Shown one piece after another: positions 1 to 64,000 of a stretch of 64,000 bases of DNA. The stretch lies in the IMG/VR virus record IMGVR_UViG_3300032288_003197, positions 8,340 through 72,339 of that record. One strand, 5' to 3'. A model generated the notes under the pieces. The model was given only the letters and a program-made list of their open reading frames with translations, had not been told where the DNA came from and did no database searches. The DNA is from a virus. Made by a program: the position numbers and the translations under genes. Positions within the stretch are counted from its first letter, which is position 1, and each line of letters opens with the position of its first letter.

Positions 1-50
1 CTCGGCCACAACAAGTAGTTGGCTCTTGTGGTCTAGGGTAAAAATCTTTT

Positions 51-115
51 TGGTGGACCTGGGCGGCACTGCCCCGCCGTCTTGAATCCGTTTCTCTTTG
101 CTTCATACAGCAATA
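51..115 (-). ncRNA. ssrA: tmRNA tRNA-like 3' (acceptor) piece, probably a circularly permuted two-piece ssrA whose coding piece lies beyond the window start
   Basis: Minus strand reads GAC-GGCGG-GGCAGTG-CCGCC-CAGGTCC-A-CCA: T-stem/loop, acceptor 3' strand with U70 and encoded CCA. A sigma70 promoter lies only ~65 nt upstream of the CCA. The 5' end is estimated from the promoter. Confidence 0.75.
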
Positions 116-121
116 ACTTGC

Positions 122-150
122 AGTATACTGTTTTTAGATATTGTCGTCAA
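122..150 (-). promoter_or_regulatory. sigma70-type promoter for the tmRNA piece
   Basis: TTGACG-N17-TATACT on the minus strand. Confidence 0.7.
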
Positions 151-346
151 CCAGTTCGATCACGTAGCCAATGTATTCTTTGGCGCGCTCACCGTCGCCA
201 GCATCAATGGCTCCTTGTGCATCATCCAAGTAACCCATCATCTGACTGCGCAGATCGGCCATGCTGCCTTCGCGTCGGTCTGGACGAGGAGCATCCATTG
301 CGTCTGCTTCTTTGATGATGTCAATGTATCGTTTTAAATTGCTCAT
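134..346 (-). CDS. small hypothetical protein (possible head-associated)
   Basis: ORF with AAGGA SD and upstream TATAAATA (365-372); N-terminus MSNLKRYIDIIKEA. Confidence 0.65.
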   Translation of the reverse strand: MSNLKRYIDIIKEADAMDAPRPDRREGSMADLRSQMMGYLDDAQGAIDAGDGERAKEYIGYVIELVDDNI

Positions 347-385
347 GGTCAAAATCCTTTGGTGTATTTATAGATAGATCAGTTT

Positions 386-1039
386 TTATTTGAGTATTTG
401 TAGATCCTGGTGCTGGGACACGCGGGTAAACTCAATGTTGGGGGGCGTATTCCTACTGATTTGTATGGCCACACGAACGGACTCGACGTTCTCTACCGCA
501 TGCAATATTGCACTGTTGATACACACCCATTTCTCTGCGGGCAAGCAAACTCGATCAATTTCTTCCAATGTGTCAAAATTCTTTGTGATGAGATTGGGAT
601 CAAAAACTGACTTCAAGTCAGGGCGCAAGAGCGGATACCCATGCTGTCTGTACCATGATGTTTCTACACGACTGCCGCCAGTGTCCAGGATATACATGAT
701 AGTGTAGTCCCTACTGATGTCCACGTGCGGGGCAAAGAACGAACTGTGTGCGTCATATACTGCTACACCACATGGCGCAGGGTCTTGATCAAAATACTGG
801 CGTACCCATGCATCAAACTCTTCGCTGATACTGTACCTATGAGACTTTATTGTCTTGACTTCCGACCCATCTCGCAGAGTAAAATTTCGATATTCATACT
901 CTGCATAGCCTGGCCGATCAAGCCAATTATTCACCTTGACTTCGTGATTGCCCTTGTTTGTTTCTAGACTTGCCCAGGCCGCATCCACAATTGTTTGCGG
1001 CAAGGGTGGCAAGTCTAAAAATGCATAGGTAAATGTCAC
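386..1039 (-). CDS. 2OG-Fe(II) oxygenase-like protein
   Basis: HxD...H...R pattern (APHVD ... LHAVEN ... RVAIQI). Confidence 0.6.
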   Translation of the reverse strand: MTFTYAFLDLPPLPQTIVDAAWASLETNKGNHEVKVNNWLDRPGYAEYEYRNFTLRDGSEVKTIKSHRYSISEEFDAWVRQYFDQDPAPCGVAVYDAHSSFFAPHVDISRDYTIMYILDTGGSRVETSWYRQHGYPLLRPDLKSVFDPNLITKNFDTLEEIDRVCLPAEKWVCINSAILHAVENVESVRVAIQISRNTPPNIEFTRVSQHQDLQILK

Positions 1040-1923
1040 TTTTTGGTTTTTTCTGCTATTTGTTCAAAGATTCGAATTTCTCTGTTGGCATACTGCGCAG
1101 ATCTCTGTGGTCCATAATTCAACACAGTAAGACCCAGCAAATCTTTGAAACTGGTATTGGTGGAATCTTGAACCAGTCGTGACATTTCTGTTACAGCAGT
1201 ACGATCGGTGTCTTGTCTGGCCCAGACTGCGTACCAATTGTTGGTGTAATTTCCACTGAATCCCATTTCACTGGCAGTGGGCACATTTGGCAGCTGAGGC
1301 AGTCTCCGCTCTCCAAACACCATGACAGGACGAACTTGTCCGTTGTTGAAAGACGGCCCAATTCCGGTGTAAGCCAAAACTCCGTATTCAGTATGACCGG
1401 GCAACACATCGTTGACCATTGGTGCCAGCCCTTTGTAAGGAATCAAGTTGAGTCGCGTGGGCCATTTTAGATCATTGAGCCATATTTCTCCTTGATTGGC
1501 AACACCCACATTAATGATGTCTTGATTTCGGATCTGTTGTCTGATCTTGGTATCGCTGCCAGCGGTGAACATCACATATGGACTTTCGCCGATCAATGAC
1601 ACTGGTACAAATTCTCGATAAGTGTTGGTGCCCAGCATTGCCGGACCCACCACAAATCCAGCCTCGGCAACGATAAATGTGTGATTGTCGTTGGGCCTAT
1701 TCAAAACATGTGTGGTAGCAACCGCCAGTGCCGCGCCAGGCATGTATTGAACTTCAACTGGAACTGAAACTTTACCTTGAAAGTCTTTTTGCATGGCTCT
1801 TGCAAATTTATCAATAAGTCCACCAGGCGGATACGGAACAATAAGAGTAATGGACTTAGACGGCCATGCCAGTGCAGACACTGAGATTAGCATGGCCGAG
1901 ATAAAGGTCAACAGTTTTTTCAT
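1036..1923 (-). CDS. Bug/TctC family tripartite tricarboxylate transporter substrate-binding protein
   Basis: Signal peptide, then WPSKSITLIVPYPPGGLIDKFAR, IPYKG and LPNVPTASEMG. Start moved to MKKLL behind a GAGGA SD. Confidence 0.85.
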   Translation of the reverse strand: MKKLLTFISAMLISVSALAWPSKSITLIVPYPPGGLIDKFARAMQKDFQGKVSVPVEVQYMPGAALAVATTHVLNRPNDNHTFIVAEAGFVVGPAMLGTNTYREFVPVSLIGESPYVMFTAGSDTKIRQQIRNQDIINVGVANQGEIWLNDLKWPTRLNLIPYKGLAPMVNDVLPGHTEYGVLAYTGIGPSFNNGQVRPVMVFGERRLPQLPNVPTASEMGFSGNYTNNWYAVWARQDTDRTAVTEMSRLVQDSTNTSFKDLLGLTVLNYGPQRSAQYANREIRIFEQIAEKTKK

Positions 1924-2013
1924 ATATCCTCTCAAAAAGTAATTGTTGAACAAAAGCACTGCTAGAGTGCTTTTGTCCGGTGCTGACAACGGGGACGATT
2001 CCCGCGTTGCTGT

Positions 2014-2973
2014 TTATTGATGTTGTTGAATGCTTTCGACCAAACCAGGAGTGAATGTATCGCGGAATTGATCATACACACCGCTCAGTGCAGCCTTGGC
2101 AGCTTCGCGTTGTTCTTGTGTCCACTTCACAATGTTGGCACCTTCTTCTGCAACAAGACGCTGTTCGGCACGAGCACCGTCACGAATGGTTTCGGCACGC
2201 TCTTCGCGACCAGCCAGCACAGCAGCTTGTTTGATCACTGCTTGAACTTCGGGACTCAATGTATCCCAGAACTTGTCGCCAATGATCATTGATGTAAGGA
2301 ACAAACTGTGACCAGTGTCAATCACTGACTTGGTAACTTCGTTCTGACGCAGTGGATACACACGTGGGTAGTTGGTTTCACCGCCTTCAGCTTCACCGTC
2401 AACCACGACCTGACGCAGGTCTTCTACTTCGGCCACAACAGGCTTCATGCCCAGTGCAGAAATAGTTGCTTGTGCAACAGGATTACGGTTTGAACGAACT
2501 GGTGTTCCTGCAAGCTCTTCCAATGTGCTGACTCGCTTGTTGGAAATCATTTGGCGGAAGCCACCTGAGTATGTGAAACTCAAGCCACGCACATTTGACT
2601 TGTCTGTGAGCTTGGCAAGCAGTGTTTCACCAACTTTGCCCTCTAGTACACGAGTTGCGTGATCGTGGTCTTTGAACAAGAATGGGAGATCAAATACCAA
2701 AAAGTCCTGCTCGTACTTCTCAGCAAGCCATGTGGTGTACATTTGACTCATTTCAATTTTGCCCTGTTCCATGAGGTCCAGTAGATCGTGCTTGGTGACC
2801 ACAACGCCGTTGTTGTAGCGTTGGCTGTACTCGGTAAGAGTCATGATTTCCACTTCGATTTTGTGCTCGCTTTGTTGCTCGTTTACACGACGCTCAAAGT
2901 CTTCAGCAGCACGAAGGAAAAGATTCAAAGGTTCATGGGCAATGACCCAGCGAATTTTGGTAGTGTTACTCAT
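2014..2973 (-). CDS. dctP: TRAP transporter DctP-like substrate-binding protein with no obvious signal peptide
   Basis: VFDLPFLFKDHDHA, GGFRQM and FWDTLSPEVQAVIKQAA motifs. Start moved to MSNTTK. Confidence 0.8.
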   Translation of the reverse strand: MSNTTKIRWVIAHEPLNLFLRAAEDFERRVNEQQSEHKIEVEIMTLTEYSQRYNNGVVVTKHDLLDLMEQGKIEMSQMYTTWLAEKYEQDFLVFDLPFLFKDHDHATRVLEGKVGETLLAKLTDKSNVRGLSFTYSGGFRQMISNKRVSTLEELAGTPVRSNRNPVAQATISALGMKPVVAEVEDLRQVVVDGEAEGGETNYPRVYPLRQNEVTKSVIDTGHSLFLTSMIIGDKFWDTLSPEVQAVIKQAAVLAGREERAETIRDGARAEQRLVAEEGANIVKWTQEQREAAKAALSGVYDQFRDTFTPGLVESIQQHQ

Positions 2974-3116
2974 TTTTATATCCAGATTAGGTAGTTTAAA
3001 TGTGCTTGCGAGGTTGCTCGCTACGGTTGGCGTTCTAGGCATAACATGCTAGTAAAGGAGTCCATACTCCAGGCGTCTTTGACCCGACGTCGACCACTTG
3101 ATCGGCGCTGCCATGT

Positions 3117-4016
3117 TTATTTAGTCAGAGACACGCCTTGACTCAAACGTTTCCATAGTGCCACCTGTGAATCAAACCAAATCTGTGTGGCCGTGGTGTT
3201 GAGGTTGCTGGGATCACAGTAGTCCACAGCATAGGCACGCTGCACTGCATCTGTTCGGCCGGCTTGCAGTACCAAACTTCGCAGTTCTTGGTACTGTGCT
3301 TCGGGCATGGATTTTGGCACTTGCAAACTGTGCATGTTAACCACCTCGCCCACTCCAGCAAAGCCCTGACTTTCCAAGGTGGCAATGCCACGCACTGTTT
3401 TCTTGCCTGAAATGCCCAGGGCGTTGAGGTCACCCTTGTCCAAGAATCCTTCAACTTCGCCCAAGAATGCCACGCTGAGATCAATGTTGCCCGAGATAGC
3501 ATCAATACTGGCTTCGCGTGTGCCTTTGTAGGGCACCGGGGTGGCGTTGGGATAGCGTTTGACAATTTCCATGGCCATGAGGTGTGAAGTGGCGCCAAGG
3601 CCAGAAATGCCAATGCTGATCTTTTGATTGCGGTCAATTTCACGCCAACTACGATACTTCTTGCTCACAATCAACATGGGTGCTGCACACTGAGTCATCA
3701 GCGGACGGAAGTCACTGACTCGATGACTCTCATCGGGATAAAAGTTAGGGCGCACAAAAAAAGCTGTACTCGCGGCCAGCACAGCGTTTGGTGTAGCTGC
3801 CACATGTTTGGCACCAATGGTTGCACCGGCACCGGGCTTGTTCTCCAAGATAAAGTTGTATTTCTTTTGACCAGCGTTGAGCTCTTCTACCAAGCTGCGA
3901 CTGTACTGTGCCTGTGTATCGCCCATGCCAAACGGCCAAACAATAGAAATAGTTTGTTGTGCTTGTGCAGCAAAATATGTCAGAGCCGCTGCTGCAGAAA
4001 TTAGAAGTTTTTTCAT
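3117..4016 (-). CDS. Bug/TctC family substrate-binding protein
   Basis: Signal peptide, IVWPFGMG, ENKPGAGATIG, VPYKG. Confidence 0.85.
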   Translation of the reverse strand: MKKLLISAAAALTYFAAQAQQTISIVWPFGMGDTQAQYSRSLVEELNAGQKKYNFILENKPGAGATIGAKHVAATPNAVLAASTAFFVRPNFYPDESHRVSDFRPLMTQCAAPMLIVSKKYRSWREIDRNQKISIGISGLGATSHLMAMEIVKRYPNATPVPYKGTREASIDAISGNIDLSVAFLGEVEGFLDKGDLNALGISGKKTVRGIATLESQGFAGVGEVVNMHSLQVPKSMPEAQYQELRSLVLQAGRTDAVQRAYAVDYCDPSNLNTTATQIWFDSQVALWKRLSQGVSLTK

Positions 4017-5197
4017 TTGAGATTTCCTTGTATGATGTCTGTGTTGACAAAGTCAGCAGGACCTAGGTCGTAGAAGGTGTCCATGAACCCCACAAAGCCC
4101 ACTGGCCGTCCCAACTCATAGGTGAAAAATTTGGGATCAATTTTGTCTACCATGTGTTGCACGCCGGCTTTCCATACTTCGTAGAAGCGTGTTTCTGTGA
4201 AGTTTTTAAAGAACCACCAACCCATTTCACTGTAGAAGTTGTTGGTACTTTTCATGGTTTGCCATGTTGTGGGATCGTAGTCCTCATAGATCAGTGGGCG
4301 AGCAATTTGCTCGTAGGCATTGCGTTGTGCCGGACTGTGATTGGGCCAGCGCATCAAGAACTGCAAGTGCTTGGTGTGTGGCAGTTGGAACCAGTTGCGG
4401 ATTGTGTGAGCTTGTTTGATGATCAACTCAGGAATGTCTGGTTGCCAGTAAAAGTACTCTGTGGTCAAGTTGGTATAAGGACCAATTGTGGCCTGGCTAT
4501 GGTTGGCTTGTATGTCTAAGAAGTACAGGTACCAACGCCCGTCCCGGATACAAATTTTAGGTTTGTCAATACCGTATAGTATACAAATGCTTTTGCCAGA
4601 CTCTGCTAATTGTTTGTGCCCATCTAGGCCCAGTGGATCGTGTTTGAATGTGTGCTCGGGGTGCAAGTAATCTCTTGCACGTTCTACCCACGACTCGTCA
4701 CCTTTGTAGTCCAGTATGTTTTGACTGAAGTCGTGCATGGTGATCTTTGTATTGGGGTGACTAAGAGCCAGCTTTTGCAACACCGGCTTGGCTGCAAAAT
4801 GCCATTCGCTCAGCGTATTCTCGGCTTTCATGTTCTTGGGATCAGGTCCAAGATTCTTGTCGCCCTGTGCAGGATAACGAAATACCACTTCGTCTATGTG
4901 AAGTCCGTTGTTGATAAAACTATAGAGTACTGTTGTACTGTCACTACCACCTGAGAACTCTAATCGAATATAATCGTATCGGTCTCGAAGCTGTTGTGCC
5001 CGCATGCGATACAGTTCACGCAGACTCAATTGTGGCTCAACTGTGGTGTCTATTCGACTGTATACTTCTCTGTTGAAATTAAAATGAGGAAAGTGCCCGG
5101 TGGCTGTTGCTTCCAACAAAGCCTGCGGCTTGCTGTAAAATCGTTTGTCGCCTACAGTATAAAATCCCAGTCTGGGATTTTGTTCTAGTTCAATCAT
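4013..5197 (-). CDS. PP-loop (N-type ATP pyrophosphatase-like) protein
   Basis: FSGGSDS PP-loop motif; paralog of 40545..41696. Confidence 0.7.
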   Translation of the reverse strand: MIELEQNPRLGFYTVGDKRFYSKPQALLEATATGHFPHFNFNREVYSRIDTTVEPQLSLRELYRMRAQQLRDRYDYIRLEFSGGSDSTTVLYSFINNGLHIDEVVFRYPAQGDKNLGPDPKNMKAENTLSEWHFAAKPVLQKLALSHPNTKITMHDFSQNILDYKGDESWVERARDYLHPEHTFKHDPLGLDGHKQLAESGKSICILYGIDKPKICIRDGRWYLYFLDIQANHSQATIGPYTNLTTEYFYWQPDIPELIIKQAHTIRNWFQLPHTKHLQFLMRWPNHSPAQRNAYEQIARPLIYEDYDPTTWQTMKSTNNFYSEMGWWFFKNFTETRFYEVWKAGVQHMVDKIDPKFFTYELGRPVGFVGFMDTFYDLGPADFVNTDIIQGNLK

Positions 5198-5753
5198 TGT
5201 TGTTTTCTTCTAGTACTTTCCAGCCCAACTTCAGTAGATCCTCTCGGATCTCATCAGTCACAACACTCTCACCGACAAAGTTTTCTTGATACCACTCATG
5301 TTTGGCACGTTCGTCTTCAGTCATTGACTCTAGATCTTCGTCGGTGGGTTTACCGCGAATCCCGGTGCAATACCAGTCGATGTAGTCGCCCTCTTCGCGC
5401 ATGTCTGCAACAATGCCCCCAGCATAACGCCATGAGCACGAGTAGGTTTGACCTTTGAGCAAAGGCCATGTTTCTAGCTTCTGGAAGTCATTGTTGCACA
5501 TTGCGGCATACAGGTTCTGTGCATACTCTTCACGAGCTTTGGCCTTGTCGCAGATCCATTTGGTACTGCGCAAATCGTATTCAAGATTGTTTTCTTTCCA
5601 CTCGGGCTTGGCTTCACGCTCAGCTTGGTGTTGAGCAAAAATGTTATGAAACTCAATCATTTCCTCAGCATGTTCGGCAGTGGTATTGCCCTCTTCCACA
5701 CGTCGAAGAAGACTATCTCGTTGAAACTTACCACGCTCAGGACTGGAATTCAT
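5190..5753 (-). CDS. hypothetical phage protein
   Basis: Long ORF overlapping both neighbours; start moved to MNSSPERG. Confidence 0.75.
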   Translation of the reverse strand: MNSSPERGKFQRDSLLRRVEEGNTTAEHAEEMIEFHNIFAQHQAEREAKPEWKENNLEYDLRSTKWICDKAKAREEYAQNLYAAMCNNDFQKLETWPLLKGQTYSCSWRYAGGIVADMREEGDYIDWYCTGIRGKPTDEDLESMTEDERAKHEWYQENFVGESVVTDEIREDLLKLGWKVLEENNND

Positions 5754-5983
5754 TGTCTCTGTAAGTTCGCCCATGCCAACCACTGTTTGAAAGCAAGATA
5801 CACAGCCTCTGCTTCTTGGTCATCTGCAGACACTCGCACACCACGCACATAAAAACCATCTCGGGTAACCCGGAGCATCTCATCACCACCGGCAATGTGC
5901 ATGGCAATTGCAGCCTCCTCGTAGGGCGCATAAATTTGAATTGCGCCGTCGCTTAGTCCTGTTTCCCGCATGTTGTCTGCCAT
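5750..5983 (-). CDS. hypothetical protein
   Basis: Start MADNMRE with AAGGA SD just downstream of the tRNAs; the ORF-track extension runs through a tRNA. Confidence 0.7.
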   Translation of the reverse strand: MADNMRETGLSDGAIQIYAPYEEAAIAMHIAGGDEMLRVTRDGFYVRGVRVSADDQEAEAVYLAFKQWLAWANLQRQ

Positions 5984-5995
5984 GTATATATCCTT

Positions 5996-6070
5996 TGGTC
6001 CGGCCACCAGGAATCGAACCTGGATTGACTGCTTAGAAGGCAGATGTTCTATCCATTGAACTATGGCCAG
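5996..6070 (-). tRNA. tRNA-Arg(TCT)
   Basis: Cloverleaf with CTGGCCA/TGGCCGG acceptor stem, anticodon loop CTTCTAA, GGTTCGATTCC T-arm and encoded CCA. Confidence 0.93.
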
Positions 6071-6073
6071 AAT

Positions 6074-6150
6074 TGGTGCGCCCACTAGGACTTGAACCTA
6101 GGACCAATGGATTATGAGTCCACTGCTCTGACCAACTGAGCTATAGGCGC
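6074..6150 (-). tRNA. tRNA with CAT anticodon, probably Ile2 (lysidine type); elongator Met not excluded
   Basis: GCGCCTATAGCTCAGTTGGTCAGAGC ... GACTCATAATC ... GGTTCAAGTCC ... CCA. Confidence 0.9.
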
Positions 6151-6160
6151 ATTTAAACTT

Positions 6161-6190
6161 ATTATAACAGAAAATTTATTTAACCGTCAA
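6161..6190 (-). promoter_or_regulatory. sigma70 promoter for the tRNA pair
   Basis: TTGACG-N18-TATAAT with extended TGn. Confidence 0.7.
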
Positions 6191-6205
6191 GTTCTTTTTG
6201 GTATT

Positions 6206-6568
6206 TCATGTCACTAGCGAAACCAGCCAAATGTATGTCAAGGCATGTAGGAATTGATCCAGGCCCAGCAACCACCAAAATTGATCGTGTGTGCTGGGCG
6301 CCCAGCCCATTTTAGCGTTGAGATTAGTTTTGACCCAGTCGATGTGATAGTGAATTACAGCATCCGCACAGGCCAACCAGGCCGCAGCCATGGGAGCATA
6401 CCACGCAAAACAAATCCAGGTACCAATGCCATGCAGGCCTGCATGCAGTAGGCCGCCCGGGTGCAGGTAGATGCCTTTGTTGCTGTACTGATATCGATGT
6501 TGCAGTGGAAAATCTACCACAAAGTGTTTGGCAAACAATGCCAACACCAGCCACAAGGTTGGATTCAT
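6206..6568 (-). CDS. DUF3307-like membrane protein
   Basis: KHFVVDFPLQ, HYHIDW and GLDQFLH motifs; hydrophobic segments. Confidence 0.7.
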   Translation of the reverse strand: MNPTLWLVLALFAKHFVVDFPLQHRYQYSNKGIYLHPGGLLHAGLHGIGTWICFAWYAPMAAAWLACADAVIHYHIDWVKTNLNAKMGWAPSTHDQFWWLLGLDQFLHALTYIWLVSLVT

Positions 6569-6795
6569 TGCACGGCTTTCATGTCAAAGTCATCCAGGAT
6601 TTCCATGGCCAGGGCCTGCAAAGTTGACATGGCGTAGTGCTCTTCTTGTCGATACGCCTGGTCAATTTCTTTTTCAATTTTGTCTAGGATGTGCTTGACA
6701 ATGGCTTCACCAAACTGTTGTTGTAGAGCAGGATTGATGGTGGGGTAGTGCGAACCACCGGCCATGAGACTGAAGTTTTTGAACACGTCATTCAT
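6565..6795 (-). CDS. hypothetical protein
   Basis: Start moved to MNDVFK behind a GGAG SD. Confidence 0.6.
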   Translation of the reverse strand: MNDVFKNFSLMAGGSHYPTINPALQQQFGEAIVKHILDKIEKEIDQAYRQEEHYAMSTLQALAMEILDDFDMKAVQ

Positions 6796-7060
6796 GTAGG
6801 TCTCCTTTGAGGCTGTGCCAAAGTTTGGGATCGGTGCCCAAGTAAATTTTATATTTGACATAGTTTCGCCACCTGGTATAGCGATTGACCAGATGTTCTA
6901 CCCAATTAAACATCCTGTCTCTGAACCACAGCGGGTTCAAAACGGCTGTGAGCAACATCACAAACAAAAAAGGCACGGACACAACAACCGATGCCCAGTG
7001 AAAAGTCATGGCCTGATAGTAACGCCCACCTTCGGGGGTGAGTGTGATTTCTTTGTTCAT
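6788..7060 (-). CDS. hypothetical membrane protein
   Basis: One hydrophobic segment; overlaps both neighbours. Confidence 0.65.
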   Translation of the reverse strand: MNKEITLTPEGGRYYQAMTFHWASVVVSVPFLFVMLLTAVLNPLWFRDRMFNWVEHLVNRYTRWRNYVKYKIYLGTDPKLWHSLKGDLHE

Positions 7061-7254
7061 TGCTGCACCTTTCTACATTCAAAGACGCCAGGCACCATTC
7101 TATTTTCTCGGACCATTTGGTCCATGTTTGCAACCAAGGAGGCCTTGACCTTTTCGCACTCTGCCACCTCACGAAACCGACTGATGTGTTCCGTGTGAGA
7201 ACCTGCTGGGCCAGCCCGGGTCAAAATCAAAACAGTAAAGATCAGTTCGTACAT
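7057..7254 (-). CDS. hypothetical protein
   Basis: Its ATG is supplied by the repeated GGAGTTGAAGAATG junction. Confidence 0.6.
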   Translation of the reverse strand: MYELIFTVLILTRAGPAGSHTEHISRFREVAECEKVKASLVANMDQMVRENRMVPGVFECRKVQQ

Positions 7255-7463
7255 TCTTCAACTCCGAAATGTTTTTTGATAGCATCGCCTTCTTCGCTTC
7301 TTTCAAAATCTTCTGCGTCAGGATAACGATCAAAGTAAATTTTGTTACAGATATCAGCACATTCCCGCACAATCAACTCGGCGAACTTTTCTAACTTTGG
7401 GTGATGTTCTAACAACCATTCTATGTCAGCCTGTTCTGCAAGTTCTTTAATTCGTTCGTTCAT
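7242..7463 (-). CDS. small modular protein (MNERI / EKFAELIVREC / FGVEE family)
   Basis: All three family blocks present. Confidence 0.75.
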   Translation of the reverse strand: MNERIKELAEQADIEWLLEHHPKLEKFAELIVRECADICNKIYFDRYPDAEDFERSEEGDAIKKHFGVEECTN

Positions 7464-7657
7464 TCTTCAACTCCGAAATGTTCTCGAATCTCTTCGTAAA
7501 TGTCTAATGCATCGTGTTCAGCGGCAACATTGGCACATTCCCTCACAATCAGTTCAGCGAACTTTTCTACGGTATATTCCCACTTGTATCTTTCCTTGCC
7601 TAGACCATATACATCTAAGTTGGATTCTCTAACAAGTTCTTTAATTCGTTCGTTCAC
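7460..7657 (-). CDS. small modular protein (MNERI family)
   Basis: All three blocks; GTG start. Confidence 0.75.
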   Translation of the reverse strand: MNERIKELVRESNLDVYGLGKERYKWEYTVEKFAELIVRECANVAAEHDALDIYEEIREHFGVEE

Positions 7658-7848
7658 TCTTCAACTCCGAACCAAACCAACACATCTGCTCGGCCAGTGA
7701 ATACCATCCAAGCGGCAGTTATTCTTTTTCGTAGATTTATTCCTGGCCATGACATAGGTCTTGCCTGAGTCCATAATCCATTTTTTCCGGCGGATTGAAC
7801 ATCCCAACATTTGATTTGGTCCGCAGAATATACCATAGGTGTTCTCAT
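7654..7848 (-). CDS. hypothetical protein carrying only the FGVEE tail
   Basis: Unrelated body ending VWFGVEE. Confidence 0.7.
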   Translation of the reverse strand: MRTPMVYSADQIKCWDVQSAGKNGLWTQARPMSWPGINLRKRITAAWMVFTGRADVLVWFGVEE

Positions 7849-8081
7849 TCTTCAACTCCGAAATGTTGTTTAATCAAATCATATGCTTGACCACGGCTAA
7901 CCATGTCACGTAGCATAGGACTCAATGCTACACCACATTCCCGAACAATCAACTCAATCAAACCGTCAACTTCTTCTCGATACATGAAATAGTGGTCATC
8001 TTCTACTGTTTCACCATACGAATTGAAGTAATCTCGGCAATAATGCTGTTTTAGGTATGCTTCAATATGTTCAATCATCAT
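7845..8081 (-). CDS. small modular protein (middle and C-terminal blocks only)
   Basis: LIELIVRECG ... IKQHFGVEE with a different N-terminus. Confidence 0.7.
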   Translation of the reverse strand: MMIEHIEAYLKQHYCRDYFNSYGETVEDDHYFMYREEVDGLIELIVRECGVALSPMLRDMVSRGQAYDLIKQHFGVEE

Positions 8082-8338
8082 TCAACTCCGAAATGTTCTT
8101 TGATCGTATCGCCACACGAATAAGCAGTATCTCTACCATCAGCATCATTGTATCCTGCTCTAACTGCCGCAATACCTGCACAAACTTCTACACATTCTGC
8201 CACAATCAACTCGGCGAACTTTTCAAACCGAATTTTATCCCACGTTTGAATATTAAACCCTTCTTCGGGTGTGTATGTATGTGTCTTGTCGGCATAGTCA
8301 ATAGCCTCTTGGAAAAGTTCTCGAATTCGTTCGTTCAT
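8078..8338 (-). CDS. small modular protein (MNERI family)
   Basis: All three blocks. Confidence 0.75.
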   Translation of the reverse strand: MNERIRELFQEAIDYADKTHTYTPEEGFNIQTWDKIRFEKFAELIVAECVEVCAGIAAVRAGYNDADGRDTAYSCGDTIKEHFGVE

Positions 8339-8616
8339 CGTTCAATCCAATTATAAAAATTCAATACTTCGTCCACGCTGTTTGCCCACCGATCAAAATC
8401 CGACAAAGGGCAACTAACATCCACAAAGAACTCACCCTCATCACCCCACCAACGGAAACGATATGCTCGGCCTTTATAATGCGATACAGAACCCATCTTG
8501 AAGAAGTCACGAGTTACACTATGTCCACGTTTCTTCAACATAGTTTTGAATTCGCTGGGACTCATACCCCATAGTTGCTCTCTTGTTGGCTTGCGGTGTT
8601 TATATTTGAACTTCAT
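8335..8616 (-). CDS. hypothetical basic protein
   Basis: ORF with 4-nt overlaps on both sides. Confidence 0.7.
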   Translation of the reverse strand: MKFKYKHRKPTREQLWGMSPSEFKTMLKKRGHSVTRDFFKMGSVSHYKGRAYRFRWWGDEGEFFVDVSCPLSDFDRWANSVDEVLNFYNWIER

Positions 8617-8840
8617 TCTTCAACTCCGAAACGTTTCTTAATCTCAGCCGCAGTCCAACTGTCTCGGTCATTCAGCCCCGAAGCTGCACTAAACTGTTCG
8701 TTAGCAATGTCAGCACATTCCCTTACAATCAACTCGGCGAACTTTTCTTTGAAATTGTCAAACCATTCCAATCCCTGTGGTGTCACATACTCCGCATAAT
8801 CTCTTGCCTGTTCAGCAAGTTCTCGAATTCGTTCATTCAT
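8613..8840 (-). CDS. small modular protein (MNERI family)
   Basis: All three blocks; start moved to MNERIRE. Confidence 0.75.
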   Translation of the reverse strand: MNERIRELAEQARDYAEYVTPQGLEWFDNFKEKFAELIVRECADIANEQFSAASGLNDRDSWTAAEIKKRFGVEE

Positions 8841-9237
8841 AGTCATAGCCTTCAGTCTCGTAACTGCCGGCGGTTTCAATATGCACATGGCCGAAACGGA
8901 TCAAGCCATGATCCTCACTGACTTCAAACGGCTGATCAAAATCCACAATGGCGCCCAGACGTTTGATATCGCGAGTGTTGTCGCGAATGTCGTCTACCAG
9001 GATGCAACCAATCAGGCCAGCATCCACTGAGTGGCTGGTGCCAATGTTTGATTGGTATACCCCGTCGCCATGCGCAGTTCCGAAGCTGGCAAAGCGTCGT
9101 CCGTCAGCAAACACAAACTCGCCATCTACACATTGATTGTTGGGCATGGTGATCTCACAGAATTCACCCCACTCATCGTGCATCACATAGCACAGGTCAC
9201 CGATGTAATAACGTCCAGCGGGCATGGTCATGATCAA
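8833..9237 (-). CDS. hypothetical phage protein
   Basis: MPAGRYYIGDLCYVM ... VDAGLIG; coupled to neighbours. Confidence 0.75.
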   Translation of the reverse strand: MIMTMPAGRYYIGDLCYVMHDEWGEFCEITMPNNQCVDGEFVFADGRRFASFGTAHGDGVYQSNIGTSHSVDAGLIGCILVDDIRDNTRDIKRLGAIVDFDQPFEVSEDHGLIRFGHVHIETAGSYETEGYDYE

Positions 9238-9491
9238 CCCCAGTCCTTTTTGTCACCGTGTTGTTCATTGTAATTGAAGCCTGCGGTGTAGGCCACAATC
9301 TGTTCAGCAGTCATGTCGTCCATTTCCACGCGGCGTGAAGAGCCAGTGTCGCCCACATAGAAGTGTGGATTGTATCCGCGATGGTAATAACTGTCAGCCG
9401 AGCCGCGATCAAACGCACCGCCATGCCGGCGATCATACAGTCGGCCGTTGATTTCAATAGATTGGTTCATGGTTGCAATTGATTCAGTCAT
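9234..9491 (-). CDS. hypothetical phage protein
   Basis: RHGGAFDRGSADSYY; start moved to MTESI behind AAGGAG. Confidence 0.75.
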   Translation of the reverse strand: MTESIATMNQSIEINGRLYDRRHGGAFDRGSADSYYHRGYNPHFYVGDTGSSRRVEMDDMTAEQIVAYTAGFNYNEQHGDKKDWG

Positions 9492-9501
9492 GTCATACTC
9501 C

Positions 9502-9819
9502 TTAAAACGCAAGTTCTTGGGCGGGGAAGCGGATCTTGCCTTCAAACTCCAGCTGATCGCGCTCAAATTCAGTAAGGTAGTCATCGGCCACCACAGACCA
9601 GTGCACAATGCGTTCTTTGAAGGCATCATTGTCCTGTTCGACTTGGCCGCGCACACGATCCACGATGATGTCCACCATGTCGCATTCATCCACACTGCGG
9701 ACCACATAGTCCGAGCCGCCCTTGGCCTTCCAGTAGGCTTCGGCGCCAGTGCCTAGGCTACCGTCTTCGCGCCAGGCGTAATTTTCGTAAACTTGAGTGG
9801 TGATCAGCAGTTTGGACAT
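9502..9819 (-). CDS. hypothetical phage protein
   Basis: AAGGAG SD; lies downstream of a strong promoter. Confidence 0.75.
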   Translation of the reverse strand: MSKLLITTQVYENYAWREDGSLGTGAEAYWKAKGGSDYVVRSVDECDMVDIIVDRVRGQVEQDNDAFKERIVHWSVVADDYLTEFERDQLEFEGKIRFPAQELAF

Positions 9820-9848
9820 TTGGGCTCCTTGTTACTTTCTATGCTTCT

Positions 9849-9880
9849 ATTATAGCAAAATGGGAATTATTGGTCAACCG
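9849..9880 (-). promoter_or_regulatory. strong early sigma70 promoter
   Basis: CGG-TTGACC-N17-TATAAT with extended TG. Confidence 0.8.
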
Positions 9881-10218
9881 ATTTCTACGCCGCGCATGTC
9901 GGTGTTCAAGTTGGGGCAGTGCGCACGGATCAAATCACGCTCAAACGTGTGTGCTAAAGTTTTACCGCGCAACACAGCCAAGACGCTGACAGTGAACGCC
10001 TGGGTACCACGCTCGCGCAGGGCTTCATACAGTGCCCAGCTCTTGTCCTCGCTACGTGAGCGGTACAGGTGCTTGCGGCAACGAGTCATCACGCTGAGTT
10101 TAACAGTCGAAGCAGTCTTGGCAGTGACACCGATGTAGAAGTCCGAGCCCGAAGTCAGCATGTAAACAATGTGGGTACGATCCGAGCGCTTCTTGCGTGA
10201 CTGCTTTTTAAGTTCCAT
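9874..10218 (-). CDS. GIY-YIG family nuclease-like protein
   Basis: HIVYMLTSGSDFYIGVT (GIY-YIG-like) with later conserved R/E/N; start moved to MELKKQ. Confidence 0.6.
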   Translation of the reverse strand: MELKKQSRKKRSDRTHIVYMLTSGSDFYIGVTAKTASTVKLSVMTRCRKHLYRSRSEDKSWALYEALRERGTQAFTVSVLAVLRGKTLAHTFERDLIRAHCPNLNTDMRGVEIG

Positions 10219-10224
10219 ACAAGT

Positions 10225-10256
10225 ATTATAGCAAAAAGGGAAATTCTGGTCAACCG
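10225..10256 (-). promoter_or_regulatory. strong early sigma70 promoter, near-duplicate of 9849-9880
   Basis: CGG-TTGACC-N17-TATAAT with a near-identical spacer. Confidence 0.8.
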
Positions 10257-10258
10257 TT

Positions 10259-10624
10259 TTAGTACCGTTGTAAACTTGCCACAAATCGGTTGACATCATT
10301 ATACAGGGCATACATGGTGGCTTCTTTACTGGCAAAGAAGCATAGTTTGGAACGCTTGCCTGCTTTGATATAGTAAGGTGCAGTAAGTTTGCGGTCCAAC
10401 ATCAACAGTATTCTAGGAATGGCTTGAATAGCTACCTCGGTTTCAAAATCCCAGTGTTCGAGTTTGTATTGCTCAAATGCTTCAAACCCAACAGAGGAAA
10501 GCCGCCAGCCACCATCAGGATTTTGCCACCATTCTCTCATGGCTTCTTCCACGGTCCATATGTCAGACTGTGCTACTAAATTTTTTGTGAATTTTGTTTT
10601 ATTGGGCACTAACTGCAAATTCAA
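10259..10624 (-). CDS. hypothetical protein
   Basis: ORF in a coupled minus-strand run; exact start uncertain. Confidence 0.65.
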   Translation of the reverse strand: MNLQLVPNKTKFTKNLVAQSDIWTVEEAMREWWQNPDGGWRLSSVGFEAFEQYKLEHWDFETEVAIQAIPRILLMLDRKLTAPYYIKAGKRSKLCFFASKEATMYALYNDVNRFVASLQRY

Positions 10625-10908
10625 GGGAATATCTGAGTCCCAGCAGTCATTAAAACAACCGTGAACTTGTCGGTCTTGAATTGAACGTTTAGTTTCCGGG
10701 CTAAGTTGATTGCGTGGCCTTTGTTTGAAAACGAAACTTTTTTGTATTTGGGTCCAGGGTATTGTGTGAGCATGTTTGATGTTTTTAAGTTGATGGGCTT
10801 GGTATCAAAAAACACAGCCCACACTCCCTCGGAGGCCAACACTTGCTCGGTCTTGTAAGTTGCTTTGTCAGTGTGCTCGATCAGCACCGTTGGCTTGGGT
10901 CTACTCAT
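10621..10908 (-). CDS. hypothetical protein
   Basis: GGAG SD with TAAATA upstream. Confidence 0.75.
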   Translation of the reverse strand: MSRPKPTVLIEHTDKATYKTEQVLASEGVWAVFFDTKPINLKTSNMLTQYPGPKYKKVSFSNKGHAINLARKLNVQFKTDKFTVVLMTAGTQIFP

Positions 10909-10939
10909 CGTTATCTCCGTAGTTTATTTATCTCAAAAA

Positions 10940-11149
10940 CTACGTGCTTTTAAAACCACCACCACTCATCTCCACTGTGACAGTTTCTTCGCGACTGACC
11001 GAATTGCGCATACTTTCCAAGGTCAACAACAGTTTGGTAATGTCCCCGTGTAGGTCTTTGGCATCACGCAAGGTCATTGTGAGATCACGTTGGCCACGAC
11101 TTTCTGCAGCCTTGATTGTATCCACAAAACGATTGATATGCAGACTCAT
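10940..11149 (-). CDS. hypothetical protein
   Basis: Compact ORF in an operon. Confidence 0.65.
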   Translation of the reverse strand: MSLHINRFVDTIKAAESRGQRDLTMTLRDAKDLHGDITKLLLTLESMRNSVSREETVTVEMSGGGFKST

Positions 11150-11150
11150 T

Positions 11151-11534
11151 TCAAGAAAATTTCTTCATGAAATGTGTTTTACTGAGATACTGCTCAAGTT
11201 CAGGTGGAGTCCATCCCTGTGGCTTGAGTACTTTGCCATCTTCACGTTTACGAACCTTGCCGGTGTCTCGATCGATCTTGGCAAAGTTTGTGCGCATGAC
11301 TTCTTTCCAGGCACCTTCGCCGTCTGCACCCAGGCTGTGAATAGCACCAATTGTGACCACCAAGATGTCAATCAGGGCATCTAAGTCGTCTTTGGCTGTG
11401 GTGCTGGCCACAAGTTCATCAAATTCTTCTCTAATGAGGTTACAATACATTTGGTATTGTTGTTCATTGAACTCGCCTGTGGTTTGATCACAGGCCTTCA
11501 TGAATTTTTCTTGATCACGAAACGGATTGGTCAT
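11151..11534 (-). CDS. MazG-like/PRA-PH all-alpha nucleotide pyrophosphohydrolase
   Basis: LIREEFDEL ... DLDALIDILVV ... VMRTNFAK ... REDGKVLKP; start moved to MTNPFRD. Confidence 0.75.
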   Translation of the reverse strand: MTNPFRDQEKFMKACDQTTGEFNEQQYQMYCNLIREEFDELVASTTAKDDLDALIDILVVTIGAIHSLGADGEGAWKEVMRTNFAKIDRDTGKVRKREDGKVLKPQGWTPPELEQYLSKTHFMKKFS

Positions 11535-11967
11535 TGGCTTGCTCTTGAGTTTGAAAAGGACCTTGGTAAGCATACCGCTCCAAGGCAATAAGTTTGGGGT
11601 GTTGTACCACTCGCCACTTGCGATGTTGTTTGACTCGGTACCAGCCTGCAGCGAACCAGGACTTGGATTTTTCTTCTCTAGTAAACAACGGTAATTTATG
11701 TTTGACATCCCACAGTGGATTGAATACCGCACCCATGACCTCGTGTCCATATACCAGATTTGCCGGCTGCGGTGTTGCTGTTTCGGCTGGCTCGAATTGG
11801 ATGTTTATGGCATCGCGAGCCATTTTAATGGTTTGATATTTTGCTACACTGTCTAGGATTTTTATAGTACAGTTGCCGTTGTCAGCAACTTCAAGTTGGC
11901 CAATCTTGCGATTATCCTTCTTGAGGATCCAATACTGATTCTCTACTATGGGTTTGGCTAGTATCAT
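11515..11967 (-). CDS. hypothetical protein
   Basis: Long ORF with GGAG SD. Confidence 0.7.
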   Translation of the reverse strand: MILAKPIVENQYWILKKDNRKIGQLEVADNGNCTIKILDSVAKYQTIKMARDAINIQFEPAETATPQPANLVYGHEVMGAVFNPLWDVKHKLPLFTREEKSKSWFAAGWYRVKQHRKWRVVQHPKLIALERYAYQGPFQTQEQANDQSVS

Positions 11968-12961
11968 CTAGTACTCCTTTATATGTTTCGTTGAGCCATC
12001 GACTGACTTGTTCGGCGTTCTCACTGAGTTTGGTCAACTCATACCGGCCACAGAATCGCATGAAGTGAACTCCAACTTGTCCAACATCCTTGTGACTGAT
12101 TTGTTCACGAATGCAACCATCTACTACGGCCTTGACGTCATCTGGCTGTGCAGTGAGGTCAACCAAGGTACGATTGCGTTCGTAATCATCTTTCACACGA
12201 TGTTCCGCACCATTGTGGTCGGTCCAACGTTGTAGCATCAGGTTGTTCCAGTTGTAGCCTTTATTACCGCGATCCGCGTAGGCTTCACGGAGACCAACCT
12301 TATTCTTTGTGCCTTTTTCACGTACTCCCGGATAAGCACTAAACACATTGTCGGAGGTGTCCCCACGCATGCACTTTTCAAACAGTAGCCATTGCGGGTC
12401 CGGAGTGGTTTTTGGTTGTTTAGTTTTCTTATCAAGGACAGGGTTACCTTTGGCATCAAATATACCTTCCAGGGTCAATAGTTCGTCTGTGATACCGTTG
12501 TACTGTTGCACATTGGCGGCCAGCAACTGCACAAAATCTGTGTCCGAGCTTACAATGGTGTGTTCATCTTGGGGGTGTAGAGCAATCCAACGTGCAATGA
12601 TGTCATCTGCTTCAGCAGTGGCGCAACGCACAACGCTACAGTTTGTTCGAGTAGACAAGTATTTAGTCAGCTCATCATAGGTTTCCCAGAACAACCGGTC
12701 TTCTTCTGCTTCGGTTTCGCTCATGGCCCCACGTGCTACAGCACGGTTTTTCTTGTAGGGTTCGTAGAAGTCCTTGCGCCAGCTACGCCCTTCTAGTGCA
12801 AAAATCACATGATCTGCTTGGAAGCGTCGGGCCACTTTGTTGGCAGCCATGATGGTCACATGCAGGGCAAAGCCCAATTTGGTCCATGTGTCACTGGCAC
12901 GATGTGCACTGTGCCTGGCACGGAAAAACATGTTGGCAGTGTCAATCAGCAGATATTTCAT
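11912..12961 (-). CDS. rnh: T4-like RNase H / 5'-3' flap exonuclease
   Basis: LLIDTAN, SWRK ... YKKNR, EADDIIA, SSDTDFVQL, GDTSDNV. Confidence 0.9.
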   Translation of the reverse strand: MKYLLIDTANMFFRARHSAHRASDTWTKLGFALHVTIMAANKVARRFQADHVIFALEGRSWRKDFYEPYKKNRAVARGAMSETEAEEDRLFWETYDELTKYLSTRTNCSVVRCATAEADDIIARWIALHPQDEHTIVSSDTDFVQLLAANVQQYNGITDELLTLEGIFDAKGNPVLDKKTKQPKTTPDPQWLLFEKCMRGDTSDNVFSAYPGVREKGTKNKVGLREAYADRGNKGYNWNNLMLQRWTDHNGAEHRVKDDYERNRTLVDLTAQPDDVKAVVDGCIREQISHKDVGQVGVHFMRFCGRYELTKLSENAEQVSRWLNETYKGVLDDTSQTHSRESVLDPQEG

Positions 12962-13667
12962 TGGGCGCAATCAGATTGTTGTCGTTGATGTATTGTAACA
13001 CATAGTTGGCCCAAAAGCAATGGGCATCAGCACCAAAATGGTAACTTTTGGGGTTGACATATTCAAAACCGTTGTTTCTACACACAGCACTATAGGAATG
13101 ATCTATGGAATAAGGTTGGATATACGAAATCCCCCAATCCCGATCTGCTGGCAATTCACTGAATGTACTGTGTCCGTTGAAGAACAAGTGTGGTATCTGA
13201 AGGTGGATCAACTCTTGATGGAAATCCCAAATTCGGTCATGTGCTCTGCGAGTGGCCACTTTCCAATCCACATCAATCACATACTGCTTGTACCTATCGC
13301 GTAGCTCAGGTGGAACTATATCCCAGCCACTGGCGTTGACTTGATACCAGATGCCATTGTGTAACCACTCCTCGCGTTCCCAAGTTGACCACTGTATGAT
13401 CATAAAAGTGTTGGATAGTTTATCTGGATTGTTTGTGATCCAATCACGTGTGGTACGAATCATGCGGTCATTGCTACTGGCCGATTCTGCATCACAATAC
13501 ATTTCAACACCAAGTTGTTGGGCCAATTTGGTACACCAACTCACTGCTAGATTTGCTGGATGCGGCCTACGATCTATGCCATTCTGACCGTCATCTACAG
13601 CAAATGCTTCTTTGACTGCGGCTTCTGCAGCCGCGGTATGGCTACAGCCATTAACGTATAGTATCAT
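12942..13667 (-). CDS. SGNH/GDSL hydrolase-like protein
   Basis: N-terminal NGCSHT, SSNDRM and C-terminal YHFGADAH. Confidence 0.55.
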   Translation of the reverse strand: MILYVNGCSHTAAAEAAVKEAFAVDDGQNGIDRRPHPANLAVSWCTKLAQQLGVEMYCDAESASSNDRMIRTTRDWITNNPDKLSNTFMIIQWSTWEREEWLHNGIWYQVNASGWDIVPPELRDRYKQYVIDVDWKVATRRAHDRIWDFHQELIHLQIPHLFFNGHSTFSELPADRDWGISYIQPYSIDHSYSAVCRNNGFEYVNPKSYHFGADAHCFWANYVLQYINDNNLIAPNEISAD

Positions 13668-13903
13668 TTTTTATAGACTGGATTGGGTACTTCTAGTTCA
13701 AACACATGATATTCGCTGAACCCTGAGTCTGTGTTTTTGAGCAGCTCTAATGTTCTTAATTGTTCAGCTTCTTCTCGACTGCCATAAAATCCTGCACCAA
13801 ATGTAACGCTGCTACCGCTGCCATACACATAGCTCATTTGAAGTCCGGTCTGTTTGATTACAGCATAGACCTTGAATGTGGGCAAGGGTTTAAGTGGTTC
13901 CAT
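13664..13903 (-). CDS. hypothetical protein
   Basis: Coupled ORF. Confidence 0.6.
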   Translation of the reverse strand: MEPLKPLPTFKVYAVIKQTGLQMSYVYGSGSSVTFGAGFYGSREEAEQLRTLELLKNTDSGFSEYHVFELEVPNPVYKK

Positions 13904-14372
13904 CTTTCAACACCTTGAATGTTTCTGCAGCCACCACACGTTTGCGCAGGCTTGAACTGGAGAAGCTGTGATCTCGACGGTTGAAAACAAGTTCGATACC
14001 TCTCTCCCCACATTCATACCTTCCAGAGAAATCTTTGTTTTCGTACTCTACTCCTAGGATGCGCACATCCACAGGTAATATCAACAATAGGTCACAGAGA
14101 TCTTGTTCGGTTTGGTACACAACAACTTCATCCACATAACGGCATGCTGCCAACTGAATTTGTCGCTCCACCACACTTTGAATAGGTTTGTTTTTGGTGT
14201 CAGGTCTATCGATAGTTGGGTCAGTTTGTAGTCCTGCGATGAGATAATCACAGTGATTTTTGGCTTCTGATAGCATTGCAATATGACCTGCATGCAACAT
14301 GTCAAAGGTCGAGAATGTGATGCCAATTTTCTTACCGTCTGCTTTGAGCTTTTTGATGTGATTAAAGATCAT
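13890..14372 (-). CDS. cytidylyltransferase (TagD-like, HIGH superfamily)
   Basis: STFDMLHAGH, YVDEV, SSSSLR. Confidence 0.85.
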   Translation of the reverse strand: MIFNHIKKLKADGKKIGITFSTFDMLHAGHIAMLSEAKNHCDYLIAGLQTDPTIDRPDTKNKPIQSVVERQIQLAACRYVDEVVVYQTEQDLCDLLLILPVDVRILGVEYENKDFSGRYECGERGIELVFNRRDHSFSSSSLRKRVVAAETFKVLKDGTT

Positions 14373-14761
14373 GATACTTCGCTCCGCCCCCCACCAATGT
14401 CGCGGGTACTGACATATTGACTACTGTATTTTTGTATGGCTTGTTCTTGTTCCCAAGTTTCCATCACAACATGCCTGCAGATATTTTGGAACCAGCGATC
14501 CACAATGTCTGCATCAGTGTCCGTGGGTTTCATCATGTAGCCAGCTTTGACCAGTCGTGCTACAAAAATCTCATTCCAGTCCAATTCAAATGCGCCCTGA
14601 TGCAGATTACTGGGATCAATGTCCATCTTGACAATGCTCACATACGGTTCATTGTTTTCTGTGGCTAGCTCTTTTTCGGTTTTCTCTGGTGCCCGTGGTT
14701 TGGGTTCAGATTTGACCTTGACTGGTTCAGGTTTTTTTCTAAAGCGATCAAATATCCCCAT
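14369..14761 (-). CDS. hypothetical protein
   Basis: Start MGIFDRF overlaps the queE stop. Confidence 0.7.
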   Translation of the reverse strand: MGIFDRFRKKPEPVKVKSEPKPRAPEKTEKELATENNEPYVSIVKMDIDPSNLHQGAFELDWNEIFVARLVKAGYMMKPTDTDADIVDRWFQNICRHVVMETWEQEQAIQKYSSQYVSTRDIGGGRSEVS

Positions 14762-15597
14762 TAGGTTCCCCATTCATTCTTGAAGAGTGGCACTTGAAGT
14801 CGATCACTGTACCGCCATCCTTTTCGCATTGCCATTTCTGCCACTGCACGATTGTTAAGGGTATACACCCGCTCAACACCACCAACGGGCATAATATAAA
14901 CAGGACCCGTAAAACCTGCCGCACGATATTCATCAACAGCTCGTTCCGCATCATGGAGATCCTCCTCAGTGGACACAACAAACTTTAGATATGTATATCC
15001 AACATCTTGATATTCGCAAACAATTTCTGGACAGATAGCATCTTCCCACCGCTCACCACTGCATGGAAGTTTGGCGCTTACGCTGAATGTGATTTCTCGC
15101 CCTACCTTGTTCCAGTCTTGCAAGTAATTTTTGAACTCTGGTGAGAGTTTTTGAGTGCCATTGGTTTCAAACGTAATCTCTGTTAGCTCACGCATGTCTG
15201 GATGATCCAACAAGTCTGGATAAGAACGTTGCCAACCCAACAATGGTTCACCACCTGTGATTACTAGATGTTCGTCCCGCCATTTCTTGTGCGGTAGCGA
15301 ATCCACAACAGCAAGGGCAACCGCATCAGTATCAAGAACGGGAGATAAATGACGAAAGCGAGGATCCCAACTAGCGTAACTATCACAACCTGTACTAACC
15401 AAAGGAAGAGACTTGTACTCGGTGTACTGATCAGGGTCAATATTGTTTGCTTCATTGCTTAGTTCTCCACGAGACATGCCAAAACCTGCACACTTGAAGT
15501 TGCAGCCAAAAACACGCAAGAATACACTGGGCACCCCCATGTAACGACCTTCGCCTTGAATTGAATAAAATAGTTCTGCTACCTTGAGTTTAGACAT
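14761..15597 (-). CDS. queE: 7-carboxy-7-deazaguanine synthase (radical SAM)
   Basis: ELFYSIQGEG, FLRVFGCNFKC ... GCDSY, ITGGEPLL, FETNGT. Confidence 0.9.
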   Translation of the reverse strand: MSKLKVAELFYSIQGEGRYMGVPSVFLRVFGCNFKCAGFGMSRGELSNEANNIDPDQYTEYKSLPLVSTGCDSYASWDPRFRHLSPVLDTDAVALAVVDSLPHKKWRDEHLVITGGEPLLGWQRSYPDLLDHPDMRELTEITFETNGTQKLSPEFKNYLQDWNKVGREITFSVSAKLPCSGERWEDAICPEIVCEYQDVGYTYLKFVVSTEEDLHDAERAVDEYRAAGFTGPVYIMPVGGVERVYTLNNRAVAEMAMRKGWRYSDRLQVPLFKNEWGT

Positions 15598-15660
15598 CTG
15601 TATCCTTTGTTGTATGCCCTGCTATTGTACATGAAATCAGCACAATCTGCAACACGCACA

Positions 15661-16557
15661 CTAGGCAATTTGGCCAATTGACTTTTGCACACCCGATTCA
15701 AACGACATGGGATTGTAGTCGGGCATGATGCTTTTGAGTTTTGATATATTGGGTCTACGGTTGGCTGTGCTTCCAGGTTTGCCGGGAGTGGTTTCCCAGT
15801 CAGCGTTGGGATGGCCCAAGGCAGTGGCAATGATTTTGGCTGCATCCATGATGGTGATTTCTCGGTCATTACCGATATTGATCACATCACGAGTTTGTGT
15901 TTCGGCACAGTAGATACTGGCTCTCACAGCATCTTCCACATGACAGAAACTTCTGGTCTCGTTGGCACCAAAGCACTCGAAGCGACCTGCTTTTATTTTT
16001 GTAATCTGATCGGCCAAGAAGTGTCCGGCCTTGCTGTTCTCTCCGTACACATTGAAATAACGCAACATCACATAGGGCAAGTTGCTGTTGGCCAGGTAAT
16101 TTTCACTGCATACCTTGGCCAGTCTGTAACTCCAGCGAGCATTGTGAATGTCTCGGATAGCAATGTCTGAGTGTTCAGGAACCGGGCTCACAGGATCGTC
16201 ACTGACAATTTCGCTACTGCTGGCATACACAATTTTTTTAAGACCGGGCAACCGGGCAGCCCATTCAAACACATTGATGTCACACACAAAGTTATTGCGT
16301 AGCACTTGGTTGGGACGCTCATAAAAGTTTTTGGTACCATTGATAGCACCATAGTGATAGATGTAGTCAAAGTCTTGCGGCAACCGGCTCAAAGCCGTGG
16401 GGTCGTTCAAGTCCATGGGCCGGAATTCATCACAGGGAGGTATGGTGCTACTACGACTGTGATTGTCAACAGCCCACACTGTGTGGCCGCTGTTTTTGAG
16501 TTGTCTACAGATTTCAGTGCCCAACAATCCACTGGCACCAGTTACTAAAATTTTCAT
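15661..16557 (-). CDS. NAD-dependent epimerase/dehydratase (extended SDR)
   Basis: GASGLLG, ASSSE, YRLAK (YxxxK), RYFNVYG, RSFCHVED. Confidence 0.88.
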   Translation of the reverse strand: MKILVTGASGLLGTEICRQLKNSGHTVWAVDNHSRSSTIPPCDEFRPMDLNDPTALSRLPQDFDYIYHYGAINGTKNFYERPNQVLRNNFVCDINVFEWAARLPGLKKIVYASSSEIVSDDPVSPVPEHSDIAIRDIHNARWSYRLAKVCSENYLANSNLPYVMLRYFNVYGENSKAGHFLADQITKIKAGRFECFGANETRSFCHVEDAVRASIYCAETQTRDVINIGNDREITIMDAAKIIATALGHPNADWETTPGKPGSTANRRPNISKLKSIMPDYNPMSFESGVQKSIGQIA

Positions 16558-17327
16558 TTGCTTACCTTGTTGTTGTCGTCAATCACACTTTGAATCAGTG
16601 TATAGGGCAGGCCAAGATTGTGAATCAAGTTGTTCCATGCACTGGTGTCTTTGGGCAAACAATGTCCGCCGTAACCACGCATGTTCTCATTGGCCATCAA
16701 GTAGTGTGGGTTGATACATTCTCTGCGAGTGATTGCATCATACACATTCTTGTAGTCAGCACCCAATTTCTTGCACACATCATATGTGATATTGGCAAAG
16801 GTCACGCTCATGGCATGATGCACGTTGTTGAAATATTTCACCACTTCAGCTTCAGTGGGACTCACACGAGCCACGGTCTTTGGGAAATGTCCGTGTATTT
16901 TTTCAATTAGGTCAAAATCTTCCTCGCGGTCACTGCCAATGATCAATAGGTCATGATTGTAAACAAAATCTGCTAGAGCTGTTTTGGCACGTAAAAATTC
17001 AGGCACACTGCAAATCTTTAAATTGGGATATGCTTCACTCAGTCGTCGACTGGTACCAGGAACCACAGTGCTCTTGATTGCTACCAATCCCGAGTACCGG
17101 TGTTGGTTCAATTCCGCAACCACTCGTTCAACAATGCTGGTGTCGCAATCTCCGTTGGCTGCTTGATTTGTGGGCACACTGAGAAACACACATTCGGCAT
17201 CCAGCACATCAGCAAGTTTGCTGCCTTCATAAGCCGGATCATAGAAACACATGTTGTGTCCAAGGTATTCAAGGCCTTCGTACACAGCCTTGCCCACTGT
17301 GCCTTTTCCAATAATTCCTATTTTCAT
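16554..17327 (-). CDS. UDP-glucose/GDP-mannose 6-dehydrogenase family protein, lacking the C-terminal domain
   Basis: GKGTVG, KSTVVPGT, PEFL, GYGGHCLPKD. Confidence 0.88.
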   Translation of the reverse strand: MKIGIIGKGTVGKAVYEGLEYLGHNMCFYDPAYEGSKLADVLDAECVFLSVPTNQAANGDCDTSIVERVVAELNQHRYSGLVAIKSTVVPGTSRRLSEAYPNLKICSVPEFLRAKTALADFVYNHDLLIIGSDREEDFDLIEKIHGHFPKTVARVSPTEAEVVKYFNNVHHAMSVTFANITYDVCKKLGADYKNVYDAITRRECINPHYLMANENMRGYGGHCLPKDTSAWNNLIHNLGLPYTLIQSVIDDNNKVSK

Positions 17328-17938
17328 TTTACATCCTTAAAAGTCATGTCTACGCAACTACTGGCCAAATTGGATTTGGCCAATTTGAAAATTTCTTCAG
17401 CCACCTGTTGGGGTTCTAGATAGTCCAACTTGGGATCAAATTGTTTGCCTGCTGTGGCCATCCGGGTGCGTGTTCGCACTGGGTTTAGTAAATCTACTTG
17501 AGTGCTGGATCCAGCAAAGTGATCTCTAGCCGATTCCCACAAATTGTATAAAGCAGCCTTGCTGGCACTGTACAGTGGATACAGCACTCGCCCGCCGGTG
17601 TAACTGCTGCTGCCGATCATGATGATTCTTGCGGGCTTGGCGGAATCTTGGTGCGACATATAGTAACTGACAATGGACCAATTGCTGCCAAAATTAATAT
17701 TCATGGTTGCTGTGTGAGTATCAGAGTGTCCGTTGACAAATATTCCAACACAGTTCACAACCACATCGGCCTGTGTGTAATGCAGTAGCCTAGCAACATC
17801 TTTGTGACTTTGTGCATACTCAAAATTTAGCTGATCGCGATTCACCGCAATCACACGATAACCTTGATCTTGAAACAGTTTGGCAGCGGCACTGCCAATC
17901 CCACCGTTTGCACCAAAGATCACCACAGTTCTTGTCAT
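17324..17938 (-). CDS. short-chain dehydrogenase/reductase
   Basis: GANGGIG, YSASKAA. Confidence 0.85.
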   Translation of the reverse strand: MTRTVVIFGANGGIGSAAAKLFQDQGYRVIAVNRDQLNFEYAQSHKDVARLLHYTQADVVVNCVGIFVNGHSDTHTATMNINFGSNWSIVSYYMSHQDSAKPARIIMIGSSSYTGGRVLYPLYSASKAALYNLWESARDHFAGSSTQVDLLNPVRTRTRMATAGKQFDPKLDYLEPQQVAEEIFKLAKSNLASSCVDMTFKDVK

Positions 17939-17940
17939 TG

Positions 17941-18354
17941 TTATACCGCGGTGATGTCATCTACTCGATAGGTGTCAGATTCGTAGTCTGCACCGCCTCT
18001 TGGTCCTTCTGCAAATGCAATAAAGGTGCATCCATCTGGCCCTGCCCGCATGGCATGAATTTCAAAAGGCTCGCTGATGATCATATCACCAGCACTGGCC
18101 TGTAACACATTTGGAGGCTGATCGGTAATATACAAGTTTTTACTGTAGTATGTCAACGTGCCCGACATCACAAAAGTGTATTGTGTAGTCAACTTGTGAT
18201 AGTGATTACCACGCACTGCACCGGGCTGGTTGGTAATCACGCAACCGTGATTCATGTTGGCCTGATAAAAAATGTCAGTGATACTGCCGCGATCGTCTTT
18301 GAATGCACCAAGTCCAGGCAATCCGTGTTGGCTATAGATGTTGTAAGTTTTCAT
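17941..18354 (-). CDS. cupin-fold nucleotide-sugar isomerase/epimerase (FdtA/WxcM/RmlC-like)
   Basis: DDRGSI, VRGNHYHK, EIHAM. Confidence 0.75.
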   Translation of the reverse strand: MKTYNIYSQHGLPGLGAFKDDRGSITDIFYQANMNHGCVITNQPGAVRGNHYHKLTTQYTFVMSGTLTYYSKNLYITDQPPNVLQASAGDMIISEPFEIHAMRAGPDGCTFIAFAEGPRGGADYESDTYRVDDITAV

Positions 18355-19577
18355 TGTGAAATAAATCTTGTGTTGGGGTTGATATTTAATATGGCGCGGC
18401 GCAGGCCCTCACCAATGTTCCAGCTCAAAATCAAAGCATATGGTTGTCGATGTTGGGCAAACTCTTCGTCTCCAACAACAGGAATTCTGGTCAACGGCGT
18501 AAACTTGCCCTGTTTGTGTTCACTGGCATCAGTTATGCAGTGAATCACTGTGTTGTCAAGCCCATGCCACTTCAGCCATGTGTTGGCTTTGGCGGCAGCC
18601 CCCACACCAATTACCACTGCATCGGGATCTTGTTCCAGCAAATTATAAAAATTGGCCAACCAGGTGACCTTGGCTTTTTCAAATTTGCGCTGTAGGCCTT
18701 GATAAAAATCGGGATCAAATAGTCCCATTTGGGTTTCTTGGCTGATGGCCTGTTGAATTTTGTCAGGCATGCCAGCACCTGTGGCATGTCTGGCGAATAC
18801 TCTCAAACTGCCGCCGTGATAGTCAACCACATCAAAATCAACTATTTCTAATCCGGCTGCCTGTAGCACACTGCTGGCCATTTTGACAGTGAAATAAGCG
18901 GGATGCTCATGATACACCATGTCAGTGAATCTGCCGGACTCAATCATGCTGAGCCAATACGGAACTTCAAACACAAACTCACCAGCAGGAGCCAGCAGTT
19001 TTGCCACACTGCGAGCAAATGCCACAGGGTTGTTGGCATGGTTGAACACATTGTTGGCAATCACAGTTTGGGCTGTTCCATGTCGCGATCGTATCAGTTC
19101 AGCGGTGCTGTTATCAAACAAGGCATGCACAGTTTCAACACCTCGAGCCTGGCTCAATGCACACATTTCTGCACTGCTGTCCACAGCCACTGCTTGATCA
19201 AACTGCGAAACAAGATACCCGTCGTTGCTGCCAATCTCAACCACAAGTCCCGAACGCCCACGATGTTTGATTGTTTGAACATATTCGTCCCAGTGGTCTC
19301 TAGCAGTCTTGCTGTTGCTGGAGGTGTAACTGTAACTGTAGAGATTGTAACGGTCTTCGGCTGAACTTAGATAGCCCAACTGTATACTGCCAGTGTCACT
19401 GTTCAAGAAAACCTGTAGTGGAAACACTGGTTCACTGAGATGAAGTTGGTCGGCCCTGACAAAAGTGTCAGCATAGGCATGCTGACCAAAATCAAGTATT
19501 TTTACAACCGGCTGTTGGGAAACTACACATTTGGTAACCGCATCACTCACAGTTATATTATTTTTTGACAACACCAT
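18351..19577 (-). CDS. NDP-hexose C-methyltransferase (class I SAM-dependent)
   Basis: VEIGSNDGYL, NNVFNH, YHEH, HGGSLR, GAAAKANT, KQGKFTP; start uncertain. Confidence 0.85.
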   Translation of the reverse strand: MVLSKNNITVSDAVTKCVVSQQPVVKILDFGQHAYADTFVRADQLHLSEPVFPLQVFLNSDTGSIQLGYLSSAEDRYNLYSYSYTSSNSKTARDHWDEYVQTIKHRGRSGLVVEIGSNDGYLVSQFDQAVAVDSSAEMCALSQARGVETVHALFDNSTAELIRSRHGTAQTVIANNVFNHANNPVAFARSVAKLLAPAGEFVFEVPYWLSMIESGRFTDMVYHEHPAYFTVKMASSVLQAAGLEIVDFDVVDYHGGSLRVFARHATGAGMPDKIQQAISQETQMGLFDPDFYQGLQRKFEKAKVTWLANFYNLLEQDPDAVVIGVGAAAKANTWLKWHGLDNTVIHCITDASEHKQGKFTPLTRIPVVGDEEFAQHRQPYALILSWNIGEGLRRAILNINPNTRFISQ

Positions 19578-20448
19578 TCCTGACATCCTCACTTCTTTGA
19601 TCCGGTTCAACGGATATTATTTGGCCTTGGTCGTCTAGTCTCATCACGAATTGGCTCATTTGTCGATTGACATCTAGTTCGGCCAATTTTTGCCAGGCAT
19701 AGTTTTTGCCGCTTTTGACACCTTCCCACCAAGAAGTATCCAGGCCCAGTGTTTTCATGTATTCAGCAATGGCGTTGCATCGTTCCACTCGAAGAAATGT
19801 ATTTTGCGGATAATGAAAGTCAATGGGGTTGGTTGGGTCACCTTCAAATCTCACCTTGGGCTTGAGCGGATCCTTTTCATCCTTGGTGAGTTCGACTTGA
19901 TTGTGCACAACATCAACGTCAACGACCTGCATGAGATCCAACAGAAAAGCAATCTGACTCAACTCAGCATCAATCATTTGATGTCTGCTGAGCTCTTGTG
20001 TGAGCTCATACCATGCTCGAGGAACTATGGGAAAAATACTGTAGGGATGATCGTTGTGAGTGTGAACTTTCAGCAATCGAAATTGGCCGGTGTATTGACC
20101 AATAACAGTGTCCCAGCCCTGCGTCTGCATCACAGCATCGTCATTCCACACAAACAGCCAGTCTGACGAAGTTGACTTGGCCAAATGATTGTAATATCTA
20201 TTGAGTCCAGCATAGCCCATGCTTTTGAACACCTGAGCCTCGTAGACAACTTCGTGCTGATCTAAAAATGGTTGAATAACTTTGGCAAAGTGATCCAGGC
20301 CCACCTGATCGTCGTCATCAAAGCCAAACAACAATTGTATGCGTGAAACGTCGTCGGCTAGATTTACAATGCTGGTCACACTAGAAGTCAATGCATCAGT
20401 GCGACTGCGGGTGGGCAGCAAAACTGCTATGCTGTATTCGTTGGTCAT
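19558..20448 (-). CDS. GT-A (GT2-like) glycosyltransferase
   Basis: VLLPTRSR N-terminus and WNDD (DxD-like) motif. Confidence 0.75.
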   Translation of the reverse strand: MTNEYSIAVLLPTRSRTDALTSSVTSIVNLADDVSRIQLLFGFDDDDQVGLDHFAKVIQPFLDQHEVVYEAQVFKSMGYAGLNRYYNHLAKSTSSDWLFVWNDDAVMQTQGWDTVIGQYTGQFRLLKVHTHNDHPYSIFPIVPRAWYELTQELSRHQMIDAELSQIAFLLDLMQVVDVDVVHNQVELTKDEKDPLKPKVRFEGDPTNPIDFHYPQNTFLRVERCNAIAEYMKTLGLDTSWWEGVKSGKNYAWQKLAELDVNRQMSQFVMRLDDQGQIISVEPDQRSEDVRNGVVKK

Positions 20449-20475
20449 TGTAAAAATTTTTATATGCGTATATTA

Positions 20476-20979
20476 TTATGCAAATAAATCTTCGTTCCAC
20501 TCACGGTGGCCTTCACGGAAAGCCATGTTGGCCTGTGTTTCGCGAACTTCTACTCTATAGCACCACAAGCGAGCAGCCTCTCCTGGCCCCCACATTTCGG
20601 GAATGTAAACACCGTTGACATATTTGTAAAGCATGTCACTAAGACCTTCACAGCCCAATTTAGGCAGCACCACAATTTTGGCCATGTTACGCTCTTGTAG
20701 CAATTGGAACGTGGCCATCTCAGGGTCGTCTTGTGCCACAATAAGTGTGTGGTCAAACTGATCTTCTAATGTCTTCTTTAGTTCTTTGAGTCCACCATAA
20801 TCAGCCGCCCAGTTGCGAACGTCTAGATCGTTGGTGCCAAAGTAAAATTTCATAGAAAAACTATAACCATGAATGAGATTACAGTGACTATCAGCACGCC
20901 ATTGGCGATAAGCGCAGGGAAAAGCATCATGATACTCCTTTGTGCTGGTATATTTGTAAGTTACGGGTAGATTTGCCAT
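20476..20979 (-). CDS. queD: 6-carboxy-5,6,7,8-tetrahydropterin synthase
   Basis: HCNLIHGY, FDHTL, VEVRET (T-fold QueD motifs). Confidence 0.88.
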   Translation of the reverse strand: MANLPVTYKYTSTKEYHDAFPCAYRQWRADSHCNLIHGYSFSMKFYFGTNDLDVRNWAADYGGLKELKKTLEDQFDHTLIVAQDDPEMATFQLLQERNMAKIVVLPKLGCEGLSDMLYKYVNGVYIPEMWGPGEAARLWCYRVEVRETQANMAFREGHREWNEDLFA

Positions 20980-21059
20980 ATTGTCCTCCTATGTACTATA
21001 GCATAGGCAGCAGAGTTTGTATAGCGGGATGATGCCGGACAGGCCGCATAGAGAAATAT

Positions 21060-21464
21060 TTAGTTGGGTTTTTGATAGCCTGCAGTTTTGTAATTCTGCT
21101 GACCAAAAATAACACCACGAACACCGCCAGTGGGATCGTCACAGTCGCCGTGTTTGCGTGGAATCAAATGCACATGTGGATACATCACTGTTTGTCCAGC
21201 TGCTTGACCTTGATTTAGGCCAATGTTGAAACCATCGCAATGATTGTTTGCTACCCAGTCACGACCGGTAGACAAAGCAAGTTCCATGGCTTCTGCAATT
21301 GATTGGTCGGTGTTGAATCGAGGCACAAACAGCAAATGACCTTGTGTGACCGGATAAGCATCTCGAAACACTGCCACGTGTAAATTGCCAAGTTCAGGAA
21401 CGCTGTGGGTCCAAGGTGCCACATTGGCCTCTTGTGCGGCTGTCAACGTTGTGTATAAAATCAT
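21060..21464 (-). CDS. HIT family nucleotide hydrolase
   Basis: AGQTVMYPHVHLIPR. Confidence 0.9.
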   Translation of the reverse strand: MILYTTLTAAQEANVAPWTHSVPELGNLHVAVFRDAYPVTQGHLLFVPRFNTDQSIAEAMELALSTGRDWVANNHCDGFNIGLNQGQAAGQTVMYPHVHLIPRKHGDCDDPTGGVRGVIFGQQNYKTAGYQKPN

Positions 21465-21488
21465 TTTTGTTTTTCCTAATGAGTGACG

Positions 21489-23861
21489 TTAAAGATTAAA
21501 CTTAAAAGTTGCCTTGGCTTGGTAAGCTTTCTGATCATTGATCACTGCACCAATATTGAACAAATGCTTTCCTACTTTCCAAGTGTAATCCGATCCGACA
21601 AACGTCACTGCTTGGTTACGAATTGCAACACTGTGTGTAGTATAATGCATGGTTCCCTGTGTGTCAACGGAAGTTGGCAATTTTACTTTTATATTGCCGC
21701 TGAATGCAGTGGGTTGTAGACCACCATACACTGTAAGTCCGTTGCCTTTCCATCCTCCCACAACATAGCCCAACCACATGGGAGAAATTTTTTCAACTAA
21801 TCCAGGTGTGAGGTCCACCATGGATTGAATTGTGCCCAGTTGCCCAAAAAATCCATTGTTCCAAAATCTCGTGGCATTGAAATCATACATTGTGGTTCGA
21901 TTTATGCTGCCAAACATACCACCCACACTGATCCACGGATTGCCTTTTTGCAACACTGCCACACCCATGCGATATACCCACGACGAGTTGGTATTTAGAT
22001 CAAGGGCTTTGTTGGTAAAACTCAATGAATACGACGACTCGTCGCTGCCACTGAGGCTAAATCCATTGACGTTGTAATTTTCCGCACCGGTAAATCTGCT
22101 GCTCCAATTTTGAGTAATGTCAGAAGTGTATAGATTAAATTTGATTGGAATGCCCAAGGGCTGCGGCGCCATGCCCTCAAGATTTACAGAAAAATTTCGA
22201 TTCAACGAATCAACGGCTTGAATGTTGTTCAGCAGTGCAGAATTCATTCCAGGAACACTCAAAGAACCATTGATGGGAATCCTGTGTCCTGTTCGACCGT
22301 TCAAAGTAATTGCCAGTGTGCCAATGGGCTTCATCACTGCGTCGAAGTCTATGACCGGAATGCCATCTACCCAGTTTACAACAGATTTGGCCAACGCTGA
22401 GTTGGCCTCTGCCGGACTCATCCAGGGCCATGCTTGTTGTAACACTGCCACAGTGGCTGGTGCAGTCACAGTTCCGGTTGAACCGATCAAACTTAGATAA
22501 ACAGCAATCTGCGGCGCACCGTTGGCATCAGTGGTTTCAACACCGGTCATTAAGTATCGTTTCCCCTCAGGTCCCGATACTATGGCAATGGCCTGATTTT
22601 GTATTGCACCAGGAGTCATTGCCTTGGTTTGATTGGCAAAATCGGTAAACACCTGACTGTAACTTTCAACAAACTTGCCTTCTTTGGTGGCCAGCAACAC
22701 AGATGTAGACGCCTGGCCGGTGTAATCTGTGGCTGAAATCAAAATGTCCATCAGCCCGTCGTTGTTGACGTCAATCAACTGTGGGTTATACGTTGTGGTT
22801 TTGTTGGTGTTGTAGTTGACCAGCACTGTATCAGTCACATCGACAAATCTACCACTGCCGTAGTTTTTAAGAAACTGCACTTCGCTATAGCCATGTGCAT
22901 TACTGCCCTTGGGCATGGTGCTGAACACCACAACATCTGGCACACCGTCGTTGTCAAAATCCATGGTAATGTTACGAACTGCGTGTGGAGCTAGACTGGT
23001 CGACGCACGAACTGTGTTCCATTTGGGCAACATAAATCTGTCCGGAGGCAGGTCTGCAATTTTTGTAAGAACCAGTTTGCCATTTTCGATTTTCCAAGAA
23101 AATAGCCTGGTGTCATCACCACCACTAGTGCCTTGTGGAGAATCAGTGATTACCATGGTTTTGGTTCCGTTGCCTAAGTAGTCAGCAACACTGATACCCG
23201 CACCACCGCCAAAATTATCGCTGCGATACACCGTGAAGTTGCCAGACCTTGATCCAAATGCCACAGCGGGTTTGGTGTTTAAAATATCAGTGACAAAAAT
23301 GTCAGCAATGCCATCACCGTTGAGATCTGTTACAATACTGTCGTGCGCACCCACATCGCCAAGATTCACATTGACTCGGGTGAAACTGCTGCCGTTGTTG
23401 AAAAACACAGGCATGGGCGCGGTGATGTTGGTGTCCGAAAACGTGGCAGCAAACATATCAATCTTGCCATCACCGTTGAAATCGCCAAATCTAATTGTGG
23501 TGCCGCCCAGGTAACGAGTGTCTGTGCCCGAAAGCCATCTAGTGGTTTCGTTTGAAAATTTACCTGTGTTGAATCCGTAAATTTGTAAATTGGAATCTTT
23601 CCACCCACCTGGTTTGTTTTGACTGTTGAACGCCACCGACGAAACAACAACTTCGTCGCTGTTGTCGTTGTTCAAGTCTCGGGTGAAAATTTCTGTAACA
23701 GGTGTTGTATAGGACGAAGTTACAACGGGATTGTAGTGGTTAATGGCTTGGGGCGCATAAAAAGGAACTTCCGAGCGGAGGTATCCACCAGCGGTCCCGC
23801 CACCACCACCACACCCAGTTAAAACCAAAGTTGACAGAAAGAGCGCAACAATTTTTTTCAT
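21489..23861 (-). CDS. FG-GAP/VCBS-repeat lipoprotein with a beta-rich C-terminal domain
   Basis: Lipobox VLTGC; repeated DxNxDGxxD motifs; ends AKATFKFNL. Confidence 0.8.
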   Translation of the reverse strand: MKKIVALFLSTLVLTGCGGGGGTAGGYLRSEVPFYAPQAINHYNPVVTSSYTTPVTEIFTRDLNNDNSDEVVVSSVAFNSQNKPGGWKDSNLQIYGFNTGKFSNETTRWLSGTDTRYLGGTTIRFGDFNGDGKIDMFAATFSDTNITAPMPVFFNNGSSFTRVNVNLGDVGAHDSIVTDLNGDGIADIFVTDILNTKPAVAFGSRSGNFTVYRSDNFGGGAGISVADYLGNGTKTMVITDSPQGTSGGDDTRLFSWKIENGKLVLTKIADLPPDRFMLPKWNTVRASTSLAPHAVRNITMDFDNDGVPDVVVFSTMPKGSNAHGYSEVQFLKNYGSGRFVDVTDTVLVNYNTNKTTTYNPQLIDVNNDGLMDILISATDYTGQASTSVLLATKEGKFVESYSQVFTDFANQTKAMTPGAIQNQAIAIVSGPEGKRYLMTGVETTDANGAPQIAVYLSLIGSTGTVTAPATVAVLQQAWPWMSPAEANSALAKSVVNWVDGIPVIDFDAVMKPIGTLAITLNGRTGHRIPINGSLSVPGMNSALLNNIQAVDSLNRNFSVNLEGMAPQPLGIPIKFNLYTSDITQNWSSRFTGAENYNVNGFSLSGSDESSYSLSFTNKALDLNTNSSWVYRMGVAVLQKGNPWISVGGMFGSINRTTMYDFNATRFWNNGFFGQLGTIQSMVDLTPGLVEKISPMWLGYVVGGWKGNGLTVYGGLQPTAFSGNIKVKLPTSVDTQGTMHYTTHSVAIRNQAVTFVGSDYTWKVGKHLFNIGAVINDQKAYQAKATFKFNL

Positions 23862-23893
23862 AAAAATAGGTGCAGATAGTTAATCATACACCT

Positions 23894-23922
23894 ATTATAA
23901 ACGATTTTTAATTTTTAGTCAA
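23894..23922 (-). promoter_or_regulatory. sigma70 promoter for the FG-GAP lipoprotein gene
   Basis: TTGACT-N17-TATAAT. Confidence 0.75.
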
Positions 23923-23924
23923 AT

Positions 23925-24626
23925 TTATCGTGGTGCAAAGTCCTGTTGCAGTTTGATATTGTCAAAGAATTCTTTCTTCACGCTTTGGTCTGTTTTAAAG
24001 GCACCGTGAAGCACTGTGGTCTGGGTGAGACTACTATGAGCCATAATACCACGATTCTCACAACAACCATGGGTAGCTTGTATATAAACGGCCACATCTT
24101 GAGATCCGGTTGCGCTCCTGATTTCACTAGCGATATCCATACATAGTTCTTCTTGGAGAGTACCACGTCGTGCACACCACTGGGCAATACGGGTGTACTT
24201 GGAAAGACCAATGAGTTTGGGACCAGCAATGATTCCAATATAAGCCACACCCGAGACAGGTTGGTGATGATGGCTACACATGCTCTTAAGCTCCGAACGC
24301 ACCACAAGCATACCGTCGTATGCTCCTTCCGTGTCGTTCGGGAAAGCCGTTGCATTAGGGCTCTCCTCGTACCTACCAGCCATGATTTCATATACATACA
24401 TCTTTGCTAAACGTCGGGCTGTGCCTTGTGAGTTCGGATCATTGAATCGATCAATAATCAAACTATCTAGTACCCCTTCAAACTTGCCAGTGAGTTCATC
24501 CACTAGCAAGTCTTTCTCTTTGTCAGTGATGTATTCACTGATGTTGTCTCCGGCCCAATAACGTTTGTCTGCGTCCGTAAGGCGTTTGCGAATTACTTGT
24601 GATAGATTCAAACTGTTGTCGGTCAT
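23925..24626 (-). CDS. folE: GTP cyclohydrolase I
   Basis: SMCSHHHQP, IGLSKYTR, LQEEL, HGCCENRG. Confidence 0.95.
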   Translation of the reverse strand: MTDNSLNLSQVIRKRLTDADKRYWAGDNISEYITDKEKDLLVDELTGKFEGVLDSLIIDRFNDPNSQGTARRLAKMYVYEIMAGRYEESPNATAFPNDTEGAYDGMLVVRSELKSMCSHHHQPVSGVAYIGIIAGPKLIGLSKYTRIAQWCARRGTLQEELCMDIASEIRSATGSQDVAVYIQATHGCCENRGIMAHSSLTQTTVLHGAFKTDQSVKKEFFDNIKLQQDFAPR

Positions 24627-24627
24627 T

Positions 24628-25215
24628 TTAGTCCTTGATGGTGATTGTTCTTAAATCTGGATATACAACTTGTCGTGGTGGCGGGCAGTATTCTTTCAAA
24701 CCTTCCAGTAAAGCAATTCCTTGCATGGCTTCTTCAGGGGTAGGCTTGTAGTGATAACCAACTTCAAATTCATGCTGTGTTGCCCAGGGTGATATACTTA
24801 GATCGCGACCATCATACCGCATGCGAATCAGTCTACGATATGCTGTCTCGTCATCCAACAGTATAGCACCTCCGCGGCCTATGTGTAAAGGCTTGTCATG
24901 CCCAAAACTCAAACATTGCATTTGCCCAGTTCTATACATATTGGGTTCCAGTCGGCGAGCACTATCCCAAATTCGGGTACCGTGGAATTGATATTCGCCT
25001 GTCCACTCTTCTTCGCGGTAGTAGTATTTGATGCCCAGCTTGTGCATGGTCATGGGGATGCTCAAGTAGCTGTAAGGAGTCATTACCAATTCTTGCACAC
25101 GATCATACCGCAAACACAGTTCAATGGCATGAGTGCAGCAGTCGGTCATGACTGCATAAGGTGCACCAGTGAACTCAGCCAGCTCTTGTTCAAATTTTAA
25201 AATCTTATCGAACAT
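24628..25215 (-). CDS. short DegT/DnrJ/EryC1-like PLP-dependent aminotransferase
   Basis: FEQELAEFTG, CTHAIEL, WDSA, LSFGHDKP (PLP Lys), GGAIL; only ~195 aa. Confidence 0.75.
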   Translation of the reverse strand: MFDKILKFEQELAEFTGAPYAVMTDCCTHAIELCLRYDRVQELVMTPYSYLSIPMTMHKLGIKYYYREEEWTGEYQFHGTRIWDSARRLEPNMYRTGQMQCLSFGHDKPLHIGRGGAILLDDETAYRRLIRMRYDGRDLSISPWATQHEFEVGYHYKPTPEEAMQGIALLEGLKEYCPPPRQVVYPDLRTITIKD

Positions 25216-26152
25216 ACCAATTCCATGCATGGTTGATAACATCATTTAAATTGTGATTGCGCCAGGCCTGGCCCACTGCTGTATCAAATTTGTCGGGGTT
25301 GGCAGTGAGCATGGCAGGATCGCCTGCTCTTGCAGACACAACATCAATTTCTGGCAGCCGTCCCACAACCTCTTGAACACTGTTGATTATTTCACGCACA
25401 CTGGTGCCTGACCCTTGTGCAAGATTGTAAGCGCCACTCTTGATACTGGAATTCAAGGCCAAGATGTGTGCATGGGCAATATCATCCACGTGCACATAAT
25501 CTCTAACACAGGTACCATCTGTAGTGGGATACCCGTCGCCGTAGATGGAAAATTTGCTGTTGTCTCGTGTGGCTTCGAGTAATCGAGCAACCACGTGTGT
25601 TGCCCCAGGTTCTTGACCGTGCCTGCACTGGGGGTCAGCACCGCAGGCATTGAAATAACGAAATGCCACGTAGTCCAGGCCATATGCTCGATGGTAACTG
25701 GCCAAGATTTGTTCTATCATGCGTTTGCTCTCGCCATAGGGAGATATTGGTTCGCAAGGATCAACTTCGTGACAAGGATTCATGATGGGTTCACCGTAAA
25801 CAGCAGCACTGCTACTAAACACAAACCTCACCCGCGGTAGAGCCAGTCGCACAATGTCCAACAATTTTAATGTCTTTACTACATTGTTGTTGTAGTATTC
25901 GGCTGGGTTTTTCATGCTTGGTCCAACCAAACTGGTGCCGGCACAGTGTATGATGGCTGTGGGCTGTACTTCAATCATTTTGGTCAATGCTTCTTTTTCT
26001 GCAAAATCGCCTTGCACAAATTTAGTAAATGCTGACGCAATGCCAGAGTGAGCAGGACGCAGGTCAATGCCCATGACCTTTTGTCCAGCATCGGCCAGTT
26101 TCAATGCAATTTGTCCACCAATATAACCAGCGGCTCCTGTTACAACAATCAT
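25205..26152 (-). CDS. galE: UDP-glucose 4-epimerase-like
   Basis: GAAGYIG, FSSSAAVYG, YGESK, RYFNACGA, DGTCVRDYVHV. Confidence 0.9.
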   Translation of the reverse strand: MIVVTGAAGYIGGQIALKLADAGQKVMGIDLRPAHSGIASAFTKFVQGDFAEKEALTKMIEVQPTAIIHCAGTSLVGPSMKNPAEYYNNNVVKTLKLLDIVRLALPRVRFVFSSSAAVYGEPIMNPCHEVDPCEPISPYGESKRMIEQILASYHRAYGLDYVAFRYFNACGADPQCRHGQEPGATHVVARLLEATRDNSKFSIYGDGYPTTDGTCVRDYVHVDDIAHAHILALNSSIKSGAYNLAQGSGTSVREIINSVQEVVGRLPEIDVVSARAGDPAMLTANPDKFDTAVGQAWRNHNLNDVINHAWNWYVR

Positions 26153-26164
26153 GATACTCCTGCT

Positions 26165-27379
26165 TTAGTTTTCAATTTTTACAACCGGATATTTTTCGTG
26201 AGCAACGTGGTCACGATAGCGATTGCCCGCTCGATTCCACTGCTCACCTTGTCCAAGAATAATGTCAACCACACGATCCACAGTGGCATTGTTCCAGTCG
26301 CTAATAAGTCCCATGTTGTGATGTGGTTCTCGCAATAGGTTTTGTAACTTGTGATAAGCATCATCTATGCTCCATGGTACATAAAGACGGTTGGGGTCAT
26401 TAGCAAAGGTTTCAGGGAAAGAGCGATACGCTGGATACAATACATTGCATCCAAGAGTATCGGCCTCTGATACGGTGTTTGAAACCCAGTCCTGTAGAGC
26501 ACAATTAAACAACACACGAGTATCGTTGACAAGAGCATAATACTGATCCTTCTTCAAGTTATCATAGATCTTGAGCCGGCCCTCTGCCTCCATACGGCGG
26601 GCACGAACAATATACTCTGGGTTATTGGATCTGAGAGGTCCGCCACTGAAAATTGCAAATTCACATGGTTCCTTGGCAAGCTCACCATACATTTCAATAA
26701 GGTCCATGAAAAAGCCAGGTTGCTTTTCTTGGTCAAAGCGAGCTGCGAAGCCAACCCTGCGGGCCCGCTGAGCAAAGGGCGTAATTTTTGTCCGTCCTCC
26801 AATGCGCTCAAGAACTTCTTCTTTTCCAAATGCAAGACCGGAAATGTTGTAGATCGGAGCAGTCCACCCAGCAATCCGCATGTGAGCGACCATTTCTTCG
26901 TTGGTTGCAAGAACTGCGCCACCACTGAACGCCACCACCTCATTGACCATTTGTTCATATAGATTCATCCACTTGCTCATACCCCACACATGCACAAAGT
27001 CATCGGGATCAATGGCCTGTGCCAAACAGCGAACATAGATTCGGGGACATTGTTCGCGTGGAATCTGGTTCATGATGTAGCCCAGACTTTCAAAGCCAGG
27101 CTGGAACATATCTTCAAAGTAGATCACATCCTCACCGGTGACTTCTCCGTTCTTCATGAGTTGAACCAAGTTCATCATTTGGCTCATGGAGAAGTAACTG
27201 CGGCCATGTGCATCCAACACTTGCCCCACACTGATAGCCTGTGTGTTGTCAATGGTGTTGCCAGGCACATAAACAACGTCCAAGCCACGGCGCTCAAACA
27301 CACGACGATTCCACTCAGTGAGTTGCAGTGTGTATCGGGCTTCGTAACTTTCCAAGCCCATGTAATACAGTTTTCTCAT
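26165..27379 (-). CDS. GT-B fold glycosyltransferase (GT4-like)
   Basis: ARFDQEKQP and VSEADTLGCNVL (E-A-x-x-x-G motif); start moved to MRKLYY. Confidence 0.7.
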   Translation of the reverse strand: MRKLYYMGLESYEARYTLQLTEWNRRVFERRGLDVVYVPGNTIDNTQAISVGQVLDAHGRSYFSMSQMMNLVQLMKNGEVTGEDVIYFEDMFQPGFESLGYIMNQIPREQCPRIYVRCLAQAIDPDDFVHVWGMSKWMNLYEQMVNEVVAFSGGAVLATNEEMVAHMRIAGWTAPIYNISGLAFGKEEVLERIGGRTKITPFAQRARRVGFAARFDQEKQPGFFMDLIEMYGELAKEPCEFAIFSGGPLRSNNPEYIVRARRMEAEGRLKIYDNLKKDQYYALVNDTRVLFNCALQDWVSNTVSEADTLGCNVLYPAYRSFPETFANDPNRLYVPWSIDDAYHKLQNLLREPHHNMGLISDWNNATVDRVVDIILGQGEQWNRAGNRYRDHVAHEKYPVVKIEN

Positions 27380-27381
27380 AC

Positions 27382-27606
27382 TCAACCCCTAGAGGTAGCA
27401 AATCGACGCAGGTCCTCACTCCACATGTTCTTGGCGTTCTTGCCTTGTGTGAATTTGTTGAACTGTTGCCATGCATAGCTCTTGAAGTTGTAGAGATCTG
27501 ACTCATTGTAACGATACCCGTAGTCTTGACAGAACTCCAAGAATTTGTCAAGGTCGTTGAAAATCTCAGCAACACGGGGATTGGGTTTGAACGATGGCTT
27601 GGCCAT
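27382..27606 (-). CDS. hypothetical protein
   Basis: AAGGA SD; compact ORF. Confidence 0.7.
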   Translation of the reverse strand: MAKPSFKPNPRVAEIFNDLDKFLEFCQDYGYRYNESDLYNFKSYAWQQFNKFTQGKNAKNMWSEDLRRFATSRG

Positions 27607-27615
27607 TTTATTTCC

Positions 27616-28071
27616 TTAGATATTAACAGAAAGTGAAGGACGGTGAGTTTCGTATTTGATGAGAGCCCCGTTTTCACCATCTTCGGAGACCTCAATCCAG
27701 ACCGCACGGTCAGGATAGCGTGATGCAATTTGAATGTACAGATCGTCTGCCATCATTTCGCAAGATTTGTAATCGAGTTGGAGTGTGCCCGACTCGTAGA
27801 GTTTTTGGAGCCATCGTTTGAATTGGATGAACTCGATGTCTCGATCGTTGTGTACGACATCGATCCACACCCGGAAGTGGAAGATATGACGGTGAGGGCT
27901 ACCAAGGAAACTAACATCATACTCATCGCCCGTCGCAAGTTCGGGCGCTGTGGCGGCTGCTGGGTAACAGTGGATTCCTTCTTTTTGGAAGGTAACCCAG
28001 ATTTTTCGTTCTGCATGTTGCATGATCCTTTCTTTTTGTTCTACCAGTGCTTGTTCTCGTTGTGTGTTCAT
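27616..28071 (-). CDS. dpdL: QueD-paralog T-fold protein, DpdL-like (CDG decarboxylase candidate)
   Basis: FLGSPHRHIF fits the LxxxHRHxF signature as I recall it for DpdL; also SCE and VSEDGENG; located next to dpdA. Confidence 0.7.
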   Translation of the reverse strand: MNTQREQALVEQKERIMQHAERKIWVTFQKEGIHCYPAAATAPELATGDEYDVSFLGSPHRHIFHFRVWIDVVHNDRDIEFIQFKRWLQKLYESGTLQLDYKSCEMMADDLYIQIASRYPDRAVWIEVSEDGENGALIKYETHRPSLSVNI

Positions 28072-28481
28072 GATTTTAATGCTTCCAGGGTTATGATTTG
28101 ACCAATGGCTTGGCCAAGATCTTGATTGTCACCGATTACATGTAGTTCATACACACTGTCTCCGGTGCGTCGATCAGGTCTACGTGTTTCAATCACTGTG
28201 CCACCATTGGCACGATACACTTCAAATCTGATGCCAGTGGCGCTGATTCTACAGGTGTCTTCTGATATTGCAATATCTTCTTGACGCTGATGGTCATCGG
28301 CCAGGCTCCAGGTGACCAAGCCTCTGATGATTCGCTTAAACATATTGGGTCCTTTTGTTTGATATTTTCTTACTGGTTTGACTGCGGTACCGGTACTGAT
28401 GGCGGTGCCATAGATTTTGTTCATTCTATGTTGTTTGCTACTGGTTTTAGCACCTATAACTTGTGGATATGTTGCCATCAC
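28068..28481 (-). CDS. hypothetical protein
   Basis: Coupled ORF; start uncertain. Confidence 0.6.
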   Translation of the reverse strand: MMATYPQVIGAKTSSKQHRMNKIYGTAISTGTAVKPVRKYQTKGPNMFKRIIRGLVTWSLADDHQRQEDIAISEDTCRISATGIRFEVYRANGGTVIETRRPDRRTGDSVYELHVIGDNQDLGQAIGQIITLEALKS

Positions 28482-28993
28482 AGCACCCGATCTTTGGTGT
28501 ATTCGGACCAGTCGGTGAACTGTGATCTGGTCATCAGGTCATGAATGCTGTGACACCAAACACCAGGGTTGGAATGATCAAAGTCGGTATCATCCAGTTT
28601 GAGAGTGGCATTGTAGCCCAGCAAACCAATGTAAGGCAATTTGGCTGAAATCATGGGAATAAAATATCTGTTCTCACACAGGCCAGATTCGGCTAGACCT
28701 TCCACACAACTGATGTCTAGATCCAATGTACATTGAATATTTTTTCCCAGAAAGTGAAAAATCATGAGTTCCCACTTGGCCCATTCGCCGCCATCATTGA
28801 CTTTAAGATTGGGAAAACTGTGATTGGCACCAAAATAAATGTGCTCAATACTGTGATTCTCATCTAGATATTTTTGAATATCAGCAACCGACTGGACTCC
28901 CACAACAAACAGAGTTGTTTTACCATGTGCAGGTGTGCGCTCAACTTCGGTGCCAATAAAAAAGTTGGCTGTTTCGTGCCCGTGTCTATTCAT
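28478..28993 (-). CDS. hypothetical protein downstream of dpdA
   Basis: FFIGTEVERTPA, HIYFGANHSF, NPGVWCHS; coupled to dpdA. Confidence 0.7.
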   Translation of the reverse strand: MNRHGHETANFFIGTEVERTPAHGKTTLFVVGVQSVADIQKYLDENHSIEHIYFGANHSFPNLKVNDGGEWAKWELMIFHFLGKNIQCTLDLDISCVEGLAESGLCENRYFIPMISAKLPYIGLLGYNATLKLDDTDFDHSNPGVWCHSIHDLMTRSQFTDWSEYTKDRVL

Positions 28994-30557
28994 TGTGAAT
29001 CGCTTTTTCCATTTGATCCAATGTGGTAGTGTCTAATATTACACTATCATCGCTGGTGTTGTCAACATCATCTTCTTCAAAACTGAACAGTGCATTGAAT
29101 TGAGTACGAGCATTCTTGGTTTTCTTGCCTTTGAAACCTCGTGTGCCCACAATCTCCATCCAATACGTATCGTACAATTCTATAATATCTTCGGCAGTTT
29201 GTCTATCCGGTGCGGCAAATATGGCTTCCACAATATCTTCAAATCGAGCATAGTCTCCGGTGCTACGACGCATCATGGCCGGATGTTCTCCTGCATCAAA
29301 ACGTCGATTGGCTTCTTGCACAGCGGTCAGGTGCATGTAAACATTGTGGCCCATTAGCAACGCATAACTGAAACTATCCCACGACGTTTTGCCTTCCTTG
29401 CCGTTTTTATTTAGATCGCCAGGCCGGTAGATACAGATATCTTTCATCTGCAACATGTTGCTGATGGGACTGTCTTGCCAACGTGGATAGATGCCGTCTG
29501 CAACTACCCCTTGTGCCCAAGGTCTTGTGTCTGTGGCGTATTTTTTGTCATCGGCTGAAGGAGCCATGCGATACGACCACTTTGAGTCGTGTTCAAATAC
29601 GTTTTCAAAGTAGACCTGTCCGTTTGCTGTTGCAAGGAACGGTGAGGCGCAGTCAAACGAGATTGTGAATTGTGGATTGACATATTTTCTTACGGCCCTT
29701 TGGATCACAGTTAATAAAACAGCCCACTCCAGTTTGGAGGTTCCCAAGAAGTGCATCCAGTCATGAACACCTTCTTGAAGTAGATTGTCGTAGCGCAGAG
29801 CCACCAGGCGTTTGAGCACCAGGTGCACGTCGCACATGTTCTGGCCGCCCATGGCCCAACCGTCAAAGTGAGTGTTGGGATACTTTACAGGGTCACAGTA
29901 CTCTTTCATGATCTGGTACCATTCTTCAGCAGATGTGTGATTGTCGCCCTGCAACACATTCAAGAATCGGGCGCCGCCATTGTTCTTGCCCCGGCGGTTG
30001 GCCATGAAGTATTCGTTGTTGAACTTGGTGGCTGCCACTGCTTCTTCCAGTGTGGTGATACCGCACGCCTGGCTGGCTTCTCGACTGTGTATGACCCATG
30101 TGGGGATATCCAAGATCATGCCATAGTCGGCCACATTGTCCAGCCAATTCAGAACGAGTTGCCGCTTCTTTTGGGCCCGAGCACAACCCGAGTTGGCCTT
30201 CCAATCTCCTTCCCAAAGTCCCTTAGCAATCTGAAAGCCGCCCGAGTCTCCCAATATAAAAGTCCCAGGTTCCCGGTTTCGTACCATGTCCTCTGACCAG
30301 TCCTGCTTGGCAAGATCAAGGTTGGCATGTCCACCCGAATAAAGCGACCACTTGTAAGGAAACAAGCCTTTGGTAGAGTTGAGCCAATTAAGTTGTTCCA
30401 TATCCGTGAGGCCCTGCGGAAATCGTGCGGGATCCACATAAGGTTCATTCCTTTGCTTGCCTATGAATGTGGCATAGAAGCCGGAGATAGCCGGAAGAAA
30501 CACAGCATAGTCCAACTGCTTGGCAGTCAAGTTGTCTCGAACTACGGGCTCGGTCAT
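28986..30557 (-). CDS. dpdA: TGT-like DNA guanine transglycosylase (DpdA family)
   Basis: GDSGGFQ, MILDIP, NVLQG, GWAMGG, HFLG and SFDCAS TGT motifs, in folE/queD/queE context. Confidence 0.85.
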   Translation of the reverse strand: MTEPVVRDNLTAKQLDYAVFLPAISGFYATFIGKQRNEPYVDPARFPQGLTDMEQLNWLNSTKGLFPYKWSLYSGGHANLDLAKQDWSEDMVRNREPGTFILGDSGGFQIAKGLWEGDWKANSGCARAQKKRQLVLNWLDNVADYGMILDIPTWVIHSREASQACGITTLEEAVAATKFNNEYFMANRRGKNNGGARFLNVLQGDNHTSAEEWYQIMKEYCDPVKYPNTHFDGWAMGGQNMCDVHLVLKRLVALRYDNLLQEGVHDWMHFLGTSKLEWAVLLTVIQRAVRKYVNPQFTISFDCASPFLATANGQVYFENVFEHDSKWSYRMAPSADDKKYATDTRPWAQGVVADGIYPRWQDSPISNMLQMKDICIYRPGDLNKNGKEGKTSWDSFSYALLMGHNVYMHLTAVQEANRRFDAGEHPAMMRRSTGDYARFEDIVEAIFAAPDRQTAEDIIELYDTYWMEIVGTRGFKGKKTKNARTQFNALFSFEEDDVDNTSDDSVILDTTTLDQMEKAIHNE

Positions 30558-31279
30558 TACTTGCTTTGTGCAGGAAGGGTGTAGTTATAAACTGCCAGGC
30601 CAGAATCCACAGTGATTTCAGCGGCACCATCATCCGAGATGCGTACTTTCTTGTCACCGGTCAAGTCCATGATGCTGACAAATTGCTTGGCGGGCCAGGA
30701 CCATGCACGTTTGAGTTGGCCGCTTACGCCAGGGTGGAACACAAAGTTGCCCGAGTGCGTGGAGTGATCACCAAAGAAGAATTTGAGATCACCGCCATCG
30801 GTCTTGGCTTGGAAGTTGGCTTCTTCTGCGTTGGCGCTCATCTGCCACTTCAGTCTCTGAATGGCAGCATTGGTGGGTTCAAACTCAATGTGCCAAGTCA
30901 CAGGACGAATCTTGGCAGTTTTGAGTTTTTCTTTTACCACTCCCGACGCCATGAAGCGATAGTTGTTTTTAAAGTCGCCCACTTTGTTTTCAAAGTTGAT
31001 ACCATCGGGTTCACCAGTTGAGCCTTTGGTGATACTGAGTTTGCTGTCTTCACGATACTCTTGCAAGTTCAGCAGTGTTTTGAGTTTGCCTAGATTGGGC
31101 ATACCAAATGTTCCCACGAAGTCGGCCACAGGGTTGTGAAAGTTGCCGCGAATCACAACACTCAGGTCTTCGGCCAGACCCACAATTTCAGTTTTGCTGG
31201 TATCGCCAACAATTTTGATCAAGTCAATGCAGCCAAGATCATAAGTGTGTTCTACTAAATCTAACAGGTAATCTCTCAT
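30557..31279 (-). CDS. putative sliding clamp (gp45/PCNA-like)
   Basis: 240 aa alpha/beta protein ending YNYTLPA, close to PolB; call rests on size and context. Confidence 0.5.
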   Translation of the reverse strand: MRDYLLDLVEHTYDLGCIDLIKIVGDTSKTEIVGLAEDLSVVIRGNFHNPVADFVGTFGMPNLGKLKTLLNLQEYREDSKLSITKGSTGEPDGINFENKVGDFKNNYRFMASGVVKEKLKTAKIRPVTWHIEFEPTNAAIQRLKWQMSANAEEANFQAKTDGGDLKFFFGDHSTHSGNFVFHPGVSGQLKRAWSWPAKQFVSIMDLTGDKKVRISDDGAAEITVDSGLAVYNYTLPAQSK

Positions 31280-31310
31280 GTGTTTCTCCTAATGTTAAAG
31301 TGTACAGGAA

Positions 31311-32255
31311 TCATGTTGTTTTTGCAACAACTTTGGCCAAAGTCTGGCCGCCTCGTAGACTGGACAAGTCGCCAGGCTTTTTGAATTCAAACCAACTTAC
31401 GTCTCCTTGACCATCATAGGCTTCACGCAGTTCAAACCCCAGTGCCACAGCATGTGCTTCGATCATTCTGCGCGGTGTGTACATCATCCATGCATGTTCA
31501 GCACGTATCACACCGTATGCAAGATCGCAGTTGTTGTAGGTCATGATCACTACACCGCCGGGCCGCAATTTTTCAAAAAACTCATCTAGAAATTTGCATA
31601 TGATTGGCACGGGTTTGTGATTGAAATAGTTGTAGGCAAATATTGCACCAAATTGATTGTTGGGCAGTTGGTGCAGTATTGGCCCCGGTGCCCAATCATT
31701 TATCACGTACTCACGCAGTCTGCGTTGATATGCAGGAGTAAATTTTTCAATGGCTGGTTGCATGAGTTCTGACTTGTGATCAACCACATACAGTGGATCC
31801 AACGGAACCATGTCTTCAATATAGTTTTCAAGGCCGGGCCGCAGAATCATGCCCGGCAGTCGCCAGTCAGTGATGTTTCTTAGATGAGTTCTCAAGCGTA
31901 GATCATCTTCGCTGTCAATACCCATGCGCCGTGCAAATATAGCATTTGCAGAGTCACGCCAGTGCTCTTCAAGATAGATATGCATGCTTTTCTCAAGATA
32001 CTCATGTTCTCCAATGGCTATTTGTTGTTTTAAAGTTTGTTTTAAATTTTCTACCTGGTCGGCAAATTTGTCAATTGAGTATGAAATATCACTGTAAGTG
32101 CTATCAATCAGTTTTGATATGCCTTCAAATTGATCTGCATGTTCAGCAACGGTGTGACGAATGTGGTTGATTTTACCAACCGCAGTCACACACTCACTTC
32201 TAACATCAAGTGAGTCTAACAAATTGAGATAGGCAACTAATTTACTGAGCTTCAT
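31311..32255 (-). CDS. class I SAM-dependent methyltransferase-like protein with N-terminal coiled coil
   Basis: QFGAIFAYNYF ... KLRPGGVVIMT (post-II/III motifs); motif I is degenerate. Confidence 0.6.
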   Translation of the reverse strand: MKLSKLVAYLNLLDSLDVRSECVTAVGKINHIRHTVAEHADQFEGISKLIDSTYSDISYSIDKFADQVENLKQTLKQQIAIGEHEYLEKSMHIYLEEHWRDSANAIFARRMGIDSEDDLRLRTHLRNITDWRLPGMILRPGLENYIEDMVPLDPLYVVDHKSELMQPAIEKFTPAYQRRLREYVINDWAPGPILHQLPNNQFGAIFAYNYFNHKPVPIICKFLDEFFEKLRPGGVVIMTYNNCDLAYGVIRAEHAWMMYTPRRMIEAHAVALGFELREAYDGQGDVSWFEFKKPGDLSSLRGGQTLAKVVAKTT

Positions 32256-34912
32256 TCAAATTCAAACAAACTACTAAATGTATTTTCTGTGTTGGTTGCA
32301 CTTGCAAGATCCCAATCCAACACACCCAACAAGTTGTCAACTTTGCCATCCACCACAGTTGCCTCCATCTCTCCGTCATCAAACGGCAAAGACGTAAACC
32401 AACTTGGCAATCTTTGTTCATCTGTTGGATAACCAATTGAAGTCCAACCTAGAGCATTGCTTCTTAGTTTGCAAACAATAGTTTTCATGCCATCCACAAT
32501 CTGCATACTATAGTTGTCGCCATTCATCTTGCGCATGTTGTTCCAGTTGATTGCGGCTCGCACATGCCCGGGCATGTTGGCTTTGCCAAGTCTTGCTTCC
32601 TCTGCTGAATACTTGGTCAAGTTGTTCACACGCTTGGGGCTACCCTTTTCCCAACCTGGACGTTCTTTGAACTCGTATTTGAATTCACGGATGCGTTCCA
32701 CAATCTCATCTCGACCTGCACCAGCAAGTAGTTTATTTAGAATTTCCAACAAGAAGTCTTGAATTACCTTGGGGGTATCTGAGCGTTTAAGGTCAAGTCC
32801 TGTGGCTTTGGTTTTGCCAATTGAGCCATTGACATCAAGACGCTTGCCTTCGATGTCAATGGCGTTGACAGCATAACGCTTTTTTGTGATAAACAAGCCA
32901 CGGTCTGCCACAGTTTCACGACCGCATTTGATCAGTTCACCCATGTCTCGGGGGCAGTGGAACGCCTGTTCCATAAAGCCCGGGAAACTCGAGTTGACTT
33001 GGTCAGCAAGGCTGTCATACAGTTGAATACAAGTCTCTTTTGACCACGCCATACGTCCTTCTTCAACTTCCTTCTTAAGCGCGGGCCATGCTGAAAAATA
33101 ACATGAGTCCGTATCTCCATATATGACTGCTTTTCCAACATGATCATACTCGCCCGTGATGAGTTCGTTAAGATAAGCATCCATGTGTTTTGCAATCGAA
33201 CGACCAGTAAGAGTGGTGGACTGCCCAATACGTTTGTCAAAGAACCTACAGCCAGGATTAAGAATAGCACCGTACAAACTGTTGAGGTTAATCTTTTTAA
33301 CTAACTGACGCTTGTCCCAGAATGCAATTTCTTTGGCATCTTTGGCTTCCTTCTTCTTGGCCTGCAATTCCTTACGTTCCGAATACCAACGCTCTAGCAA
33401 GCCGGGGATGATGCCCTTCTTCTCAAATGTGAGAATAGTGCCGTTGGCAGTCAATATCCACGGCTGGTTACTATCAAAGATAATGTTCCAGATTTCTGCG
33501 GCTGAGTGTACACTTTCTTCGCCGTTTTCCCAGTCAATGGTGATCTCAGTGCCGCGTTCTTGATTCATCACAGCAGTGTATTCAAGACAAGCAAACAAAC
33601 CTTCCCAAGCAGCCGCAAAGCTCTGACCCTTGGCCATGTTGTTTTTGATCAACTGGTTGGTCATCACAGGGCGCAGTTGACCCACAATGGTTTCTGGTCC
33701 CATGTTGCAGGCACGAATCGCACTGGGGTATAGGCTGTTGATGTCCACTGACCCAATCCATTCATGCACACCTTTCTTGGGATAGGCCACATAAGCACCT
33801 GCGGCCTGTGTGTCTTCATCTGTAAGGCGTTGCTTGCGGTTAGGCACAACCATGCCACGTTCATGTGCTTCGTTGATGATGGCTTGTTCAGTCACTGCCA
33901 CGGCACCCATGGTGGTCTGTAATAACACAGTGTTGGCATGTGCCAGTTCGTTGGCCAGATCCAAAAAGCGCAACTTCTTGTCTAGTTTACCAATCAGTGC
34001 AGTGTCTTGGCGGTTGTATTCAATGAACGTTCGGAAGTGCTGGTTGTACAGTTGATCCAGTGTGCCTTCAAACTGTGTCTTGCGTTCGCCCAGTTCGTAT
34101 TCACAAATAGCATCCAAGCTGTATGAATGGCGTTCTTCGTATGTGTACTTGCGATACAGTTGCATATAGTCCATATGCACACGACCGATCAAATCATAAG
34201 TTTCGTTTTCAGCGCCAAAGCGTTCAAACATGCGCTTCTTGGGCAGTTGCCCCCACAAGCAGAATTTACGTGTGTCATCTTTTGACAGCACACGCACACA
34301 TCTGTTGACAGTATAAGGAATATCATAGCCCTCTGAGTTCCAACCACTCAGCACATCGGCGTCGTCAATCAAGTCAAGGAATGTCTTGATCATTTCAGCT
34401 TCGTCTTCAAACAAAATAGTGTTGTCAAAGTCTTTGACCAACTCATGTGCAGTTTCCCAACTTAGATGTCGGGGCGGTACTGCCAATGTAACAAGTTGAT
34501 CTAACCAATCAAGGTAAACTGAAATAGCGGTGATAGGATTGAATGGATCCTCAACTGGTGAGAAACCACGCTCTTTGTCAAATGCAACCTCGATGTCGAA
34601 AAAAGCTGTGTGTAGTTCAGGGGCGTCAGCACCTTTGTAGTTTTCTTCAAGACATCGGAATATGGGATTGATGTCTGATTCATAAAGTTGCTTGCCGCTG
34701 TGAATACGGACTTCCTTGCGGAACTCTTTGTTATTGCGTGTAGAAAATCTTGATACGGGTGTGCCGTAGATGCTGCGAAACTTTCCACGTGGATCATCGT
34801 AATAGAAAATGTAATTTGCTGGATACTCTTTGTAGACTCGCACGCCGTCACGGCGTTCCACAGTATGAATGCGATCGTGTTCACGATCAAATAGTGCGTC
34901 AATATAACTCAT
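32252..34912 (-). CDS. polB: family B DNA polymerase
   Basis: FFDIEV, GWNSEGYDIPY, DINSLYPS, KINLNSLYG, YGDTDS, KKRY. Confidence 0.97.
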   Translation of the reverse strand: MSYIDALFDREHDRIHTVERRDGVRVYKEYPANYIFYYDDPRGKFRSIYGTPVSRFSTRNNKEFRKEVRIHSGKQLYESDINPIFRCLEENYKGADAPELHTAFFDIEVAFDKERGFSPVEDPFNPITAISVYLDWLDQLVTLAVPPRHLSWETAHELVKDFDNTILFEDEAEMIKTFLDLIDDADVLSGWNSEGYDIPYTVNRCVRVLSKDDTRKFCLWGQLPKKRMFERFGAENETYDLIGRVHMDYMQLYRKYTYEERHSYSLDAICEYELGERKTQFEGTLDQLYNQHFRTFIEYNRQDTALIGKLDKKLRFLDLANELAHANTVLLQTTMGAVAVTEQAIINEAHERGMVVPNRKQRLTDEDTQAAGAYVAYPKKGVHEWIGSVDINSLYPSAIRACNMGPETIVGQLRPVMTNQLIKNNMAKGQSFAAAWEGLFACLEYTAVMNQERGTEITIDWENGEESVHSAAEIWNIIFDSNQPWILTANGTILTFEKKGIIPGLLERWYSERKELQAKKKEAKDAKEIAFWDKRQLVKKINLNSLYGAILNPGCRFFDKRIGQSTTLTGRSIAKHMDAYLNELITGEYDHVGKAVIYGDTDSCYFSAWPALKKEVEEGRMAWSKETCIQLYDSLADQVNSSFPGFMEQAFHCPRDMGELIKCGRETVADRGLFITKKRYAVNAIDIEGKRLDVNGSIGKTKATGLDLKRSDTPKVIQDFLLEILNKLLAGAGRDEIVERIREFKYEFKERPGWEKGSPKRVNNLTKYSAEEARLGKANMPGHVRAAINWNNMRKMNGDNYSMQIVDGMKTIVCKLRSNALGWTSIGYPTDEQRLPSWFTSLPFDDGEMEATVVDGKVDNLLGVLDWDLASATNTENTFSSLFEFE

Positions 34913-34984
34913 TGTTCTCCGTTTGTGGCCGGCTAGCCTTGATACATGCTCGTGACGTGAGCGACTCGTCTACTGAGTAGATAT

Positions 34985-35245
34985 TTATAGAGTTTTGCCC
35001 ACAGTTTCAAGAATTGTTTCCAGGGTCTCGTGGTCTTGCTTTTCTTTGCCGAATTCTGCTTTGTGAGCCAGCTTGATGGCTTTCTTGAGAATGGCAGGTT
35101 TGACTTCTAACTCTTCGGCCACAGCCTTGATGGTATCGTTGAGGCCACCTTGCAGCGTGTCAATCTCATGCATGACCTGCATGCCTTCGTTGATGATTTG
35201 AGTGAGTTTGACCTTTTGGTCACCGTTGAATGTTTTGGTTGACAT
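34985..35245 (-). CDS. small dsDNA-binding protein (T4 DsbA/GapR-like)
   Basis: Helical ~86 aa with IKAVAEELEVKPAILKKAIK pattern; AGGAG SD. Confidence 0.55.
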   Translation of the reverse strand: MSTKTFNGDQKVKLTQIINEGMQVMHEIDTLQGGLNDTIKAVAEELEVKPAILKKAIKLAHKAEFGKEKQDHETLETILETVGKTL

Positions 35246-35264
35246 AGACATCTCCTAAAGTGTT

Positions 35265-35292
35265 ATTATAACACTTATTTTGGAGATGTCAA
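35265..35292 (-). promoter_or_regulatory. sigma70 promoter for the replication operon
   Basis: TTGACA-N16-TATAAT with extended TG. Confidence 0.7.
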
Positions 35293-35300
35293 GGTGTATG

Positions 35301-35375
35301 TGCTCGTTTTGGACCTCAAGGTAGCGAATCTCTTGGTCCAGGCAGCAGCCGCCCACTCGGTCCTAAGGGCTGAGT
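35301..35375. ncRNA. candidate structured RNA containing rRNA-matching segments
   Basis: Two hairpins plus exact matches AAGGTAGCGAA and CGGTCCTAAGG (23S) and CAGCAGCCGC (16S) on the plus strand. Confidence 0.55.
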
Positions 35376-38300
35376 TACTTGGCCATTCGCTGGCTGTATT
35401 CTCTACGACGTTGAGCACCAACTCGGGTTACATGTTCAATCAGTTGGTTGCGAACTGCAAATGCTGATTCGCTTACTGCACCGTATCGCACAAATGTTTG
35501 GTCAATAAACTGTTTGATACGAGCAATGTCTTCTTTGGTTTCTACCATGTTCAACATTTCTGCCACAGGCTGTTTTGCTGCCTGAGCAATACGTTGGGCC
35601 AATTTGGCTTGTTCCTCGGGAGTTGGTCCCCCGGCGGTTACTTTGGGTCCTGCGGGCACAGCAGCCTTTACACCTGCGCCACCACCTGCTGGCAATGAGG
35701 CAGTGGTTGGGGCAGCAGTTTTCATGCCTGGAATACCAGTCATGGGCTTGACTGTGGTTGTGGTTTTGCCATAGCCGCTGGGTCCTGCAAAACTAGGTGT
35801 CTGGGCAGGTGCAGTCTTCTTGGCATACTTTTCCATGCCAGGCAGTTTCATTACATTGGCGCCACTGAATGTTGCTGGGCCAGTTGATTTGGTGGTTGCT
35901 GTCTGTGGCGCCGGTTGCGTATCCGGGGCAGCAGCCTGCTCGGGCTCCTTGCCATAAGCCAATAACTCATCCACGGTGTAAGGTTTCTCGGTTTTAGGAT
36001 TAATACCAGCATAAGCCTGTCGTTGTGCCCCACCAGCAACAGGTGCACGGGGAACTCCAGCCTTTTCTGCACCTGCTGGTTGATCAGCAGTGGTTGGTGT
36101 TGCAGAGACTGGCAGGCCCATGGTTGAATACACAGAATTGACCACGCCAATTGGAACGCCTTGTTTGACCAGCCAAGCAGACAATTGATCGCTGTCTGTA
36201 GGCTTGCCGCCCTGTTGCCAATTCATCTTGAGTTTTTCTTTTGTGACGTTTCTAGTAAGCTGCCGCCCAGCAGTGCTCAATGCACTGCCCACTGCCTTGG
36301 TGCCACGATCTAAGGCATCAAGTCCCCGGCCAAACCAACTCTTTTTTGCAGGGTCTGCGGGTGTGTACGGTGCATCGGGTGCATCAGGACGATAAAGATC
36401 AGGCAGTTCTTCACGACCGGGGCCTGTTGGGGTAGTGTTAACAGGTGCAGTAGGTGCCGGAGTAGGTGCCGGAGTAGGTGCTAATGGCACAGTGGTCGCA
36501 GACCGGCTACGACTTCTATTGATTGTGTCCTCGGGTGATCCAAACTTTAGTTCTGGTCCCAACGGAGCAGGTGCTGGCGTGGGTGTAGGTGCTGGCCTAG
36601 GTGTCGGGGGCGGATTGTATTGAAATGGATCTAATGGTTCTGGTGGAACTTCATCTACTGGCCCAAATGGTTCAGGAGCTGGCCCGGACACAGGTTTATC
36701 ACCAGCAGCAAGTCGTCGTTCCAATTCTGCTTTGACTTGGCGGGAAACATCATTGTCTTTATCACCATGCATTCCCACCCAGTTTTGTAAATCTTGTGTA
36801 GATCTTTTAGCCAGTGTAGCAGAAAGATCAAGTTCTGCTAGGGTTTGAATGTTTTCAAACACTGCATCGATACCGCGCTGTGTTAAGTGTACACTACGAC
36901 CTTGTGGCTTGCCTACGCTTTCATTTAAAGCCCAAGACAACTTGGTGAGCTTTTGATCAATCATTTGTTCAGCTGGCAAGGTGCGTAGTTTTACACTTTC
37001 TTTAATGGCACCAGCCATGGCAGCCTTGGCCTTGAGTGTGGCAATCTGCTGTGCAGACTGAATTGCTCTGGCACTGGGTTCAGCACCGTATTTGGCAATC
37101 TCTTGTGCATAGATTTGTTTGTAAACAGGATTGTCAAAAATATTTTGAGCAGTTACACCACCAAGTGTGCCGGCGCCGCCGGTTGTTGCACTACTGACCG
37201 CATCAGCTGGAAATTTTGTAAAGTAAGCTGTACCATTGTAAACGTATCCAGTGACTTCTTGTCCGTTGTATGGAATTACAATTTTTTCTGCGCCTACTGG
37301 GATCCTTGGTTGGAATTGACCACCTTGTGGGAACACTGCTGCCTTGATAGTTTCTCCGGAAGGCAGTTGCACTGTGCCTGAGTTTGTGACAGGATCAAAA
37401 GTCAAGGGACTACTTGCAGGTGCAGCAGCCGCAGCAGAGGCAACATCATCCATTGGAACCAAACGCATTGGTTGACCGTTTGGGCCAATTGGGGTAATGC
37501 CTGAATCAAATGGCTTGCCTATTGTACTGCCACCAGCAGCAGAGGCAGCATCACCAGCAGCGGGACCACCCAGCAATTCTGGTCCAGTCACTTTGTCCCC
37601 GTACATGCCACCTTGGTAGCCAGACCACACACTGCCTTGTCCAGGTGTGCCACCGGGCGGCAAGTTGAGTTCCATGCCCTTTTGCAATGCTTTGCTGAAA
37701 TCAATGTTGGGATTGGCGGCTCGAATGGCTTCGGGGGTAGTGCCTTGTGCTTGTGCAATAAAGCCTAGTTGATCTCCATCTACCACAGTATAAGAACCGC
37801 CTCCGGTTGGAGCAACACTACCACTTGGGGCAGCGTCAAATTTAGTACCTTGAGGAACAGTGTCTGCAGCAGCAGCGTCGCCGCTAAACATTGAAGCGAC
37901 TTTTGATGCAGCCCAAGCAGTGGCAGCAGCTCCGCCGGCCTTGAGTGCAATATCTGAGAACTTCTCGCCCTTGATGGCCGAATCCAATCCATACACAAAT
38001 GCAGCAATTGCAGGAGCACCTGCGCCTCCAGTGGCAAGACCAGTGATGGCAACTATGGCAGCTTTGGCCAGGCCAGCTGTCTTGGGATATTCTTTGGCCA
38101 ACATGCGATACTTCTTGATCGCTGACATGATTTTGCCTTTTTCGCCGCCAGCAACGTCGGCCAGCGCATCTGTGGCTTTGTCGTAGGCCACGTCAACAAA
38201 AGAAATAGGAGTAGAACTTTGGATGCCGCTCCAAACACCTTTCAGTGCATCGGCCACACCACCTGCAAAATCTGTAGCGGTATCTTTACCACGGCCCAGC

Positions 38301-38851
38301 CAAGTACGGTTAGCACCAGTGGCTTTGTCAGTCATGCCGTTTTCAACATCAGCAAACACTTGCAAGATTTCTTTTTCTGTCATCTTGCGTTCAGCAATAT
38401 AGCGGCCTACCTTTTTAAAATTACGATAGACAGGATCTTCCATGAGCCAGGCTTCGTCAATGCGACGCTTTTTGTTTTGTTTGCCTTCGGCCATGCCTTG
38501 CTTTAACTTTTGTTTGATAGCGTTGATCTGTTGATTAATTCCGTGCTGTTCTTTCCAGAATCTGTGATCATCGCTGTATTCAAAACTAGGATCAAATTCA
38601 GCTTCTAGCTTTTTTAGTTTGGATTCAAGGCCAGCACGTTCTTCGTCGCTGAGTGGTATAGGAGCAGGAGCAGGTGCGTTGGCACGATCAGCCGCACGTT
38701 GCTTTAGCATGGCATCAGTTCTAGCACGTTCTTCGTCAGGAGTTCCTGCCAGGCGCGGGTTCATGCCTTTGGCTTTTGCCATGGCCATGAATTCATCTGC
38801 GAGACCTTCTTGGAGATTTTTTTTGTTATCAAATAATTGGTCTACTATCAT
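35375..38851 (-). CDS. large Ala/Pro-rich protein with a LysM domain (probable virion/injected protein)
   Basis: YTVVDGDQLGFIAQAQGTTPEAIRAANP ... LQKGMELNLP (LysM); hydrophobic G/A-rich segment; low-complexity linkers. Confidence 0.75.
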   Translation of the reverse strand: MIVDQLFDNKKNLQEGLADEFMAMAKAKGMNPRLAGTPDEERARTDAMLKQRAADRANAPAPAPIPLSDEERAGLESKLKKLEAEFDPSFEYSDDHRFWKEQHGINQQINAIKQKLKQGMAEGKQNKKRRIDEAWLMEDPVYRNFKKVGRYIAERKMTEKEILQVFADVENGMTDKATGANRTWLGRGKDTATDFAGGVADALKGVWSGIQSSTPISFVDVAYDKATDALADVAGGEKGKIMSAIKKYRMLAKEYPKTAGLAKAAIVAITGLATGGAGAPAIAAFVYGLDSAIKGEKFSDIALKAGGAAATAWAASKVASMFSGDAAAADTVPQGTKFDAAPSGSVAPTGGGSYTVVDGDQLGFIAQAQGTTPEAIRAANPNIDFSKALQKGMELNLPPGGTPGQGSVWSGYQGGMYGDKVTGPELLGGPAAGDAASAAGGSTIGKPFDSGITPIGPNGQPMRLVPMDDVASAAAAAPASSPLTFDPVTNSGTVQLPSGETIKAAVFPQGGQFQPRIPVGAEKIVIPYNGQEVTGYVYNGTAYFTKFPADAVSSATTGGAGTLGGVTAQNIFDNPVYKQIYAQEIAKYGAEPSARAIQSAQQIATLKAKAAMAGAIKESVKLRTLPAEQMIDQKLTKLSWALNESVGKPQGRSVHLTQRGIDAVFENIQTLAELDLSATLAKRSTQDLQNWVGMHGDKDNDVSRQVKAELERRLAAGDKPVSGPAPEPFGPVDEVPPEPLDPFQYNPPPTPRPAPTPTPAPAPLGPELKFGSPEDTINRSRSRSATTVPLAPTPAPTPAPTAPVNTTPTGPGREELPDLYRPDAPDAPYTPADPAKKSWFGRGLDALDRGTKAVGSALSTAGRQLTRNVTKEKLKMNWQQGGKPTDSDQLSAWLVKQGVPIGVVNSVYSTMGLPVSATPTTADQPAGAEKAGVPRAPVAGGAQRQAYAGINPKTEKPYTVDELLAYGKEPEQAAAPDTQPAPQTATTKSTGPATFSGANVMKLPGMEKYAKKTAPAQTPSFAGPSGYGKTTTTVKPMTGIPGMKTAAPTTASLPAGGGAGVKAAVPAGPKVTAGGPTPEEQAKLAQRIAQAAKQPVAEMLNMVETKEDIARIKQFIDQTFVRYGAVSESAFAVRNQLIEHVTRVGAQRRREYSQRMAK

Positions 38852-38852
38852 G

Positions 38853-39590
38853 TCAACGTTCTTCTATGTAATCTTGACTGAGATCTTGTTTTTGTCTACG
38901 CTTCTGGAACAGGCGTACCGCAATGTCAGCTTCGTCGGGTGTTCGAAAGCGTGATGGCAATGCTTTGTTGTTTCTGCGCAGTTCGTATCCTTGCTTGTCG
39001 TCACCCCAGCATTCCAAACAAGAACCATCTTCCATGGCGTAGGTTTTTACAGGCGCTTCGCTCACAGCTGACATTGGTGCAGCAGGTGCAGCCACAGCAG
39101 CCGCAATATGATCTTCTATGCCATGTGCCACTTCTGAATCAGCTGGATCACCAATGGGTTGCACATCTTGGTCCCAGGTGGCATTTTCTTCGACTTCGCT
39201 TTCGGTTTGCGGATCATCGTCAATGTTTAATTCGGCCTTGGCCTTGCGAACCAAGCGGCGATCGAGACGATTTTCGCGCTCCAATTTCTCAAGATAGTCT
39301 GCAAAGTTTGCCTTGACCTTGCCCAGCATGTCTTCTTCAATGCCCTGCATGGCTTCTTCCAAGGCATTCTTTTTGGGTTCAACGGAATCGCCCACTAACT
39401 TGCCATCCATGGGATGTTTTTGATAGGGTTTCTTTGACAGTGTGGGTGAGATGTCTCGGGGCTTGAACAATGCAGGTAGCTGTCCTGCTGATCGTTGTTG
39501 AGGATTCAAGCCGTGTTTGACTGAAACTGGTGTGGTCTTGCCCTCGATCAAGGCCAGGCGTTCGATTATCTTGTAGATTGGGTCACTCAT
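38853..39590 (-). CDS. hypothetical acidic protein
   Basis: Coupled ORF. Confidence 0.7.
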   Translation of the reverse strand: MSDPIYKIIERLALIEGKTTPVSVKHGLNPQQRSAGQLPALFKPRDISPTLSKKPYQKHPMDGKLVGDSVEPKKNALEEAMQGIEEDMLGKVKANFADYLEKLERENRLDRRLVRKAKAELNIDDDPQTESEVEENATWDQDVQPIGDPADSEVAHGIEDHIAAAVAAPAAPMSAVSEAPVKTYAMEDGSCLECWGDDKQGYELRRNNKALPSRFRTPDEADIAVRLFQKRRQKQDLSQDYIEER

Positions 39591-40030
39591 GCTCGCTCAT
39601 CTTTCAGGAAACTTCTCAACATCCAGCCATGCTTTTGATGGGCATCGATGCGTTCTGCTATGAAGTTGGCAATGCCCTGCTGATTTTCTTGTTCAGCAGT
39701 GGCAAATGTTTCGTTGAGCAATTCAAGAAGTTGATCGTTGTTGGCCAATAATTCTTGAATCATGAGACGAGCACGCGGAATCTTGGTTTGTCCTTTGATA
39801 ATTGACAGTTCTGCAAAACGTTCAAAACTGCCTGGGCTGTAGTCTCCCATGGCACGAATGTATTCAGCAGTCTGGTCTATACTACCATCGTAGACTTCTT
39901 CGTATAGATTACCAAAGAACTCGTGCAATTGTGCAAAGTCTGGTCCTTCTACGTTCCAGTGAAATAGTTGGGCCTTGATACTGAATGCGTATTCAGTTGC
40001 CAGGAGAATTTTTAAACTGTCCGCGAGCAC
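39587..40030 (-). CDS. dps: Dps/ferritin-like protein
   Basis: FHWNVEGPDFAQLHEFF, DQTAEYIRAMG, KHGWMLRS. Confidence 0.9.
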   Translation of the reverse strand: MLADSLKILLATEYAFSIKAQLFHWNVEGPDFAQLHEFFGNLYEEVYDGSIDQTAEYIRAMGDYSPGSFERFAELSIIKGQTKIPRARLMIQELLANNDQLLELLNETFATAEQENQQGIANFIAERIDAHQKHGWMLRSFLKDERA

Positions 40031-40208
40031 GATTTCGATTCCTTTTGTATTCTTTAGGCGTGTTCGGAGTAGGATCCGAACTCGTTACATATTTACCTGT
40101 GAGCATGCTTCCGCCTGATCTTGATATCATGCCCATGGGCATGACAACCGGAGCAAATCCGCCGCTGACAGTGCCCGCTGAGCTTTCCATTATTTCATGT
40201 ATTTTCAT
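39993..40208 (-). CDS. small hypothetical protein (CTS-like N-terminus)
   Basis: MKIHEIMES N-terminus. Confidence 0.6.
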   Translation of the reverse strand: MKIHEIMESSAGTVSGGFAPVVMPMGMISRSGGSMLTGKYVTSSDPTPNTPKEYKRNRNRARGQFKNSPGN

Positions 40209-40503
40209 CAACGGATTTCCATATTGTTACACAGCCATGTTGATCCACTGAGCCTGATCCTGACTGAATTTTATAGTTGGCGGCGTGCAATTTTACATCA
40301 CAATCAGTGTCTACAAGTTCATATCTTACTTGATACGTGCCCGGTGCACCCTGTATAACCAGGGCTTCTTCCAAGTACATGTCACTCCAGATCCAGGTGC
40401 GTTCTGTAAACAGTTCATCGTTGACATAACATCTATAACGTGGGGGATTGCGAAACCACTCGCAGTCCACATCAACCACAACAGTGACACATTCATTTTG
40501 CAT
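40195..40503 (-). CDS. hypothetical protein
   Basis: TAAATA 4 nt upstream of the ATG. Confidence 0.65.
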   Translation of the reverse strand: MQNECVTVVVDVDCEWFRNPPRYRCYVNDELFTERTWIWSDMYLEEALVIQGAPGTYQVRYELVDTDCDVKLHAANYKIQSGSGSVDQHGCVTIWKSVDENT

Positions 40504-40544
40504 ATGATATTTAGCAAAATGTATGCCTATATTTTTGTGTTTGA

Positions 40545-41696
40545 TTACTTGGGCACTACACCAATGGGAAAATTTCTACCATAAAATGTCTTGATACTGT
40601 GAACACGATTGGAGTTGGGATAAAAAGTAAAATATTTAGAATCAATCATGTTGGTGTGAGCGTTCAACGTACTTTGCCAAGCCTCTAGTGCTGTGGTTTT
40701 TTCTCGCATGATCCAGGAATGTTGCGAGCTCCACACAGTTGAATCTGCTTTGTCGGCTTGAAAAATGTTGAGATCCCAGTCTGGGTAAATGATACTTTTT
40801 ATCAAGTTCTGTCGGTATGCTGTGTATTTTGATTGTGTGTCAAACAAGTGTTTTAATTTGGGATTGGCCAACACATGTTGGTATATCAGGTGTGCTTGTT
40901 CGCGCACAATCTCTGGCATGTCGCCGCTCCAATAAAAATACTCAACCACACGATTTTCGGGCACATGAGATGACTTGAAGAAACAGTGATTGTCCCCGAC
41001 AATCACACAAAAAATATTTTTTTCAATGAACACCTCGGGTTTGTCGCAGCCCAAAATTATAGCAGCACGATCGATTTTTTTGTTGATTTCGCTGAATCTC
41101 CGGGCCACATTTTTGTATCGTTTGGTGCTTTGATACGGCCCCATGTGGCTGATGGTAAAGGTATGTTCGGTATCTTCTATGGATAAATCTTCGGTGGTGT
41201 CGGTGATGGTTATTTTTATTCGGGGATGGTGCTCCCTAACATAGTTTAACATGGGTTTGATGGCTAGTTCCCATTCGCTGATGTGATTGTACGGTGTGGG
41301 ATCATTGGACACTGTCCAGTCACTGGTGTGTTTCAACGGCCAGTCACATATGATTTCATCCAGGTGTATGTTGTTGCTGATAAAACTTTTCAGTATGGTG
41401 GTGCTGTCAGATCCACCGCTGAAACACAGCATCAGGTAATCATAGCGGTCTCGCAATTGTTGCGCTCGCTGTCGGTACAGAGATCTAATGTCCACCTGCA
41501 ACGGACGGCGCCAATCAAGAGATCTAAATTGCGCACTATTAAATTCCCACTTAACGTCCTGCTGGGTTTTTGATGCATACATCAAGGCATTGAATTTGAA
41601 ATTAAAATTCTTGTTTCCTACGATGTAGTATCCGTTTTTCTCCACAAGCGGAACCGTGGCTGAATCATCTTCGAGCTGAATATTAAGTGGAGTCAT
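40545..41696 (-). CDS. PP-loop protein, paralog of 4013..5197
   Basis: LYRQRAQQLRDRYDY ... FSGGSDSTT, GCDKP, EYFYW. Confidence 0.75.
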   Translation of the reverse strand: MTPLNIQLEDDSATVPLVEKNGYYIVGNKNFNFKFNALMYASKTQQDVKWEFNSAQFRSLDWRRPLQVDIRSLYRQRAQQLRDRYDYLMLCFSGGSDSTTILKSFISNNIHLDEIICDWPLKHTSDWTVSNDPTPYNHISEWELAIKPMLNYVREHHPRIKITITDTTEDLSIEDTEHTFTISHMGPYQSTKRYKNVARRFSEINKKIDRAAIILGCDKPEVFIEKNIFCVIVGDNHCFFKSSHVPENRVVEYFYWSGDMPEIVREQAHLIYQHVLANPKLKHLFDTQSKYTAYRQNLIKSIIYPDWDLNIFQADKADSTVWSSQHSWIMREKTTALEAWQSTLNAHTNMIDSKYFTFYPNSNRVHSIKTFYGRNFPIGVVPK

Positions 41697-41736
41697 TGAA
41701 AAATTACTTACCGATGACTCTGTTGGTGTTAGTTTT

Positions 41737-41961
41737 TTATGCTATTTGTACCACGTTGGTAATCACAGAATCTTTGCCGTACTGTGCCATCAGCAGCTGA
41801 CGAGCCATTGCGGGATTCTTGGCAAATATGGCCACATCCATAGAATTGGTATACAATTCGTTTTTGACTTTGACTCGGGCTTGGTACACATGAAATCCAG
41901 GTACCACTGCTTCCTGTAAATTGTACTGCGATCCGCGAGAGTTGTTTTGATATTGTTTCAT
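41737..41961 (-). CDS. hypothetical protein
   Basis: Start moved to MKQYQNN. Confidence 0.6.
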   Translation of the reverse strand: MKQYQNNSRGSQYNLQEAVVPGFHVYQARVKVKNELYTNSMDVAIFAKNPAMARQLLMAQYGKDSVITNVVQIA

Positions 41962-41962
41962 T

Positions 41963-42394
41963 TTAGTCGGCTGCTTTGTTGCGATCTTTTTCGGTGATGG
42001 GTCCGCCTGTGATCCAGGCCTTGCAACTACGTGAGCCCGCGCACTTGAAATGCAGGAAATTACAGTAACCAAGGTCTGCCAAGTTGATACTGGCATTGGC
42101 ATCCACTGCGGGCTCATCTCCTCGGATACCGTTGGCAATGCATTCTCTCATGCTGTCACTGACATCAAAAGCTCCGCAGTTGCCGCACTGCATGGTCCGG
42201 GCAGTGGCCACGCTGACTTTGAATATTTTTGCGCTTTTCTTCCAGTAGTCTTCGGCACGATCAGGATTGGCAGGTCCGTAGTGATAATCGTCTATGGCCC
42301 GTTGACGGTTTTTCAAGTTCACATCTATGTCATGTGTTGCTGTGGGGCAACCTTTTTCGATTGCCTCCAGTAGATTGATATAGTTTCTCATCAT
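41963..42394 (-). CDS. Cys-rich hypothetical protein
   Basis: CGNCGAF ... GYC ... FKCAGSRSCKAW; possible metal binding. Confidence 0.7.
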   Translation of the reverse strand: MMRNYINLLEAIEKGCPTATHDIDVNLKNRQRAIDDYHYGPANPDRAEDYWKKSAKIFKVSVATARTMQCGNCGAFDVSDSMRECIANGIRGDEPAVDANASINLADLGYCNFLHFKCAGSRSCKAWITGGPITEKDRNKAAD

Positions 42395-43044
42395 GTATTT
42401 ACTTGAAAACTAAAACCAATTTGATTTGGAGTTAGCCCAACATGTGCAATTTTTAAAAATCCTTTGCTTCTGCACAGACTCAAATATGATATAGGAATTT
42501 GATTTTTAAAAGTGCAAAAGTTGAGAATGGCAACGGCGGATATATTAGATGATGGACATGCTTTTGCAGCAAGTCTTGACGATTCATAAGTCCCCCACGG
42601 AGTCACATAATGTCCTTTATAGTTAGGATTGTTTTTTCCAGTTTTGGATTCTGAATAATTTTTTCTTGCAATGGCACTACGTGATGGTTGTGTGCAACCT
42701 TTCTTTTGTTCGCTTACAAATTTAGATACTTGTATTCTTAAATTTTCATAAAGTTGAGACTTTTTGACTCGATTATATCGACTCGACTTACCTCTTCCTG
42801 TTAGATAAAACACAGATGATATCATCTTCCTTTTATCCATTCCTGCGGTCATTTTAGTAAGCAAGATATGACAAATAAAATGTTCACGTGCAGTCAATGC
42901 AACAAGATTTACTTTTGCGTCGGTGCCGCCCAGGCTACGAGGAATAATGTGATGCTTTTCTGTATAACAAGAAATTGATCTTGTTTTTGCTCTGTCTATT
43001 ATTTTGTAATATACTCGAGTATATTTGTTATCTATAAATATCAT
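42391..43044 (-). mobile_element. free-standing HNH homing endonuclease gene
   Basis: EKHHIIPRSLGG ... NLVALTAREHFICH; AT-rich relative to its flanks; start moved to MIFIDNKY. Confidence 0.85.
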
Positions 43045-43103
43045 TGCTGATGCCCTCCACGGCGTTAGGGTAGTTGGGAACGCCAATTCCGCGAACTACA
43101 CTT

Positions 43104-43664
43104 TTATTTATTCTTTTTTGCTTTCCCGCGACGCATGTTCAACTGCCACTGAGCCATTCTTCTTCGTTCTCCGGTGCTTGACTTAGCAATTTTGGATAGC
43201 TGTGCGAGAGTTGGTTTTTTTGGAATACCAACTCTTCTGCTCAATCCTTTGCGTCCGGGATTCTTGCCGTCCGCAAAGTTTTCATTGAGTCTAGTCAACG
43301 CTTGTTGCAATCCTGGATGTAAAGGTTCGGGCCAATCTCCGGCTTCTACCCAACATGAGTCCTGACTTTCAGAGTTTAGTCGGGGTTCAAATTCATGTGG
43401 CACATGTCCAATATAAGTGGCATAGCGTTGATTCATCATCAAGGGCTCCAGCTTCAACGGTCCGGTGTATCCACCTTCTTCTGCCAGCTCTCTGCGCACT
43501 GTTTGTTCTAGTGTTTCGCCAGGCTCGCGTCCACCGCCCCAGGTTGACCATACACCGGGATCACCGACGTCTTCACTGCGTTGCTGTAAGCACCAACGGC
43601 CGGTATCTGCTGCTCGAAGGATGCAGCCTGCTGCTCGAGGTTCAGTGAATTCTCGGGCTCTCAT
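43104..43664 (-). CDS. NUDIX hydrolase with a basic C-terminal peptide
   Basis: GGGREPGETLEQTVRRELAEEGG Nudix box. Confidence 0.85.
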   Translation of the reverse strand: MRAREFTEPRAAGCILRAADTGRWCLQQRSEDVGDPGVWSTWGGGREPGETLEQTVRRELAEEGGYTGPLKLEPLMMNQRYATYIGHVPHEFEPRLNSESQDSCWVEAGDWPEPLHPGLQQALTRLNENFADGKNPGRKGLSRRVGIPKKPTLAQLSKIAKSSTGERRRMAQWQLNMRRGKAKKNK

Positions 43665-44212
43665 GCTTGACCTCGTATGCGATCAAAAAAGCTGGGCCCT
43701 GGCCTACCTCGTACTTTGCCATGTCTGCGATGTTGTTCGGCGTAGTTGTAATATTTGCCCACAACATCAAAACCGTAAGTAAAAAATATTGCCGCTGGCG
43801 GTCGAGTCATTCTTATAATACCCACACGCTGTTTGCCAGCAGGTGCTGCCACAGCTTGACGATCGCCGTCTTTTACTGTTTGCAGCCAAGCATTGGGTTT
43901 GAGTTTGACCAACCAAGCATATGGTTTGTCTGTGGCATAGGCCCCATGAATTTCTTTGAGATAATATGCGGCAGGATAAAACCACAAGCTACGGCGTCCA
44001 GTGTTTTGTCCCAGAGCATCGAAGTCAAAGTTGGGATCATCAACATCAGGAGTTTTCTTGAACGTTTGTTTATTGCTGAAGCCCAACTTGTCTGTGTCAG
44101 TGAATCGCACAAAGTAATCGTCCACACTGCCGCCGTGTCGGCGAACATCAGCAATGATCTGATCACGCACTGGCGGAACTCGGGCTTCTACAATGAACTC
44201 TTGTGCTCTCAT
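43661..44212 (-). CDS. hypothetical protein (CTS-like N-terminus)
   Basis: MRAQEFIVE N-terminus. Confidence 0.7.
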   Translation of the reverse strand: MRAQEFIVEARVPPVRDQIIADVRRHGGSVDDYFVRFTDTDKLGFSNKQTFKKTPDVDDPNFDFDALGQNTGRRSLWFYPAAYYLKEIHGAYATDKPYAWLVKLKPNAWLQTVKDGDRQAVAAPAGKQRVGIIRMTRPPAAIFFTYGFDVVGKYYNYAEQHRRHGKVRGRPGPSFFDRIRGQA

Positions 44213-44224
44213 GTTATCGTCTCA

Positions 44225-47200
44225 TCATCTCATGATTGGGAGTACTTCTACTTGGGTTCCGTATGTATAACCTTGTTGCGCCAGCCAGCGAGTTGCAACA
44301 CGATTTGCATCACCTTGACTGTTGCCCACACCACCAAATCGATACAGCTCGCGACCATTGTTGTCGACCACTTGCCACTCGCCTGTGAACCTGCCGCTGG
44401 CAGCAAGACCTTGATCTATTAGACTGCCAGGATCTGAACTTTGCTGTGTGCTCGGAGTCTGCGTAGCCAGTGGAATATCAAGTTCAACGTCAGTGACTCC
44501 CGGTATAGGCACAGATTGATATTGAGCTGCTCGTTGACGTTGTAGGTCTAGAGTGGATCCAGGAACAGGTGGTTGTCCTAATCGTTGGCCGGGATCATAT
44601 CTCAGTTGCCATTCTCCAGGATTCTCACGGCTCCATTGCAGCAACACTGTGTCGGCATCGCCGGCATCTGCTGCCATGAAACGATAGGCGATTGGATCGT
44701 CCACAGAGGCACGGTTTCTCACTATAACATAGGAGCCATCAGGATTGCTGGGACGACCGTTCACAGTCGGTCCTGCACTTTTCGGTGCGGATCCTTGATA
44801 TGGGCGAAGCGGTTTTGCTCGTAGAGATTGCGCAGCCTGACTCATTGGATGAATTCCCCACTCTCGTACCGCAGCAGCAATGGCTTCTTGCGCATTGCTG
44901 GCCACAACTTCTATGCTGCGAGTGTTTTCCCATTCCACATTCCACCACATGGCACCAGTTTGTTTGCCCTTGGCCACACTGCGTTGCAACTGTGCTTGGC
45001 GCACAAAACTCTTCAAGGCCTGCTGAGGCAAATCACCAACTGCATATTTTGTAAAGTATTGTATTGTGTCTGTATCTGCTGAATCTTTTGACAACAACTT
45101 GTACAGCTTTTTTTGATATTCTTCTCGATATGCTTCAGGATCCAGGGCCGCGCTCATGGCCACTGTAAATCTCAACAATGTGTTTTCAATTTGATCAAAG
45201 TTTTCGTTGAGCCAATCACCACCTGGTGAGCGAAATTCTATCCAGCCCTCTTTGGTGTTGATACTGGTGTATTTTCCTGTTTCACCTGAATGTATGGCCT
45301 TGGATGCCAAGTCCTCCATGTGTCCGCGCATTTTGTTCAGCAGCGATTGTGCAGCATTAGGATCCTGTTTTACTCTGTCTTTGACAATTTTCAAAGCAGA
45401 TTCACAATAGGAGTTGCTGGATCTGCCAAATGTGTCCAGTACATATTGATCGCCCATGAGCAAGGCCAGTTTAACAAAGTCTAATCGGTCCTGAGAATAT
45501 CCCGGCACCGAAATGTTGATGTGTAAACCTGTGCTGCTATTGGTGTAACAACCACGACTCGTGGCCCAGGCCTTGACTTTGTTAAGATCACTCAGCATTT
45601 GATCAATGGGCAAGGGCGGAGATACAAATTCTAGACCGGCATCGTTGTGGTCGTCGGCTTCAATACTGCCATCAGGCTCTACCACATAGTGTCCGGCTTC
45701 TCTGCGACCTTGACTATAGCTAGAGCTGGTATTGACAGGACGACCGATGGCCGCTTCAAAATCGTCACCAACGCTGTCTATAGCAGTATTGGTTTCTGGA
45801 TATACCCAGTGCGGCCAGTTAACATCATAGTTACGGAGAACATCACGCATGGTTTCAATACCTTCTGACTCCAACCACTCTGATTCCAGGGCCGCATTTT
45901 CATTAAATTCTTCGCTCCATTCTTCATAGGCAGCATCCATGTCGCTGCTGCCCACACCGTCAAGGGCTGCGTCGTGTTTTTCTTGAACCAATTCTTCAAT
46001 CTTGGATCTGAGTTCTTCATCGTTGACGCCAAACTCAGGAGCACTGTCTAGAATTTGTTGTTCGGCTTCTTGGCGCCATTCATCTTCGTAGGTTCGCCAA
46101 AGCCAGTCACGAACATAATCATCAACGTCTTCTTTCCACTGTTGCTCTCTCCGCTCTTCCAACCACTCATAATATTGATTGGTCATTTCTTCCCGCAAGT
46201 CGGCAATCTCTCTACCACCGTTGTATTCGCCGTCATCAAAGAATCGAACTGCATCTTCAATGTCACCTACTGATTCGTTGTAATTCCAATCGGGCTCTGG
46301 GTCGACGCTGCCTACGCCATCGCCATTATCAATATCTACGTTGGGCACAACCATTTCAAATTCCATGCCCGCACGTGCACCGGTTTTTGCAGCTTCTTGA
46401 CGCAGATTGCTGGGACTCATTCGAATCTCGCCCAGCACTTCATCTTCTAATAGTTCAAACTCTCTACGCAGGCTTTCCACCAGATCATCTTCTTCGTCTA
46501 CATTGTACGTGGGATCTGTCTTGATCTTACGCATGCCTGCAGGTTGCTGGGGATCCTTGGGGTCAATGTCTGTGACGTCAAGTCCTGTGGCTTTGAGATC
46601 TTTGATAAATTTGTGTTCGGTTTCTTCGTCGCCGAAGCTTATGATAGCACTGGGCGGTCCCTTGCCAAAATCATGTTTGCCCAGGCCTTTCATGTTGCTG
46701 ATATGCTGTCCCAACTTATACCAATCATACACATCACTCACATCCACTCGCACAGTGCCTGCAGGCATGGTAGGCGGAGTCTCAGGACCCAGGGGCTGAT
46801 TCAGTTCGCGATACTGGCCGGGACCTTGGCTGGGCTGTGGCATACGACCTTCGCGTAGGTTCACAGTTTTCATAAGCAACGCAGGTTTACCTTGACTGTC
46901 GGTGTCCAAGGCCAGCTTGTTGGCTTCCCGGCCAACTTGACCTGGTTTGATGTCCACAGTCAGAGCCATTGAGTAACGTGGATCGCGAGCTTGTTTTTTG
47001 TTCTTGGGAATGTAGCCACTTGCACTTTCCTCTAGCGACACATCTCGAAACATTTCAGGGTGTTTGTCCGCCCAGTGACGCATGATTCTGCCGGCCATGG
47101 CATTGGCTTCATCTTCCCAGGGACTGCCTGTACCACCTGCATCGTCCGGCAAAGTTTGCAGTTCGTTTTGTCGGCAATGAGTGAGCTCATGTGCCATGGT

Positions 47201-48331
47201 TCTCAGGATGTCCAACACATGACGTCCGCTGGTGGCTAGATGCAATAAGTTGTTATCTGGATCAAATTGACCAAAGCTGCCGGTGCTTTCGCTCCAGTCT
47301 GTGTTGTGATGCAACACCATTTCGGGAGCGTTTTCAATATCTAAAAAGTCTATGCAATTGTCGAAAAATCTTGATAGAACAATGTCAATGTCATTTTCAG
47401 TGAGGAACATGGCAGTGGTGGGATTCACACCATCTGGTGATTCATCAACAGGTTCTTCCAGGATGCTCTTGGTACTGGGGTTGACACCATCTGGTGATTC
47501 TGAAAAGCGACTTTCGCCGCCACCACCGTCACCGCCGACCTCGCCGCTGTCACTGAAGCTGAAGCCGGGAGCCCAATAACCACCAAAGCCATATTTGACT
47601 TTTTTCTTTTTGTTTTTCTTTTTAGCTTCAGCCATGCTCAAGTCTCGATCTCGAGCAGCAGTCACGGCGTCTTTCAGCAACTTGATGCAACCACTGTTTC
47701 TCAACAGTTTGAAAGCAATGTTTTCGCAACCAAACTCACCGTGTTGAGCCAGGCCAGCTTGACGCATCTGTTTGATCTTTTGCCACAGTGCGTTGATAAC
47801 AGTCTCGTCGCCTTGCTTGACTGCATCATGAATTCGTGCGTCAAGGTCAGCCACTTTGTCACGCACACAGGCATCATCTATCTTGGCACGTCTGCGACGA
47901 GGAACTGAGATCCACTTGCGGTCTTTTACGGAATAGATGCCTTGACTGTGATGCGGTTGATCAGCGGGTTGCACATACAACTCAACGTCAGCACCACCAA
48001 TGGTTATGTTGTGCTCGTTGTTGTACTGATATTTCTTGGCCGTGAACAGTTCTTGATACACCGGATCCGACGGCATTTGCACCACAAGGTGCAAATCAAT
48101 GTCAGAATTGGGAGTGTAACTGTAGGCTGCGTTTGAGCCTGAAAGTGTGATGTCTTGGATGTCAAGATTTTCTACACCCAAAAATTCTTGGAAATCAGCA
48201 GCGATGGCCAAGAGTTTTTCACGCACTTGCGGCAACAAGTGTTCGTCACGACCCCAGAGCTTGGGGTTGAGACGATTGTGAAATTTTACCGCATCGGCAA
48301 GATTATAAGAGTCCAGTTCTAGAATGTTCAT
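44225..48331 (-). CDS. multidomain protein: Pol-beta nucleotidyltransferase + HExxH zincin + amidoligase (COOH-NH2 ligase)
   Basis: GSNA ... SDIDLH; MAHELTH; GMEFEM ... EPDGSI ... LEFVSPP ... STGLHINIS ... KYTSIN ... IEFRSPG. Confidence 0.75.
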   Translation of the reverse strand: MNILELDSYNLADAVKFHNRLNPKLWGRDEHLLPQVREKLLAIAADFQEFLGVENLDIQDITLSGSNAAYSYTPNSDIDLHLVVQMPSDPVYQELFTAKKYQYNNEHNITIGGADVELYVQPADQPHHSQGIYSVKDRKWISVPRRRRAKIDDACVRDKVADLDARIHDAVKQGDETVINALWQKIKQMRQAGLAQHGEFGCENIAFKLLRNSGCIKLLKDAVTAARDRDLSMAEAKKKNKKKKVKYGFGGYWAPGFSFSDSGEVGGDGGGGESRFSESPDGVNPSTKSILEEPVDESPDGVNPTTAMFLTENDIDIVLSRFFDNCIDFLDIENAPEMVLHHNTDWSESTGSFGQFDPDNNLLHLATSGRHVLDILRTMAHELTHCRQNELQTLPDDAGGTGSPWEDEANAMAGRIMRHWADKHPEMFRDVSLEESASGYIPKNKKQARDPRYSMALTVDIKPGQVGREANKLALDTDSQGKPALLMKTVNLREGRMPQPSQGPGQYRELNQPLGPETPPTMPAGTVRVDVSDVYDWYKLGQHISNMKGLGKHDFGKGPPSAIISFGDEETEHKFIKDLKATGLDVTDIDPKDPQQPAGMRKIKTDPTYNVDEEDDLVESLRREFELLEDEVLGEIRMSPSNLRQEAAKTGARAGMEFEMVVPNVDIDNGDGVGSVDPEPDWNYNESVGDIEDAVRFFDDGEYNGGREIADLREEMTNQYYEWLEERREQQWKEDVDDYVRDWLWRTYEDEWRQEAEQQILDSAPEFGVNDEELRSKIEELVQEKHDAALDGVGSSDMDAAYEEWSEEFNENAALESEWLESEGIETMRDVLRNYDVNWPHWVYPETNTAIDSVGDDFEAAIGRPVNTSSSYSQGRREAGHYVVEPDGSIEADDHNDAGLEFVSPPLPIDQMLSDLNKVKAWATSRGCYTNSSTGLHINISVPGYSQDRLDFVKLALLMGDQYVLDTFGRSSNSYCESALKIVKDRVKQDPNAAQSLLNKMRGHMEDLASKAIHSGETGKYTSINTKEGWIEFRSPGGDWLNENFDQIENTLLRFTVAMSAALDPEAYREEYQKKLYKLLSKDSADTDTIQYFTKYAVGDLPQQALKSFVRQAQLQRSVAKGKQTGAMWWNVEWENTRSIEVVASNAQEAIAAAVREWGIHPMSQAAQSLRAKPLRPYQGSAPKSAGPTVNGRPSNPDGSYVIVRNRASVDDPIAYRFMAADAGDADTVLLQWSRENPGEWQLRYDPGQRLGQPPVPGSTLDLQRQRAAQYQSVPIPGVTDVELDIPLATQTPSTQQSSDPGSLIDQGLAASGRFTGEWQVVDNNGRELYRFGGVGNSQGDANRVATRWLAQQGYTYGTQVEVLPIMR

Positions 48332-48348
48332 TGAACTCTTATTTATTG

Positions 48349-49230
48349 TTAATCGCCGTTGGCTGCTTTCTTGGGTTTCTTCCGGCTGGCAGCAATCACC
48401 TTGCTCTCAGGTTCGGCCACTGGTTCAGGAGCTGCAGGTGCAGGTGCAGGTTCAAATACTGCTTTGAGATCACGGTACACTTGTTCTTGTGCATTGCCGT
48501 CAAATGTGTAGGTGCCAGTATGGCGCAACAACACACGTTTATCCACCCAGACTTGACCGCCTAGATCACGCCAGTTTTCACAGAATGTCCAGTCTTCACT
48601 GTAGTAGCGGCCTTCGCGCACAGCAGTGTCAAAGTAGGTTTTCATGTACTGGTCAAGTTCACGTGGCAAACCAATGTCATTGGCAAAAGTACGCACAGCA
48701 GGGTGAGCATTCAACTTGTCAAATACATCACGCTTGATCAACAAGAATCCTGTGCCAGTTTTTGATACTTCAATCAAGGGCGAATTAGGATCTTCCACCA
48801 CACCAGGAATGCCGTTCACACACCATTTCACTGGCAGACTCTTCATGGGGTACAAACCGCCTATGACGTCTTTTTGTGCATCCAACATCACCAGTAAATG
48901 CCAGGGCTCCCAGCCAATGTCTGCGTCAATAAACATCAAGTGTGTGCTGTCTTTGTTGTGCAAGAACTTGGCAGTAAGCGTGTTTCTAGCACGACTAATC
49001 AAGCTCTCGTTGGTCATGGTTTCTACAGTCCAATCCAGGCCCAGTTGTCTAGCAGTATTGCTCCACTTGATGTAACTCATGAATGTTGATTCAGTGAGTT
49101 GTCCACCGTAACATGGCATACAGATGTGAACTCGAGTGGTTCTCAAATAGTCAATGTTGACTTGAATGTTTTGTTGATTTGTTTGCGCAGGATTGGTGGG
49201 CGCAGTTGTTGTGGGTTGGGCGTCAGCCAT
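48349..49230 (-). CDS. GT-A glycosyltransferase-like protein
   Basis: HICMPCYG, ISRARN, LMFIDADI, SEDWTFC. Confidence 0.7.
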   Translation of the reverse strand: MADAQPTTTAPTNPAQTNQQNIQVNIDYLRTTRVHICMPCYGGQLTESTFMSYIKWSNTARQLGLDWTVETMTNESLISRARNTLTAKFLHNKDSTHLMFIDADIGWEPWHLLVMLDAQKDVIGGLYPMKSLPVKWCVNGIPGVVEDPNSPLIEVSKTGTGFLLIKRDVFDKLNAHPAVRTFANDIGLPRELDQYMKTYFDTAVREGRYYSEDWTFCENWRDLGGQVWVDKRVLLRHTGTYTFDGNAQEQVYRDLKAVFEPAPAPAAPEPVAEPESKVIAASRKKPKKAANGD

Positions 49231-49293
49231 GTTTACTCCATAAAAGTTGTGTATTATTTACAGAGTATAACACCCCAGCTGAATTTTTTCTAG

Positions 49294-49863
49294 TTATTTC
49301 CGGCCAATAACCATGAAACGACTGTATTCAGTTTCGGGATCTTCTAGATCTAGACTGCCTGAATACAGCACTTGACTCAAGGGAAATTGTTGTTCGATGT
49401 CTTGGGCACCGCGAAATTTGGCACCAGGGTCTTGGTCTCGGGCCTGCAAGGCCACCAAGGTTCCCGGAGGAATATTATCAAACCATGCACGACCTGGCAT
49501 GTCTGTAAGACTGGTGTTGACCACAGCGCCCTTGCGATCCAGCTGTCTGTAGTCTATGTCATTGGCATCTTTCAGCATGAATTCAACGCGGGGTACTCCG
49601 TGCCGGCGCAGCATTTTTTCACTGGTTCGGACAAATTCTGGGTCAGTTTCCACGTTGATGATTTGATCTACTTGTAGATATCCTGACTTGTCAATCAGCA
49701 TGGCGAGATTGCCATACCATGCACCCAGCACATACATCACAGTGATATGCGGTTGTATTTTTGCCAGTTCACTGATCAGCCACAACTTACTGAACACCAG
49801 GTCGGGTGTGTAACTGCCTTCAAGACTGTAGCCCGAACTTTCGGTCAAGTCTGCGATTTTCAT
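49294..49863 (-). CDS. SAM-dependent methyltransferase-like protein
   Basis: VLGAWYG motif I, NVETD, VVNTS; start moved to MKIADLTES. Confidence 0.6.
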   Translation of the reverse strand: MKIADLTESSGYSLEGSYTPDLVFSKLWLISELAKIQPHITVMYVLGAWYGNLAMLIDKSGYLQVDQIINVETDPEFVRTSEKMLRRHGVPRVEFMLKDANDIDYRQLDRKGAVVNTSLTDMPGRAWFDNIPPGTLVALQARDQDPGAKFRGAQDIEQQFPLSQVLYSGSLDLEDPETEYSRFMVIGRK

Positions 49864-50747
49864 TTCTTTTTGCGTCCAGCGCAGTGAGCACGTTGACTGA
49901 AGCCTTGAGGGCGGGCACAGTTGATTGACTTTTTGTACTTCTGGCTCCACTTTTCTTCAACGTAGTCTTCGTCAATGGGCTGATTTTCACGCTGTTGATA
50001 TCCAGCCCACATACCGCCCACAGCCGGTGTGCCGGCCATTTGTCCCGACTCTTCATCCATGGGCTCACGATGCAGTCTTTGCTGTAGCTGACGAAACTGC
50101 GGAGTCAATTCTGGTCGCTGGCTTTCCAAGGTGGCTGCCCAGCCTTGATTTTCATCCACTGTGCTGCCAATCGCTGTGTCCAACATCTTGACCACCGTGG
50201 TAGCCAACTTAGGATTCTTTTGTGTGGCAGGATACAGGCTCATCACAAGAGCAGTCTTGCGCTTTTCATTCAATTGCGGCCAAGCAGTGCGAATCTCTGT
50301 GGCCGATGTCATACCAGGGCCAAACTCCACTGTGGGCAAGTAGGCCATGTAGGCGTGCCGATTAAATGATTCCAATCGATTGGCTCCCTCCAAGGGTTGC
50401 AAGTATGCTGGCTCACCATTCTTTTTGACTCCACCGGCCTGTGGTGGTTTGTCAGCGTCTTTTTCTGAACGCACAAAAATCAGTCGATCCGATTCGGGGT
50501 CAAAACTCTTGGTGATTTCTTCGGCTCTAAATGGTGACTTGACCTGTACAAAGTGTCCGGGTTCAACGCCGGCCAGTTGAGCCAGCTTTTCTTTTACAGC
50601 AAAGGGAAATGGTCTTGAACTGGTGTCATTTGTGGCTGCCACAAATACTTCAGCGTCGGGAAATGCTCGTTGAATGCTGTGATAAAGCGCCGCGTGTCCT
50701 GCGTGAAACGGGTGAAAGCCCCCGGGCATGATGACTACTGTACTCAT
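49860..50747 (-). CDS. HIGH-motif cytidyl/adenylyltransferase-like protein with a basic C-terminal peptide
   Basis: PGGFHPFHAGH, MTSATEIR. Confidence 0.75.
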   Translation of the reverse strand: MSTVVIMPGGFHPFHAGHAALYHSIQRAFPDAEVFVAATNDTSSRPFPFAVKEKLAQLAGVEPGHFVQVKSPFRAEEITKSFDPESDRLIFVRSEKDADKPPQAGGVKKNGEPAYLQPLEGANRLESFNRHAYMAYLPTVEFGPGMTSATEIRTAWPQLNEKRKTALVMSLYPATQKNPKLATTVVKMLDTAIGSTVDENQGWAATLESQRPELTPQFRQLQQRLHREPMDEESGQMAGTPAVGGMWAGYQQRENQPIDEDYVEEKWSQKYKKSINCARPQGFSQRAHCAGRKKK

Positions 50748-50762
50748 AATGAGTATTTAGCG

Positions 50763-51206
50763 TCACATGTTTTCTAGGAACCAAAGGTATATGGGAGTGG
50801 TAAACTTGAATTTTACAGCACCGTTGCAGCCCATGAATCCGTAAAATTTATGATCTGCTGATGACTGTGAGCCGTTGAAATCATGAGTGTACGTGGCCAG
50901 CTGCTGAAATAGATGGTTGATATCTATTTCATCCATGTTCAAGTTTGTCACACTCAACATGGCGTCCGACAGTATTTCACCAGCTTCGTTGATTTTGGTA
51001 TGTTCGGGTAATTTTCCAAACATTTCAAATGCCAATTCGTGTTCGCCATCATCGTCTGAAAAATCATGCTGTATCTCTGTTTCACTGCTTACGTGAGCAT
51101 TTTCGTATATCACTGCGCCGTTGAAATGAATACGCAATCCCAAGGGCACAGCAAAGTCAGTGGATCCCACAGTGAGTTTTAGCGTAATTTTTTCGGAGGT
51201 TGACAT
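50763..51206 (-). CDS. hypothetical protein
   Basis: GAGGA SD; ORF. Confidence 0.7.
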   Translation of the reverse strand: MSTSEKITLKLTVGSTDFAVPLGLRIHFNGAVIYENAHVSSETEIQHDFSDDDGEHELAFEMFGKLPEHTKINEAGEILSDAMLSVTNLNMDEIDINHLFQQLATYTHDFNGSQSSADHKFYGFMGCNGAVKFKFTTPIYLWFLENM

Positions 51207-51216
51207 TCTTGATTCC

Positions 51217-51582
51217 TCAGTACGTAATAGTTACTTGATTGATGGTACCACCTGAAAAACCCTCCACTCTCACTCGCATCCAAGTAAAGTTTCCAGTCAC
51301 TGTTTCGGGGTGATAATCCGTGAGTGGGGTAGTGGAGCCATCGCCGTACACAAAAGTGGTGAACCAAGTGGCCGAATCTGCGTCAGAATCCAAGGTGGCT
51401 TCCAGGGTCATGACACCTTCAAAGCCCGTGACCGAAAACAACACAGTCTGAACTCCGCCTTGACCACGATAGTAATTTGATGCCAGGCGGGCATCACTTA
51501 TCCAATCTTGACTTGACCCGTCGTAGTTGCCCGAAGGTGTTCCGTACACAGTGGTATCAAGAATGGTGTACGTTGTGGTCAT
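51217..51582 (-). CDS. hypothetical beta-rich (probably structural) protein
   Basis: Thr/Gly-rich ORF. Confidence 0.7.
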   Translation of the reverse strand: MTTTYTILDTTVYGTPSGNYDGSSQDWISDARLASNYYRGQGGVQTVLFSVTGFEGVMTLEATLDSDADSATWFTTFVYGDGSTTPLTDYHPETVTGNFTWMRVRVEGFSGGTINQVTITY

Positions 51583-51746
51583 TATGCTCGTTCCGCTTCC
51601 ACAACCACGCCAGCCCCGGCTAGTTCTTCGGCCACTGATTGCAGTGCAGCCACAATATCAGATGTGGCAATCTCGCCGCCCTGATCGCTGTCTTTGACCA
51701 ATTTTGATAGTTTGATCACAACTATTTCTTCGTGAATTTTTGCCAT
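51582..51746 (-). CDS. small hypothetical protein (54 aa, below the ORF-track cutoff)
   Basis: MAKIHEEIVVIKLSKLVKD ... VVVEAERA; TAAATA upstream; stop overlaps the next start. Confidence 0.7.
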   Translation of the reverse strand: MAKIHEEIVVIKLSKLVKDSDQGGEIATSDIVAALQSVAEELAGAGVVVEAERA

Positions 51747-51752
51747 AGTCAA

Positions 51753-52412
51753 TTATTTAGCACGGCCCACTATTGGCAGGGTCTTTCTTACTACCCCGGG
51801 CACAACCATGCTGATCAATAGATCTGCGTTGGGCTCGTTGTGATCTACAAAGTTGTTAGAACCCAAATAAATGCGCTTGCTGTTTACAAATCTTTCAAAC
51901 CCCGGACTCAATCTGAATTGATCAGATCTTGTAGAAAAGTATTTGCGCAGTGATTCGATTTCATCTTGACTGATCCAGCGTTCTCGAAAGTAGGTTCTGA
52001 AACAGTGTTGAGGATCAACCAACGTGACAGCATTGGGCATGAGAGTCAGTGAAGCTTGATCAATTTTTTTGATTTTTCCAGTGGGCATGGACTCTAGATC
52101 TTGAAAATCTTCCGGGTGATTGGTATACAACCACATGCAGTGCCCCGAAACTGTTTTCTTAAATGGTCGGGTGCGAGACTGTAAAAAGTCACATACCCGG
52201 TGCAAAATGTCCTGTGTTGTCTGATCAATGTGTGAAGGGGCCGCCAGGTGGCGGCTATGCCAACTGTTTCTATAACGTATGGCTGTGTTGATTTTTGCAT
52301 GATCTAATTCACGCAAAAAACTAGCATGCGGCAAATCAAACTGAACTGCATACTGCCACTGGCCAAAGTACAATTCACTGCGGGCCACCTCACGGATCTT
52401 GGAATCAAACAT
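51753..52412 (-). CDS. hypothetical protein
   Basis: Coupled to clpA. Confidence 0.7.
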   Translation of the reverse strand: MFDSKIREVARSELYFGQWQYAVQFDLPHASFLRELDHAKINTAIRYRNSWHSRHLAAPSHIDQTTQDILHRVCDFLQSRTRPFKKTVSGHCMWLYTNHPEDFQDLESMPTGKIKKIDQASLTLMPNAVTLVDPQHCFRTYFRERWISQDEIESLRKYFSTRSDQFRLSPGFERFVNSKRIYLGSNNFVDHNEPNADLLISMVVPGVVRKTLPIVGRAK

Positions 52413-54672
52413 CCGCTACCTTTATGATACCATTCTCTGAGACACCAATGTTGGATCTAGGAACCACATCAAATTCAACTTGGTCATCCAGCATGTTCAC
52501 TGTGATGTCACAATCAGTGAGTCGATCAAACAAGATCTTCTTTGACAGCGGCACACGAATCAGCTGGTCGATTTTGCGCGACAGCGGTCTTGCACCCATT
52601 TTGGGATCGTAGCCTCGGTCGGCCAGCATGTCCACAACTGCTTCACTCAAGTTGAGTCGAATGCCTTTGGCACTCAAGCTGGTCTTGAGTTCGTCCACGA
52701 ATTTAACAACAACTTTCTTGATGGCCAAAGTATCCAACTTGTTGAACTTGACAATTTGATCAATACGATTGCGCAGTTCAGGTTTGAAGAACTCCTTGAC
52801 TGCTTTGTCATCTTCGCCGGTCTTTTCAAAGTTGCCAAAGCCAATGTTGTTGGCTTCACTGTCTCGTGCACCTAGATTTGACGTCATAATGATGATGCAG
52901 TTTTTGCAGTTGGCTTTTTTGCCATTGCTGCTGGTGATAACACCTTCGTCCAACATCTGCAGCAGGATATTGGTGACATCGGGGTGTGCTTTTTCAATCT
53001 CATCAAACAAGATAACACTGAACGGATTTTTAGTAAGATCAGAGATCAGTTTGCCACCGCCTACGTTGCCATCCTCAAAGCCCACATAGCCCGGAGGAGC
53101 ACCAATCAAACTACTCACTGAATGACGCTCTTGATATTCACTCATGTCATATTTGAGCAGCTTCATATCCAAGTTGTCACTCAGCAGTCGTGCCAGTTCA
53201 GTTTTACCTGTACCGGTTGGACCCAAGAACAAGAAGCTGGCCATGGGCCGTTTGTCATTGGCAATGCCGGCAAAGTTGATGTACACCCGCTCCAGCACAC
53301 TATCCACTGCTGAGTCTTGTCCGTACAACTTCTGCTTGATGTTGCCTTCCAGCTCCATGATCTTGGCACTACGCTCGTTTTGCAGTTTGTCTGTGGGCAC
53401 GCCTGTCACACGAGTCAGCTGTTCTTCGATCATGCTTTTGGTAACTGTTACCAAGCCAGCATCTTTCACACGCTCACGAGCACAGGCTGCATCAATCAAG
53501 TCAATGCTTTTGTCAGGATTCTTTTTATCGTGGATATAGCGATTTGCAAGTTCCACGGCACTGGTGATCGCCTCGGTTTCAATGAGTACATTATGAAACT
53601 GTTCGAGCCTAGGTGATAGGCCAATGAGGATTTGTTCAGTGGTCGACGCATCCGGTTCATCAATCGCCAAGCGATAGAAACGCCGCATGAGTGCGCGATC
53701 TTTCTCAAAACTTTCATAGAATTCTTCCCAGGTGGTGCTGGCCACAACTTTAAGACTGCCCTTGGTGATAGCTGGTTTCAACATGTTGGCAAAGTCCAGG
53801 CTGCTGTTGCTGCCTGCACCAGCACCCTTCATGGTGTGTGCTTCGTCCACAAACAAGATACAGTTCCGCTTGGCTTCCAGTGCAGCAATCACTGCCTTGA
53901 ACTTTTCTTCAAATTCGCCGCGGTACTTGCTTCCTGCCAACAGCGAGCCAATTTCCAAGCTCCATACTTCGTGTCCCTTTAAGAATTCGGGCACACGGTC
54001 AGCGGCAATCTCCTGCGCCAAGCCGTCAATGATGGCAGTTTTGCCTACACCAGGATCGCCTACCATGAGCACGTTGGCCTTGAAACGTCGAGCCAGCACA
54101 GTGATCATTTCTTCCAGTTCTTTGCTGCGACCAATTAGCGGCTCCAGTTGATTTTTGTTGGCTCGGGCAGTGAGATTTTCACAGTATTCATTCAAGATGT
54201 CGTCGGCTTGATCGGTGCTCATACCAGTGTCGGCAGCCGAAGTTTTGTAGGCCTTTTGCCAGTGATCCACAAACTCCTGTTTCTTCACACCGTATTTCAG
54301 CAAGAAGTAGTGTGCATGGCTGTTGGTTTCGGCCATGATTGACAGATACATGTCTATGGTTGTGACCAGTCTGCGGCCGGTAAACATCACCTGCACATGC
54401 ACACGATTGAAAATGCGCTCCAAGGCCACAGTGCGTCGTGGTTGGGCGTCGGTGCTGTTGGTCACAAGATGTACTTGACTCAACAAATACTGCTGGATCT
54501 CGTTTTCCATTTGGTCAACTTCTACACCAAAAGCATCCAGGCATTTTCTAAATGCTGGATAACGGATCATGCTCAACAGCAGGTGTTCAGTGGTGACATA
54601 CTCGTGTTTGAGATTTTGGGCCAGTTTGACTGCGTTGTCAACAATGTGTTTGATTTCGGGATTTTCTTGCAT
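52405..54672 (-). CDS. clpA: ATP-dependent Clp protease ATPase subunit
   Basis: Two AAA+ modules (GDPGVGKT, GPTGTGKT), YRGEFEE, GAPPGYVG, IGF loop, and no ClpB middle domain. Confidence 0.92.
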   Translation of the reverse strand: MQENPEIKHIVDNAVKLAQNLKHEYVTTEHLLLSMIRYPAFRKCLDAFGVEVDQMENEIQQYLLSQVHLVTNSTDAQPRRTVALERIFNRVHVQVMFTGRRLVTTIDMYLSIMAETNSHAHYFLLKYGVKKQEFVDHWQKAYKTSAADTGMSTDQADDILNEYCENLTARANKNQLEPLIGRSKELEEMITVLARRFKANVLMVGDPGVGKTAIIDGLAQEIAADRVPEFLKGHEVWSLEIGSLLAGSKYRGEFEEKFKAVIAALEAKRNCILFVDEAHTMKGAGAGSNSSLDFANMLKPAITKGSLKVVASTTWEEFYESFEKDRALMRRFYRLAIDEPDASTTEQILIGLSPRLEQFHNVLIETEAITSAVELANRYIHDKKNPDKSIDLIDAACARERVKDAGLVTVTKSMIEEQLTRVTGVPTDKLQNERSAKIMELEGNIKQKLYGQDSAVDSVLERVYINFAGIANDKRPMASFLFLGPTGTGKTELARLLSDNLDMKLLKYDMSEYQERHSVSSLIGAPPGYVGFEDGNVGGGKLISDLTKNPFSVILFDEIEKAHPDVTNILLQMLDEGVITSSNGKKANCKNCIIIMTSNLGARDSEANNIGFGNFEKTGEDDKAVKEFFKPELRNRIDQIVKFNKLDTLAIKKVVVKFVDELKTSLSAKGIRLNLSEAVVDMLADRGYDPKMGARPLSRKIDQLIRVPLSKKILFDRLTDCDITVNMLDDQVEFDVVPRSNIGVSENGIIKVADV

Positions 54673-54742
54673 AGAATTTGATCTAGGTTCCTATGGTTTA
54701 TTATATTACTTACTGCTTTGATAAGCAAGCATTCTGACACTA

Positions 54743-55531
54743 TTATCGGTGTTGTTGAATGGCCTCGGCCAATTCTGGCGAGATTGACTCTGGTAACTGC
54801 GCTTGTAGTCGTACAAAAAGATCTCCTTGGTTGCTGTGCCGATCCTGAATCCCACGCCCGCGCAGACGCAGGGTTGTGCCGTTGGCAGTGAGTGGCGGAA
54901 TTGTGACCACTAACCGGTGGCCGTCAATGTTGACAACTTCGGTTTCGCCGCCTAGAATCATGTCCCAAACACTGGCACGGTGTTCTGTGGTGAGATTCAA
55001 TTCATCTCTGCGAAACTGTGGGTGTGGTTGCACTCTGAATTCAATCACAAGATCTTGACCACCGGGCGCAATGCCTTGATACTGCACCATGTCGCCGTCG
55101 TTGATGCCCCGGGGAATATCTATTTCTATGGTACTTTGGCCTTGCATGCTGCCCAGGGCCACTTGCCTGCGGCCGCCGGTGACCACATCTCGCAGTGTGA
55201 TCCACAAGCTCATTCTCATGTGATTGCGTCGGGGATGTTGGCCAGCAAAACCTCCCATGTGCTGCCCAAACATTTGATTGAGTATGTCGTTCATGTTGAA
55301 CTGTGCACCAAAACCATTGGGAACGCCTTGAAACTGTGGTTGTGGATTGTCGTAGGCCCTGCGCTTGGCTTCATTGCCCAGCACATCATAGGCTGCTTGT
55401 ATCTGCTGAAATCTAGCGGTGTCGCCACCTTTGTCGGGATGATGTTGACTGGCCAACTTTCTAAAAGCTCGCTTGATGTCATCTGCTGTAGCTGTTTTTG
55501 CAACACCCAAGGTGGCGTAGTGATCGGTCAT
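54743..55531 (-). CDS. DnaJ-class chaperone (type II, CbpA-like)
   Basis: J-domain HHPDKGG, G/F region and C-terminal domain, without zinc fingers. Confidence 0.9.
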
Positions 55532-55533
55532 AG

Positions 55534-55567
55534 AAAAGGCCCTGTGTGTTTAATTATACAGGGCCTG
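55534..55567 (-). terminator. intrinsic terminator-like hairpin
   Basis: AGGCCCTGT ... ACAGGGCCT followed by TTT. Confidence 0.5.
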
Positions 55568-55584
55568 TGTGGATGAGTTAAAAC

Positions 55585-55809
55585 TTATTTCTTTTTGGGA
55601 TCGGGTACTTTTTCAGCGTCTTCTAGTTTCTTGTGTGCTTTGACTTCTTTGCAATTTTGTTTGGTTTTACCATCTTTTTCTTTTACAGGTTTGCCTTCTT
55701 TGTCTTTGACATCAACACAGACCTTTCGGGTTTCACCGTTGGCTAGAACGGGCAGAGCACTCAAGGTCGCTGTCAGGGCCAGCGCCAATACTGTTACAAA
55801 CTTTTTCAT
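55585..55809 (-). CDS. small secreted Lys-rich protein
   Basis: Signal peptide and two Cys. Confidence 0.7.
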   Translation of the reverse strand: MKKFVTVLALALTATLSALPVLANGETRKVCVDVKDKEGKPVKEKDGKTKQNCKEVKAHKKLEDAEKVPDPKKK

Positions 55810-56045
55810 GATTTTTCCTTTTCTGTTTTGGTTGATCTGTTGGGCACAAACTTTTCCACAGCAGTGGCACCAATGCCCACCATGGCCAAGTATATCATTG
55901 AGTCAAACATGAATGGTTCTACTCGGTAGTTCCAAAACAAGTTTGTCACAAACGCAACGCCACACAGTATGAAAGCAGCAAACGCAATCACACGTTTGCT
56001 GCTCACTGTGTCATCGTGCGAATCTTTCAGCATGCTGCGCAGCAT
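55806..56045 (-). CDS. two-TM membrane protein (holin-like)
   Basis: SSKRVI followed by two TM segments, in the lysis region. Confidence 0.55.
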   Translation of the reverse strand: MLRSMLKDSHDDTVSSKRVIAFAAFILCGVAFVTNLFWNYRVEPFMFDSMIYLAMVGIGATAVEKFVPNRSTKTEKEKS

Positions 56046-56582
56046 TTATCTCTCCGGCCAGGCAGTAATGGGCGGTGGTGCAGCCTTGCCACCCCAACCA
56101 GTGGTGACTTCGGTTGGCGCAGCAGGAACCGGAGTGGTGCCCCAACTTGGTGAGGGGTTGAATCCGGCACCGGGTACGCCACCAAAACCTCTTGACATGT
56201 CAACACTGGCACCAAATCCGCTGGTGGTAACTGTGGTAGTGGAGGTGTTAGAAGCAGCAGCGCTCTTGGCAGCTGAATCAGCATTGGCTGCTGCTTGTTT
56301 TTGTGCAGCCAGCATGGCTTCTTGATCTTCCTTTTTGTTGCCGGCCAACATGATACCACTCAAGGTACCTGTTAGGAATGTGGCGATGGGAATGATCAAT
56401 TCAAAGAACTTCTGATCAATGGGGCTCATGGCGTTGAGTGGTTGAGTAACAAATATGATACTGTACAGCACCACAAACACAATGCCTGTGAGTGTGAGAG
56501 CTAGACAAATTCCAATAAAGAATTTCAGTCGAGCCATCAGCTGCTCTTCGCTATAGATAAATGGTTGTTCTTTATTTTGCAC
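56046..56582 (-). CDS. two-TM membrane protein with a low-complexity tail (holin-like)
   Basis: Two TM segments; GTG start behind AGGAG. Confidence 0.6.
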   Translation of the reverse strand: MQNKEQPFIYSEEQLMARLKFFIGICLALTLTGIVFVVLYSIIFVTQPLNAMSPIDQKFFELIIPIATFLTGTLSGIMLAGNKKEDQEAMLAAQKQAAANADSAAKSAAASNTSTTTVTTSGFGASVDMSRGFGGVPGAGFNPSPSWGTTPVPAAPTEVTTGWGGKAAPPPITAWPER

Positions 56583-56865
56583 AGTTGGCTCCTTGTGGTG
56601 CAGGGGTACAGGCCGGTGCCGGCCGAGAAATGTTAATAGTCGGGGGAGGCGCATTGTCGGGTCCTAGTCTAGGGTCTCGTTGACCCTTGAAAATGTGTTC
56701 GGGGCAGGTGCGTGTGACATCACACTGCGGTAGTTTGCAAAAATCCTTGTCCCAATTGTTGGGATCTTGACAGGGATAACGGAATCTGTCGCCGCCAAAT
56801 ATGGCCAGGCACAAGGGCGCAGCAATCAATACCAGCAACATTAAAAATAATTTTCTATCACTCAT
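56572..56865 (-). CDS. small membrane-anchored Cys-rich protein
   Basis: TM segment + FRYPCQDPNNW ... C ... C ... CPE. Confidence 0.7.
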   Translation of the reverse strand: MSDRKLFLMLLVLIAAPLCLAIFGGDRFRYPCQDPNNWDKDFCKLPQCDVTRTCPEHIFKGQRDPRLGPDNAPPPTINISRPAPACTPAPQGANCAK

Positions 56866-56954
56866 GGGGGATCCTATCAGATATTTATTACAACCGTAGT
56901 TTGCCTGCAGTCAACGCACAATTGTTATTGCCATGTACTATGTTCTCTAAATGT

Positions 56955-57650
56955 TCAAGCTATACCAAATCTAGATTTAAAATAGTTGTAGTTTTGAGTG
57001 ATCTCACTGTCACTCAGCACGCGATTGTAGATCATGGATACTGCCATTCGCCCGCCCAAAAAGTTACCAGCCTGATATGCACCAACTTGACACACTGCTG
57101 GTGTGGGTGTGAATGTAGCGGTGTTGGAGTTGGTCACAGGAGTATTCTGATTTAGATACAGTCTCCAACCTGTTGAAGTGTTGAAACTCACTGCTCCGTA
57201 TACCCATTGATTCAGCGGTGTTGTCACAGGACTCACCACAGTTGACCAGGCACTGTTGTGTCCGGCATGTAGAAATTGAGTGTTATTGCCCCAAAAGGCA
57301 TGATCAGTGCTGGTGACTCCGCCACTGATGAGGTTCAAAAAGTTTCCGGTCACATAGAACACAGCTATCTTGGTGTAGGCCGCGGCCGGCAAAATAGCTG
57401 TGCTTGCAGCATACCCACCAGACATTGTAAAGTAACTCTGTGCGCCGGCACTGGTCCAGGGAGGATTGTTAGTCAATGTAAAATTATTTCCAGCACCGCT
57501 CAAATCAGTCCAGGTGGTTCCAGAGCCTGGATAACTGGAGTTCTCACCGGCGTCAAGATAGGTGATAAGTCCCGAAGTCACATAGGCTTCCGCAGAAGTT
57601 ATTGTAACCCCTGCTCCCACTGTGATTCCTGGTCCTATTATAATTGCCAT
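56955..57650 (-). CDS. LamG/concanavalin A-like lectin domain protein
   Basis: LDAG ... SYPGSGTTWTDLSG; IYNRVLSDSEITQNY. Confidence 0.8.
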   Translation of the reverse strand: MAIIIGPGITVGAGVTITSAEAYVTSGLITYLDAGENSSYPGSGTTWTDLSGAGNNFTLTNNPPWTSAGAQSYFTMSGGYAASTAILPAAAYTKIAVFYVTGNFLNLISGGVTSTDHAFWGNNTQFLHAGHNSAWSTVVSPVTTPLNQWVYGAVSFNTSTGWRLYLNQNTPVTNSNTATFTPTPAVCQVGAYQAGNFLGGRMAVSMIYNRVLSDSEITQNYNYFKSRFGIA

Positions 57651-57653
57651 ATA

Positions 57654-58388
57654 TTATAATCCAAATCTTGTTTTGTTTGTGTTCCAGCTGGCGGTAACGC
57701 CGCCAGCACCAATGTCTGTGTTATACACATTGAGAATGGCCAGGCGGCCGCCCCACAAACCACCTGGATCCCAACGAGTCATCAAGCCATAGCCAATTGC
57801 AGGATTGGCTGCGCCGCCTGGCGGCTCTGTAGCAGTTTGTACCAGGGTGTTGTTTACATACAATTTGAGAGTGGTGCCATCAAATGTACCCACAATCTGA
57901 TACCATGCACCGGGTGTTAGTGAATATGACGGAGTACCGTGGAAGCCACCACCGTACCACCAGGCCTGTAATTCATTGTCAGCACCGCTGCCGCCGCCCC
58001 AGCCCAGTCCAAGATTGATAGTACCACCACCATAGGAGTATTCTGTGAATATGTTGGGTCCAGAGGATGTGTTGGTTCCATCATAGTAATGCCATGCTTC
58101 AATTGACCACGTGGCCAGTGTGCCTAAATTTGTAGTACTATATCCATACTGCCCACTACCGGGATTAAACTGTATGTACCCACCGTTGCCGCTGTTGTAT
58201 GTGGGACCGTTAACAAGAGTAAACGGTATTGACCCCACCGTGTCAGTCCATGTGGTTCCAGAGCCTGGATAACTGGCAGGATTGCCAGCGTCAAGACTGA
58301 GTGCTGGACTAAGTGCAGGTGCAGTTGATCCTGCGCCAATTGATACGCCACCACCTATTTCTATTCCTGGTCCGATTATTAATGCCAT
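57654..58388 (-). CDS. LamG/concanavalin A-like lectin domain protein (paralog)
   Basis: LDAG ... SYPGSGTTWTD; WYQIVGTFDGTTLKLYVN. Confidence 0.8.
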   Translation of the reverse strand: MALIIGPGIEIGGGVSIGAGSTAPALSPALSLDAGNPASYPGSGTTWTDTVGSIPFTLVNGPTYNSGNGGYIQFNPGSGQYGYSTTNLGTLATWSIEAWHYYDGTNTSSGPNIFTEYSYGGGTINLGLGWGGGSGADNELQAWWYGGGFHGTPSYSLTPGAWYQIVGTFDGTTLKLYVNNTLVQTATEPPGGAANPAIGYGLMTRWDPGGLWGGRLAILNVYNTDIGAGGVTASWNTNKTRFGL

Positions 58389-59006
58389 TTACACTCCCAG
58401 TACGTGTAATGCGTGTTCGGTGTGTCGGATACGATCTTCTAGGCCAATAAAGCCACCGTTGATGGCGCGAGTGAGCCCTTTGACATCGTTGGCATCAGCA
58501 AATCTATTGAGTTTGTTTTGTTCCCAGAAGAAACAGGCACTCTGTGCTGCTCCCTCAAATGTGGCAAGATACTCACTGGCTTCTTCTACTGGAATGCCCA
58601 GGCTGCCGGCAAAAAATGTATAGTTATCTTTACCGGTCAACTGTATAAGTCCACGTCCGCAGTAGCGCCAGCCATCACCTGATGCTTCATCACCGTTGCC
58701 CATTCTATTGGCATACACTCGGTTGGCAATTTTTTCTGGCTTTAATGCATACTGAGCTGCCAATTCATCTGTGGGGAAATACTTGGGAAATGTCTTGCGC
58801 AGGCTCGCAGCCTTGTAATTCAAGTTTTCTTGAATAAACAAAAAGTTGTTGCTTTCATGAGCACACTGAGCCACAAAGTGTGCCACACGGTGCGGGGTAT
58901 TGATGTCATAGTCTGGCAGCAGTTGCGCCAGAGCCTCATACCATTGATCAATGTATGGATTTTTGATCATTTGTTTGAGTTGATCTTTTGTCAAAATTGT
59001 GCTCAT
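58389..59006 (-). CDS. GH19 chitinase-like endolysin
   Basis: FVAQCAHES, ENLNY, GRGLIQLTGKDNY, INGG. Confidence 0.9.
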   Translation of the reverse strand: MSTILTKDQLKQMIKNPYIDQWYEALAQLLPDYDINTPHRVAHFVAQCAHESNNFLFIQENLNYKAASLRKTFPKYFPTDELAAQYALKPEKIANRVYANRMGNGDEASGDGWRYCGRGLIQLTGKDNYTFFAGSLGIPVEEASEYLATFEGAAQSACFFWEQNKLNRFADANDVKGLTRAINGGFIGLEDRIRHTEHALHVLGV

Positions 59007-59027
59007 GATATTCCTTTGTTGTTGCCG

Positions 59028-59306
59028 TTATTTTCCAGCCTGTTCAAATATGTATTTTTGAACTTGATACCACTCGATCCAAGCGTCGGTTTTGACCTGG
59101 CATTCATAGTAAGTGGTATAGTTTATGGTCACAGTGCGAGACACATCACTCAAGTTGGGTGTGTCTGTGAGTTTTTGCAGTGCTGGGCATGGTGTTGTGG
59201 CCAATCGACCCGGGGGCTCGGGGAATCGTGCTGTGACCGGCACTGCTGTGGAGCAGCCGGACAGCACCAAAGTTGCCAGCAACAGGGTTCTCGTCAGCAG
59301 TTCCAT
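59028..59306 (-). CDS. o-spanin-like lipoprotein
   Basis: Lipobox LSGC, Pro-rich with two further Cys, next to the endolysin. Confidence 0.7.
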   Translation of the reverse strand: MELLTRTLLLATLVLSGCSTAVPVTARFPEPPGRLATTPCPALQKLTDTPNLSDVSRTVTINYTTYYECQVKTDAWIEWYQVQKYIFEQAGK

Positions 59307-60787
59307 TTTCTCAGAGCCAGGGCTTTTCTAGTGGGCTTGCCGTTGGGCTTTTTCATTGGGCCCTTGACGCCGCTCATTCTGGCGCAAAATGATTTGCGGC
59401 GCTTGGCTGCTTTGCTGCCGGGCTTGAGCTTTGAGGGCTTTGTGGTCACAGCCATTTGCAGTTTGCTACCAGGATTCTCTCTACGATAGCTGGCCACACC
59501 CTTGGCGTTGAGACCGCCTTTTTTGCTCTTGCCTTCTTTGCGTCGCCAGGCTGCTGTTTCATACAACACATTGTCTGGCAGAGTTTCAAATGTTTCCCAC
59601 ACCATGTCTTTATCTACGCCGTTCTTGGCTGCCATTTCTTCTGCCAACTGATCCATGGCTTCAAACATGGCATCAATTTCAGGATCTACTTCATCGCTGG
59701 CTTCTTCTGAATACATGTAGTCCCACACACTCACCAGCATGCTCTTGGCCACAGCAATCTTTTCTTGACACCATTCAGGCAAGTTGTCTCCGGGCTGAAT
59801 CAATTGATCAAGGCCGTCAACTGCACGAGCCAGGGTTTCGAGATTGTTTTCGGCCATGCCGGCTTCGTCATCGTATTCAGGATTGAAATCTTCGTCTACC
59901 TTGGATTGTCCTTGTTGACGCTTGTTCACATAGTATGAATCATTTTTTCCATAACCGTGGCGTCGAGCCATGGCACGCAGTTCTTCTTCGGATCGGTCCT
60001 TGAATCGTTCTGCAAATTCCTCAGCTGACATTGCAGCCAGTTTTGTTTTGAGTTTGATCACCGAAGGCGGCATTGCGCCTTCTGCTGTGTCTTGCTCCTT
60101 GACAGCACCAAATCCGTGCAATCTATTGCCTGCTGCCACTGCGGCCTTGGTTGCTTTTTGTACATCTGCAGGAGTTGATGAGTAACCACTTTTTGGATTT
60201 GCGGCCCAGGCATCCATTTTGTCTGCTGCTCTTTTATCAACTGCTTTTAGTGCTGCTCTACCTGCTGGGGTATCACCAATTTCACTTAATTGTTTTTCGG
60301 CCTGGCCCGACTCATCTATGTCGCCACTTTTTAACAAGCCGTAAGCATAGCTGGCCAGGTCCTGCGCACTGATTTGATCGCCAAAGCTCATGGCTTTGAC
60401 AATGGCCCGTTTGACGTCTGCTGAGTCAGCATGCTTCATGAATTCAGGCGCACCGCGAACCATGATTTGATAAACTTGATTGTGAGTTTCTTGGCTGTTT
60501 TCATTTAGGCCTTTGCCGGAATATTGTTTGTACATGGTCAAAAGTTTTTCCTTTAATTTTGGATAAGCACCGTAACCGCCCCAATCAAATCCAGTTTTTG
60601 TTGATGCCAACCACTGGGCTAGGTCTTCGATGGTTGAGAATTTTTTTACTTCATCCTCGCCGGTGTCAAGATTTCTAAATCTAGCAAGATGCTGAGATCC
60701 ATTTTGATTGGGCATGACATAAATCCAGCCGCCAATTCGGCCAGTGTCTTCTGCCACGGTTCGTTTGTAAAGTTCTGTCAAAATCAT
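59294..60787 (-). CDS. modular virion-type protein with a DUF6321-like basic C-terminus
   Basis: C-terminal AAWRRKEGKSKKGGLNAKG ... RKSFCARM ... ALRKWNC; Glu-punctuated modules. Confidence 0.7.
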   Translation of the reverse strand: MILTELYKRTVAEDTGRIGGWIYVMPNQNGSQHLARFRNLDTGEDEVKKFSTIEDLAQWLASTKTGFDWGGYGAYPKLKEKLLTMYKQYSGKGLNENSQETHNQVYQIMVRGAPEFMKHADSADVKRAIVKAMSFGDQISAQDLASYAYGLLKSGDIDESGQAEKQLSEIGDTPAGRAALKAVDKRAADKMDAWAANPKSGYSSTPADVQKATKAAVAAGNRLHGFGAVKEQDTAEGAMPPSVIKLKTKLAAMSAEEFAERFKDRSEEELRAMARRHGYGKNDSYYVNKRQQGQSKVDEDFNPEYDDEAGMAENNLETLARAVDGLDQLIQPGDNLPEWCQEKIAVAKSMLVSVWDYMYSEEASDEVDPEIDAMFEAMDQLAEEMAAKNGVDKDMVWETFETLPDNVLYETAAWRRKEGKSKKGGLNAKGVASYRRENPGSKLQMAVTTKPSKLKPGSKAAKRRKSFCARMSGVKGPMKKPNGKPTRKALALRKWNC

Positions 60788-61251
60788 TTTTTAGGTGCCT
60801 CGGCTGCTGTGTTGTGTGCTGTCACAAATTCTCGGGGAATCTCGCATGCACCACCAGGTGCAAACTTGGTATCGTATTTAACAATTTCTCGGTCCACATA
60901 CTGAATCACGTCTTTGCCTCGACGAGTGATGTATTCAGTGCGTGTCACAGTTTTTGTCACAATCTTTTCGTTGGCCGCAGCACTCCGGACTTCGGCCTCT
61001 TTTAATCGTGCTTCAACTTCGGCCACTCGCTCACGCCACTGCATTTCAATGGCATAGCCGCCACGAAAATACACACCCAGGGTCAACAGCAATATTCCAG
61101 CAATCTTGAACGGCAGCTGGTATTGGTATATCAGTGGGAATGGAATTCTGTGAATGAAAAATCCTGCAACAGTCAACACAATGCCGGCAAACAGCAGTAT
61201 GTTGCAAAACCACAGGATCAAGGCATCGGGCAAAAAGTGTAGAATCCACAT
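60784..61251 (-). CDS. i-spanin-like membrane protein
   Basis: N-terminal TM segments, coiled coil and C-terminal Cys; start moved to MWILHFLP. Confidence 0.6.
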   Translation of the reverse strand: MWILHFLPDALILWFCNILLFAGIVLTVAGFFIHRIPFPLIYQYQLPFKIAGILLLTLGVYFRGGYAIEMQWRERVAEVEARLKEAEVRSAAANEKIVTKTVTRTEYITRRGKDVIQYVDREIVKYDTKFAPGGACEIPREFVTAHNTAAEAPKK

Positions 61252-61280
61252 AAGGATATTTAGCATCGATAAGTACTTGG

Positions 61281-62432
61281 ATGAATGTACTGATATTAAC
61301 TCCTGACCGCGTGGGATCAACACTGCTGCAAAGATTAATTACTGTGTACATGAATTTTCATGACTTTGATCAGCCTGTGATCAACTTGCACGAACTTTCC
61401 AATGGGTTGATAAAATACTACAATCCTGCATATCACCGTGAAGTACTGGGAAAACCCAATGATCGTCCTTGGGGATACTATCAAACTTTAGAATCCATAA
61501 CTGAGTTGTTGAATTCCACAACTCATTACAAAACGTCAAGACTTGCACATTACCACATTCAAAATCGCGCTGATACTTTAGAACAACAAATACCTTTTTA
61601 CAATTATCTCAATGAGAATTTTTTTATTATCCAAGCACGGCGCCGTAACTTGTTGGAACATGCACTCAGTTGGTGTATCTATAATGAAACCAAAAAACTA
61701 AACGTTTACAGTCATGCAGAAAAATTGCAGGTACTGGGCGATCTTTACCAGCATCGAATCACGGTTGATCCTGGAATAATGATCAACTACATATTCAAAT
61801 ACAAAGATTATCTAGAGTGGGTGGATCGACACTTTGTGGTCAGTAGTCATTTTGAGTATGAGCAACACTTGCCAGAAATAGAAAAGTACATACTTAATCT
61901 TGGCATTTTTAAAACACAACCACAAAAAATAAGTTGGCAAGATCATTTTAACATTGATTTTCAAGACTGGAACCGCTGTCATTATCTGCTGAGCGATCTA
62001 TCGGGACTGAGTAAACAGTTGCCGGGAGCAGAACAGTCGCTGCAAATAGAATACAACGGTATTGGTGCCGGTGCCCTGCAACTTCAATCAATCGCCCAGT
62101 CTGACATTGCATTGAACCTCAGTGCTGCTGATCAAGATTTTCTATTGCGGCACGGTGCAAATTATCAAACAGTGTCGGACGCCATCCAGGAGCTGGTGGA
62201 CAGAAAAACACTCACAACAACAATTCCAATAAAACTAAACACATTGTTGGAAAAACGTCTGTTGATCAAGAATTTTGATGAGTGTGTGGACATATATAAT
62301 CAGTGGATCACCAATCCACACAGTAAAATACGCGGTCTAGGCGATGTGTATGATCTGGAAACAATTGATTTTGAAACACAAAAAGAGATAAAAAATTGGC
62401 ATGTGATGCCACAGCTAACCAACACGATGTAG
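61281..62432 (+). CDS. sulfotransferase-like P-loop protein
   Basis: ILTPDRVGSTLL (5'PSB-like) and RRRNLLEHALSW (3'PB-like); only plus-strand gene. Confidence 0.6.
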   Translation: MNVLILTPDRVGSTLLQRLITVYMNFHDFDQPVINLHELSNGLIKYYNPAYHREVLGKPNDRPWGYYQTLESITELLNSTTHYKTSRLAHYHIQNRADTLEQQIPFYNYLNENFFIIQARRRNLLEHALSWCIYNETKKLNVYSHAEKLQVLGDLYQHRITVDPGIMINYIFKYKDYLEWVDRHFVVSSHFEYEQHLPEIEKYILNLGIFKTQPQKISWQDHFNIDFQDWNRCHYLLSDLSGLSKQLPGAEQSLQIEYNGIGAGALQLQSIAQSDIALNLSAADQDFLLRHGANYQTVSDAIQELVDRKTLTTTIPIKLNTLLEKRLLIKNFDECVDIYNQWITNPHSKIRGLGDVYDLETIDFETQKEIKNWHVMPQLTNTM

Positions 62433-63215
62433 TATTTGATCCACAAACCATTCAGCAGTGCTGATGTCATAATGGAACCCATCTCTGGCATAATCTTGTT
62501 GTTGTACCAATATTGTATTGAATTCGTGCAGTATAGATTGCAACTGCCAATGGTGATCAAAGTGCCGGGGCAATACTAGATTTTCGGGCCTAGCAGCAGG
62601 CAATGTTTCAGGCCAATGTGATTTGCGCTCGTTCCACCACCAACCCTCTGCTTCTCTGCGACTGATCCCGGGAGCAGCGTTGGGGATGACGCTTTGTATC
62701 ACTCCGGTATACCCAGCAAATTCCTGGCACAACATGCGCCAGCTTGGTATATTTTGATCAGGATCTGCACTTTGTGCAGTGTGCGCAATTTTTTTGTAAT
62801 GGCTGTCTTCAGTTCTGTGCAAAAAACTCCATTGTATCACACAGTGCTGCGGTTGAATTTGTTTCAGCACCTGTCTTGCTTGTCTCGCAATCCACGCATT
62901 GCTGGCCCCGTCCATGCTGACATTGATGGTCCTGGTGTTGGTTCTGTGTTGCAACACCGAGGGCCATGTGTGAGCCAATGCACTGCCTATGCCCACAGTA
63001 AAACTGTCACCAATGCACCAAATGGCTTGCTGCAATTCTTCCTTGGACTGGGGCCATTCCAGATCTCTATAACCTCGACTGTTGAAATTGTATTGTACTG
63101 GATGGGGATATTGTTTGAAGTGCTTGGGATCAAGGCACAAGTCCAACGTATCTATACCAGAATAATCCCACTGTACATTGGCGCGAGTGGGCAATACAAA
63201 ATCAGGTAATATCAT
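62415..63215 (-). CDS. SGNH-like hypothetical protein
   Basis: FNSRGYRD, IGDSFTVG, GASN, ARDGFH. Confidence 0.6.
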   Translation of the reverse strand: MILPDFVLPTRANVQWDYSGIDTLDLCLDPKHFKQYPHPVQYNFNSRGYRDLEWPQSKEELQQAIWCIGDSFTVGIGSALAHTWPSVLQHRTNTRTINVSMDGASNAWIARQARQVLKQIQPQHCVIQWSFLHRTEDSHYKKIAHTAQSADPDQNIPSWRMLCQEFAGYTGVIQSVIPNAAPGISRREAEGWWWNERKSHWPETLPAARPENLVLPRHFDHHWQLQSILHEFNTILVQQQDYARDGFHYDISTAEWFVDQILHRVG

Positions 63216-63245
63216 TCAATCGTTGTGTTGAATTGCAAGTGAAAC

Positions 63246-64000
63246 TTATTCAAGGCCCATTTGTTTTCTTATGTTTGTGGCCGAAATAGCAGTTATGGAT
63301 TCGTCAAAGGTTTCTTCGCCTGCGGTGTATCCCACGCCGCGGCCCCAGCCAATGTGCACGACGTTGGGAACCAGTTGAATTTCATATTGTCCCTGAAACA
63401 AGGGATCAAGGTCTCGCCGTATGAATCCGGCCACTTGCTCAAAGCTGAATGGATTTGATCCTTGCCAGCCCTGCACATCACGTATTTGAATAACCACTTG
63501 ACCGGTCTTGGCAATCAGTCGTTCAAACAATGCACGGTGCCCCTCATGCCAAGGTTGCCAACGTCCCAGCATTTGCACAGTTTCTTTTCTCCAATCAAAC
63601 TGGGGTCTACGACGATTTTCCACAATGTGTTCAGCAATGAATTCTGACCATTTTTCCCCGTTTTGTTCCGTGATTCTGAAGTCATATACTTCAGGTGGCA
63701 CAAACATTCGATTGGTATCTTCGTAGCGGCCAGCGTCAATGGTGTCCATCCAAATACACCAGTCTGCTCGGAAGTTGTTGCGCATTTCTGTCAGGGGCGC
63801 CACAAAGTCCACAATACAATAATCTGTATTAGAACTGTCTGCCAGTTCTCGCATGCGCAGACTTTGACGTATGCGCCCTTCACGTGAAAAATCCCAGTCA
63901 TTGAAGTGACGTCGAACTTCATCAGCATTGAGCCATCCCACCGTGGATCCATTCTGTTCCAATTGTGCCTTGAGCCGTTCGGCCAGGTAAGTTTTGCCAG
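63246..64000 (-). CDS. adenylylsulfate-kinase-like domain fused to a HIGH nucleotidyltransferase (5' end truncated by the window)
   Basis: GKTYLA, NADEVR ... DFSREGR; LGRWQPWHEGH; ISATNIR. Confidence 0.75.
   Translation of the reverse strand, partial: GKTYLAERLKAQLEQNGSTVGWLNADEVRRHFNDWDFSREGRIRQSLRMRELADSSNTDYCIVDFVAPLTEMRNNFRADWCIWMDTIDAGRYEDTNRMFVPPEVYDFRITEQNGEKWSEFIAEHIVENRRRPQFDWRKETVQMLGRWQPWHEGHRALFERLIAKTGQVVIQIRDVQGWQGSNPFSFEQVAGFIRRDLDPLFQGQYEIQLVPNVVHIGWGRGVGYTAGEETFDESITAISATNIRKQMGLE

Follow-up and report, generated by a model that had tools for sequence, protein, structure and literature searches.

Organization of the array

The window analysed here is a 64-kb stretch of DNA (64,000 nucleotides) from a large uncultured phage, whose source record is a 72-kb fragment estimated by CheckV to be 21% complete. 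It contains seven small minus-strand ORFs that are linked by 4-nt stop/start overlaps, and five of the seven belong to one family. Genes of this family follow a common plan, in which three conserved nucleotide blocks alternate with two variable modules. The start block (ATG-AAC-GAA-CGA-ATT...) is A-rich and encodes MNERI, the central block is 27 nt long and encodes FAELIVREC, and the end block encodes K-x-HFGVEE, with GGAG placed 7 nt ahead of an ATGA stop/start overlap. The repeated junction between genes is TTCGGAGTTGAAGAATG. The features of the region are as follows.

8613-8840, minus strand: family gene, 75 aa (MNERI...FAELIVREC...RFGVEE), with all three blocks (P0011 comparison); an alternative start at 8846 is possible (MTMNERI)
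8335-8616, minus strand: unrelated ORF, 93 aa, with an ATGA-overlap start in the junction, ending NWIER
8078-8338, minus strand: family gene, 86 aa, with all three blocks
7845-8081, minus strand: family gene, 78 aa, carrying the second and third blocks, the first being degenerate (MMIEHI)
7654-7848, minus strand: unrelated ORF, 64 aa, a phrog_21988 relative (E 1.6e-10), with the family FGVEE tail and junction
7460-7657, minus strand: family gene, 65 aa, with a GTG start and all three blocks
7242-7463, minus strand: family gene, 73 aa, with all three blocks, reading through the junction (FGVEECTN)
7057-7254, minus strand: unrelated ORF, 65 aa, with its ATG inside the last junction copy
8614-8630, minus strand: junction copy 6, exact
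8076-8092, minus strand: junction copy 5, 2 mismatches, FGVE and then stop
7846-7862, minus strand: junction copy 4, exact
7655-7671, minus strand: junction copy 3, exact but for 1 mismatch, which makes the start GTG and the overlap GTGA
7461-7477, minus strand: junction copy 2, exact, with GGAG, 7-nt spacer and ATGA stop/start overlap
7252-7268, minus strand: junction copy 1, exact 17-mer, stop absent inside, starting the 7057-7254 ORF
8715-8741, minus strand: central block of the 75-aa gene (repeat search)
8192-8218, minus strand: central block of the 86-aa gene, FAELIVAEC (repeat search)
7935-7961, minus strand: central block of the 78-aa gene, LIELIVREC (repeat search)
7535-7561, minus strand: central block of the 65-aa gene (repeat search)
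7359-7385, minus strand: central block of the 73-aa gene, FAELIVREC codons (repeat search, codon comparison)

The first-pass annotation had described an AT-richer array joined by six junction copies, and this description is borne out. At up to 3 mismatches the junction occurs six times in the window, always on the minus strand, compared to a mean of 0.16 in shuffled sequence, and six copies were reached in 0 of 100 shuffles. An independent repeat search recovered junction plus start block as a 39-nt repeat in 8 copies and the central block as a 25-nt repeat in 5 copies, all of them direct. The upstream stop lies within five of the six junctions, as had been claimed, while the gene at the sixth continues as FGVEECTN. 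The GC content is 0.41-0.44 across 7001-8500 compared to 0.46-0.52 in adjacent bins, a modest but real dip.

The gene content was also read correctly. Four ORFs have all three blocks (MNERI / EKFAELIVREC / HFGVE), the ORF at 7845-8081 has the last two with a first block that is degenerate (that of its homologue P0010 reads MNEHI), the unrelated ORF at 7654-7848 has only the FGVEE tail, and unrelated genes begin at the junction at 8335-8616 and 7057-7254. The 93-aa ORF overlaps the next MNERI gene by ATGA, and its homologues in 11 viral loci are usually followed by a gene starting MNER or MTDREL. The observed repeat array is thus confirmed as genuine.

A large family of small viral proteins

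The profile for this family (A1) was built from the five window ORFs, whose own scores at E <= 1e-3 are by construction; independent support comes from homologues outside the window. These comprise 326 members in 80 related viral loci and 7,337 representative clusters at 50% identity (profile search, E <= 0.001), and 7,916 of 8,000 scored candidates match the profile. At least two members lie within about 10 kb of each other in 70 of the 80 loci, with a range of 2-11 members. Junction 2, extended to a 25-mer, has exact copies in at least 119 viral stretches. Genome contigs contributed 18 family loci; every one is in a MAG, the MAGs span several phyla and most of the contigs are short, and no usable host signal was obtained from them. 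As judged by these searches, the family is very large, unnamed and virus-only, with proteins of about 75 aa.

Functional searches gave little. The family matches no model in Pfam, PHROG or NCBIfam, a PDB profile search gave a best E of 0.39, and Foldseek found no PDB match at E <= 0.001. BFVD returned only uncharacterised proteins of uncultured phages, and the ESM Atlas only viral hypothetical clusters. PADLOC defence models gave no convincing match, the Cas3d hit (E 0.014, 53 residues covered) being taken as chance, and scans with Pfam, NCBIfam and PADLOC found no toxin or immunity domains. Among neighbouring ORFs only those of 64 aa and 134 aa match PHROGs, both families of unknown function. 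A blastn search of 6000-10500 against INPHARED found only tRNA genes (about 3% of the query), and tblastn of the 75-aa protein for cultured-phage relatives found no match. Keyword and motif-string searches of the literature, supplementary files aside, found no description of the family.

The AF2 model of the 75-aa protein (pLDDT 86.7) is a three-helix structure with the blocks sitting on the three helices, and all three blocks are near-invariant at the protein level within the family. Speculatively, a common core may be built from the blocks, with the variable modules as the two ends, a reading taken from helix positions in the model rather than from coordinates. Such an arrangement would fit a diversifying binder used in host takeover or counter-defence, which is likewise speculative.

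Synonymous conservation of the blocks

Codon identity was scored at same-residue positions in 27,021 pairs with unrelated modules. It reaches 0.70 in the central block (0.47 expected), 0.79 in the end block (0.49 expected) and 0.72 in the start block (0.43 expected), compared to 0.45 (0.39 expected) in the four codons immediately after the central block and 0.56 (685/1,230) in flanking orthologues of the closest relatives. GGA serves as the terminal Gly codon in 259 of 271 members, compared to a background of 29%. By codon comparison, then, synonymous sites in the blocks are conserved. RNA folding revealed no common structure at junctions and central blocks, with |z| < 2 in 10 of 11 windows; the six junction windows gave z values of +1.56, 0.01, -0.12, 0.23, -0.07 and -2.43.

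Reassortment of half genes at the central block

The two variable modules are of unequal length from gene to gene and defy alignment, and they recur in the form of discrete alleles. The identities of the N and C halves are nearly uncorrelated (r = 0.09 over 31,626 pairs, which are phylogenetically non-independent). Among 41 pairs that share the N half at >= 70%, the C half falls below 40% in 36 and reaches 70% in one; among 82 pairs sharing the C half at >= 70%, the N half is below 40% in 74. Nearly all multi-member clusters have at least two partner clusters at the other end (23 of 24 N clusters and 28 of 29 C clusters). The same is seen in MAG contigs, where one of 15 module-sharing pairs is concordant, and in database proteins, where the N half is below 0.4 in 1,281 of 1,962 C-sharing pairs. 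These comparisons show the two modules combined in many ways across phages.

Individual genes of the array illustrate this mixing. The C module of the 78-aa gene (GVALSPML...HFGVEE) is present in the window and in 7 viral loci, each of these 8 sources joining it to a different N module, and that of the 73-aa gene is paired with at least 4 other N modules elsewhere. The C module of the 86-aa gene recurs in P0116 with a different N module, and that of the 65-aa gene is 88% identical to its counterpart in L117, where the N module is unrelated. Nucleotide matches of the 78-aa gene to L032 (94%) and L081 (90%) extend from the gene end to 7955, inside the central block. In another pair of loci, the L070 gene at 2979-3206 combines the N half of one L080 gene (98.4%) with the C half of another (95.7%), and the switch point lies inside the central block.

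Boundaries of shared DNA were also located as HSP endpoints. When HSPs were required to reach 100 nt, 130 of 143 in-gene endpoints fell within blocks, which make up 52% of gene length; such ends are partly expected by construction because the blocks are common to every member. Shorter HSPs (>= 60 nt, >= 90% identity) showed no enrichment at the central block, which holds 18% of nucleotides and took 45 of the 312 in-gene endpoints, and slightly over-represented C-variable ends (96 of 312 versus 25.5%), but this test was judged confounded by junction-only HSPs and was repeated at >= 100 nt. On the alignments, shared-DNA boundaries are shown to fall in blocks, and the commonest exchanged unit appears to be the half gene, swapped at the central block.

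Whole genes turn over as well. Among syntenic relatives, the window has five family and two unrelated genes in its array, L081 has two and one, and L022 has a 3-gene array with a neighbouring gene relocated, so that by alignment array content is shown to differ between them. The first-pass annotation had read the blocks as recombination handles for integrase-free shuffling of mini-genes, and had set against this a fixed gene order with freely varying synonymous sites. Because array content and order vary among syntenic relatives and block synonymous sites are conserved, the core of that reading is supported, with crossovers at the blocks; the half gene as the unit of exchange had not been foreseen.

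Probable translational coupling, and transcription

The end block can plausibly be read as a Shine-Dalgarno site. A downstream ORF is coupled to 247 of 326 family members, with an NTGA overlap in 222 of the 247. In the window generally, 4-nt stop/start overlaps occur in 21 of 84 adjacent pairs, and of 85 crudely chosen genes only 13 have GGAG upstream. In a second phage group the universal junction is a different SD-like sequence, GGGGTGAGCAATGA.

Unrelated ORFs are shown by these comparisons to sit between junctions and to be able to carry the end block. Homologues of the 64-aa gene have seven different tails, each agreeing with the local junction type, and non-family ORFs end in FG[VIL] in 33 of 2,777 cases on the gene strand versus 11 of 3,235 on the opposite strand. 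If the junction handle is also the translational coupling signal, a peptide tail would thereby be imposed on unrelated proteins. The suggestion that FGVEE is a by-product of a nucleotide signal therefore stands in part: the GGA preference and the swapped tails favour it, but FGVE is also near-invariant as protein within the family, which makes FGVEE more than a by-product.

The nearest candidate promoter upstream of the array is as follows.

9849-9877, minus strand: candidate promoter, sigma-70-like (TTGACC, 17 nt, TATAAT, with TG), 11 of 12 positions, consensus match only

This site is a candidate start for a polycistronic transcript covering the array. It is one of three 11-of-12 matches (10253, 9877 and 6190), none inside the array; the sole match near a junction is a weak 9-of-12 at 7855-7827, and no minus-strand terminator-like sites were found in 7242-8840. 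The array genes are probably early, a reading whose one basis is the consensus promoter match.

Interpretation and alternatives

We consider it probable that the array consists of translationally coupled, probably early mini-genes and that short-homology recombination shuffles them; a dedicated recombinase was not seen. Exchange would proceed by ordinary short-homology recombination or gene conversion, with co-infecting phages and paralogues as partners, and a dedicated recombinase would not be required. Exchange, together with selection on the translation signals of the start and end blocks, would keep the blocks uniform. The end block would provide an SD and coupling signal for any downstream gene, and inserted units would thus be expression-ready.

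The array could instead be a set of ordinary tandem paralogues, whose blocks are kept for protein needs and whose DNA has no special role; the repeated look of the junction would then follow just from every copy having an HFGVEE end and an MNERI start. The near-invariance of the blocks as protein, their positions on the three helices of the model and the frequency of 4-nt overlaps in the window all agree with this. It is largely refuted, and improbable, given block codon conservation far above codon usage, adjacent codons and flanking orthologues, the independent assortment of N and C modules, and the tail on unrelated ORFs. Module-sharing pairs are also no commoner within one locus (1/41 and 1/82) than expected from all pairs (1.3%), which argues against recent local duplication. 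Also very improbable is the proposal that the blocks have RNA-level or regulatory roles only and that recombination there is incidental. The end-block GGAG at its ideal 7-nt spacing, the A-rich start block and the SD-like junction of the second phage group would suit it, but the central block cannot be read as a translation signal, folding gave no consistent structure, and no promoter matches lie at the blocks.

Every locus is metagenomic and all sequences are short-read assemblies, so the apparent shuffling might be an artefact in which members were mis-joined at shared blocks. In four sequencing runs, examined as Logan contigs, depth at blocks is 100-3,100 compared to about 5-30 on flanks, and in run X1 the k=31 contigs break exactly at blocks, which makes the blocks graph branch points at which some chimeric joins are possible. 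In X2 and X8, flank contigs end at about 7274 or 6938 and pick up again at 8825; the missing interior is uninformative because contigs break at repeats. Joints in the runs gave no evidence of deletions or circles in this phage, their short sides (20-38 nt, 90% likeness) being other family members matching the blocks. We nevertheless regard an artefact as very unlikely. Unrelated members share only short exact runs, the longest per pair being 11 nt at the median and 39-45 nt at most, with none of >= 55 nt; the 95th percentile of exact shared runs is 23-24 nt, a length that the larger k-mers of metagenome assemblers typically exceed. The window's own N-C combination recurs in the independent sources P0010 and P0061, single family proteins are present on up to 22 contigs, and the segments shared by L070 and L080 differ by 2-10%, which places them in different populations. 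Finally, a 913-nt Logan contig spans 7923-8835 with zero mismatches and crosses two central blocks.

A distinctly unlikely, though better-placed, alternative is enzyme-driven diversification, in which a phage nuclease would cut the block and repair from a paralogue or co-infecting phage would co-convert the adjoining variable module. A possible nuclease is the GIY-YIG-like ORF at 9874-10335, 1 kb upstream, which matches GIY-YIG PF01541 (12.5 bits, E 0.0099) and the group I intron endonuclease model TIGR01453 (20.3 bits, E 4.4e-4), but both scores fall under the curated cut-offs (22.6 and 56), and a direct Pfam scan at E <= 0.01 found nothing. In 12 of 80 loci a homologue of this ORF is found no more than 5 kb from family genes, and two of these homologues have an FGVK tail and stand directly upstream of a family gene; the other 68 loci have no such neighbour in the stretch compared, and the co-occurrence may be plain synteny among relatives. 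This alternative would explain why central-block conservation goes beyond translation signals alone, with no RNA structure to account for it. As for other enzymes, the 72-kb record, itself a fragment, has no match to integrase (PF00589) or reverse transcriptase (RVT_1) and no resolvase, and RecA/UvsX is absent from the contig, which is about 21% of the genome. Inverted repeats amount to 4 short pairs, none at a junction.

A bolder form of the shuffling reading, unlikely as it stands, would make the family a phage combinatorial library of small two-ended binders, in which the three blocks are selected as crossover sites, perhaps cut by a nuclease like the GIY-YIG-like ORF nearby, and N and C specificity modules and whole expression-ready genes are re-dealt between co-infecting phages at high frequency.

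Significance

If the bolder reading is true, this would be an integrase-free, translation-coupled cassette system that serves the arms race with host defences by acting on whole genes and on parts of genes alike. That phages evolve by swapping modules at short conserved sequences has long been proposed, but well-resolved cases are few (PeSLs and tail-fibre adhesins). Here exchange would take place within a 75-aa protein at a 27-nt block, besides between genes, and the blocks exceed the orthologous genes of the nearest relatives in synonymous conservation. This offers a testable system for the minimal homology used by phage recombination in nature and for selection on recombination sites. The family numbers over 7,000 clusters at 50% identity, which places it among the largest unannotated small-protein families of uncultured phages, and its probable early proteins are a target for functional screens (host takeover, counter-defence). 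There is also a warning for annotation, as a C-terminal peptide conserved on small phage ORFs can arise as the by-product of a ribosome-binding signal.

Comparison with known systems

Integron cassettes are small, promoterless, expression-ready genes of varied content that lie downstream of one promoter, and the array resembles them as a set of varied small expression-ready genes behind one (here candidate) promoter. It differs in that no integrase is on the fragment and attC-like inverted repeats were not found; its repeats are part of coding sequence, and exchange reaches into the genes themselves as well. A diversity-generating retroelement was rejected, as an RVT_1 match is absent and the modules are discrete alleles instead of fixed-position variation, and so was a shufflon or other invertible segment, given direct repeats only and no integrase or resolvase on the record.

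In polymorphic toxins, C-terminal cassettes are exchanged by recombination at a conserved sequence that precedes the module (Zhang et al. 2012, PMC3482391), and the array is like them in that variable C-terminal modules are replaced from neighbouring cassettes. However, those toxins are bacterial, large, secreted and paired with immunity genes, and no toxin or immunity domains were found in the array. T-even gp38 adhesins carry hypervariable segments between conserved glycine-rich motifs (Trojet et al. 2011, PMC3157838). Both have a short-motif core that separates independently interchangeable segments in one small phage protein, although there is no sequence or fold relationship, and gp38 is a single-copy virion adhesin whereas the array encodes multi-copy, helical, non-structural proteins of 65-86 aa.

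The PeSL (promoter-early stem-loop) cassettes of T4-type phages place promoter and terminator signals between small non-essential genes (Arbiol et al. 2010, PMC2839356; Comeau et al. 2014, PMC4122927). The likeness is that short conserved expression signals are repeated among small genes in a plastic region, and that genes ready for expression are gained, lost or replaced by recombination between the repeats, with no site-specific recombinase involved. Here, insertion, deletion or replacement by repeat recombination is seen between close relatives. The PeSL repeat is an intergenic promoter plus terminator, whereas that of the array is an SD with an ATGA overlap within coding sequence; neither a strong sigma-70-like promoter nor a stable stem-loop terminator of the PeSL type was found in the repeated motif. 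Unlike PeSLs, the array has an additional, intragenic handle that would allow half genes to be swapped.

Genomic setting of the array

The window, bases 8340-72339 of a 72,339-bp source record (CheckV completeness 21%), is a piece of a large uncultured phage genome. The minus strand holds nearly all of its long ORFs, and a family-B DNA polymerase, a ClpB-like AAA+ protein, and a 5'-3' exonuclease are among the proteins encoded. Deposited phages contain no nucleotide relative of window positions 6000-10500 except at two tRNA genes. Features around the array include the following:

5996-6150, minus strand: tRNA-Arg(TCT) and tRNA-Met(CAT), directly downstream of the small-gene block
21489-23861, minus strand: 790-aa protein with FG-GAP repeats
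44225-48331, minus strand: 1,368-aa protein with an amidoligase domain
52405-54672, minus strand: full-length ClpB/Hsp104-like double-AAA+ protein

Eight short minus-strand ORFs run from 8840 down to 7057, and the seven that form the array (8840-7242) are linked through 4-nt stop/start overlaps. The last of the eight is set apart:

7057-7254, minus strand: eighth short ORF, with its start inside the last junction and 13 nt shared with the end of the 73-aa gene

The first-pass annotation had described a junction repeated six times in an AT-rich region, ORFs with shared blocks, an FGVEE tail on one unrelated ORF, and unrelated genes starting at the junction, and all of this is borne out. The junction 17-mer has six copies in the window at up to three mismatches (four of them exact), compared to 0.16 expected in shuffled sequence, and six copies were reached in none of 100 shuffles. 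An unbiased repeat search recovered the same junction with the start block (MNERI), plus a second repeat, the central block (FAELIVREC). Five array ORFs, of 73, 65, 78, 86, and 75 aa, form one family, in which the start, central, and end (HFGVE) blocks enclose variable N and C modules. The 64-aa array ORF is a relative of phrog_21988 carrying the family's FGVEE tail, while a 93-aa and a 65-aa ORF have no relation to the family and each start within a junction. GC content falls to 0.41-0.44 at the array region.

Genes flanking the array in the window have counterparts, at 52-89% amino-acid identity, in three viral loci (L022, L081, and L040). Inside these anchors, the window has five family and two unrelated genes, and L081 two and one, respectively. 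In L022 the family genes number three, with a 134-aa neighbour on the opposite side, and L040 has at least three up to the end of the locus. No family gene of the window has a one-to-one orthologue in these loci, where the best matches are half-genes. The order and content of the array are therefore not fixed; they vary, as had been proposed.

A family of small viral proteins

The five window members have no match in Pfam, PHROGs, NCBIfam, or PADLOC. The family is nevertheless large: its profile matches 7,916 of 8,000 scored candidates from a protein collection clustered at 90% identity and, at 50% identity, 7,337 representative clusters at E <= 0.001, 857 of them at 1e-10 or better. Named relatives are all "hypothetical" or "uncharacterized" and come from viruses or metagenomes. 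Among 185,579 species genomes, the family occurs at only 18 loci, every one in a MAG. A scan of viral loci gave at least 599 pattern matches and at least 461 confirmed relatives. The 80 best loci were taken, and a family HMM applied to their ORFs found 326 members. Two or more members occur in 70 of these 80 loci, with a maximum of 11 inside about 10 kb; NTGA overlaps with a downstream ORF of 40 codons or more are seen for 222 of the 326, and one-base overlaps for a further 25.

An AlphaFold2 model built from a 91-sequence alignment is confident (pLDDT 86.7), with helices at residues 3-19, 24-54, and 62-71, and has no fold match in the PDB. Helix 1 begins with the start block, the long helix 2 has the central block halfway along it, and helix 3 finishes with the end block. 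Judged from helix positions alone, the three blocks could converge at the middle of the molecule, so that the two variable modules would make up its two ends.

In loci L131-L139, homologues of the 93-aa ORF end in NWIE[QSL] with an ATGA overlap onto the next gene, which starts MNER, MTDREL, or MNDREL and ends ...KLKEKNT. A 122-aa protein of L137 and L138 scores as a family member. A second family may share the MNERI start block.

Reassortment of half-genes

The exchange of half-genes is a result that the first-pass annotation did not foresee. When 252 members were cut at the central block, identities of the N and C halves were nearly uncorrelated across 31,626 pairs (r = 0.09). In 41 pairs the N halves are at least 70% identical, and the C halves are then below 40% in 36 and at least 70% in only one; conversely, 82 pairs share C halves at 70% or more, and the N halves are below 40% in 74. 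Nearly every multi-member N cluster is joined to two or more C clusters (23 of 24), and nearly every multi-member C cluster to two or more N clusters (28 of 29). Eight sources, namely the window and seven viral loci, carry the C module of the window's 78-aa gene, each time beside a different N module, and one N module that is 100% identical in three contigs carries three unalignable C modules. The same reassortment is seen in MAG contigs (1 of 15 sharing pairs concordant) and in database proteins, where 1,962 pairs share a C module and N identity is below 0.4 in 1,281 and at least 0.7 in 42. Modules of every window gene checked recur elsewhere in other combinations.

Module-sharing pairs lie within one locus no more often (1/41 and 1/82) than pairs overall (1.3%), which speaks against recent local duplication as the source of the arrays.

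Two related viral loci, L080 and L070, have segments 89-98% identical whose edges fall at central blocks or at the ends of genes. One such stretch begins at a central block, continues across the C half, the spacer, and the N half of the following gene, and stops at that gene's central block. In L070, the gene at 2979-3206 combines an N half matching one L080 gene with a C half matching a second one 1.2 kb away; its switch point aligns inside the central block, where markers are patchy. Comparison of all non-collinear locus pairs, with HSPs required to reach 100 nt and 88% identity, gave 186 distinct endpoints, 143 of them inside family genes, which occupy 9.4% of the DNA. The three blocks, at 52% of gene length, hold 130 of these 143 endpoints and the variable segments 13, a pattern partly expected by construction, given that the blocks are common to all members. 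HSPs of at least 60 nt show no clear endpoint pattern, which is attributed to HSPs made of the junction alone.

Conservation of the blocks

The terminal FG[VIL] is present in 271 of 318 distinct members. Its Gly codon is GGA in 259 of the 271 (background in the same genes, 29%), and the following codon is GTT in 228 (background, 41%). Codon choice is also position-specific in the 99 members with an exact FAELIVREC: the first Glu is GAG in 84 and the second GAA in 97, while Ala is GCC in 86, Leu TTG in 86, and Ile ATT in 98. Codon identity was then scored at same-residue positions in 27,021 pairs from different loci with both variable modules below 40% identical.

Codon identity at same-residue positions
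Start block: observed 0.72, expected 0.43
Central block: observed 0.70, expected 0.47
Four codons after central block: observed 0.45, expected 0.39
End block: observed 0.79, expected 0.49

Identity is far over expectation in the three blocks, but not in the codons just past the central block. Synonymous sites of the blocks are thus conserved, as the earlier proposal would require, at 0.70-0.79 against 0.43-0.49 expected and 0.56 (685/1,230) in flanking orthologues of the window and its closest relatives.

The exact 25-nt junction occurs in at least 119 viral stretches. In four sequencing runs, summed contig depth is 100-3,100 at the blocks compared to about 5-30 at unique flanks, and few short sequences in those communities are as highly repeated as the blocks. 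High-depth stretches over conserved blocks are:

7308-7509
7813-7913
8722-8822

Assemblies at k=31 will break up at the blocks. Logan contigs do stop there, so the blocks are assembly branch points, at which wholesale chimeric joins might have produced the mosaics. Such an origin is very improbable, however, since exact runs between unrelated members have a median of 11 nt and none reaches 55 nt, the combination in the window's 78-aa gene is found again in independent sources, a zero-mismatch 913-nt contig covers 7923-8835, and shared segments are a few percent apart between loci.

The junction as a tail-writing signal

In the junction, GGAG lies 7 nt upstream of the ATG in the ATGA overlap. 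We infer a Shine-Dalgarno (SD) role for this GGAG; in a crude selection of 85 window genes, GGAG stands upstream of just 13. The 64-aa gene has homologues in 27 loci, and these have a common core ending DVL[VIM]W, followed by differing short tails (FGVEE, LGDEE, FG, LSEND, FSENE, GEQ, EIE), each encoded by an SD-like stretch adjoining the start of the next gene. One phage group has the junction GGGGTGAGCAATGA, and there the unrelated small genes invariably finish in RGEQ or RGER. Among non-family ORFs of the 80 loci, FG[VIL] ends occur in 33 of 2,777 on the gene strand compared to 11 of 3,235 on the opposite strand, and some of the 33 are probably diverged family members; clearly unrelated are two membrane-like mini-ORFs, a 170-aa protein, and two GIY-YIG-like ORFs. 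These ends on unrelated ORFs, together with the junction-specific tails, indicate that the tail moves with the junction. The proposal that FGVEE is a by-product of the nucleotide signal is thus upheld in part; FGVE is also near-invariant inside the family, and because it both moves with the junction and is held constant there, the tail probably serves the protein as well as the signal.

The phage group L095-L104 has an alternative universal junction, GGGGTGAG(C/G)(A/G)ATGA, and its unrelated small genes end ...RGEQ, ...RGER, and ...GGEE. Since these tails are also written by their own junction, tail-writing is not peculiar to the MNERI family. A 111-aa database protein of the family, P0058, continues past the junction (HFGVEES...) as a Cys-rich extension and looks like a natural read-through or fusion.

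Expression and possible route of exchange

A consensus scan and folding found no promoter, terminator, or stable fold at the junctions. The minus strand has three 11/12 sigma-70-type matches with extended TG, at 10253, 9877, and 6190:

9825-9884 and 10201-10260: 60-nt direct repeat (77% identity) with two near-consensus sigma-70-type promoters (TTGACC, 17 nt, TATAAT, TG)
6161-6190: third sigma-70-type promoter match, just upstream of the tRNA genes

None lies within the array, which would therefore plausibly be part of one host-polymerase (early) transcript from 9877, going by the consensus match only. By analogy with PeSL (promoter-early stem-loop) cassettes, the 60-nt repeat and the third promoter could be repeated early-promoter cassettes.

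No integrase, in agreement with the integrase-free system first proposed, and no resolvase, reverse transcriptase, or RecA/UvsX was found on the 72-kb fragment (21% complete), and no inverted repeats were found at the junctions. The simplest account would be general short-homology recombination or gene conversion, among paralogues and co-infecting phages; the same exchange would both exploit the blocks and maintain their uniformity. A nuclease-assisted version is possible, with one candidate nearby:

9874-10335, minus strand: GIY-YIG-like candidate ORF, 153 aa, 1 kb upstream of the array

Its matches are sub-threshold (PF01541, 12.5 bits; TIGR01453 group I intron endonuclease, 20.3 bits). In 12 of the 80 loci, homologues are found no more than 5 kb from family genes, and two of these homologues (L024 4105-4438 and L076 4647-5001) end ...NTFGVK immediately ahead of a family gene.

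Relation to known systems

Searches by motif or keyword found no description of the family in the literature, supplements being outside the search. The array does not have the defining features of integrons, DGRs, or shufflons. It works in a manner like the PeSL cassettes of T4-type phages, as portrayed in PMC2839356, but differs from them in lacking the promoter and stem-loop by which they are defined. In addition, its genes alternate motifs and hypervariable segments in a design like that of the gp38 adhesins of T-even phages, as outlined in PMC3157838. The array is a real, widespread, and apparently so far undescribed variant of recombination-mediated modular shuffling.

Follow-up and report, generated by a model that had tools for sequence, protein, structure and literature searches.

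The DNA of the Cellulophaga phage phiST carries plain dDG, which is produced through DpdA and DpdL (PMC10516641). The same study proposed that DpdL acts as a decarboxylase of 7-carboxy-7-deazaguanine (CDG), yielding 7-deazaguanine (DG), although its authors could not demonstrate this conversion, and Vibrio phage VP1 has been reported to be fully DG-substituted (10.1101/2025.10.29.685425). A modified-G system is also described in the Wroclawvirus PA5oct, the accessible part of that account reporting no chemistry for the base (PMC12191111). Outside phages, the synthesis of huimycin involves a glycosyltransferase that attaches GlcNAc to a base derived from preQ0, at its 2-amino group, as far as the accessible text of that work describes it (PMC7439116).

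The locus compared with these systems lies in a 64 kb window, the whole stretch of DNA that was analysed, which forms part of a 72-kb viral record estimated by CheckV to be 21% complete. Relatives with near-complete genomes measure 317-347 kb, and the window is read as a fragment of a giant phage. All nine ORFs named by an earlier sequence-only reading were found between positions 23925 and 30557; they are closely spaced, all on the minus strand, and run in the order 523-aa TGT-like, p171, p137, DpdL, p74, GT406, GalE, DegT-like and FolE. The run had been placed directly after a clamp and polB; a T4-like PolB (32252-34912) does lie upstream, whereas the clamp is only a possible one. The possible clamp, a 240-aa ORF between PolB and the transglycosylase (p240, 30557..31279, minus strand, phrog_12062), shows no match by sequence to solved clamps, and neither does a 314-aa ORF. 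Homologues of p240 occupy the same position in PA5oct, where the annotation is 'structural protein', and in Phosso, the only one to carry a clamp annotation ('sliding clamp beta'). A DsbA-like gene is also present in the window. The functional block exceeds the run of nine, extending down to approximately 13890 to include HIT, QueD, a GT-like ORF, a sugar module, QueE and a nucleotidyltransferase, and a gene for an FG-GAP lipoprotein is found within it. The gene order is not a product of chance, as the same genes recur across 80 related IMG/VR loci sampled from the clade: counting those with enough flanking sequence, DpdL is present in 76/76, p74 in 80/80, p171 in 69/69, the TGT-like gene in 68/68, GalE in 70/71, the DegT-like gene in 61/63 and FolE in 58/59.

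As in phiST, FolE, QueD, QueE, DpdL and a TGT-superfamily transglycosylase are encoded among replication genes, with no QueC. All features with coordinates below are on the minus strand. The GTP cyclohydrolase I FolE (23925..24626; PF01227, 132.8 bits; phrog_2197; NF006824), the CPH4 synthase QueD (20476..20979; PF01242, 55.6 bits; phrog_2389, E 2e-35) and the CDG synthase QueE (14761..15597; phrog_2076, E 1e-51; a weak Pfam Radical_SAM match; 48% identity to the annotated QueE of BUCT-ZZ01) would, judging by family membership, convert GTP to CDG. QueC was found above cut-off in none of four near-complete relatives, hence the pathway would end before preQ0. On the basis of the literature, CDG would then be converted to DG by DpdL, a 151-aa QueD paralogue (27616..28071; phrog_17812, E 1.7e-36). 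Its motif LGSPHRHIF follows the published LxxxHRHxF pattern (PMC10516641), and residues H34, H60, H62, E80, E105 and E130 are invariant in 19 sequences. It is 36% identical to the DpdL of phiST (tblastn, E 2e-9), 59% to that of ACP17 and 56% to that of PA5oct.

The route differs from that of phiST in its transglycosylase, a 523-aa form (28986..30557) matching neither phrog_887 nor Pfam TGT, nor any other Pfam, NCBIfam or PHROG model; searching the PDB sequences with a profile also returned nothing. The protein contains the motifs GDSGGFQ (D104) and SFDCASP (D302), and when compared by hhalign with an alignment of DpdA from ACP17, X1, BUCT and BCSR5 (90.7% probability, E 1.2e-6), both of these catalytic-Asp motifs align to the ACP17-type DpdA. 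The best seven Foldseek PDB matches to its AF2 model (pLDDT 81.5) are all TGT, ArcTGT or QTRT2 (E 1.5e-7 to 3.3e-4), at modest TM scores of 0.32-0.50, and homologues with 36% identity adjoin a GT and DpdL in PA5oct-like phages. The earlier naming of this gene as dpdA is supported by motifs, hhalign and predicted fold, though not by membership of a curated family, and its product is a candidate divergent DpdA-like enzyme of the TGT superfamily, which would swap the deazaguanine base into DNA after replication. The neighbouring p171 (171 aa, 28478..28993) has no family match and no functional call; it recurs with the module, and jackhmmer places homologues next to the cassette in ACP17, L094, L098, L113 and L114. 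Neither the 137-aa accessory ORF p137 (28068..28481), present in only 9/72 assessable clade loci, nor p74 (27382..27606), a 74-aa basic protein (pI 9.1) encoded between DpdL and the GT, matches any family, and p74 was not found by jackhmmer in 10 isolate loci or 21 distant loci outside the window's clade.

The principal departure from phiST, which lacks GT406, is the addition of a GT4 glycosyltransferase, GalE and sugar-nucleotide genes. GT406 (406 aa, 26165..27385) is assigned to the GT4-type GT-B enzymes by family, AF2 model and Foldseek. The window's copy falls below every Pfam cut-off (PF13524, 17.5 vs 25 bits), but 35 of 50 family members match PF00534 and the BUCT-ZZ01 homologue exceeds two GT1 cut-offs. 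Its model (pLDDT 94.5) matches BshA, MshA, glycogen synthase, SenB and PimA at E about 1e-12, and the predicted fold and family together indicate that GT406 is a real glycosyltransferase. The substrates of these solved neighbours are small molecules, lipids or glucans; among the best 50 Foldseek PDB matches there is no DNA glucosyltransferase, neither AGT nor BGT, and a phage 'DNA alpha-GT' in BFVD ranks 16 (TM 0.54). Little can be concluded from the acidity of the family (median pI 5.7), as the DpdA-like protein is also acidic. Within the clade GT406 is the most conserved gene of the block (82-93% identity), and across 50 sequences at 29-57% identity R216, E220, K221, D299 and E307 are conserved with few or no exceptions. 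In GT-B enzymes the acceptor is usually held by the N-terminal half, where eight of the 13 invariant columns of GT406 fall, a clustering that fits a single shared acceptor.

The association between this family, which comprises 764 clusters at 50% identity, and DpdL is consistent. GT406 lies beside DpdL in all assessable sampled loci, namely 76/76 from the clade, 20/20 distant loci, and 69/69 and 5/5 in two further samples, although these loci are not independent, most deriving from a few abundant lineages. The two genes abut in most metagenomic loci sampled. The distant loci carry a GT with 28-39% identity to that of the window; in these, DpdL is present in 20/21, the remaining locus being cut at the start of the GT, and a DpdA-like gene from one of four sequence families is likewise present in 20/21; at least four DpdA families are found beside GT406 overall. 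Among isolates, the GT homologue of X1 matches 18 of 50,697 records, all of them within the 29 that carry DpdL. Isolates with both genes include PA5oct, ACP17, X1, BCSR5, Phosso and BUCT-ZZ01, the homologue lying <10 kb from DpdL in 6/10 isolate lineages (jackhmmer), and the phages with the pairing range from about 46 to 470 kb in size. No member of the family occurs anywhere in the records of phiST, RHph_I1_18, Bakedbeans and Ahp1 (0/4), all DpdL phages; DpdL-type modification in itself does not require GT406. Co-occurrence of the GT with dpdA and dpdL had been named beforehand as a test; pairing with DpdL holds in every assessable sampled locus, with no independent segregation. Since GT406 does not segregate independently of DpdL in these samples, a functional link between the GT and the deazaguanine pathway is supported. 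The sequences also suggest, as a new observation, that GT406 is inherited together with DpdL whichever DpdA family the phage uses.

The sugar genes are less uniformly distributed. PA5oct shares PolB, the p240 homologue, the TGT-like protein (36%), a GT406 homologue, DpdL (56%) and QueE with the window, but near its cassette there is no full GalE, DegT-like gene or sugar module, and the sole epimerase sequence is a 172-aa fragment. In the window, the UDP-glucose 4-epimerase GalE (25205..26152; TIGR01179, 301 bits, cut-off 262; PF01370, E 3.6e-55) would supply GT406, such that UDP-Gal or UDP-GalNAc is the likely donor in this clade; in a second lineage (L108-L110), a GalE-family gene directly follows the GT. 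The shortened DegT/DnrJ/EryC1-like ORF (24628..25245; PF01041, 56 bits in two stretches, cut-off 19.8) encodes 205 aa (195 aa if translation starts at the fourth Met), of which residues 13-46 and 107-193 align to 30-63 and 174-257 of 382-aa sugar aminotransferases. It was correctly described as keeping its PLP lysine without the C-terminal part: K118 (SFGHDK) aligns to the SFHxxK lysine, and ~125 residues are missing, as are ~50 internal ones. Given this truncation the protein may be inactive, and jackhmmer detected it in none of 10 isolate loci or 21 distant loci outside the window's clade. The interpretation first offered is supported in part: co-occurrence upholds the link between GT and deazaguanine, and any participation of the DegT-like protein would be limited to this clade. 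Also encoded are a HIT-family protein (21060..21464; PF01230, E 8.7e-9; 47/52 clade loci) and a possible second glycosyltransferase of 296 aa (19558..20448), which has no Pfam match, matches phrog_14945 'glycosyltransferase' over residues 3-125 only (E 1.7e-6) and is kept beside QueD in the clade. An accessory sugar-nucleotide module (15661..19610; Pfam; phrog_9148) consists of an epimerase/dehydratase, a truncated UDP-glucose dehydrogenase, an SDR, a cupin and an NDP-hexose C-methyltransferase, the last present in 5/42 assessable clade loci. The dehydrogenase, the C-methyltransferase, the second GT-like ORF and a sugar-phosphate nucleotidyltransferase-like gene (13890..14372; PF01467, E 5.3e-12; phrog_7878, E 1.6e-31) are interspersed with the que genes.

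The block is best explained as a module for modifying guanine in phage DNA, and a probability of about one half is given to the reading that 7-deazaguanine receives a sugar, as the free base or once in DNA. GT406, as an NDP-sugar-dependent GT4-type enzyme, would place the sugar, leading to a glycosylated deazaguanine in virion DNA, accompanied in the window's clade by the second GT-like gene and the variable sugar module. Were it to act on dDG already in DNA, no change would be needed in the four DpdA families; action on the free base would fit the small-molecule GT4 relatives and the tight coupling to DpdL. As 7-deazaguanine has no hydroxyl, there is no obvious site for the usual O-glycosylation. 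The sugar could be attached at N2, as huimycin exemplifies, at C7/C8 or, with CDG, at the 7-carboxyl; for a GT4 enzyme, a transfer forming an N-, C- or ester linkage would be out of the ordinary. Huimycin and dapiramicin offer a possible parallel, in that FolE, QueD and QueE are clustered with a GT (HuiG) that sugars a 7-deazaguanine-type base; in what is accessible of that account, these are soluble actinomycete metabolites with no DNA-insertion enzyme, made from preQ0 and therefore needing QueC (PMC7439116). No description of a glycosylated 7-deazaguanine in DNA, nor analytical chemistry of the DNA of any GT406-carrying phage, was found in the literature.

An unlikely alternative is that GT406 acts on a soluble intermediate, be it a pterin, free CDG or free DG, and that the sugar never reaches the DNA, which would be plain dDG, the sole DpdL-linked base measured so far (PMC10516641; for VP1, 10.1101/2025.10.29.685425). 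The glycoside could be a storage or solubility form, a by-product sink or a transient carrier, but as phiST makes dDG in the absence of GT406, DG synthesis needs no such carrier. Pterins are made by FolE and QueD-like enzymes, and this case would resemble the cyanobacterial BH4 glucosyltransferase; the pteridine glucosyltransferase 5ze7 is indeed found at Foldseek rank 44, albeit as one among 438 GT-B matches with E <= 0.001. The structural neighbours BshA, MshA, SenB and LmbT are small-molecule GT4 enzymes, and GT406 is coupled more tightly to DpdL than to any single DpdA family, yet a GalE encoded by the phage itself, a second GT-like gene and sugar genes that vary between strains speak for an end product subject to pressure to diversify rather than for a transient.

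Phage GT4 enzymes are often tied to envelope or protein glycosylation, and the window's sugar module resembles O-antigen or amino-sugar pathways, with the FG-GAP lipoprotein encoded inside the block. Even so, it is quite improbable that the sugar genes, together with the GT and GalE, have the host envelope, virion proteins or another metabolite as their target and adjoin DpdL only through shared early-gene regulation, in a phage with plain dDG. The pairing with DpdL in every assessable locus, across four DpdA families and phages of ~46 to 470 kb, argues against it, as do the confinement of GT406 to DpdL phages among isolates and the different gene context of the nearest GT outside the family, found in PhiXhv-15-like phages (24.6% identity). 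The remaining suggestion, that GT406 glycosylates another base such as a hydroxymethyl-pyrimidine alongside an independent deazaguanine modification, recalls the glucosylation of hmC by GT-B enzymes in T4, and a T4-like PolB and a DsbA-like gene are present. This second-base option, raised by the sequence-only reading, is weakened to the point of being very improbable by the absence of a ThyA-type hydroxymethylase from all four near-complete relatives (0/4), and GT406 follows DpdL rather than any pyrimidine-pathway gene.

Glycosylation of 7-deazaguanine, as preferred here, would resemble the T-even system of AGT and BGT in joining a modified base and a UDP-sugar through a GT-B enzyme, with sugars that may vary between strains, but would differ in that the base is a purine rather than hmC, that GT406 belongs to a GT4-like group and that the hydroxymethylase is lacking. 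If true, the sugar would be likely to form a second protective layer against nucleases or glycosylases that recognise deazaguanine DNA, like glucose on hmC in T-even phages. The pairing of GT406 with DpdL thus suggests that phage DNA contains a sugar-bearing form of guanine not described before.

The joining of a Dpd-type deazaguanine module to a dedicated glycosyltransferase, seen in the gene run at positions 23925-30557 of the window, is, as far as the literature searched shows, a new arrangement, and six cultured phage lineages carry the same triad of DpdA, DpdL and glycosyltransferase. The run, first claimed in a sequence-only reading, was found at these positions on the minus strand, which holds nearly all long ORFs of the window. 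It encodes a 523-aa DpdA-like protein, p171, p137, DpdL, p74, the 406-aa GT-B glycosyltransferase GT406, GalE, a DegT-like protein and FolE, with p171, p137 and p74 being ORFs to which no function is assigned. The assignments of FolE (PF01227, 133 bits) and GalE (TIGR01179, 301.2 bits against an equivalog cut-off of 262.3) are firm, and that of DpdL is based on motif and homology; PDB sequence searches gave no support to the clamp named in the same reading. Two very large ORFs were also observed upstream of PolB, at 35375-38851 (1158 aa, with a LysM domain) and 44225-48331 (1368 aa). The window, bases 8340-72339, is taken from a viral record of 72,339 bp with a completeness of 21% (CheckV) and is a jumbo-phage fragment, since the related IMG/VR records with the same block are 317-347 kb in length and 89-100% complete. 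This clade is very abundant, the 523-aa protein alone accounting for over 7,550 clusters at 90% identity; a nucleotide-level search for the block in isolate phages returned no matches.

The core gene order is kept in 80 related loci. Where the flanks allow assessment, DpdL is present in 76/76, p74 in 80/80, p171 in 69/69, the DpdA-like gene in 68/68, GalE in 70/71, the DegT-like gene in 61/63 and FolE in 58/59, and the 137-aa ORF is accessory (9/72). When p171 was looked up in the Atlas, no score reached 0.85. Following FolE are, in order, an FG-GAP-repeat protein of 790 aa (21489-23861), which has a lipoprotein signal and lies inside the modification block but is accessory, being found in only four related loci; a HIT protein; QueD (PF01242, phrog_2389); a 296-aa glycosyltransferase-like ORF (19558-20448); a five-gene sugar-nucleotide module (15661-19610); QueE, identified through phrog_2076 (E 1e-51); and a sugar-phosphate nucleotidyltransferase, the last gene of the extended block. 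As both kinds of gene alternate downstream of FolE, deazaguanine and sugar-nucleotide functions are interleaved across approximately 17 kb. The module itself is accessory, its NDP-hexose C-methyltransferase being present in 5 of 42 assessable related loci; its other members are a cupin, an SDR, a truncated UDP-glucose dehydrogenase and an epimerase/dehydratase. In combination with the DegT-like gene, the module presumably resembles the Ugd/ArnA/ArnB route to amino-pentoses.

The GT406 family is clearly GT4-like. GT406 itself falls below the cut-off for PF13524 (17.5 bits against 25), but PF00534 is matched by 35 of 50 aligned family members (E ≤ 0.01), and the homologue in Synechococcus phage BUCT-ZZ01, 64% identical to GT406, passes the PF13692 and PF00534 cut-offs. 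The predicted structure (pLDDT 94.5) has the two-Rossmann GT-B fold and, in Foldseek, matches BshA (5d00; E 1.1e-12, TM 0.60/0.67) as well as MshA, an archaeal glycogen synthase, SenB, PimA and LmbT, the E values running from about 1e-12 to 1e-9; GlgM also matches, and a pteridine glucosyltransferase ranks 44th. The BFVD results are headed by an unnamed 370-aa protein and a GT1-domain protein of phage ACP17. Across 50 sequences R216, E220 and K221 are invariant and D299-x7-E307 nearly so; the R/K pair and the latter motif are taken here to be the GT4 nucleotide-sugar (EX7E-type) motif. Of 13 invariant columns, the N-terminal half contains eight. Within the clade GT406 is more conserved (82-93% identity) than the DpdA-like protein (59-97%) or DpdL (52-85%), and an exhaustive search places the family at 764 clusters at 50% identity with E ≤ 1e-3, of which 192 have E ≤ 1e-30. 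Complex prediction for GT406 with DpdL, run without controls, scored 0.00 and is evidence neither way; the pI had no discriminating value.

The distribution of this family strongly supports its linkage with DpdL, and supports a functional link with the deazaguanine pathway. DpdL is present in 29 of 50,697 phage isolate records. The window glycosyltransferase used as a query retrieves only BUCT-ZZ01 among isolates, and the homologue from phage X1 retrieves 18 records, all of them within the 29 that carry DpdL. The ACP17 glycosyltransferase finds the same 18 and, at 24.6% identity, five Xanthomonas and Erwinia jumbo phages in which the gene adjoins GlmS and a BshB-like deacetylase and the surroundings are free of deazaguanine genes. 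These five were considered as counter-examples and set aside as a neighbouring GT4 group, given their different context and their absence from the X1 search; on the alternative count, 5 of 23 glycosyltransferase records would be without DpdL. The phages concerned (PhiXhv-15, Ep026, Ep032, PhiXhv-12 and PhiXhv-16) are about 228 kb and have GlmS, the BshB-like deacetylase and a BshA-like GT4 in a row (locus L093, 6747-9981, in PhiXhv-15), which may represent another sugar-based modification or metabolite pathway. In local jackhmmer searches, a member of the GT406 family lies within 10 kb of DpdL in six of ten isolate lineages (BUCT-ZZ01, BCSR5, X1, PA5oct, ACP17 and Phosso), with PA5oct having the same triad as the window. 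Profile searches of the whole records of RHph_I1_18, phiST, Bakedbeans and Ahp1 found no family member, with PA5oct as a positive control.

Metagenomic loci, chosen by glycosyltransferase sequence alone and in many cases originating from the same few lineages, show the same association. Two distant queries yielded 21 loci, and the glycosyltransferases among the loci compared are 28-39% identical to that of the window. DpdL is found in 20 of the 21, mostly abutting the glycosyltransferase gene, and the remaining locus is cut at the start of that gene; QueE is present in 19/21 and FolE in 18/21. Further samples gave DpdL in 69/69 assessable loci, a set that overlaps the window's wider clade, and in 5/5. 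The sample obtained with the family query P0145 is not independent of the first, because it retrieved mostly this wider clade (glycosyltransferases 53-85% identical), and two of the six further queries, P0248 and P0134, returned no viral loci. In the sampled loci with sufficient flank, the GT406 family occurs only beside DpdL, and in the isolates found by the X1 query it is confined to records that carry DpdL. Co-occurrence with DpdL had been named beforehand as a check on the sequence-only reading, and the gene was present in every assessable sampled locus and in 18/18 isolate records from the X1 query.

The 151-aa DpdL ORF matches phrog_17812 and contains LGSPHRHIF, an instance of LxxxHRHxF, the DpdL signature given in PMC10516641, which replaces the CxxxHGH motif of QueD. 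Three histidines and two glutamates (H34, H60, H62, E80 and E105) are found in every one of 19 homologues, and tblastn comparisons give 36% identity with CGPG_00067 of the Cellulophaga phage phiST (E 2e-9) and 59% with DpdL of ACP17 (E 6e-40). It is accompanied by a DpdA-like gene, FolE, QueD and QueE. DpdL is a QueD paralogue proposed in the literature to decarboxylate 7-carboxy-7-deazaguanine (CDG) to 7-deazaguanine (DG). The DNA of phiST is naturally fully substituted with dDG, but expression of dpdL with dpdA from either phiST or ACP17 in E. coli gave no dDG, leading to the suggestion that further, unknown enzymes may be missing (PMC10516641). In ACP17, the glycosyltransferase gene is located between dpdL and dpdA.

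Several variations on the DpdL neighbourhood were observed. In Vibrio phage Bakedbeans, which is without the GT406 family, DpdL forms the C-terminal third of an annotated 383-aa protein (L089, 9245-10396) whose first 250 aa or so match nothing in Pfam. A protein with the AAA_28 domain of NadR-like kinases adjoins DpdL or the glycosyltransferase in BCSR5 (L091, 10399-11325) and in two metagenomic loci (L106, 9266-10483; L112, 9196-10482), and a small ATPase occupies the equivalent position in phiST; such a neighbour may point to a step at the nucleoside or nucleotide level. In BUCT-ZZ01 a phosphoribosyltransferase (PF00156; L083, 7093-7554) is positioned between QueE and QueD, in a cluster that also has a DpdA-like gene, DpdL and two glycosyltransferases, and this enzyme could make a deazapurine nucleotide.

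The 523-aa protein had been named dpdA in the sequence-only reading, and this stands as regards a TGT-type fold and both aspartate motifs, but the protein matches no curated TGT or DpdA model and no named subfamily (DpdA1-4, bDpdA). Its AF2 model (pLDDT 81.5) has as its top seven Foldseek PDB matches bacterial TGT, archaeosine TGT and QTRT2, with E values between 1.5e-7 and 3.3e-4 and modest TM scores of 0.32-0.50. All 17 homologues compared (59-89% identity) retain the motifs GDSGGFQ (D104), HFLGTS and SFDCASP (D302) unchanged, and hhalign pairs these with DSGGLQ, HxLGVGS and SYDSTTH of the aligned candidate DpdA proteins from X1, BUCT-ZZ01, ACP17 and BCSR5 (probability 90.7%, E 1.2e-6), of which only that of X1 is annotated, as queuine tRNA-ribosyltransferase. 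The two aspartates, one in the DSGG[F/L/Y]Q-type motif and one after the HxLG strand, are presumably the catalytic residues of TGT. Searches of Pfam, NCBIfam and PHROG with the 523-aa protein found no match, PF01702 being absent even at E 10; the Pfam TGT model has no match across the whole record, the TGT-like alignment, used as a profile against PDB sequences, found nothing meaningful, and local jackhmmer did not join the protein to DpdA3 of phiST. By contrast, the DpdA genes of other glycosyltransferase-bearing loci match phrog_887. Among isolates, the nearest homologues of the 523-aa protein share 36% identity with it and occur, unannotated, in PA5oct-like Pseudomonas jumbo phages and in Sinorhizobium phage Phosso. 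The motifs, the hhalign result and the predicted fold place the protein in the TGT superfamily as a DpdA-like member, and it may be a further subfamily outside DpdA1-4. From its clustering with FolE, QueD, QueE and DpdL, we infer that it inserts 7-deazaguanine into DNA.

A DpdA-like gene is present in 20 of the 21 distant loci, with 15 belonging to one family, three to the ACP17 type, one to the 523-aa type of the window and one to the BCSR5 type. All six members of the largest family that were scanned match phrog_887 ('queuine tRNA-ribosyltransferase'). In loci L094-L107 and L112 the DpdA gene comes directly after the DpdL and glycosyltransferase cassette, and at least four sequence families, not joined by profile comparison, are represented. 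An hhalign comparison of the phrog_887-type with the ACP17-type alignment gave a probability of 0.75% (1% with a single sequence), and the phrog_887-type alignment had no meaningful match among PDB sequences. Since hhalign could not link them, the four families are joined by annotation, motifs and fold rather than by any one test. Searches of complete glycosyltransferase-bearing phages of about 80 kb found neither the ACP17-type DpdA (0/5) nor DpdA3 of phiST (0/4, with phiST as a positive control); theirs is of the phrog_887 type and immediately follows the cassette. The DpdL-glycosyltransferase pair appears to be passed between phages whose transglycosylases differ.

The DegT-like ORF scores above the Pfam cut-off, yet has only 195-205 aa compared with approximately 360-390 aa for a full fold-type I PLP enzyme. 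Its residues 13-46 and 107-193 align with positions 30-63 and 174-257 of 382-aa sugar aminotransferases, leaving about 50 internal and 125 C-terminal residues of the latter without a counterpart. The earlier description of an aminotransferase that keeps its PLP lysine and lacks the C-terminal domain is borne out, with K118 aligned to the Schiff-base lysine; by sequence, the protein is classed as a relative of DegT/DnrJ/EryC1 rather than a standard member. The 296-aa ORF, conserved beside QueD, matches phrog_14945 ('glycosyltransferase', E 1.7e-6) over its first 125 residues and nothing in Pfam, and may be a second glycosyltransferase. Elsewhere, metagenomic locus L100 has a GT2-like ORF immediately after the GT406-type gene, and BUCT-ZZ01 has another GT1-like gene. 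Such second genes in the window, BUCT-ZZ01 and L100, along with the accessory sugar module, hint at longer or strain-variable glycans.

Beside these directly observed gene identities, fold assignments, conservation and linkage, a route can be proposed in which FolE, QueD and QueE would produce CDG, DpdL would convert it to DG, the DpdA-like enzyme would insert DG, and the glycosyltransferase, fed by GalE, would glycosylate the deazaguanine. Neither a thymidylate-synthase-family enzyme nor QueC was found above cut-off in any of four near-complete relatives, the window record itself being 21% complete. These absences make a hydroxymethyl-pyrimidine acceptor of the T4 kind unlikely and predict a pathway that ends at CDG or DG. 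Neither AGT nor BGT is among the best 50 Foldseek PDB matches of GT406, and a cyanophage 'DNA alpha-GT' shows only generic GT-B similarity (BFVD rank 16, TM 0.54); with the thymidylate-synthase family also missing from all four relatives, GT406 as a T4-type DNA glucosyltransferase was rejected. Of the original interpretation, in which a sugar or amine is added to a 7-deazaguanine or to a second base, the former option gains from the link between the glycosyltransferase family and DpdL, while the latter is made improbable by the same missing enzymes.

Whether the sugar would be transferred to DNA or to the free base can be argued in both directions. The occurrence of four unrelated DpdA families with a single glycosyltransferase family is most simply explained if each family inserts DG, a small base, as DpdA3 of phiST presumably does, with glycosylation following on DNA. 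Transfer to the free base would accord with the small-molecule substrates of neighbouring GT4 enzymes, and with a coupling to DpdL that is tighter than that to any DpdA family. DG has no hydroxyl group; in huimycin biosynthesis, a related base receives GlcNAc at its 2-amino group from a glycosyltransferase (PMC7439116). A second phage with dDG, and host glycosylases attacking deazaguanine DNA, are described in 10.1101/2025.10.29.685425, and such attack makes an extra protective group selectively plausible. It is judged about as likely as not that deazaguanine in DNA finally carries the sugar. The fuller reading, to which a probability of roughly 0.4 is given, is that the triad phages, comprising the abundant uncultivated clade of about 350 kb and PA5oct, ACP17, X1, BCSR5, Phosso and BUCT-ZZ01, have DNA with a sugar-bearing 7-deazaguanine in an unusual linkage (N2-, C7/C8- or ester-linked), its sugar varied between strains by extra glycosyltransferases and swappable modules (amino, C-methyl-branched, uronic). 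Strain diversification of this kind would parallel the glucosylation arms race of the T-even phages.

Sugar decoration of DNA bases is known on pyrimidines, including hmC in T-even phages (PMC12191111). Derivatives of hmU and base J are further examples. Eight 7-deazaguanine DNA modifications are on record (PMC10516641), none of them with a sugar. The main texts of the literature searched contained no glycosylated deazaguanine in DNA and no glycosyltransferase linked to DpdL. A sugar-bearing deazaguanine would, to our knowledge, be the first glycosylated purine in natural DNA. If no sugar is carried by the deazaguanine, the conserved DpdL-glycosyltransferase pair would still be without an explanation. 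If the proposed reading is correct, the tight pairing could explain why dpdL and dpdA of ACP17 alone gave no product in E. coli. The modified base would also define a new chemical class of DNA hypermodification, provide a role for a family comprising at least 764 protein clusters, and be relevant to the way in which PA5oct-like phages, under study for therapeutic use, fare against restriction enzymes, END nucleases and deazaguanine-specific glycosylases.

What the first reader, a model, noticed from the sequence alone, without database searches (positions are those of the whole stretch)
35301..35375. Intergenic element built from universally conserved rRNA decoding-centre sequences (candidate anti-rRNA RNA or rRNA decoy)
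Seen: within ~55 nt the plus strand carries AAGGTAGCGAA (35318-35328), CAGCAGCCGC (35343-35352) and CGGTCCTAAGG (35358-35368), set in hairpins (TGGACC..GGTCCA and ACTCGGTCC-TAA-GGGCTGAGT). Known: these equal E. coli 23S 1927-1937, 16S 519-528 (530 loop) and 23S 1920-1930 (H69-H70, the I-CeuI site). The two 23S pieces overlap in rRNA but appear here in swapped order. All lie at the decoding centre or bridge B2a. Inference: the minus-strand transcript would present three antisense segments to host rRNA, possibly to block, remodel or guide cleavage/modification of ribosomes. Alternatively a plus-strand RNA (G-U pairs fit better on that strand) could be a decoy for rRNA-targeting defence toxins or H69-binding factors. 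I know of no described family like this.
Basis: partly seen in the sequence, partly recalled or inferred. Interest (0 to 1): 0.9.

Follow-up and report, generated by a model that had tools for sequence, protein, structure and literature searches.

The report
Giant-phage folded RNA complementary to 23S rRNA
The flagged stretch is one copy of a real, uncatalogued folded RNA kept by hundreds of uncultured lake giant phages, and its exposed conserved loops are complementary to strands of one junction of bacterial 23S ribosomal RNA, so it may act on the host's large ribosomal subunit.

Summary
By themselves they are chance-level: 10/11-mer matches to rRNA across the 72-kb record equal expectation.

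The site is nevertheless a conserved, about 80-nt structured RNA on the gene-sense (window minus) strand, 35379-35301. It is single-copy in five large relatives, has strongly covarying stems, and matches no Rfam family.

- **23S words.** They are its two invariant 9-nt loops, complementary to 23S 1922-1930 and 1930-1937.
- **16S word.** It is the P2 hairpin, which probably pairs with the 3' tail. Its middle base varies, so the 16S reading fails.
- **Other subfamilies.** A search anchored only on P2 and the tail found subfamilies with different loops. One has segments complementary to 23S 1827-1834 and 1971-1979, the two strands that close the same domain IV junction. Two variants shift along the same targets. 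Two subfamilies show no such match.

Best reading (0.55): a trans-acting antisense RNA against that junction. The plus-strand decoy reading is not supported. This scan reached the same reading before on other DNA (e1-5805066). Expression and binding are untested.

The parts
35301..35379 (-). Whole RNA element as matched by covariance model R1 (90.1 bits, E 1.7e-23).
   Evidence: It is the only significant hit in the 72-kb record.
35375..35377 (-). Stop codon TAA of the 1158-aa LysM-domain gene (35375..38851). Its last A is the first base of P1.
   Evidence: In relatives the upstream stop lies -3 to +9 nt from P1 in 67 of the 69 cases where an upstream ORF was called.
35355..35375 (-). P1 (ACUC 35375-35372 with GAGU 35358-35355), closing loop L1.
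   Evidence: All 4 pairs show changes on both sides; 82% of cells are paired.
35360..35368 (-). L1, CCUUAGGAC, complementary to E. coli 23S 1922-1930 (to 1920-1930 with the next two bases).
   Evidence: Exact in 43 of 46 unique protein-anchored copies. Its 5' part is paired internally in some long variants.
35340..35354 (-). P2 hairpin (GGGC/GCCU stem, loop GGCUGCU). This is the '16S-like' word.
   Evidence: 99% of cells paired, with GC, CG and AU swaps. The loop's middle base varies together with the tail.
35311..35339 (-). P3 hairpin: outer stem GGACC/GGUCC and inner stem.
   Evidence: All 8 pairs show changes on both sides.
35321..35329 (-). L3, AUUCGCUAC, complementary to 23S 1930-1937 (to 1929-1937 with the closing C).
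   Evidence: Exact in 44 of 46 unique protein-anchored copies. Replaced by other loops in other subfamilies.
35301..35310 (-). 3' tail AAAACGAGCA, the candidate pseudoknot partner of the P2 loop.
   Evidence: Contingency of the loop's middle base with the tail. The pairing register is ambiguous.
35265..35292 (-). Sigma-70-type promoter: TTGACA, 16 nt, TG-TATAAT, 12 of 12 matches. It starts 8 nt after the element.
   Evidence: The same 8-nt spacing occurs in 20 of 34 relatives with such a promoter.
34985..35251 (-). Small conserved gene (phrog_12534; phrog_639 'transcriptional regulator'). The true start is probably the second ATG at 35245, behind AGGAG.
   Evidence: It was the anchor used to find relatives. 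It is a neighbour, not shown to be part of the element.

Best explanation
The stretch encodes, on the gene-sense strand, a small pseudoknotted RNA that lake giant (jumbo) phages keep as a single-copy gene-like unit. It is wedged between the stop codon of one gene and the promoter of the next.

A conserved scaffold (P2 hairpin, its probable pairing with the 3' tail, and the P3 stem) presents exposed segments that differ between subfamilies. These segments are complementary to strands of one multi-helix junction in domain IV of 23S rRNA.
- In this window, L1 matches 23S 1922-1930 (the H69 3' strand plus linker) and L3 matches 1930-1937 (the 5' strand and loop of the next small hairpin).
- In another subfamily, segments match 1827-1834 and 1971-1979, the two strands of the helix that closes the junction.

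Inferred mechanism: the RNA pairs in trans with these strands while they are still unfolded, in nascent 23S or late pre-50S particles. This keeps the junction from forming, or marks it for a nuclease or enzyme, and so interferes with making or using host large subunits.

Shown: the conserved structure, the strand, the single-copy state, and complementarity beyond chance. Inferred: expression as a discrete RNA, binding, and the effect on ribosomes.
For: Structure:
- On 100 sequences fitted to the model, 88.5% of cells are paired against 56.7% in shuffles. The covariation score is 0.80 against 0.23 (0 of 500 shuffles reach it). 15 of 16 pairs change on both sides. Slid controls score 0.03-0.11.
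- RNAalifold on an unfitted MAFFT alignment found 10 of 13 pairs with compensatory changes.

Strand: all 64 instances in the 80 protein-anchored loci lie on the gene's strand; G-U 100 against A-C 35.

Copy number: one hit in the own record. One each in five relatives of 214-364 kb, with one weaker second copy.

Unit-like behaviour: upstream genes belong to many different families.

Complementarity:
- L1 and L3 give 9-11 and 8-9 nt exact complements that abut at G1929/G1930.
- The chance of such a pair is 4e-5, or 8.4e-4 with L1 given.
- In the set found without using L1 or L3, type 4 loops complement 1971-1979 and a joining segment complements 1827-1834.
- These two 23S strands pair with each other and close the junction in the fold of 1824-1983.
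- Two variants slide along the same targets: L252 to 1968-1976 and L227 to 1927-1935.
- RNAduplex places the best 23S site of all four main words inside 1826-1979.
- A random 9- to 12-mer has an 8-nt complement in 1815-1990 with probability 0.005-0.010.
- 14 of 35 distinct predicted P3 loops map there, against a mean of 0.7 and a maximum of 4 in 200 shuffles. These loops are related by descent.

No local partner: complements of L1 and L3 are not enriched within 1.5 kb.
Against: - Two subfamilies (type 2 loop AGUCGUG, 21 of 50 new hits; type 3, 2 of 50) have no complement of 7 nt or more in that region. Their best duplex sites lie elsewhere.
- The 5' half of L1 is paired inside the RNA in some long variants, with covariation (CCUUA:UAAG against CCCUA:UAGGG). 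In type 4 the joining segment and L3 can pair with each other.
- A second, degenerate copy in one genome has lost L1 and shortened L3 but keeps P2, P3 and the tail.
- The 23S target is invariant, so no host-phage covariation test is possible.
- In mature ribosomes these bases are paired or buried (recalled).
- No transcript ends, strand or abundance are known. One metatranscriptome contig of a relative spans the element, but DNA carry-over cannot be excluded.
- The region 1815-1990 was defined after seeing the first matches.
- Two single L3 variants, in L036 and L056, break a pair with the target.
Confidence: 0.55

Rival explanations
1. A cis-acting RNA element at an operon boundary. It would be a 3'-end stabiliser, processing site, insulator, or a put-like modifier of the RNA polymerase that reads through into the next unit. 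The rRNA complementarity would be coincidental.
For: - The element always sits right after a stop codon (67 of 69).
- It usually sits right before a promoter: sigma-70 type in 34 of 100 and late-type TAAATA in at least 19 of 100, against 0.8% and 1% of random windows. The -35 box starts exactly 8 nt after the element in 20 of the 34.
- In some relatives cargo genes (radical SAM/SPASM) start 10-25 nt after it with no promoter between.
- An RNA-library contig of a relative reads across it.
Against: - There is one copy per genome of about 350 kb, not one per operon.
- There is no U tract.
- Invariant 9-nt loops are not needed for a stabiliser.
- This reading does not explain why different subfamily loops complement one 23S junction.
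Confidence: 0.2
2. A protein-binding RNA: the RNA part of a phage RNP, or an operator for a phage regulator. The conserved loops would be protein contacts.
For: - Loops are invariant on variable stems.
- The P2-tail scaffold is conserved across all subfamilies.
- The element lies next to a very conserved small regulator-like gene in many genomes.
Against: - No partner was identified.
- Neighbouring genes vary.
- Loop replacement between subfamilies, and variants that slide along the same rRNA stretch, fit a nucleic-acid target better.
- This rival is compatible with the main reading if a protein uses the RNA as a guide.
Confidence: 0.12
3. A riboswitch, for example for a 7-deazaguanine precursor, with a layout like preQ1-II/III. 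Here the pseudoknot would hide a GAG in the tail.
For: - The loop-to-tail pairing with an embedded hairpin resembles that layout.
- Other first-stage notes (e1-6168064, e1-6168070) read folE, queD, queE and dpdA in this record; I did not check them.
- Some copies lie 10-20 nt before a start codon.
Against: - No Rfam match at E up to 10 on the window stretch or up to 1 on five diverse members.
- A promoter usually lies between the element and the next gene.
- Downstream genes are unrelated to one another.
- The distance from the tail to the start codon is long and variable.
Confidence: 0.04
4. A plus-strand RNA that mimics rRNA as a decoy for rRNA-directed toxins or H69-binding factors.
For: On the plus strand the P3 hairpin resembles the small 23S hairpin at 1927-1944, with a similar loop.
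Against: - The orientation is always that of the genes, and nearly all genes here are on the minus strand.
- G-U exceeds A-C in the minus sense.
- The promoter scan of 34000-37000 lists no plus-strand promoter.
Confidence: 0.04
5. The rRNA resemblance is pure chance and the region is an ordinary intergenic spacer.
For: Genome-wide k-mer matches to rRNA are at expectation.
Against: Conservation and covariation in well over 100 distinct sequences, and the Monte Carlo results.
Confidence: 0.01

Closest known systems
Guide RNAs that pair with rRNA (archaeal and eukaryotic C/D and H/ACA s(no)RNAs)
   Same: A small structured RNA whose exposed segments are complementary to conserved rRNA stretches, on a conserved scaffold that could hold a protein.
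   Different: No box motifs or pseudouridylation pocket are apparent in the consensus (by inspection only, with the motifs recalled). It is bacterial-phage encoded. The prongs are hairpin loops and a joining strand. The order of the prongs is swapped relative to a plain antisense. No partner enzyme is known.
Two-loop kissing antisense RNAs (for example OxyS-fhlA, recalled) and group II intron EBS1/EBS2-IBS pairing (recalled)
   Same: Two separate loops of one RNA pair with two neighbouring target segments. The 5' loop pairs with the 5' segment and the 3' loop with the 3' segment, the same 'swapped' order as here.
   Different: The target would be rRNA rather than an mRNA or an exon. The loops are 9 nt and abut on the target. 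There are no intron or Hfq-type features.
preQ1-II / preQ1-III riboswitch aptamers (Rfam RF01054, RF02680)
   Same: A hairpin loop pairs with a 3' tail across an embedded hairpin. It occurs in phages that other first-stage notes say carry deazaguanine genes.
   Different: No model match. It is not in a leader of que genes. A promoter usually separates it from the next gene.
Synthetic antisense oligonucleotides used to trap 50S assembly intermediates (PMC12274283; abstract and one passage seen)
   Same: Short antisense strands against 23S rRNA disturb native pairings during assembly. This shows that the proposed mode of action is physically possible.
   Different: Those are artificial, used in vitro, and target other helices. 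Here the antisense would be natural and phage-encoded.
HK022 put RNAs (recalled)
   Same: Back-to-back hairpins with linkers of 0-1 nt in a phage transcript, placed after the first gene of a unit.
   Different: put lies downstream of its promoter and acts on the polymerase. This element precedes promoters, is single-copy, and has loops complementary to rRNA.

Membership tests
Any Rfam 15 family (including preQ1-II/III, LSU rRNA, known ribozymes) | Match to the family's covariance model. | tested here: not met
   No hit on the element at E up to 10 in window 34000-37000, nor at E up to 1 in five loci holding diverse members.
preQ1-type riboswitch | Sits in the leader of a queuosine or deazaguanine gene, with the ribosome site or a terminator under its control. 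| tested here: not met
   Downstream there is usually a promoter. Downstream genes are a small regulator-like gene, radical SAM/SPASM proteins or unknowns.
Intrinsic terminator | G+C-rich hairpin followed by a run of U. | tested here: not met
   P3 is followed by AAAA on the minus strand. The terminator scan lists no minus-strand site there.
tRNA / tmRNA | Cloverleaf with acceptor stem, or a tmRNA tag. | tested here: not met
   ARAGORN finds only tRNA-Arg and tRNA-Met at 5996-6150.
Trans-acting antisense RNA (functional class) | Conserved exposed seed segments on a structured body. | tested here: met
   L1 and L3 are invariant while the stems covary.
Trans-acting antisense RNA (functional class) | Complementarity to a defined target beyond chance. 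| tested here: met
   Probability 4e-5 for the L1/L3 pair. Further subfamily segments hit the same 23S junction. Types 2 and 3 do not.
Trans-acting antisense RNA (functional class) | Made as an RNA, and binds the target. | not testable with these tools
   Only assembled contigs of one RNA library were available. One contig of a relative spans the element.
C/D or H/ACA guide RNA | Box motifs with a K-turn, or a hairpin pocket with a 3' box. | not tested
   None is obvious in the consensus. No formal search was run; the motifs are recalled.
Hfq-type sRNA derived from a 3' UTR | Ends in the mRNA's terminator hairpin with a U tail. | tested here: not met
   There is no U tail.

The most novel reading that the evidence does not exclude
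Giant phages carry a modular 'anti-ribosome' RNA. A fixed pseudoknotted scaffold presents exchangeable prongs that invade both strands of helices at the domain IV junction of 23S rRNA (H67, H69 and the hairpin after H69). This would stop the host from completing new 50S subunits, or would guide a nuclease or modifying enzyme to that junction. It would be the first natural RNA known to target bacterial rRNA by base pairing.
Probability: 0.3. Interest if true: 0.92.

Novelty: categorically new. Interest (0 to 1): 0.82.

Why it matters
I recall no phage or bacterial RNA that acts by pairing with 23S rRNA, and four literature searches listed none.

If the reading holds, it would have three consequences:
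- It adds a new way for viruses to take control of, or shut down, host ribosome production.
- It points to the domain IV junction as a natural weak spot of 50S assembly.
- It supplies a ready-made natural scaffold for presenting antisense segments to rRNA.

Even if the rRNA link fails, the element is a widespread, well-supported new RNA family. It is one of the most conserved features of a large group of uncultured lake jumbo phages.

Tried and rejected
- **blastn against GenBank phages.** Window 34700-36200 gave no match. Relatives came from IMG/VR instead.
- **Alignment A2.** I cut off the 5' strand of P1 by mistake, so it was not used. A3 replaced it.
- **Other copies in the window.** Two exact or near matches to the L3 word at 15293 and 27394 lie inside coding sequence without the rest of the motif. 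The model's second 'hit' in the record has E 1.36.
- **Small ORF through the element.** A GUG after L1 opens 33 codons in the window. The frame is closed or shifted in relatives (read), so this was rejected.
- **tRNA-like reading of P1, P2 and P3.** Rejected: there is no acceptor stem, P3 is too long, and ARAGORN is silent.
- **Tail as Shine-Dalgarno for cargo genes.** The spacing is 10-21 nt and variable. Only about a third of genes here show a core SD in any case (23 of 70 by a crude ATG-only gene call). Left open but unlikely.
- **Pairing of the tail with L3.** Rejected as the main partner, because the tail stays constant where L3 is replaced.
- **P2-loop to tail pseudoknot.** The contingency supports it, but the commonest class (middle base G) needs a bulged G. 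The register is therefore unsettled, and I did not score it with the count of structure pairs.
- **P2 loop against 23S 1902-1908.** Seven pairs including two G-U. Not above chance, and contradicted by the variable middle base.
- **Local partners of L1 and L3.** 23 and 29 seven-mer matches against about 49 expected within 1.5 kb, so there are none.
- **Sequencing runs.** Of 22 runs only one is RNA, and it holds 0.05 of the sampled words. All are assembled contigs, so no ends, strand or level could be read. The habitat labels of small-share runs were not used as evidence.
- **Host.** The only 2 hits in 185,579 species genomes are contigs of one Haliscomenobacter MAG. I take them for binned phage contigs and did not test that. 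The host remains unknown.
- **Literature.** Four searches listed no natural phage RNA described as pairing with 23S rRNA. A survey of more than 10,000 candidate structured RNAs in IMG/VR (PMC10690425; passages seen) may list this motif in supplements that I could not open.
- **Helix numbers.** H67, H69, H70 and H71, and the statement that the target is buried in mature ribosomes, are recalled. Only the pairing of 1829-1833 with 1972-1976 and the hairpins were checked, by a thermodynamic fold.

Full report
**Where it lies.** The window is 64 kb of a 72,339-bp virus record. CheckV rates the record 21% complete. Its relatives include closed genomes of 340-364 kb, so it is a fragment of a jumbo phage.

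Nearly all ORFs of 150 aa or more are on the minus strand. The finding lies between two features:
- the stop codon (35377-35375) of a 1158-aa gene with one LysM domain;
- a 12-of-12 sigma-70-type promoter with an extended -10 (35292-35265).

That promoter precedes a small conserved gene (phrog_12534/phrog_639) and a family B DNA polymerase. The polymerase's nearest GenBank relatives are jumbo phages at no more than 50% identity.

**The observation.** As word matches they mean nothing. Across the record, 10- and 11-mer matches to E. coli rRNA equal expectation (638 against 624; 163 against 156), and three separate matches within 60 nt are common.

**It is a conserved RNA.**
- The small gene has at least 582 relatives in IMG/VR, of which 80 loci were kept. 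In 64 of these 80 loci the same element lies upstream, always on the gene's strand, giving 46 unique sequences.
- An exact-pattern scan found at least 120 more viral contigs. It found only two contigs of one MAG among 185,579 species genomes.
- RNAalifold on a plain MAFFT alignment found 10 of 13 pairs with compensatory changes.
- A covariance model (R1) aligned 100 representatives. On these, 88.5% of cells are paired against 56.7% in shuffles. The covariation score is 0.80 against 0.23, and 15 of 16 pairs change on both sides. Slid controls score 0.03-0.11. That alignment is fitted to the structure, which favours it.
- G-U pairs outnumber A-C 100 to 35 in the minus sense.
- No Rfam family matches.

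**Anatomy in the RNA sense.**
- P1 begins at the last base of the stop codon and encloses L1, CCUUAGGAC. Many relatives carry an extra hairpin inside it.
- P2 is a 4-bp stem with loop GGCUNCU.
- P3 is a long interrupted stem with loop L3, AUUCGCUAC.
- A run of AAA and the tail ending in GAGCA follow.
- The middle base of the P2 loop varies together with the tail. G goes with GUGAGC in 98 of 102 cases, A with a U before AGC or GGC in 8 of 9, and U with (A/C/U)GAGC in 18 of 21. This suggests a loop-tail pseudoknot, but the register for the G class needs a bulge.

**A gene-like unit.**
- It is single-copy in the own record and in five large relatives. One of those has a second, degenerate copy that has lost L1.
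- The genes upstream belong to many families. The stop codon lies -3 to +9 nt from P1 in 67 of the 69 cases where my criteria called an upstream ORF; 31 of 100 were not called.
- Downstream there is a sigma-70-type promoter in 34 of 100 and a T4-late-like TAAATA box in at least 19 of 100, against 0.8% and 1% of random windows.
- In some relatives radical SAM/SPASM or unknown genes start 10-25 nt after the tail.

**The link to 23S rRNA.**
- L1 and L3 are nearly invariant in the protein-anchored set: 43 and 44 of 46. They complement 23S 1922-1930 and 1930-1937 and abut at G1929/G1930.
- Random 9-mer pairs achieve this in 16 of 400,000 trials. With L1 fixed, a random second loop does so in 334 of 400,000.
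- To avoid circularity I searched with P2 and the tail only. The model then found 50 further members among 77 new loci.
- Their P3 loops fall into classes: type 1-like 16, type 2 (AGUCGUG) 21, type 3 (2), type 4 (UACGCCAG) 8, a type 4 variant 1, and other 2.
- Type 4 loops complement 23S 1971-1979. A conserved segment between the P1 domain and P2 complements 1827-1834. It is present in 8 of the 9 unique type 4 sequences.
- In the fold of E. coli 23S 1824-1983, 1829-1833 pairs with 1972-1976 and closes a junction. That junction carries a long hairpin, the H69 hairpin, the small hairpin 1927-1944 and the next one.
- One variant complements 1968-1976 and another 1927-1935. They share a core with types 4 and 1 but extend along the target in the other direction.
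- RNAduplex puts the best 23S site of L1, L3, the type 4 loop and the type 4 joining segment all inside 1826-1979.
- A random 9- to 12-mer has an 8-nt complement in 1815-1990 with probability 0.005-0.010.

**Counter-evidence.**
- Types 2 and 3 have no such complement.
- Part of L1 is paired internally in some variants.
- The type 4 joining segment and loop can pair with each other.
- The degenerate copy lacks L1.
- The region was delimited after the first matches were seen.

**Reading.** The most economical account is a scaffold that presents antisense prongs to the strands of one 23S junction. It would act while they are unpaired, in nascent 23S or late pre-50S. The effect (blocked assembly, guided cleavage or modification) is inference.

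Synthetic antisense oligonucleotides can trap 50S assembly in vitro (PMC12274283; abstract and one passage seen), so the mode is plausible. The fixed position after a stop codon and before a promoter keeps a cis role in play; the two roles are not exclusive. Expression is unproven. One RNA-library contig of a relative spans 35208-35486 (record 22), but DNA carry-over cannot be excluded.

**Earlier notes.** Another agent of this scan, working on another genome, called the same family a knotted RNA antisense to 23S (e1-5805066). A first-stage note on a third genome flagged the three hairpins (e1-5833443). I treated both as leads.

Noticed in passing
window 34985-35251 (-) and loci L002-L081: The small regulator-like protein (86-88 aa) is 89-99% identical in the 80 loci kept, out of at least 582 IMG/VR matches. 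The contigs range from 4 kb to 364 kb. This is unusually strong conservation for a phage protein of unknown role. Its true start is probably the second ATG, at 35245.
   Followed up: partly
loci L006, L028, L032, L033, L038, L049, L056, L062, L071; L210:1587-2051: Variable cargo genes are inserted between the RNA element and the small gene, or follow the second copy. They start 10-25 nt after the tail and often lack a Shine-Dalgarno. Pfam finds radical SAM, with an N-terminal SPASM domain in two, in 5 of the 10 scanned.
   Followed up: partly
downstream of the element in e.g. L084, L091, L103, L134, L150, L171: A T4-late-promoter-like box ((G/C/T)ATAAATA) lies a few bases before the next start codon. 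This suggests very short or absent leaders for late genes in these phages.
   Followed up: no
whole record G000: CheckV rates the 72-kb record 21% complete, and relatives are 340-364 kb with terminal repeats. The window is a fragment of a jumbo phage.
   Followed up: yes
L082, L083 (contigs of a Haliscomenobacter sp. MAG): These are the only species-genome hits for the element. They are probably phage contigs binned with the MAG. The sigma-70-type promoters and AGGAG sites of these phages, from recall, do not look Bacteroidota-like.
   Followed up: no
L272:1275-1384 (-): A sub-threshold match to Rfam Atu_At1 sRNA (47.2 bits against a gathering score of 60, E 1e-4). It lies about 220 nt upstream of the element on the other strand.
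   Followed up: no
window 44225-48331 (-): A 1368-aa protein with an amidoligase domain (Pfam PF12224, PHROG 2443) lies a few genes upstream.
   Followed up: no
window 35466-35476 (+): The LysM mRNA carries an 8-nt complement to L3 about 90 nt upstream of the element. It is also seen in L006 but not generally, so it is probably chance.
   Followed up: yes
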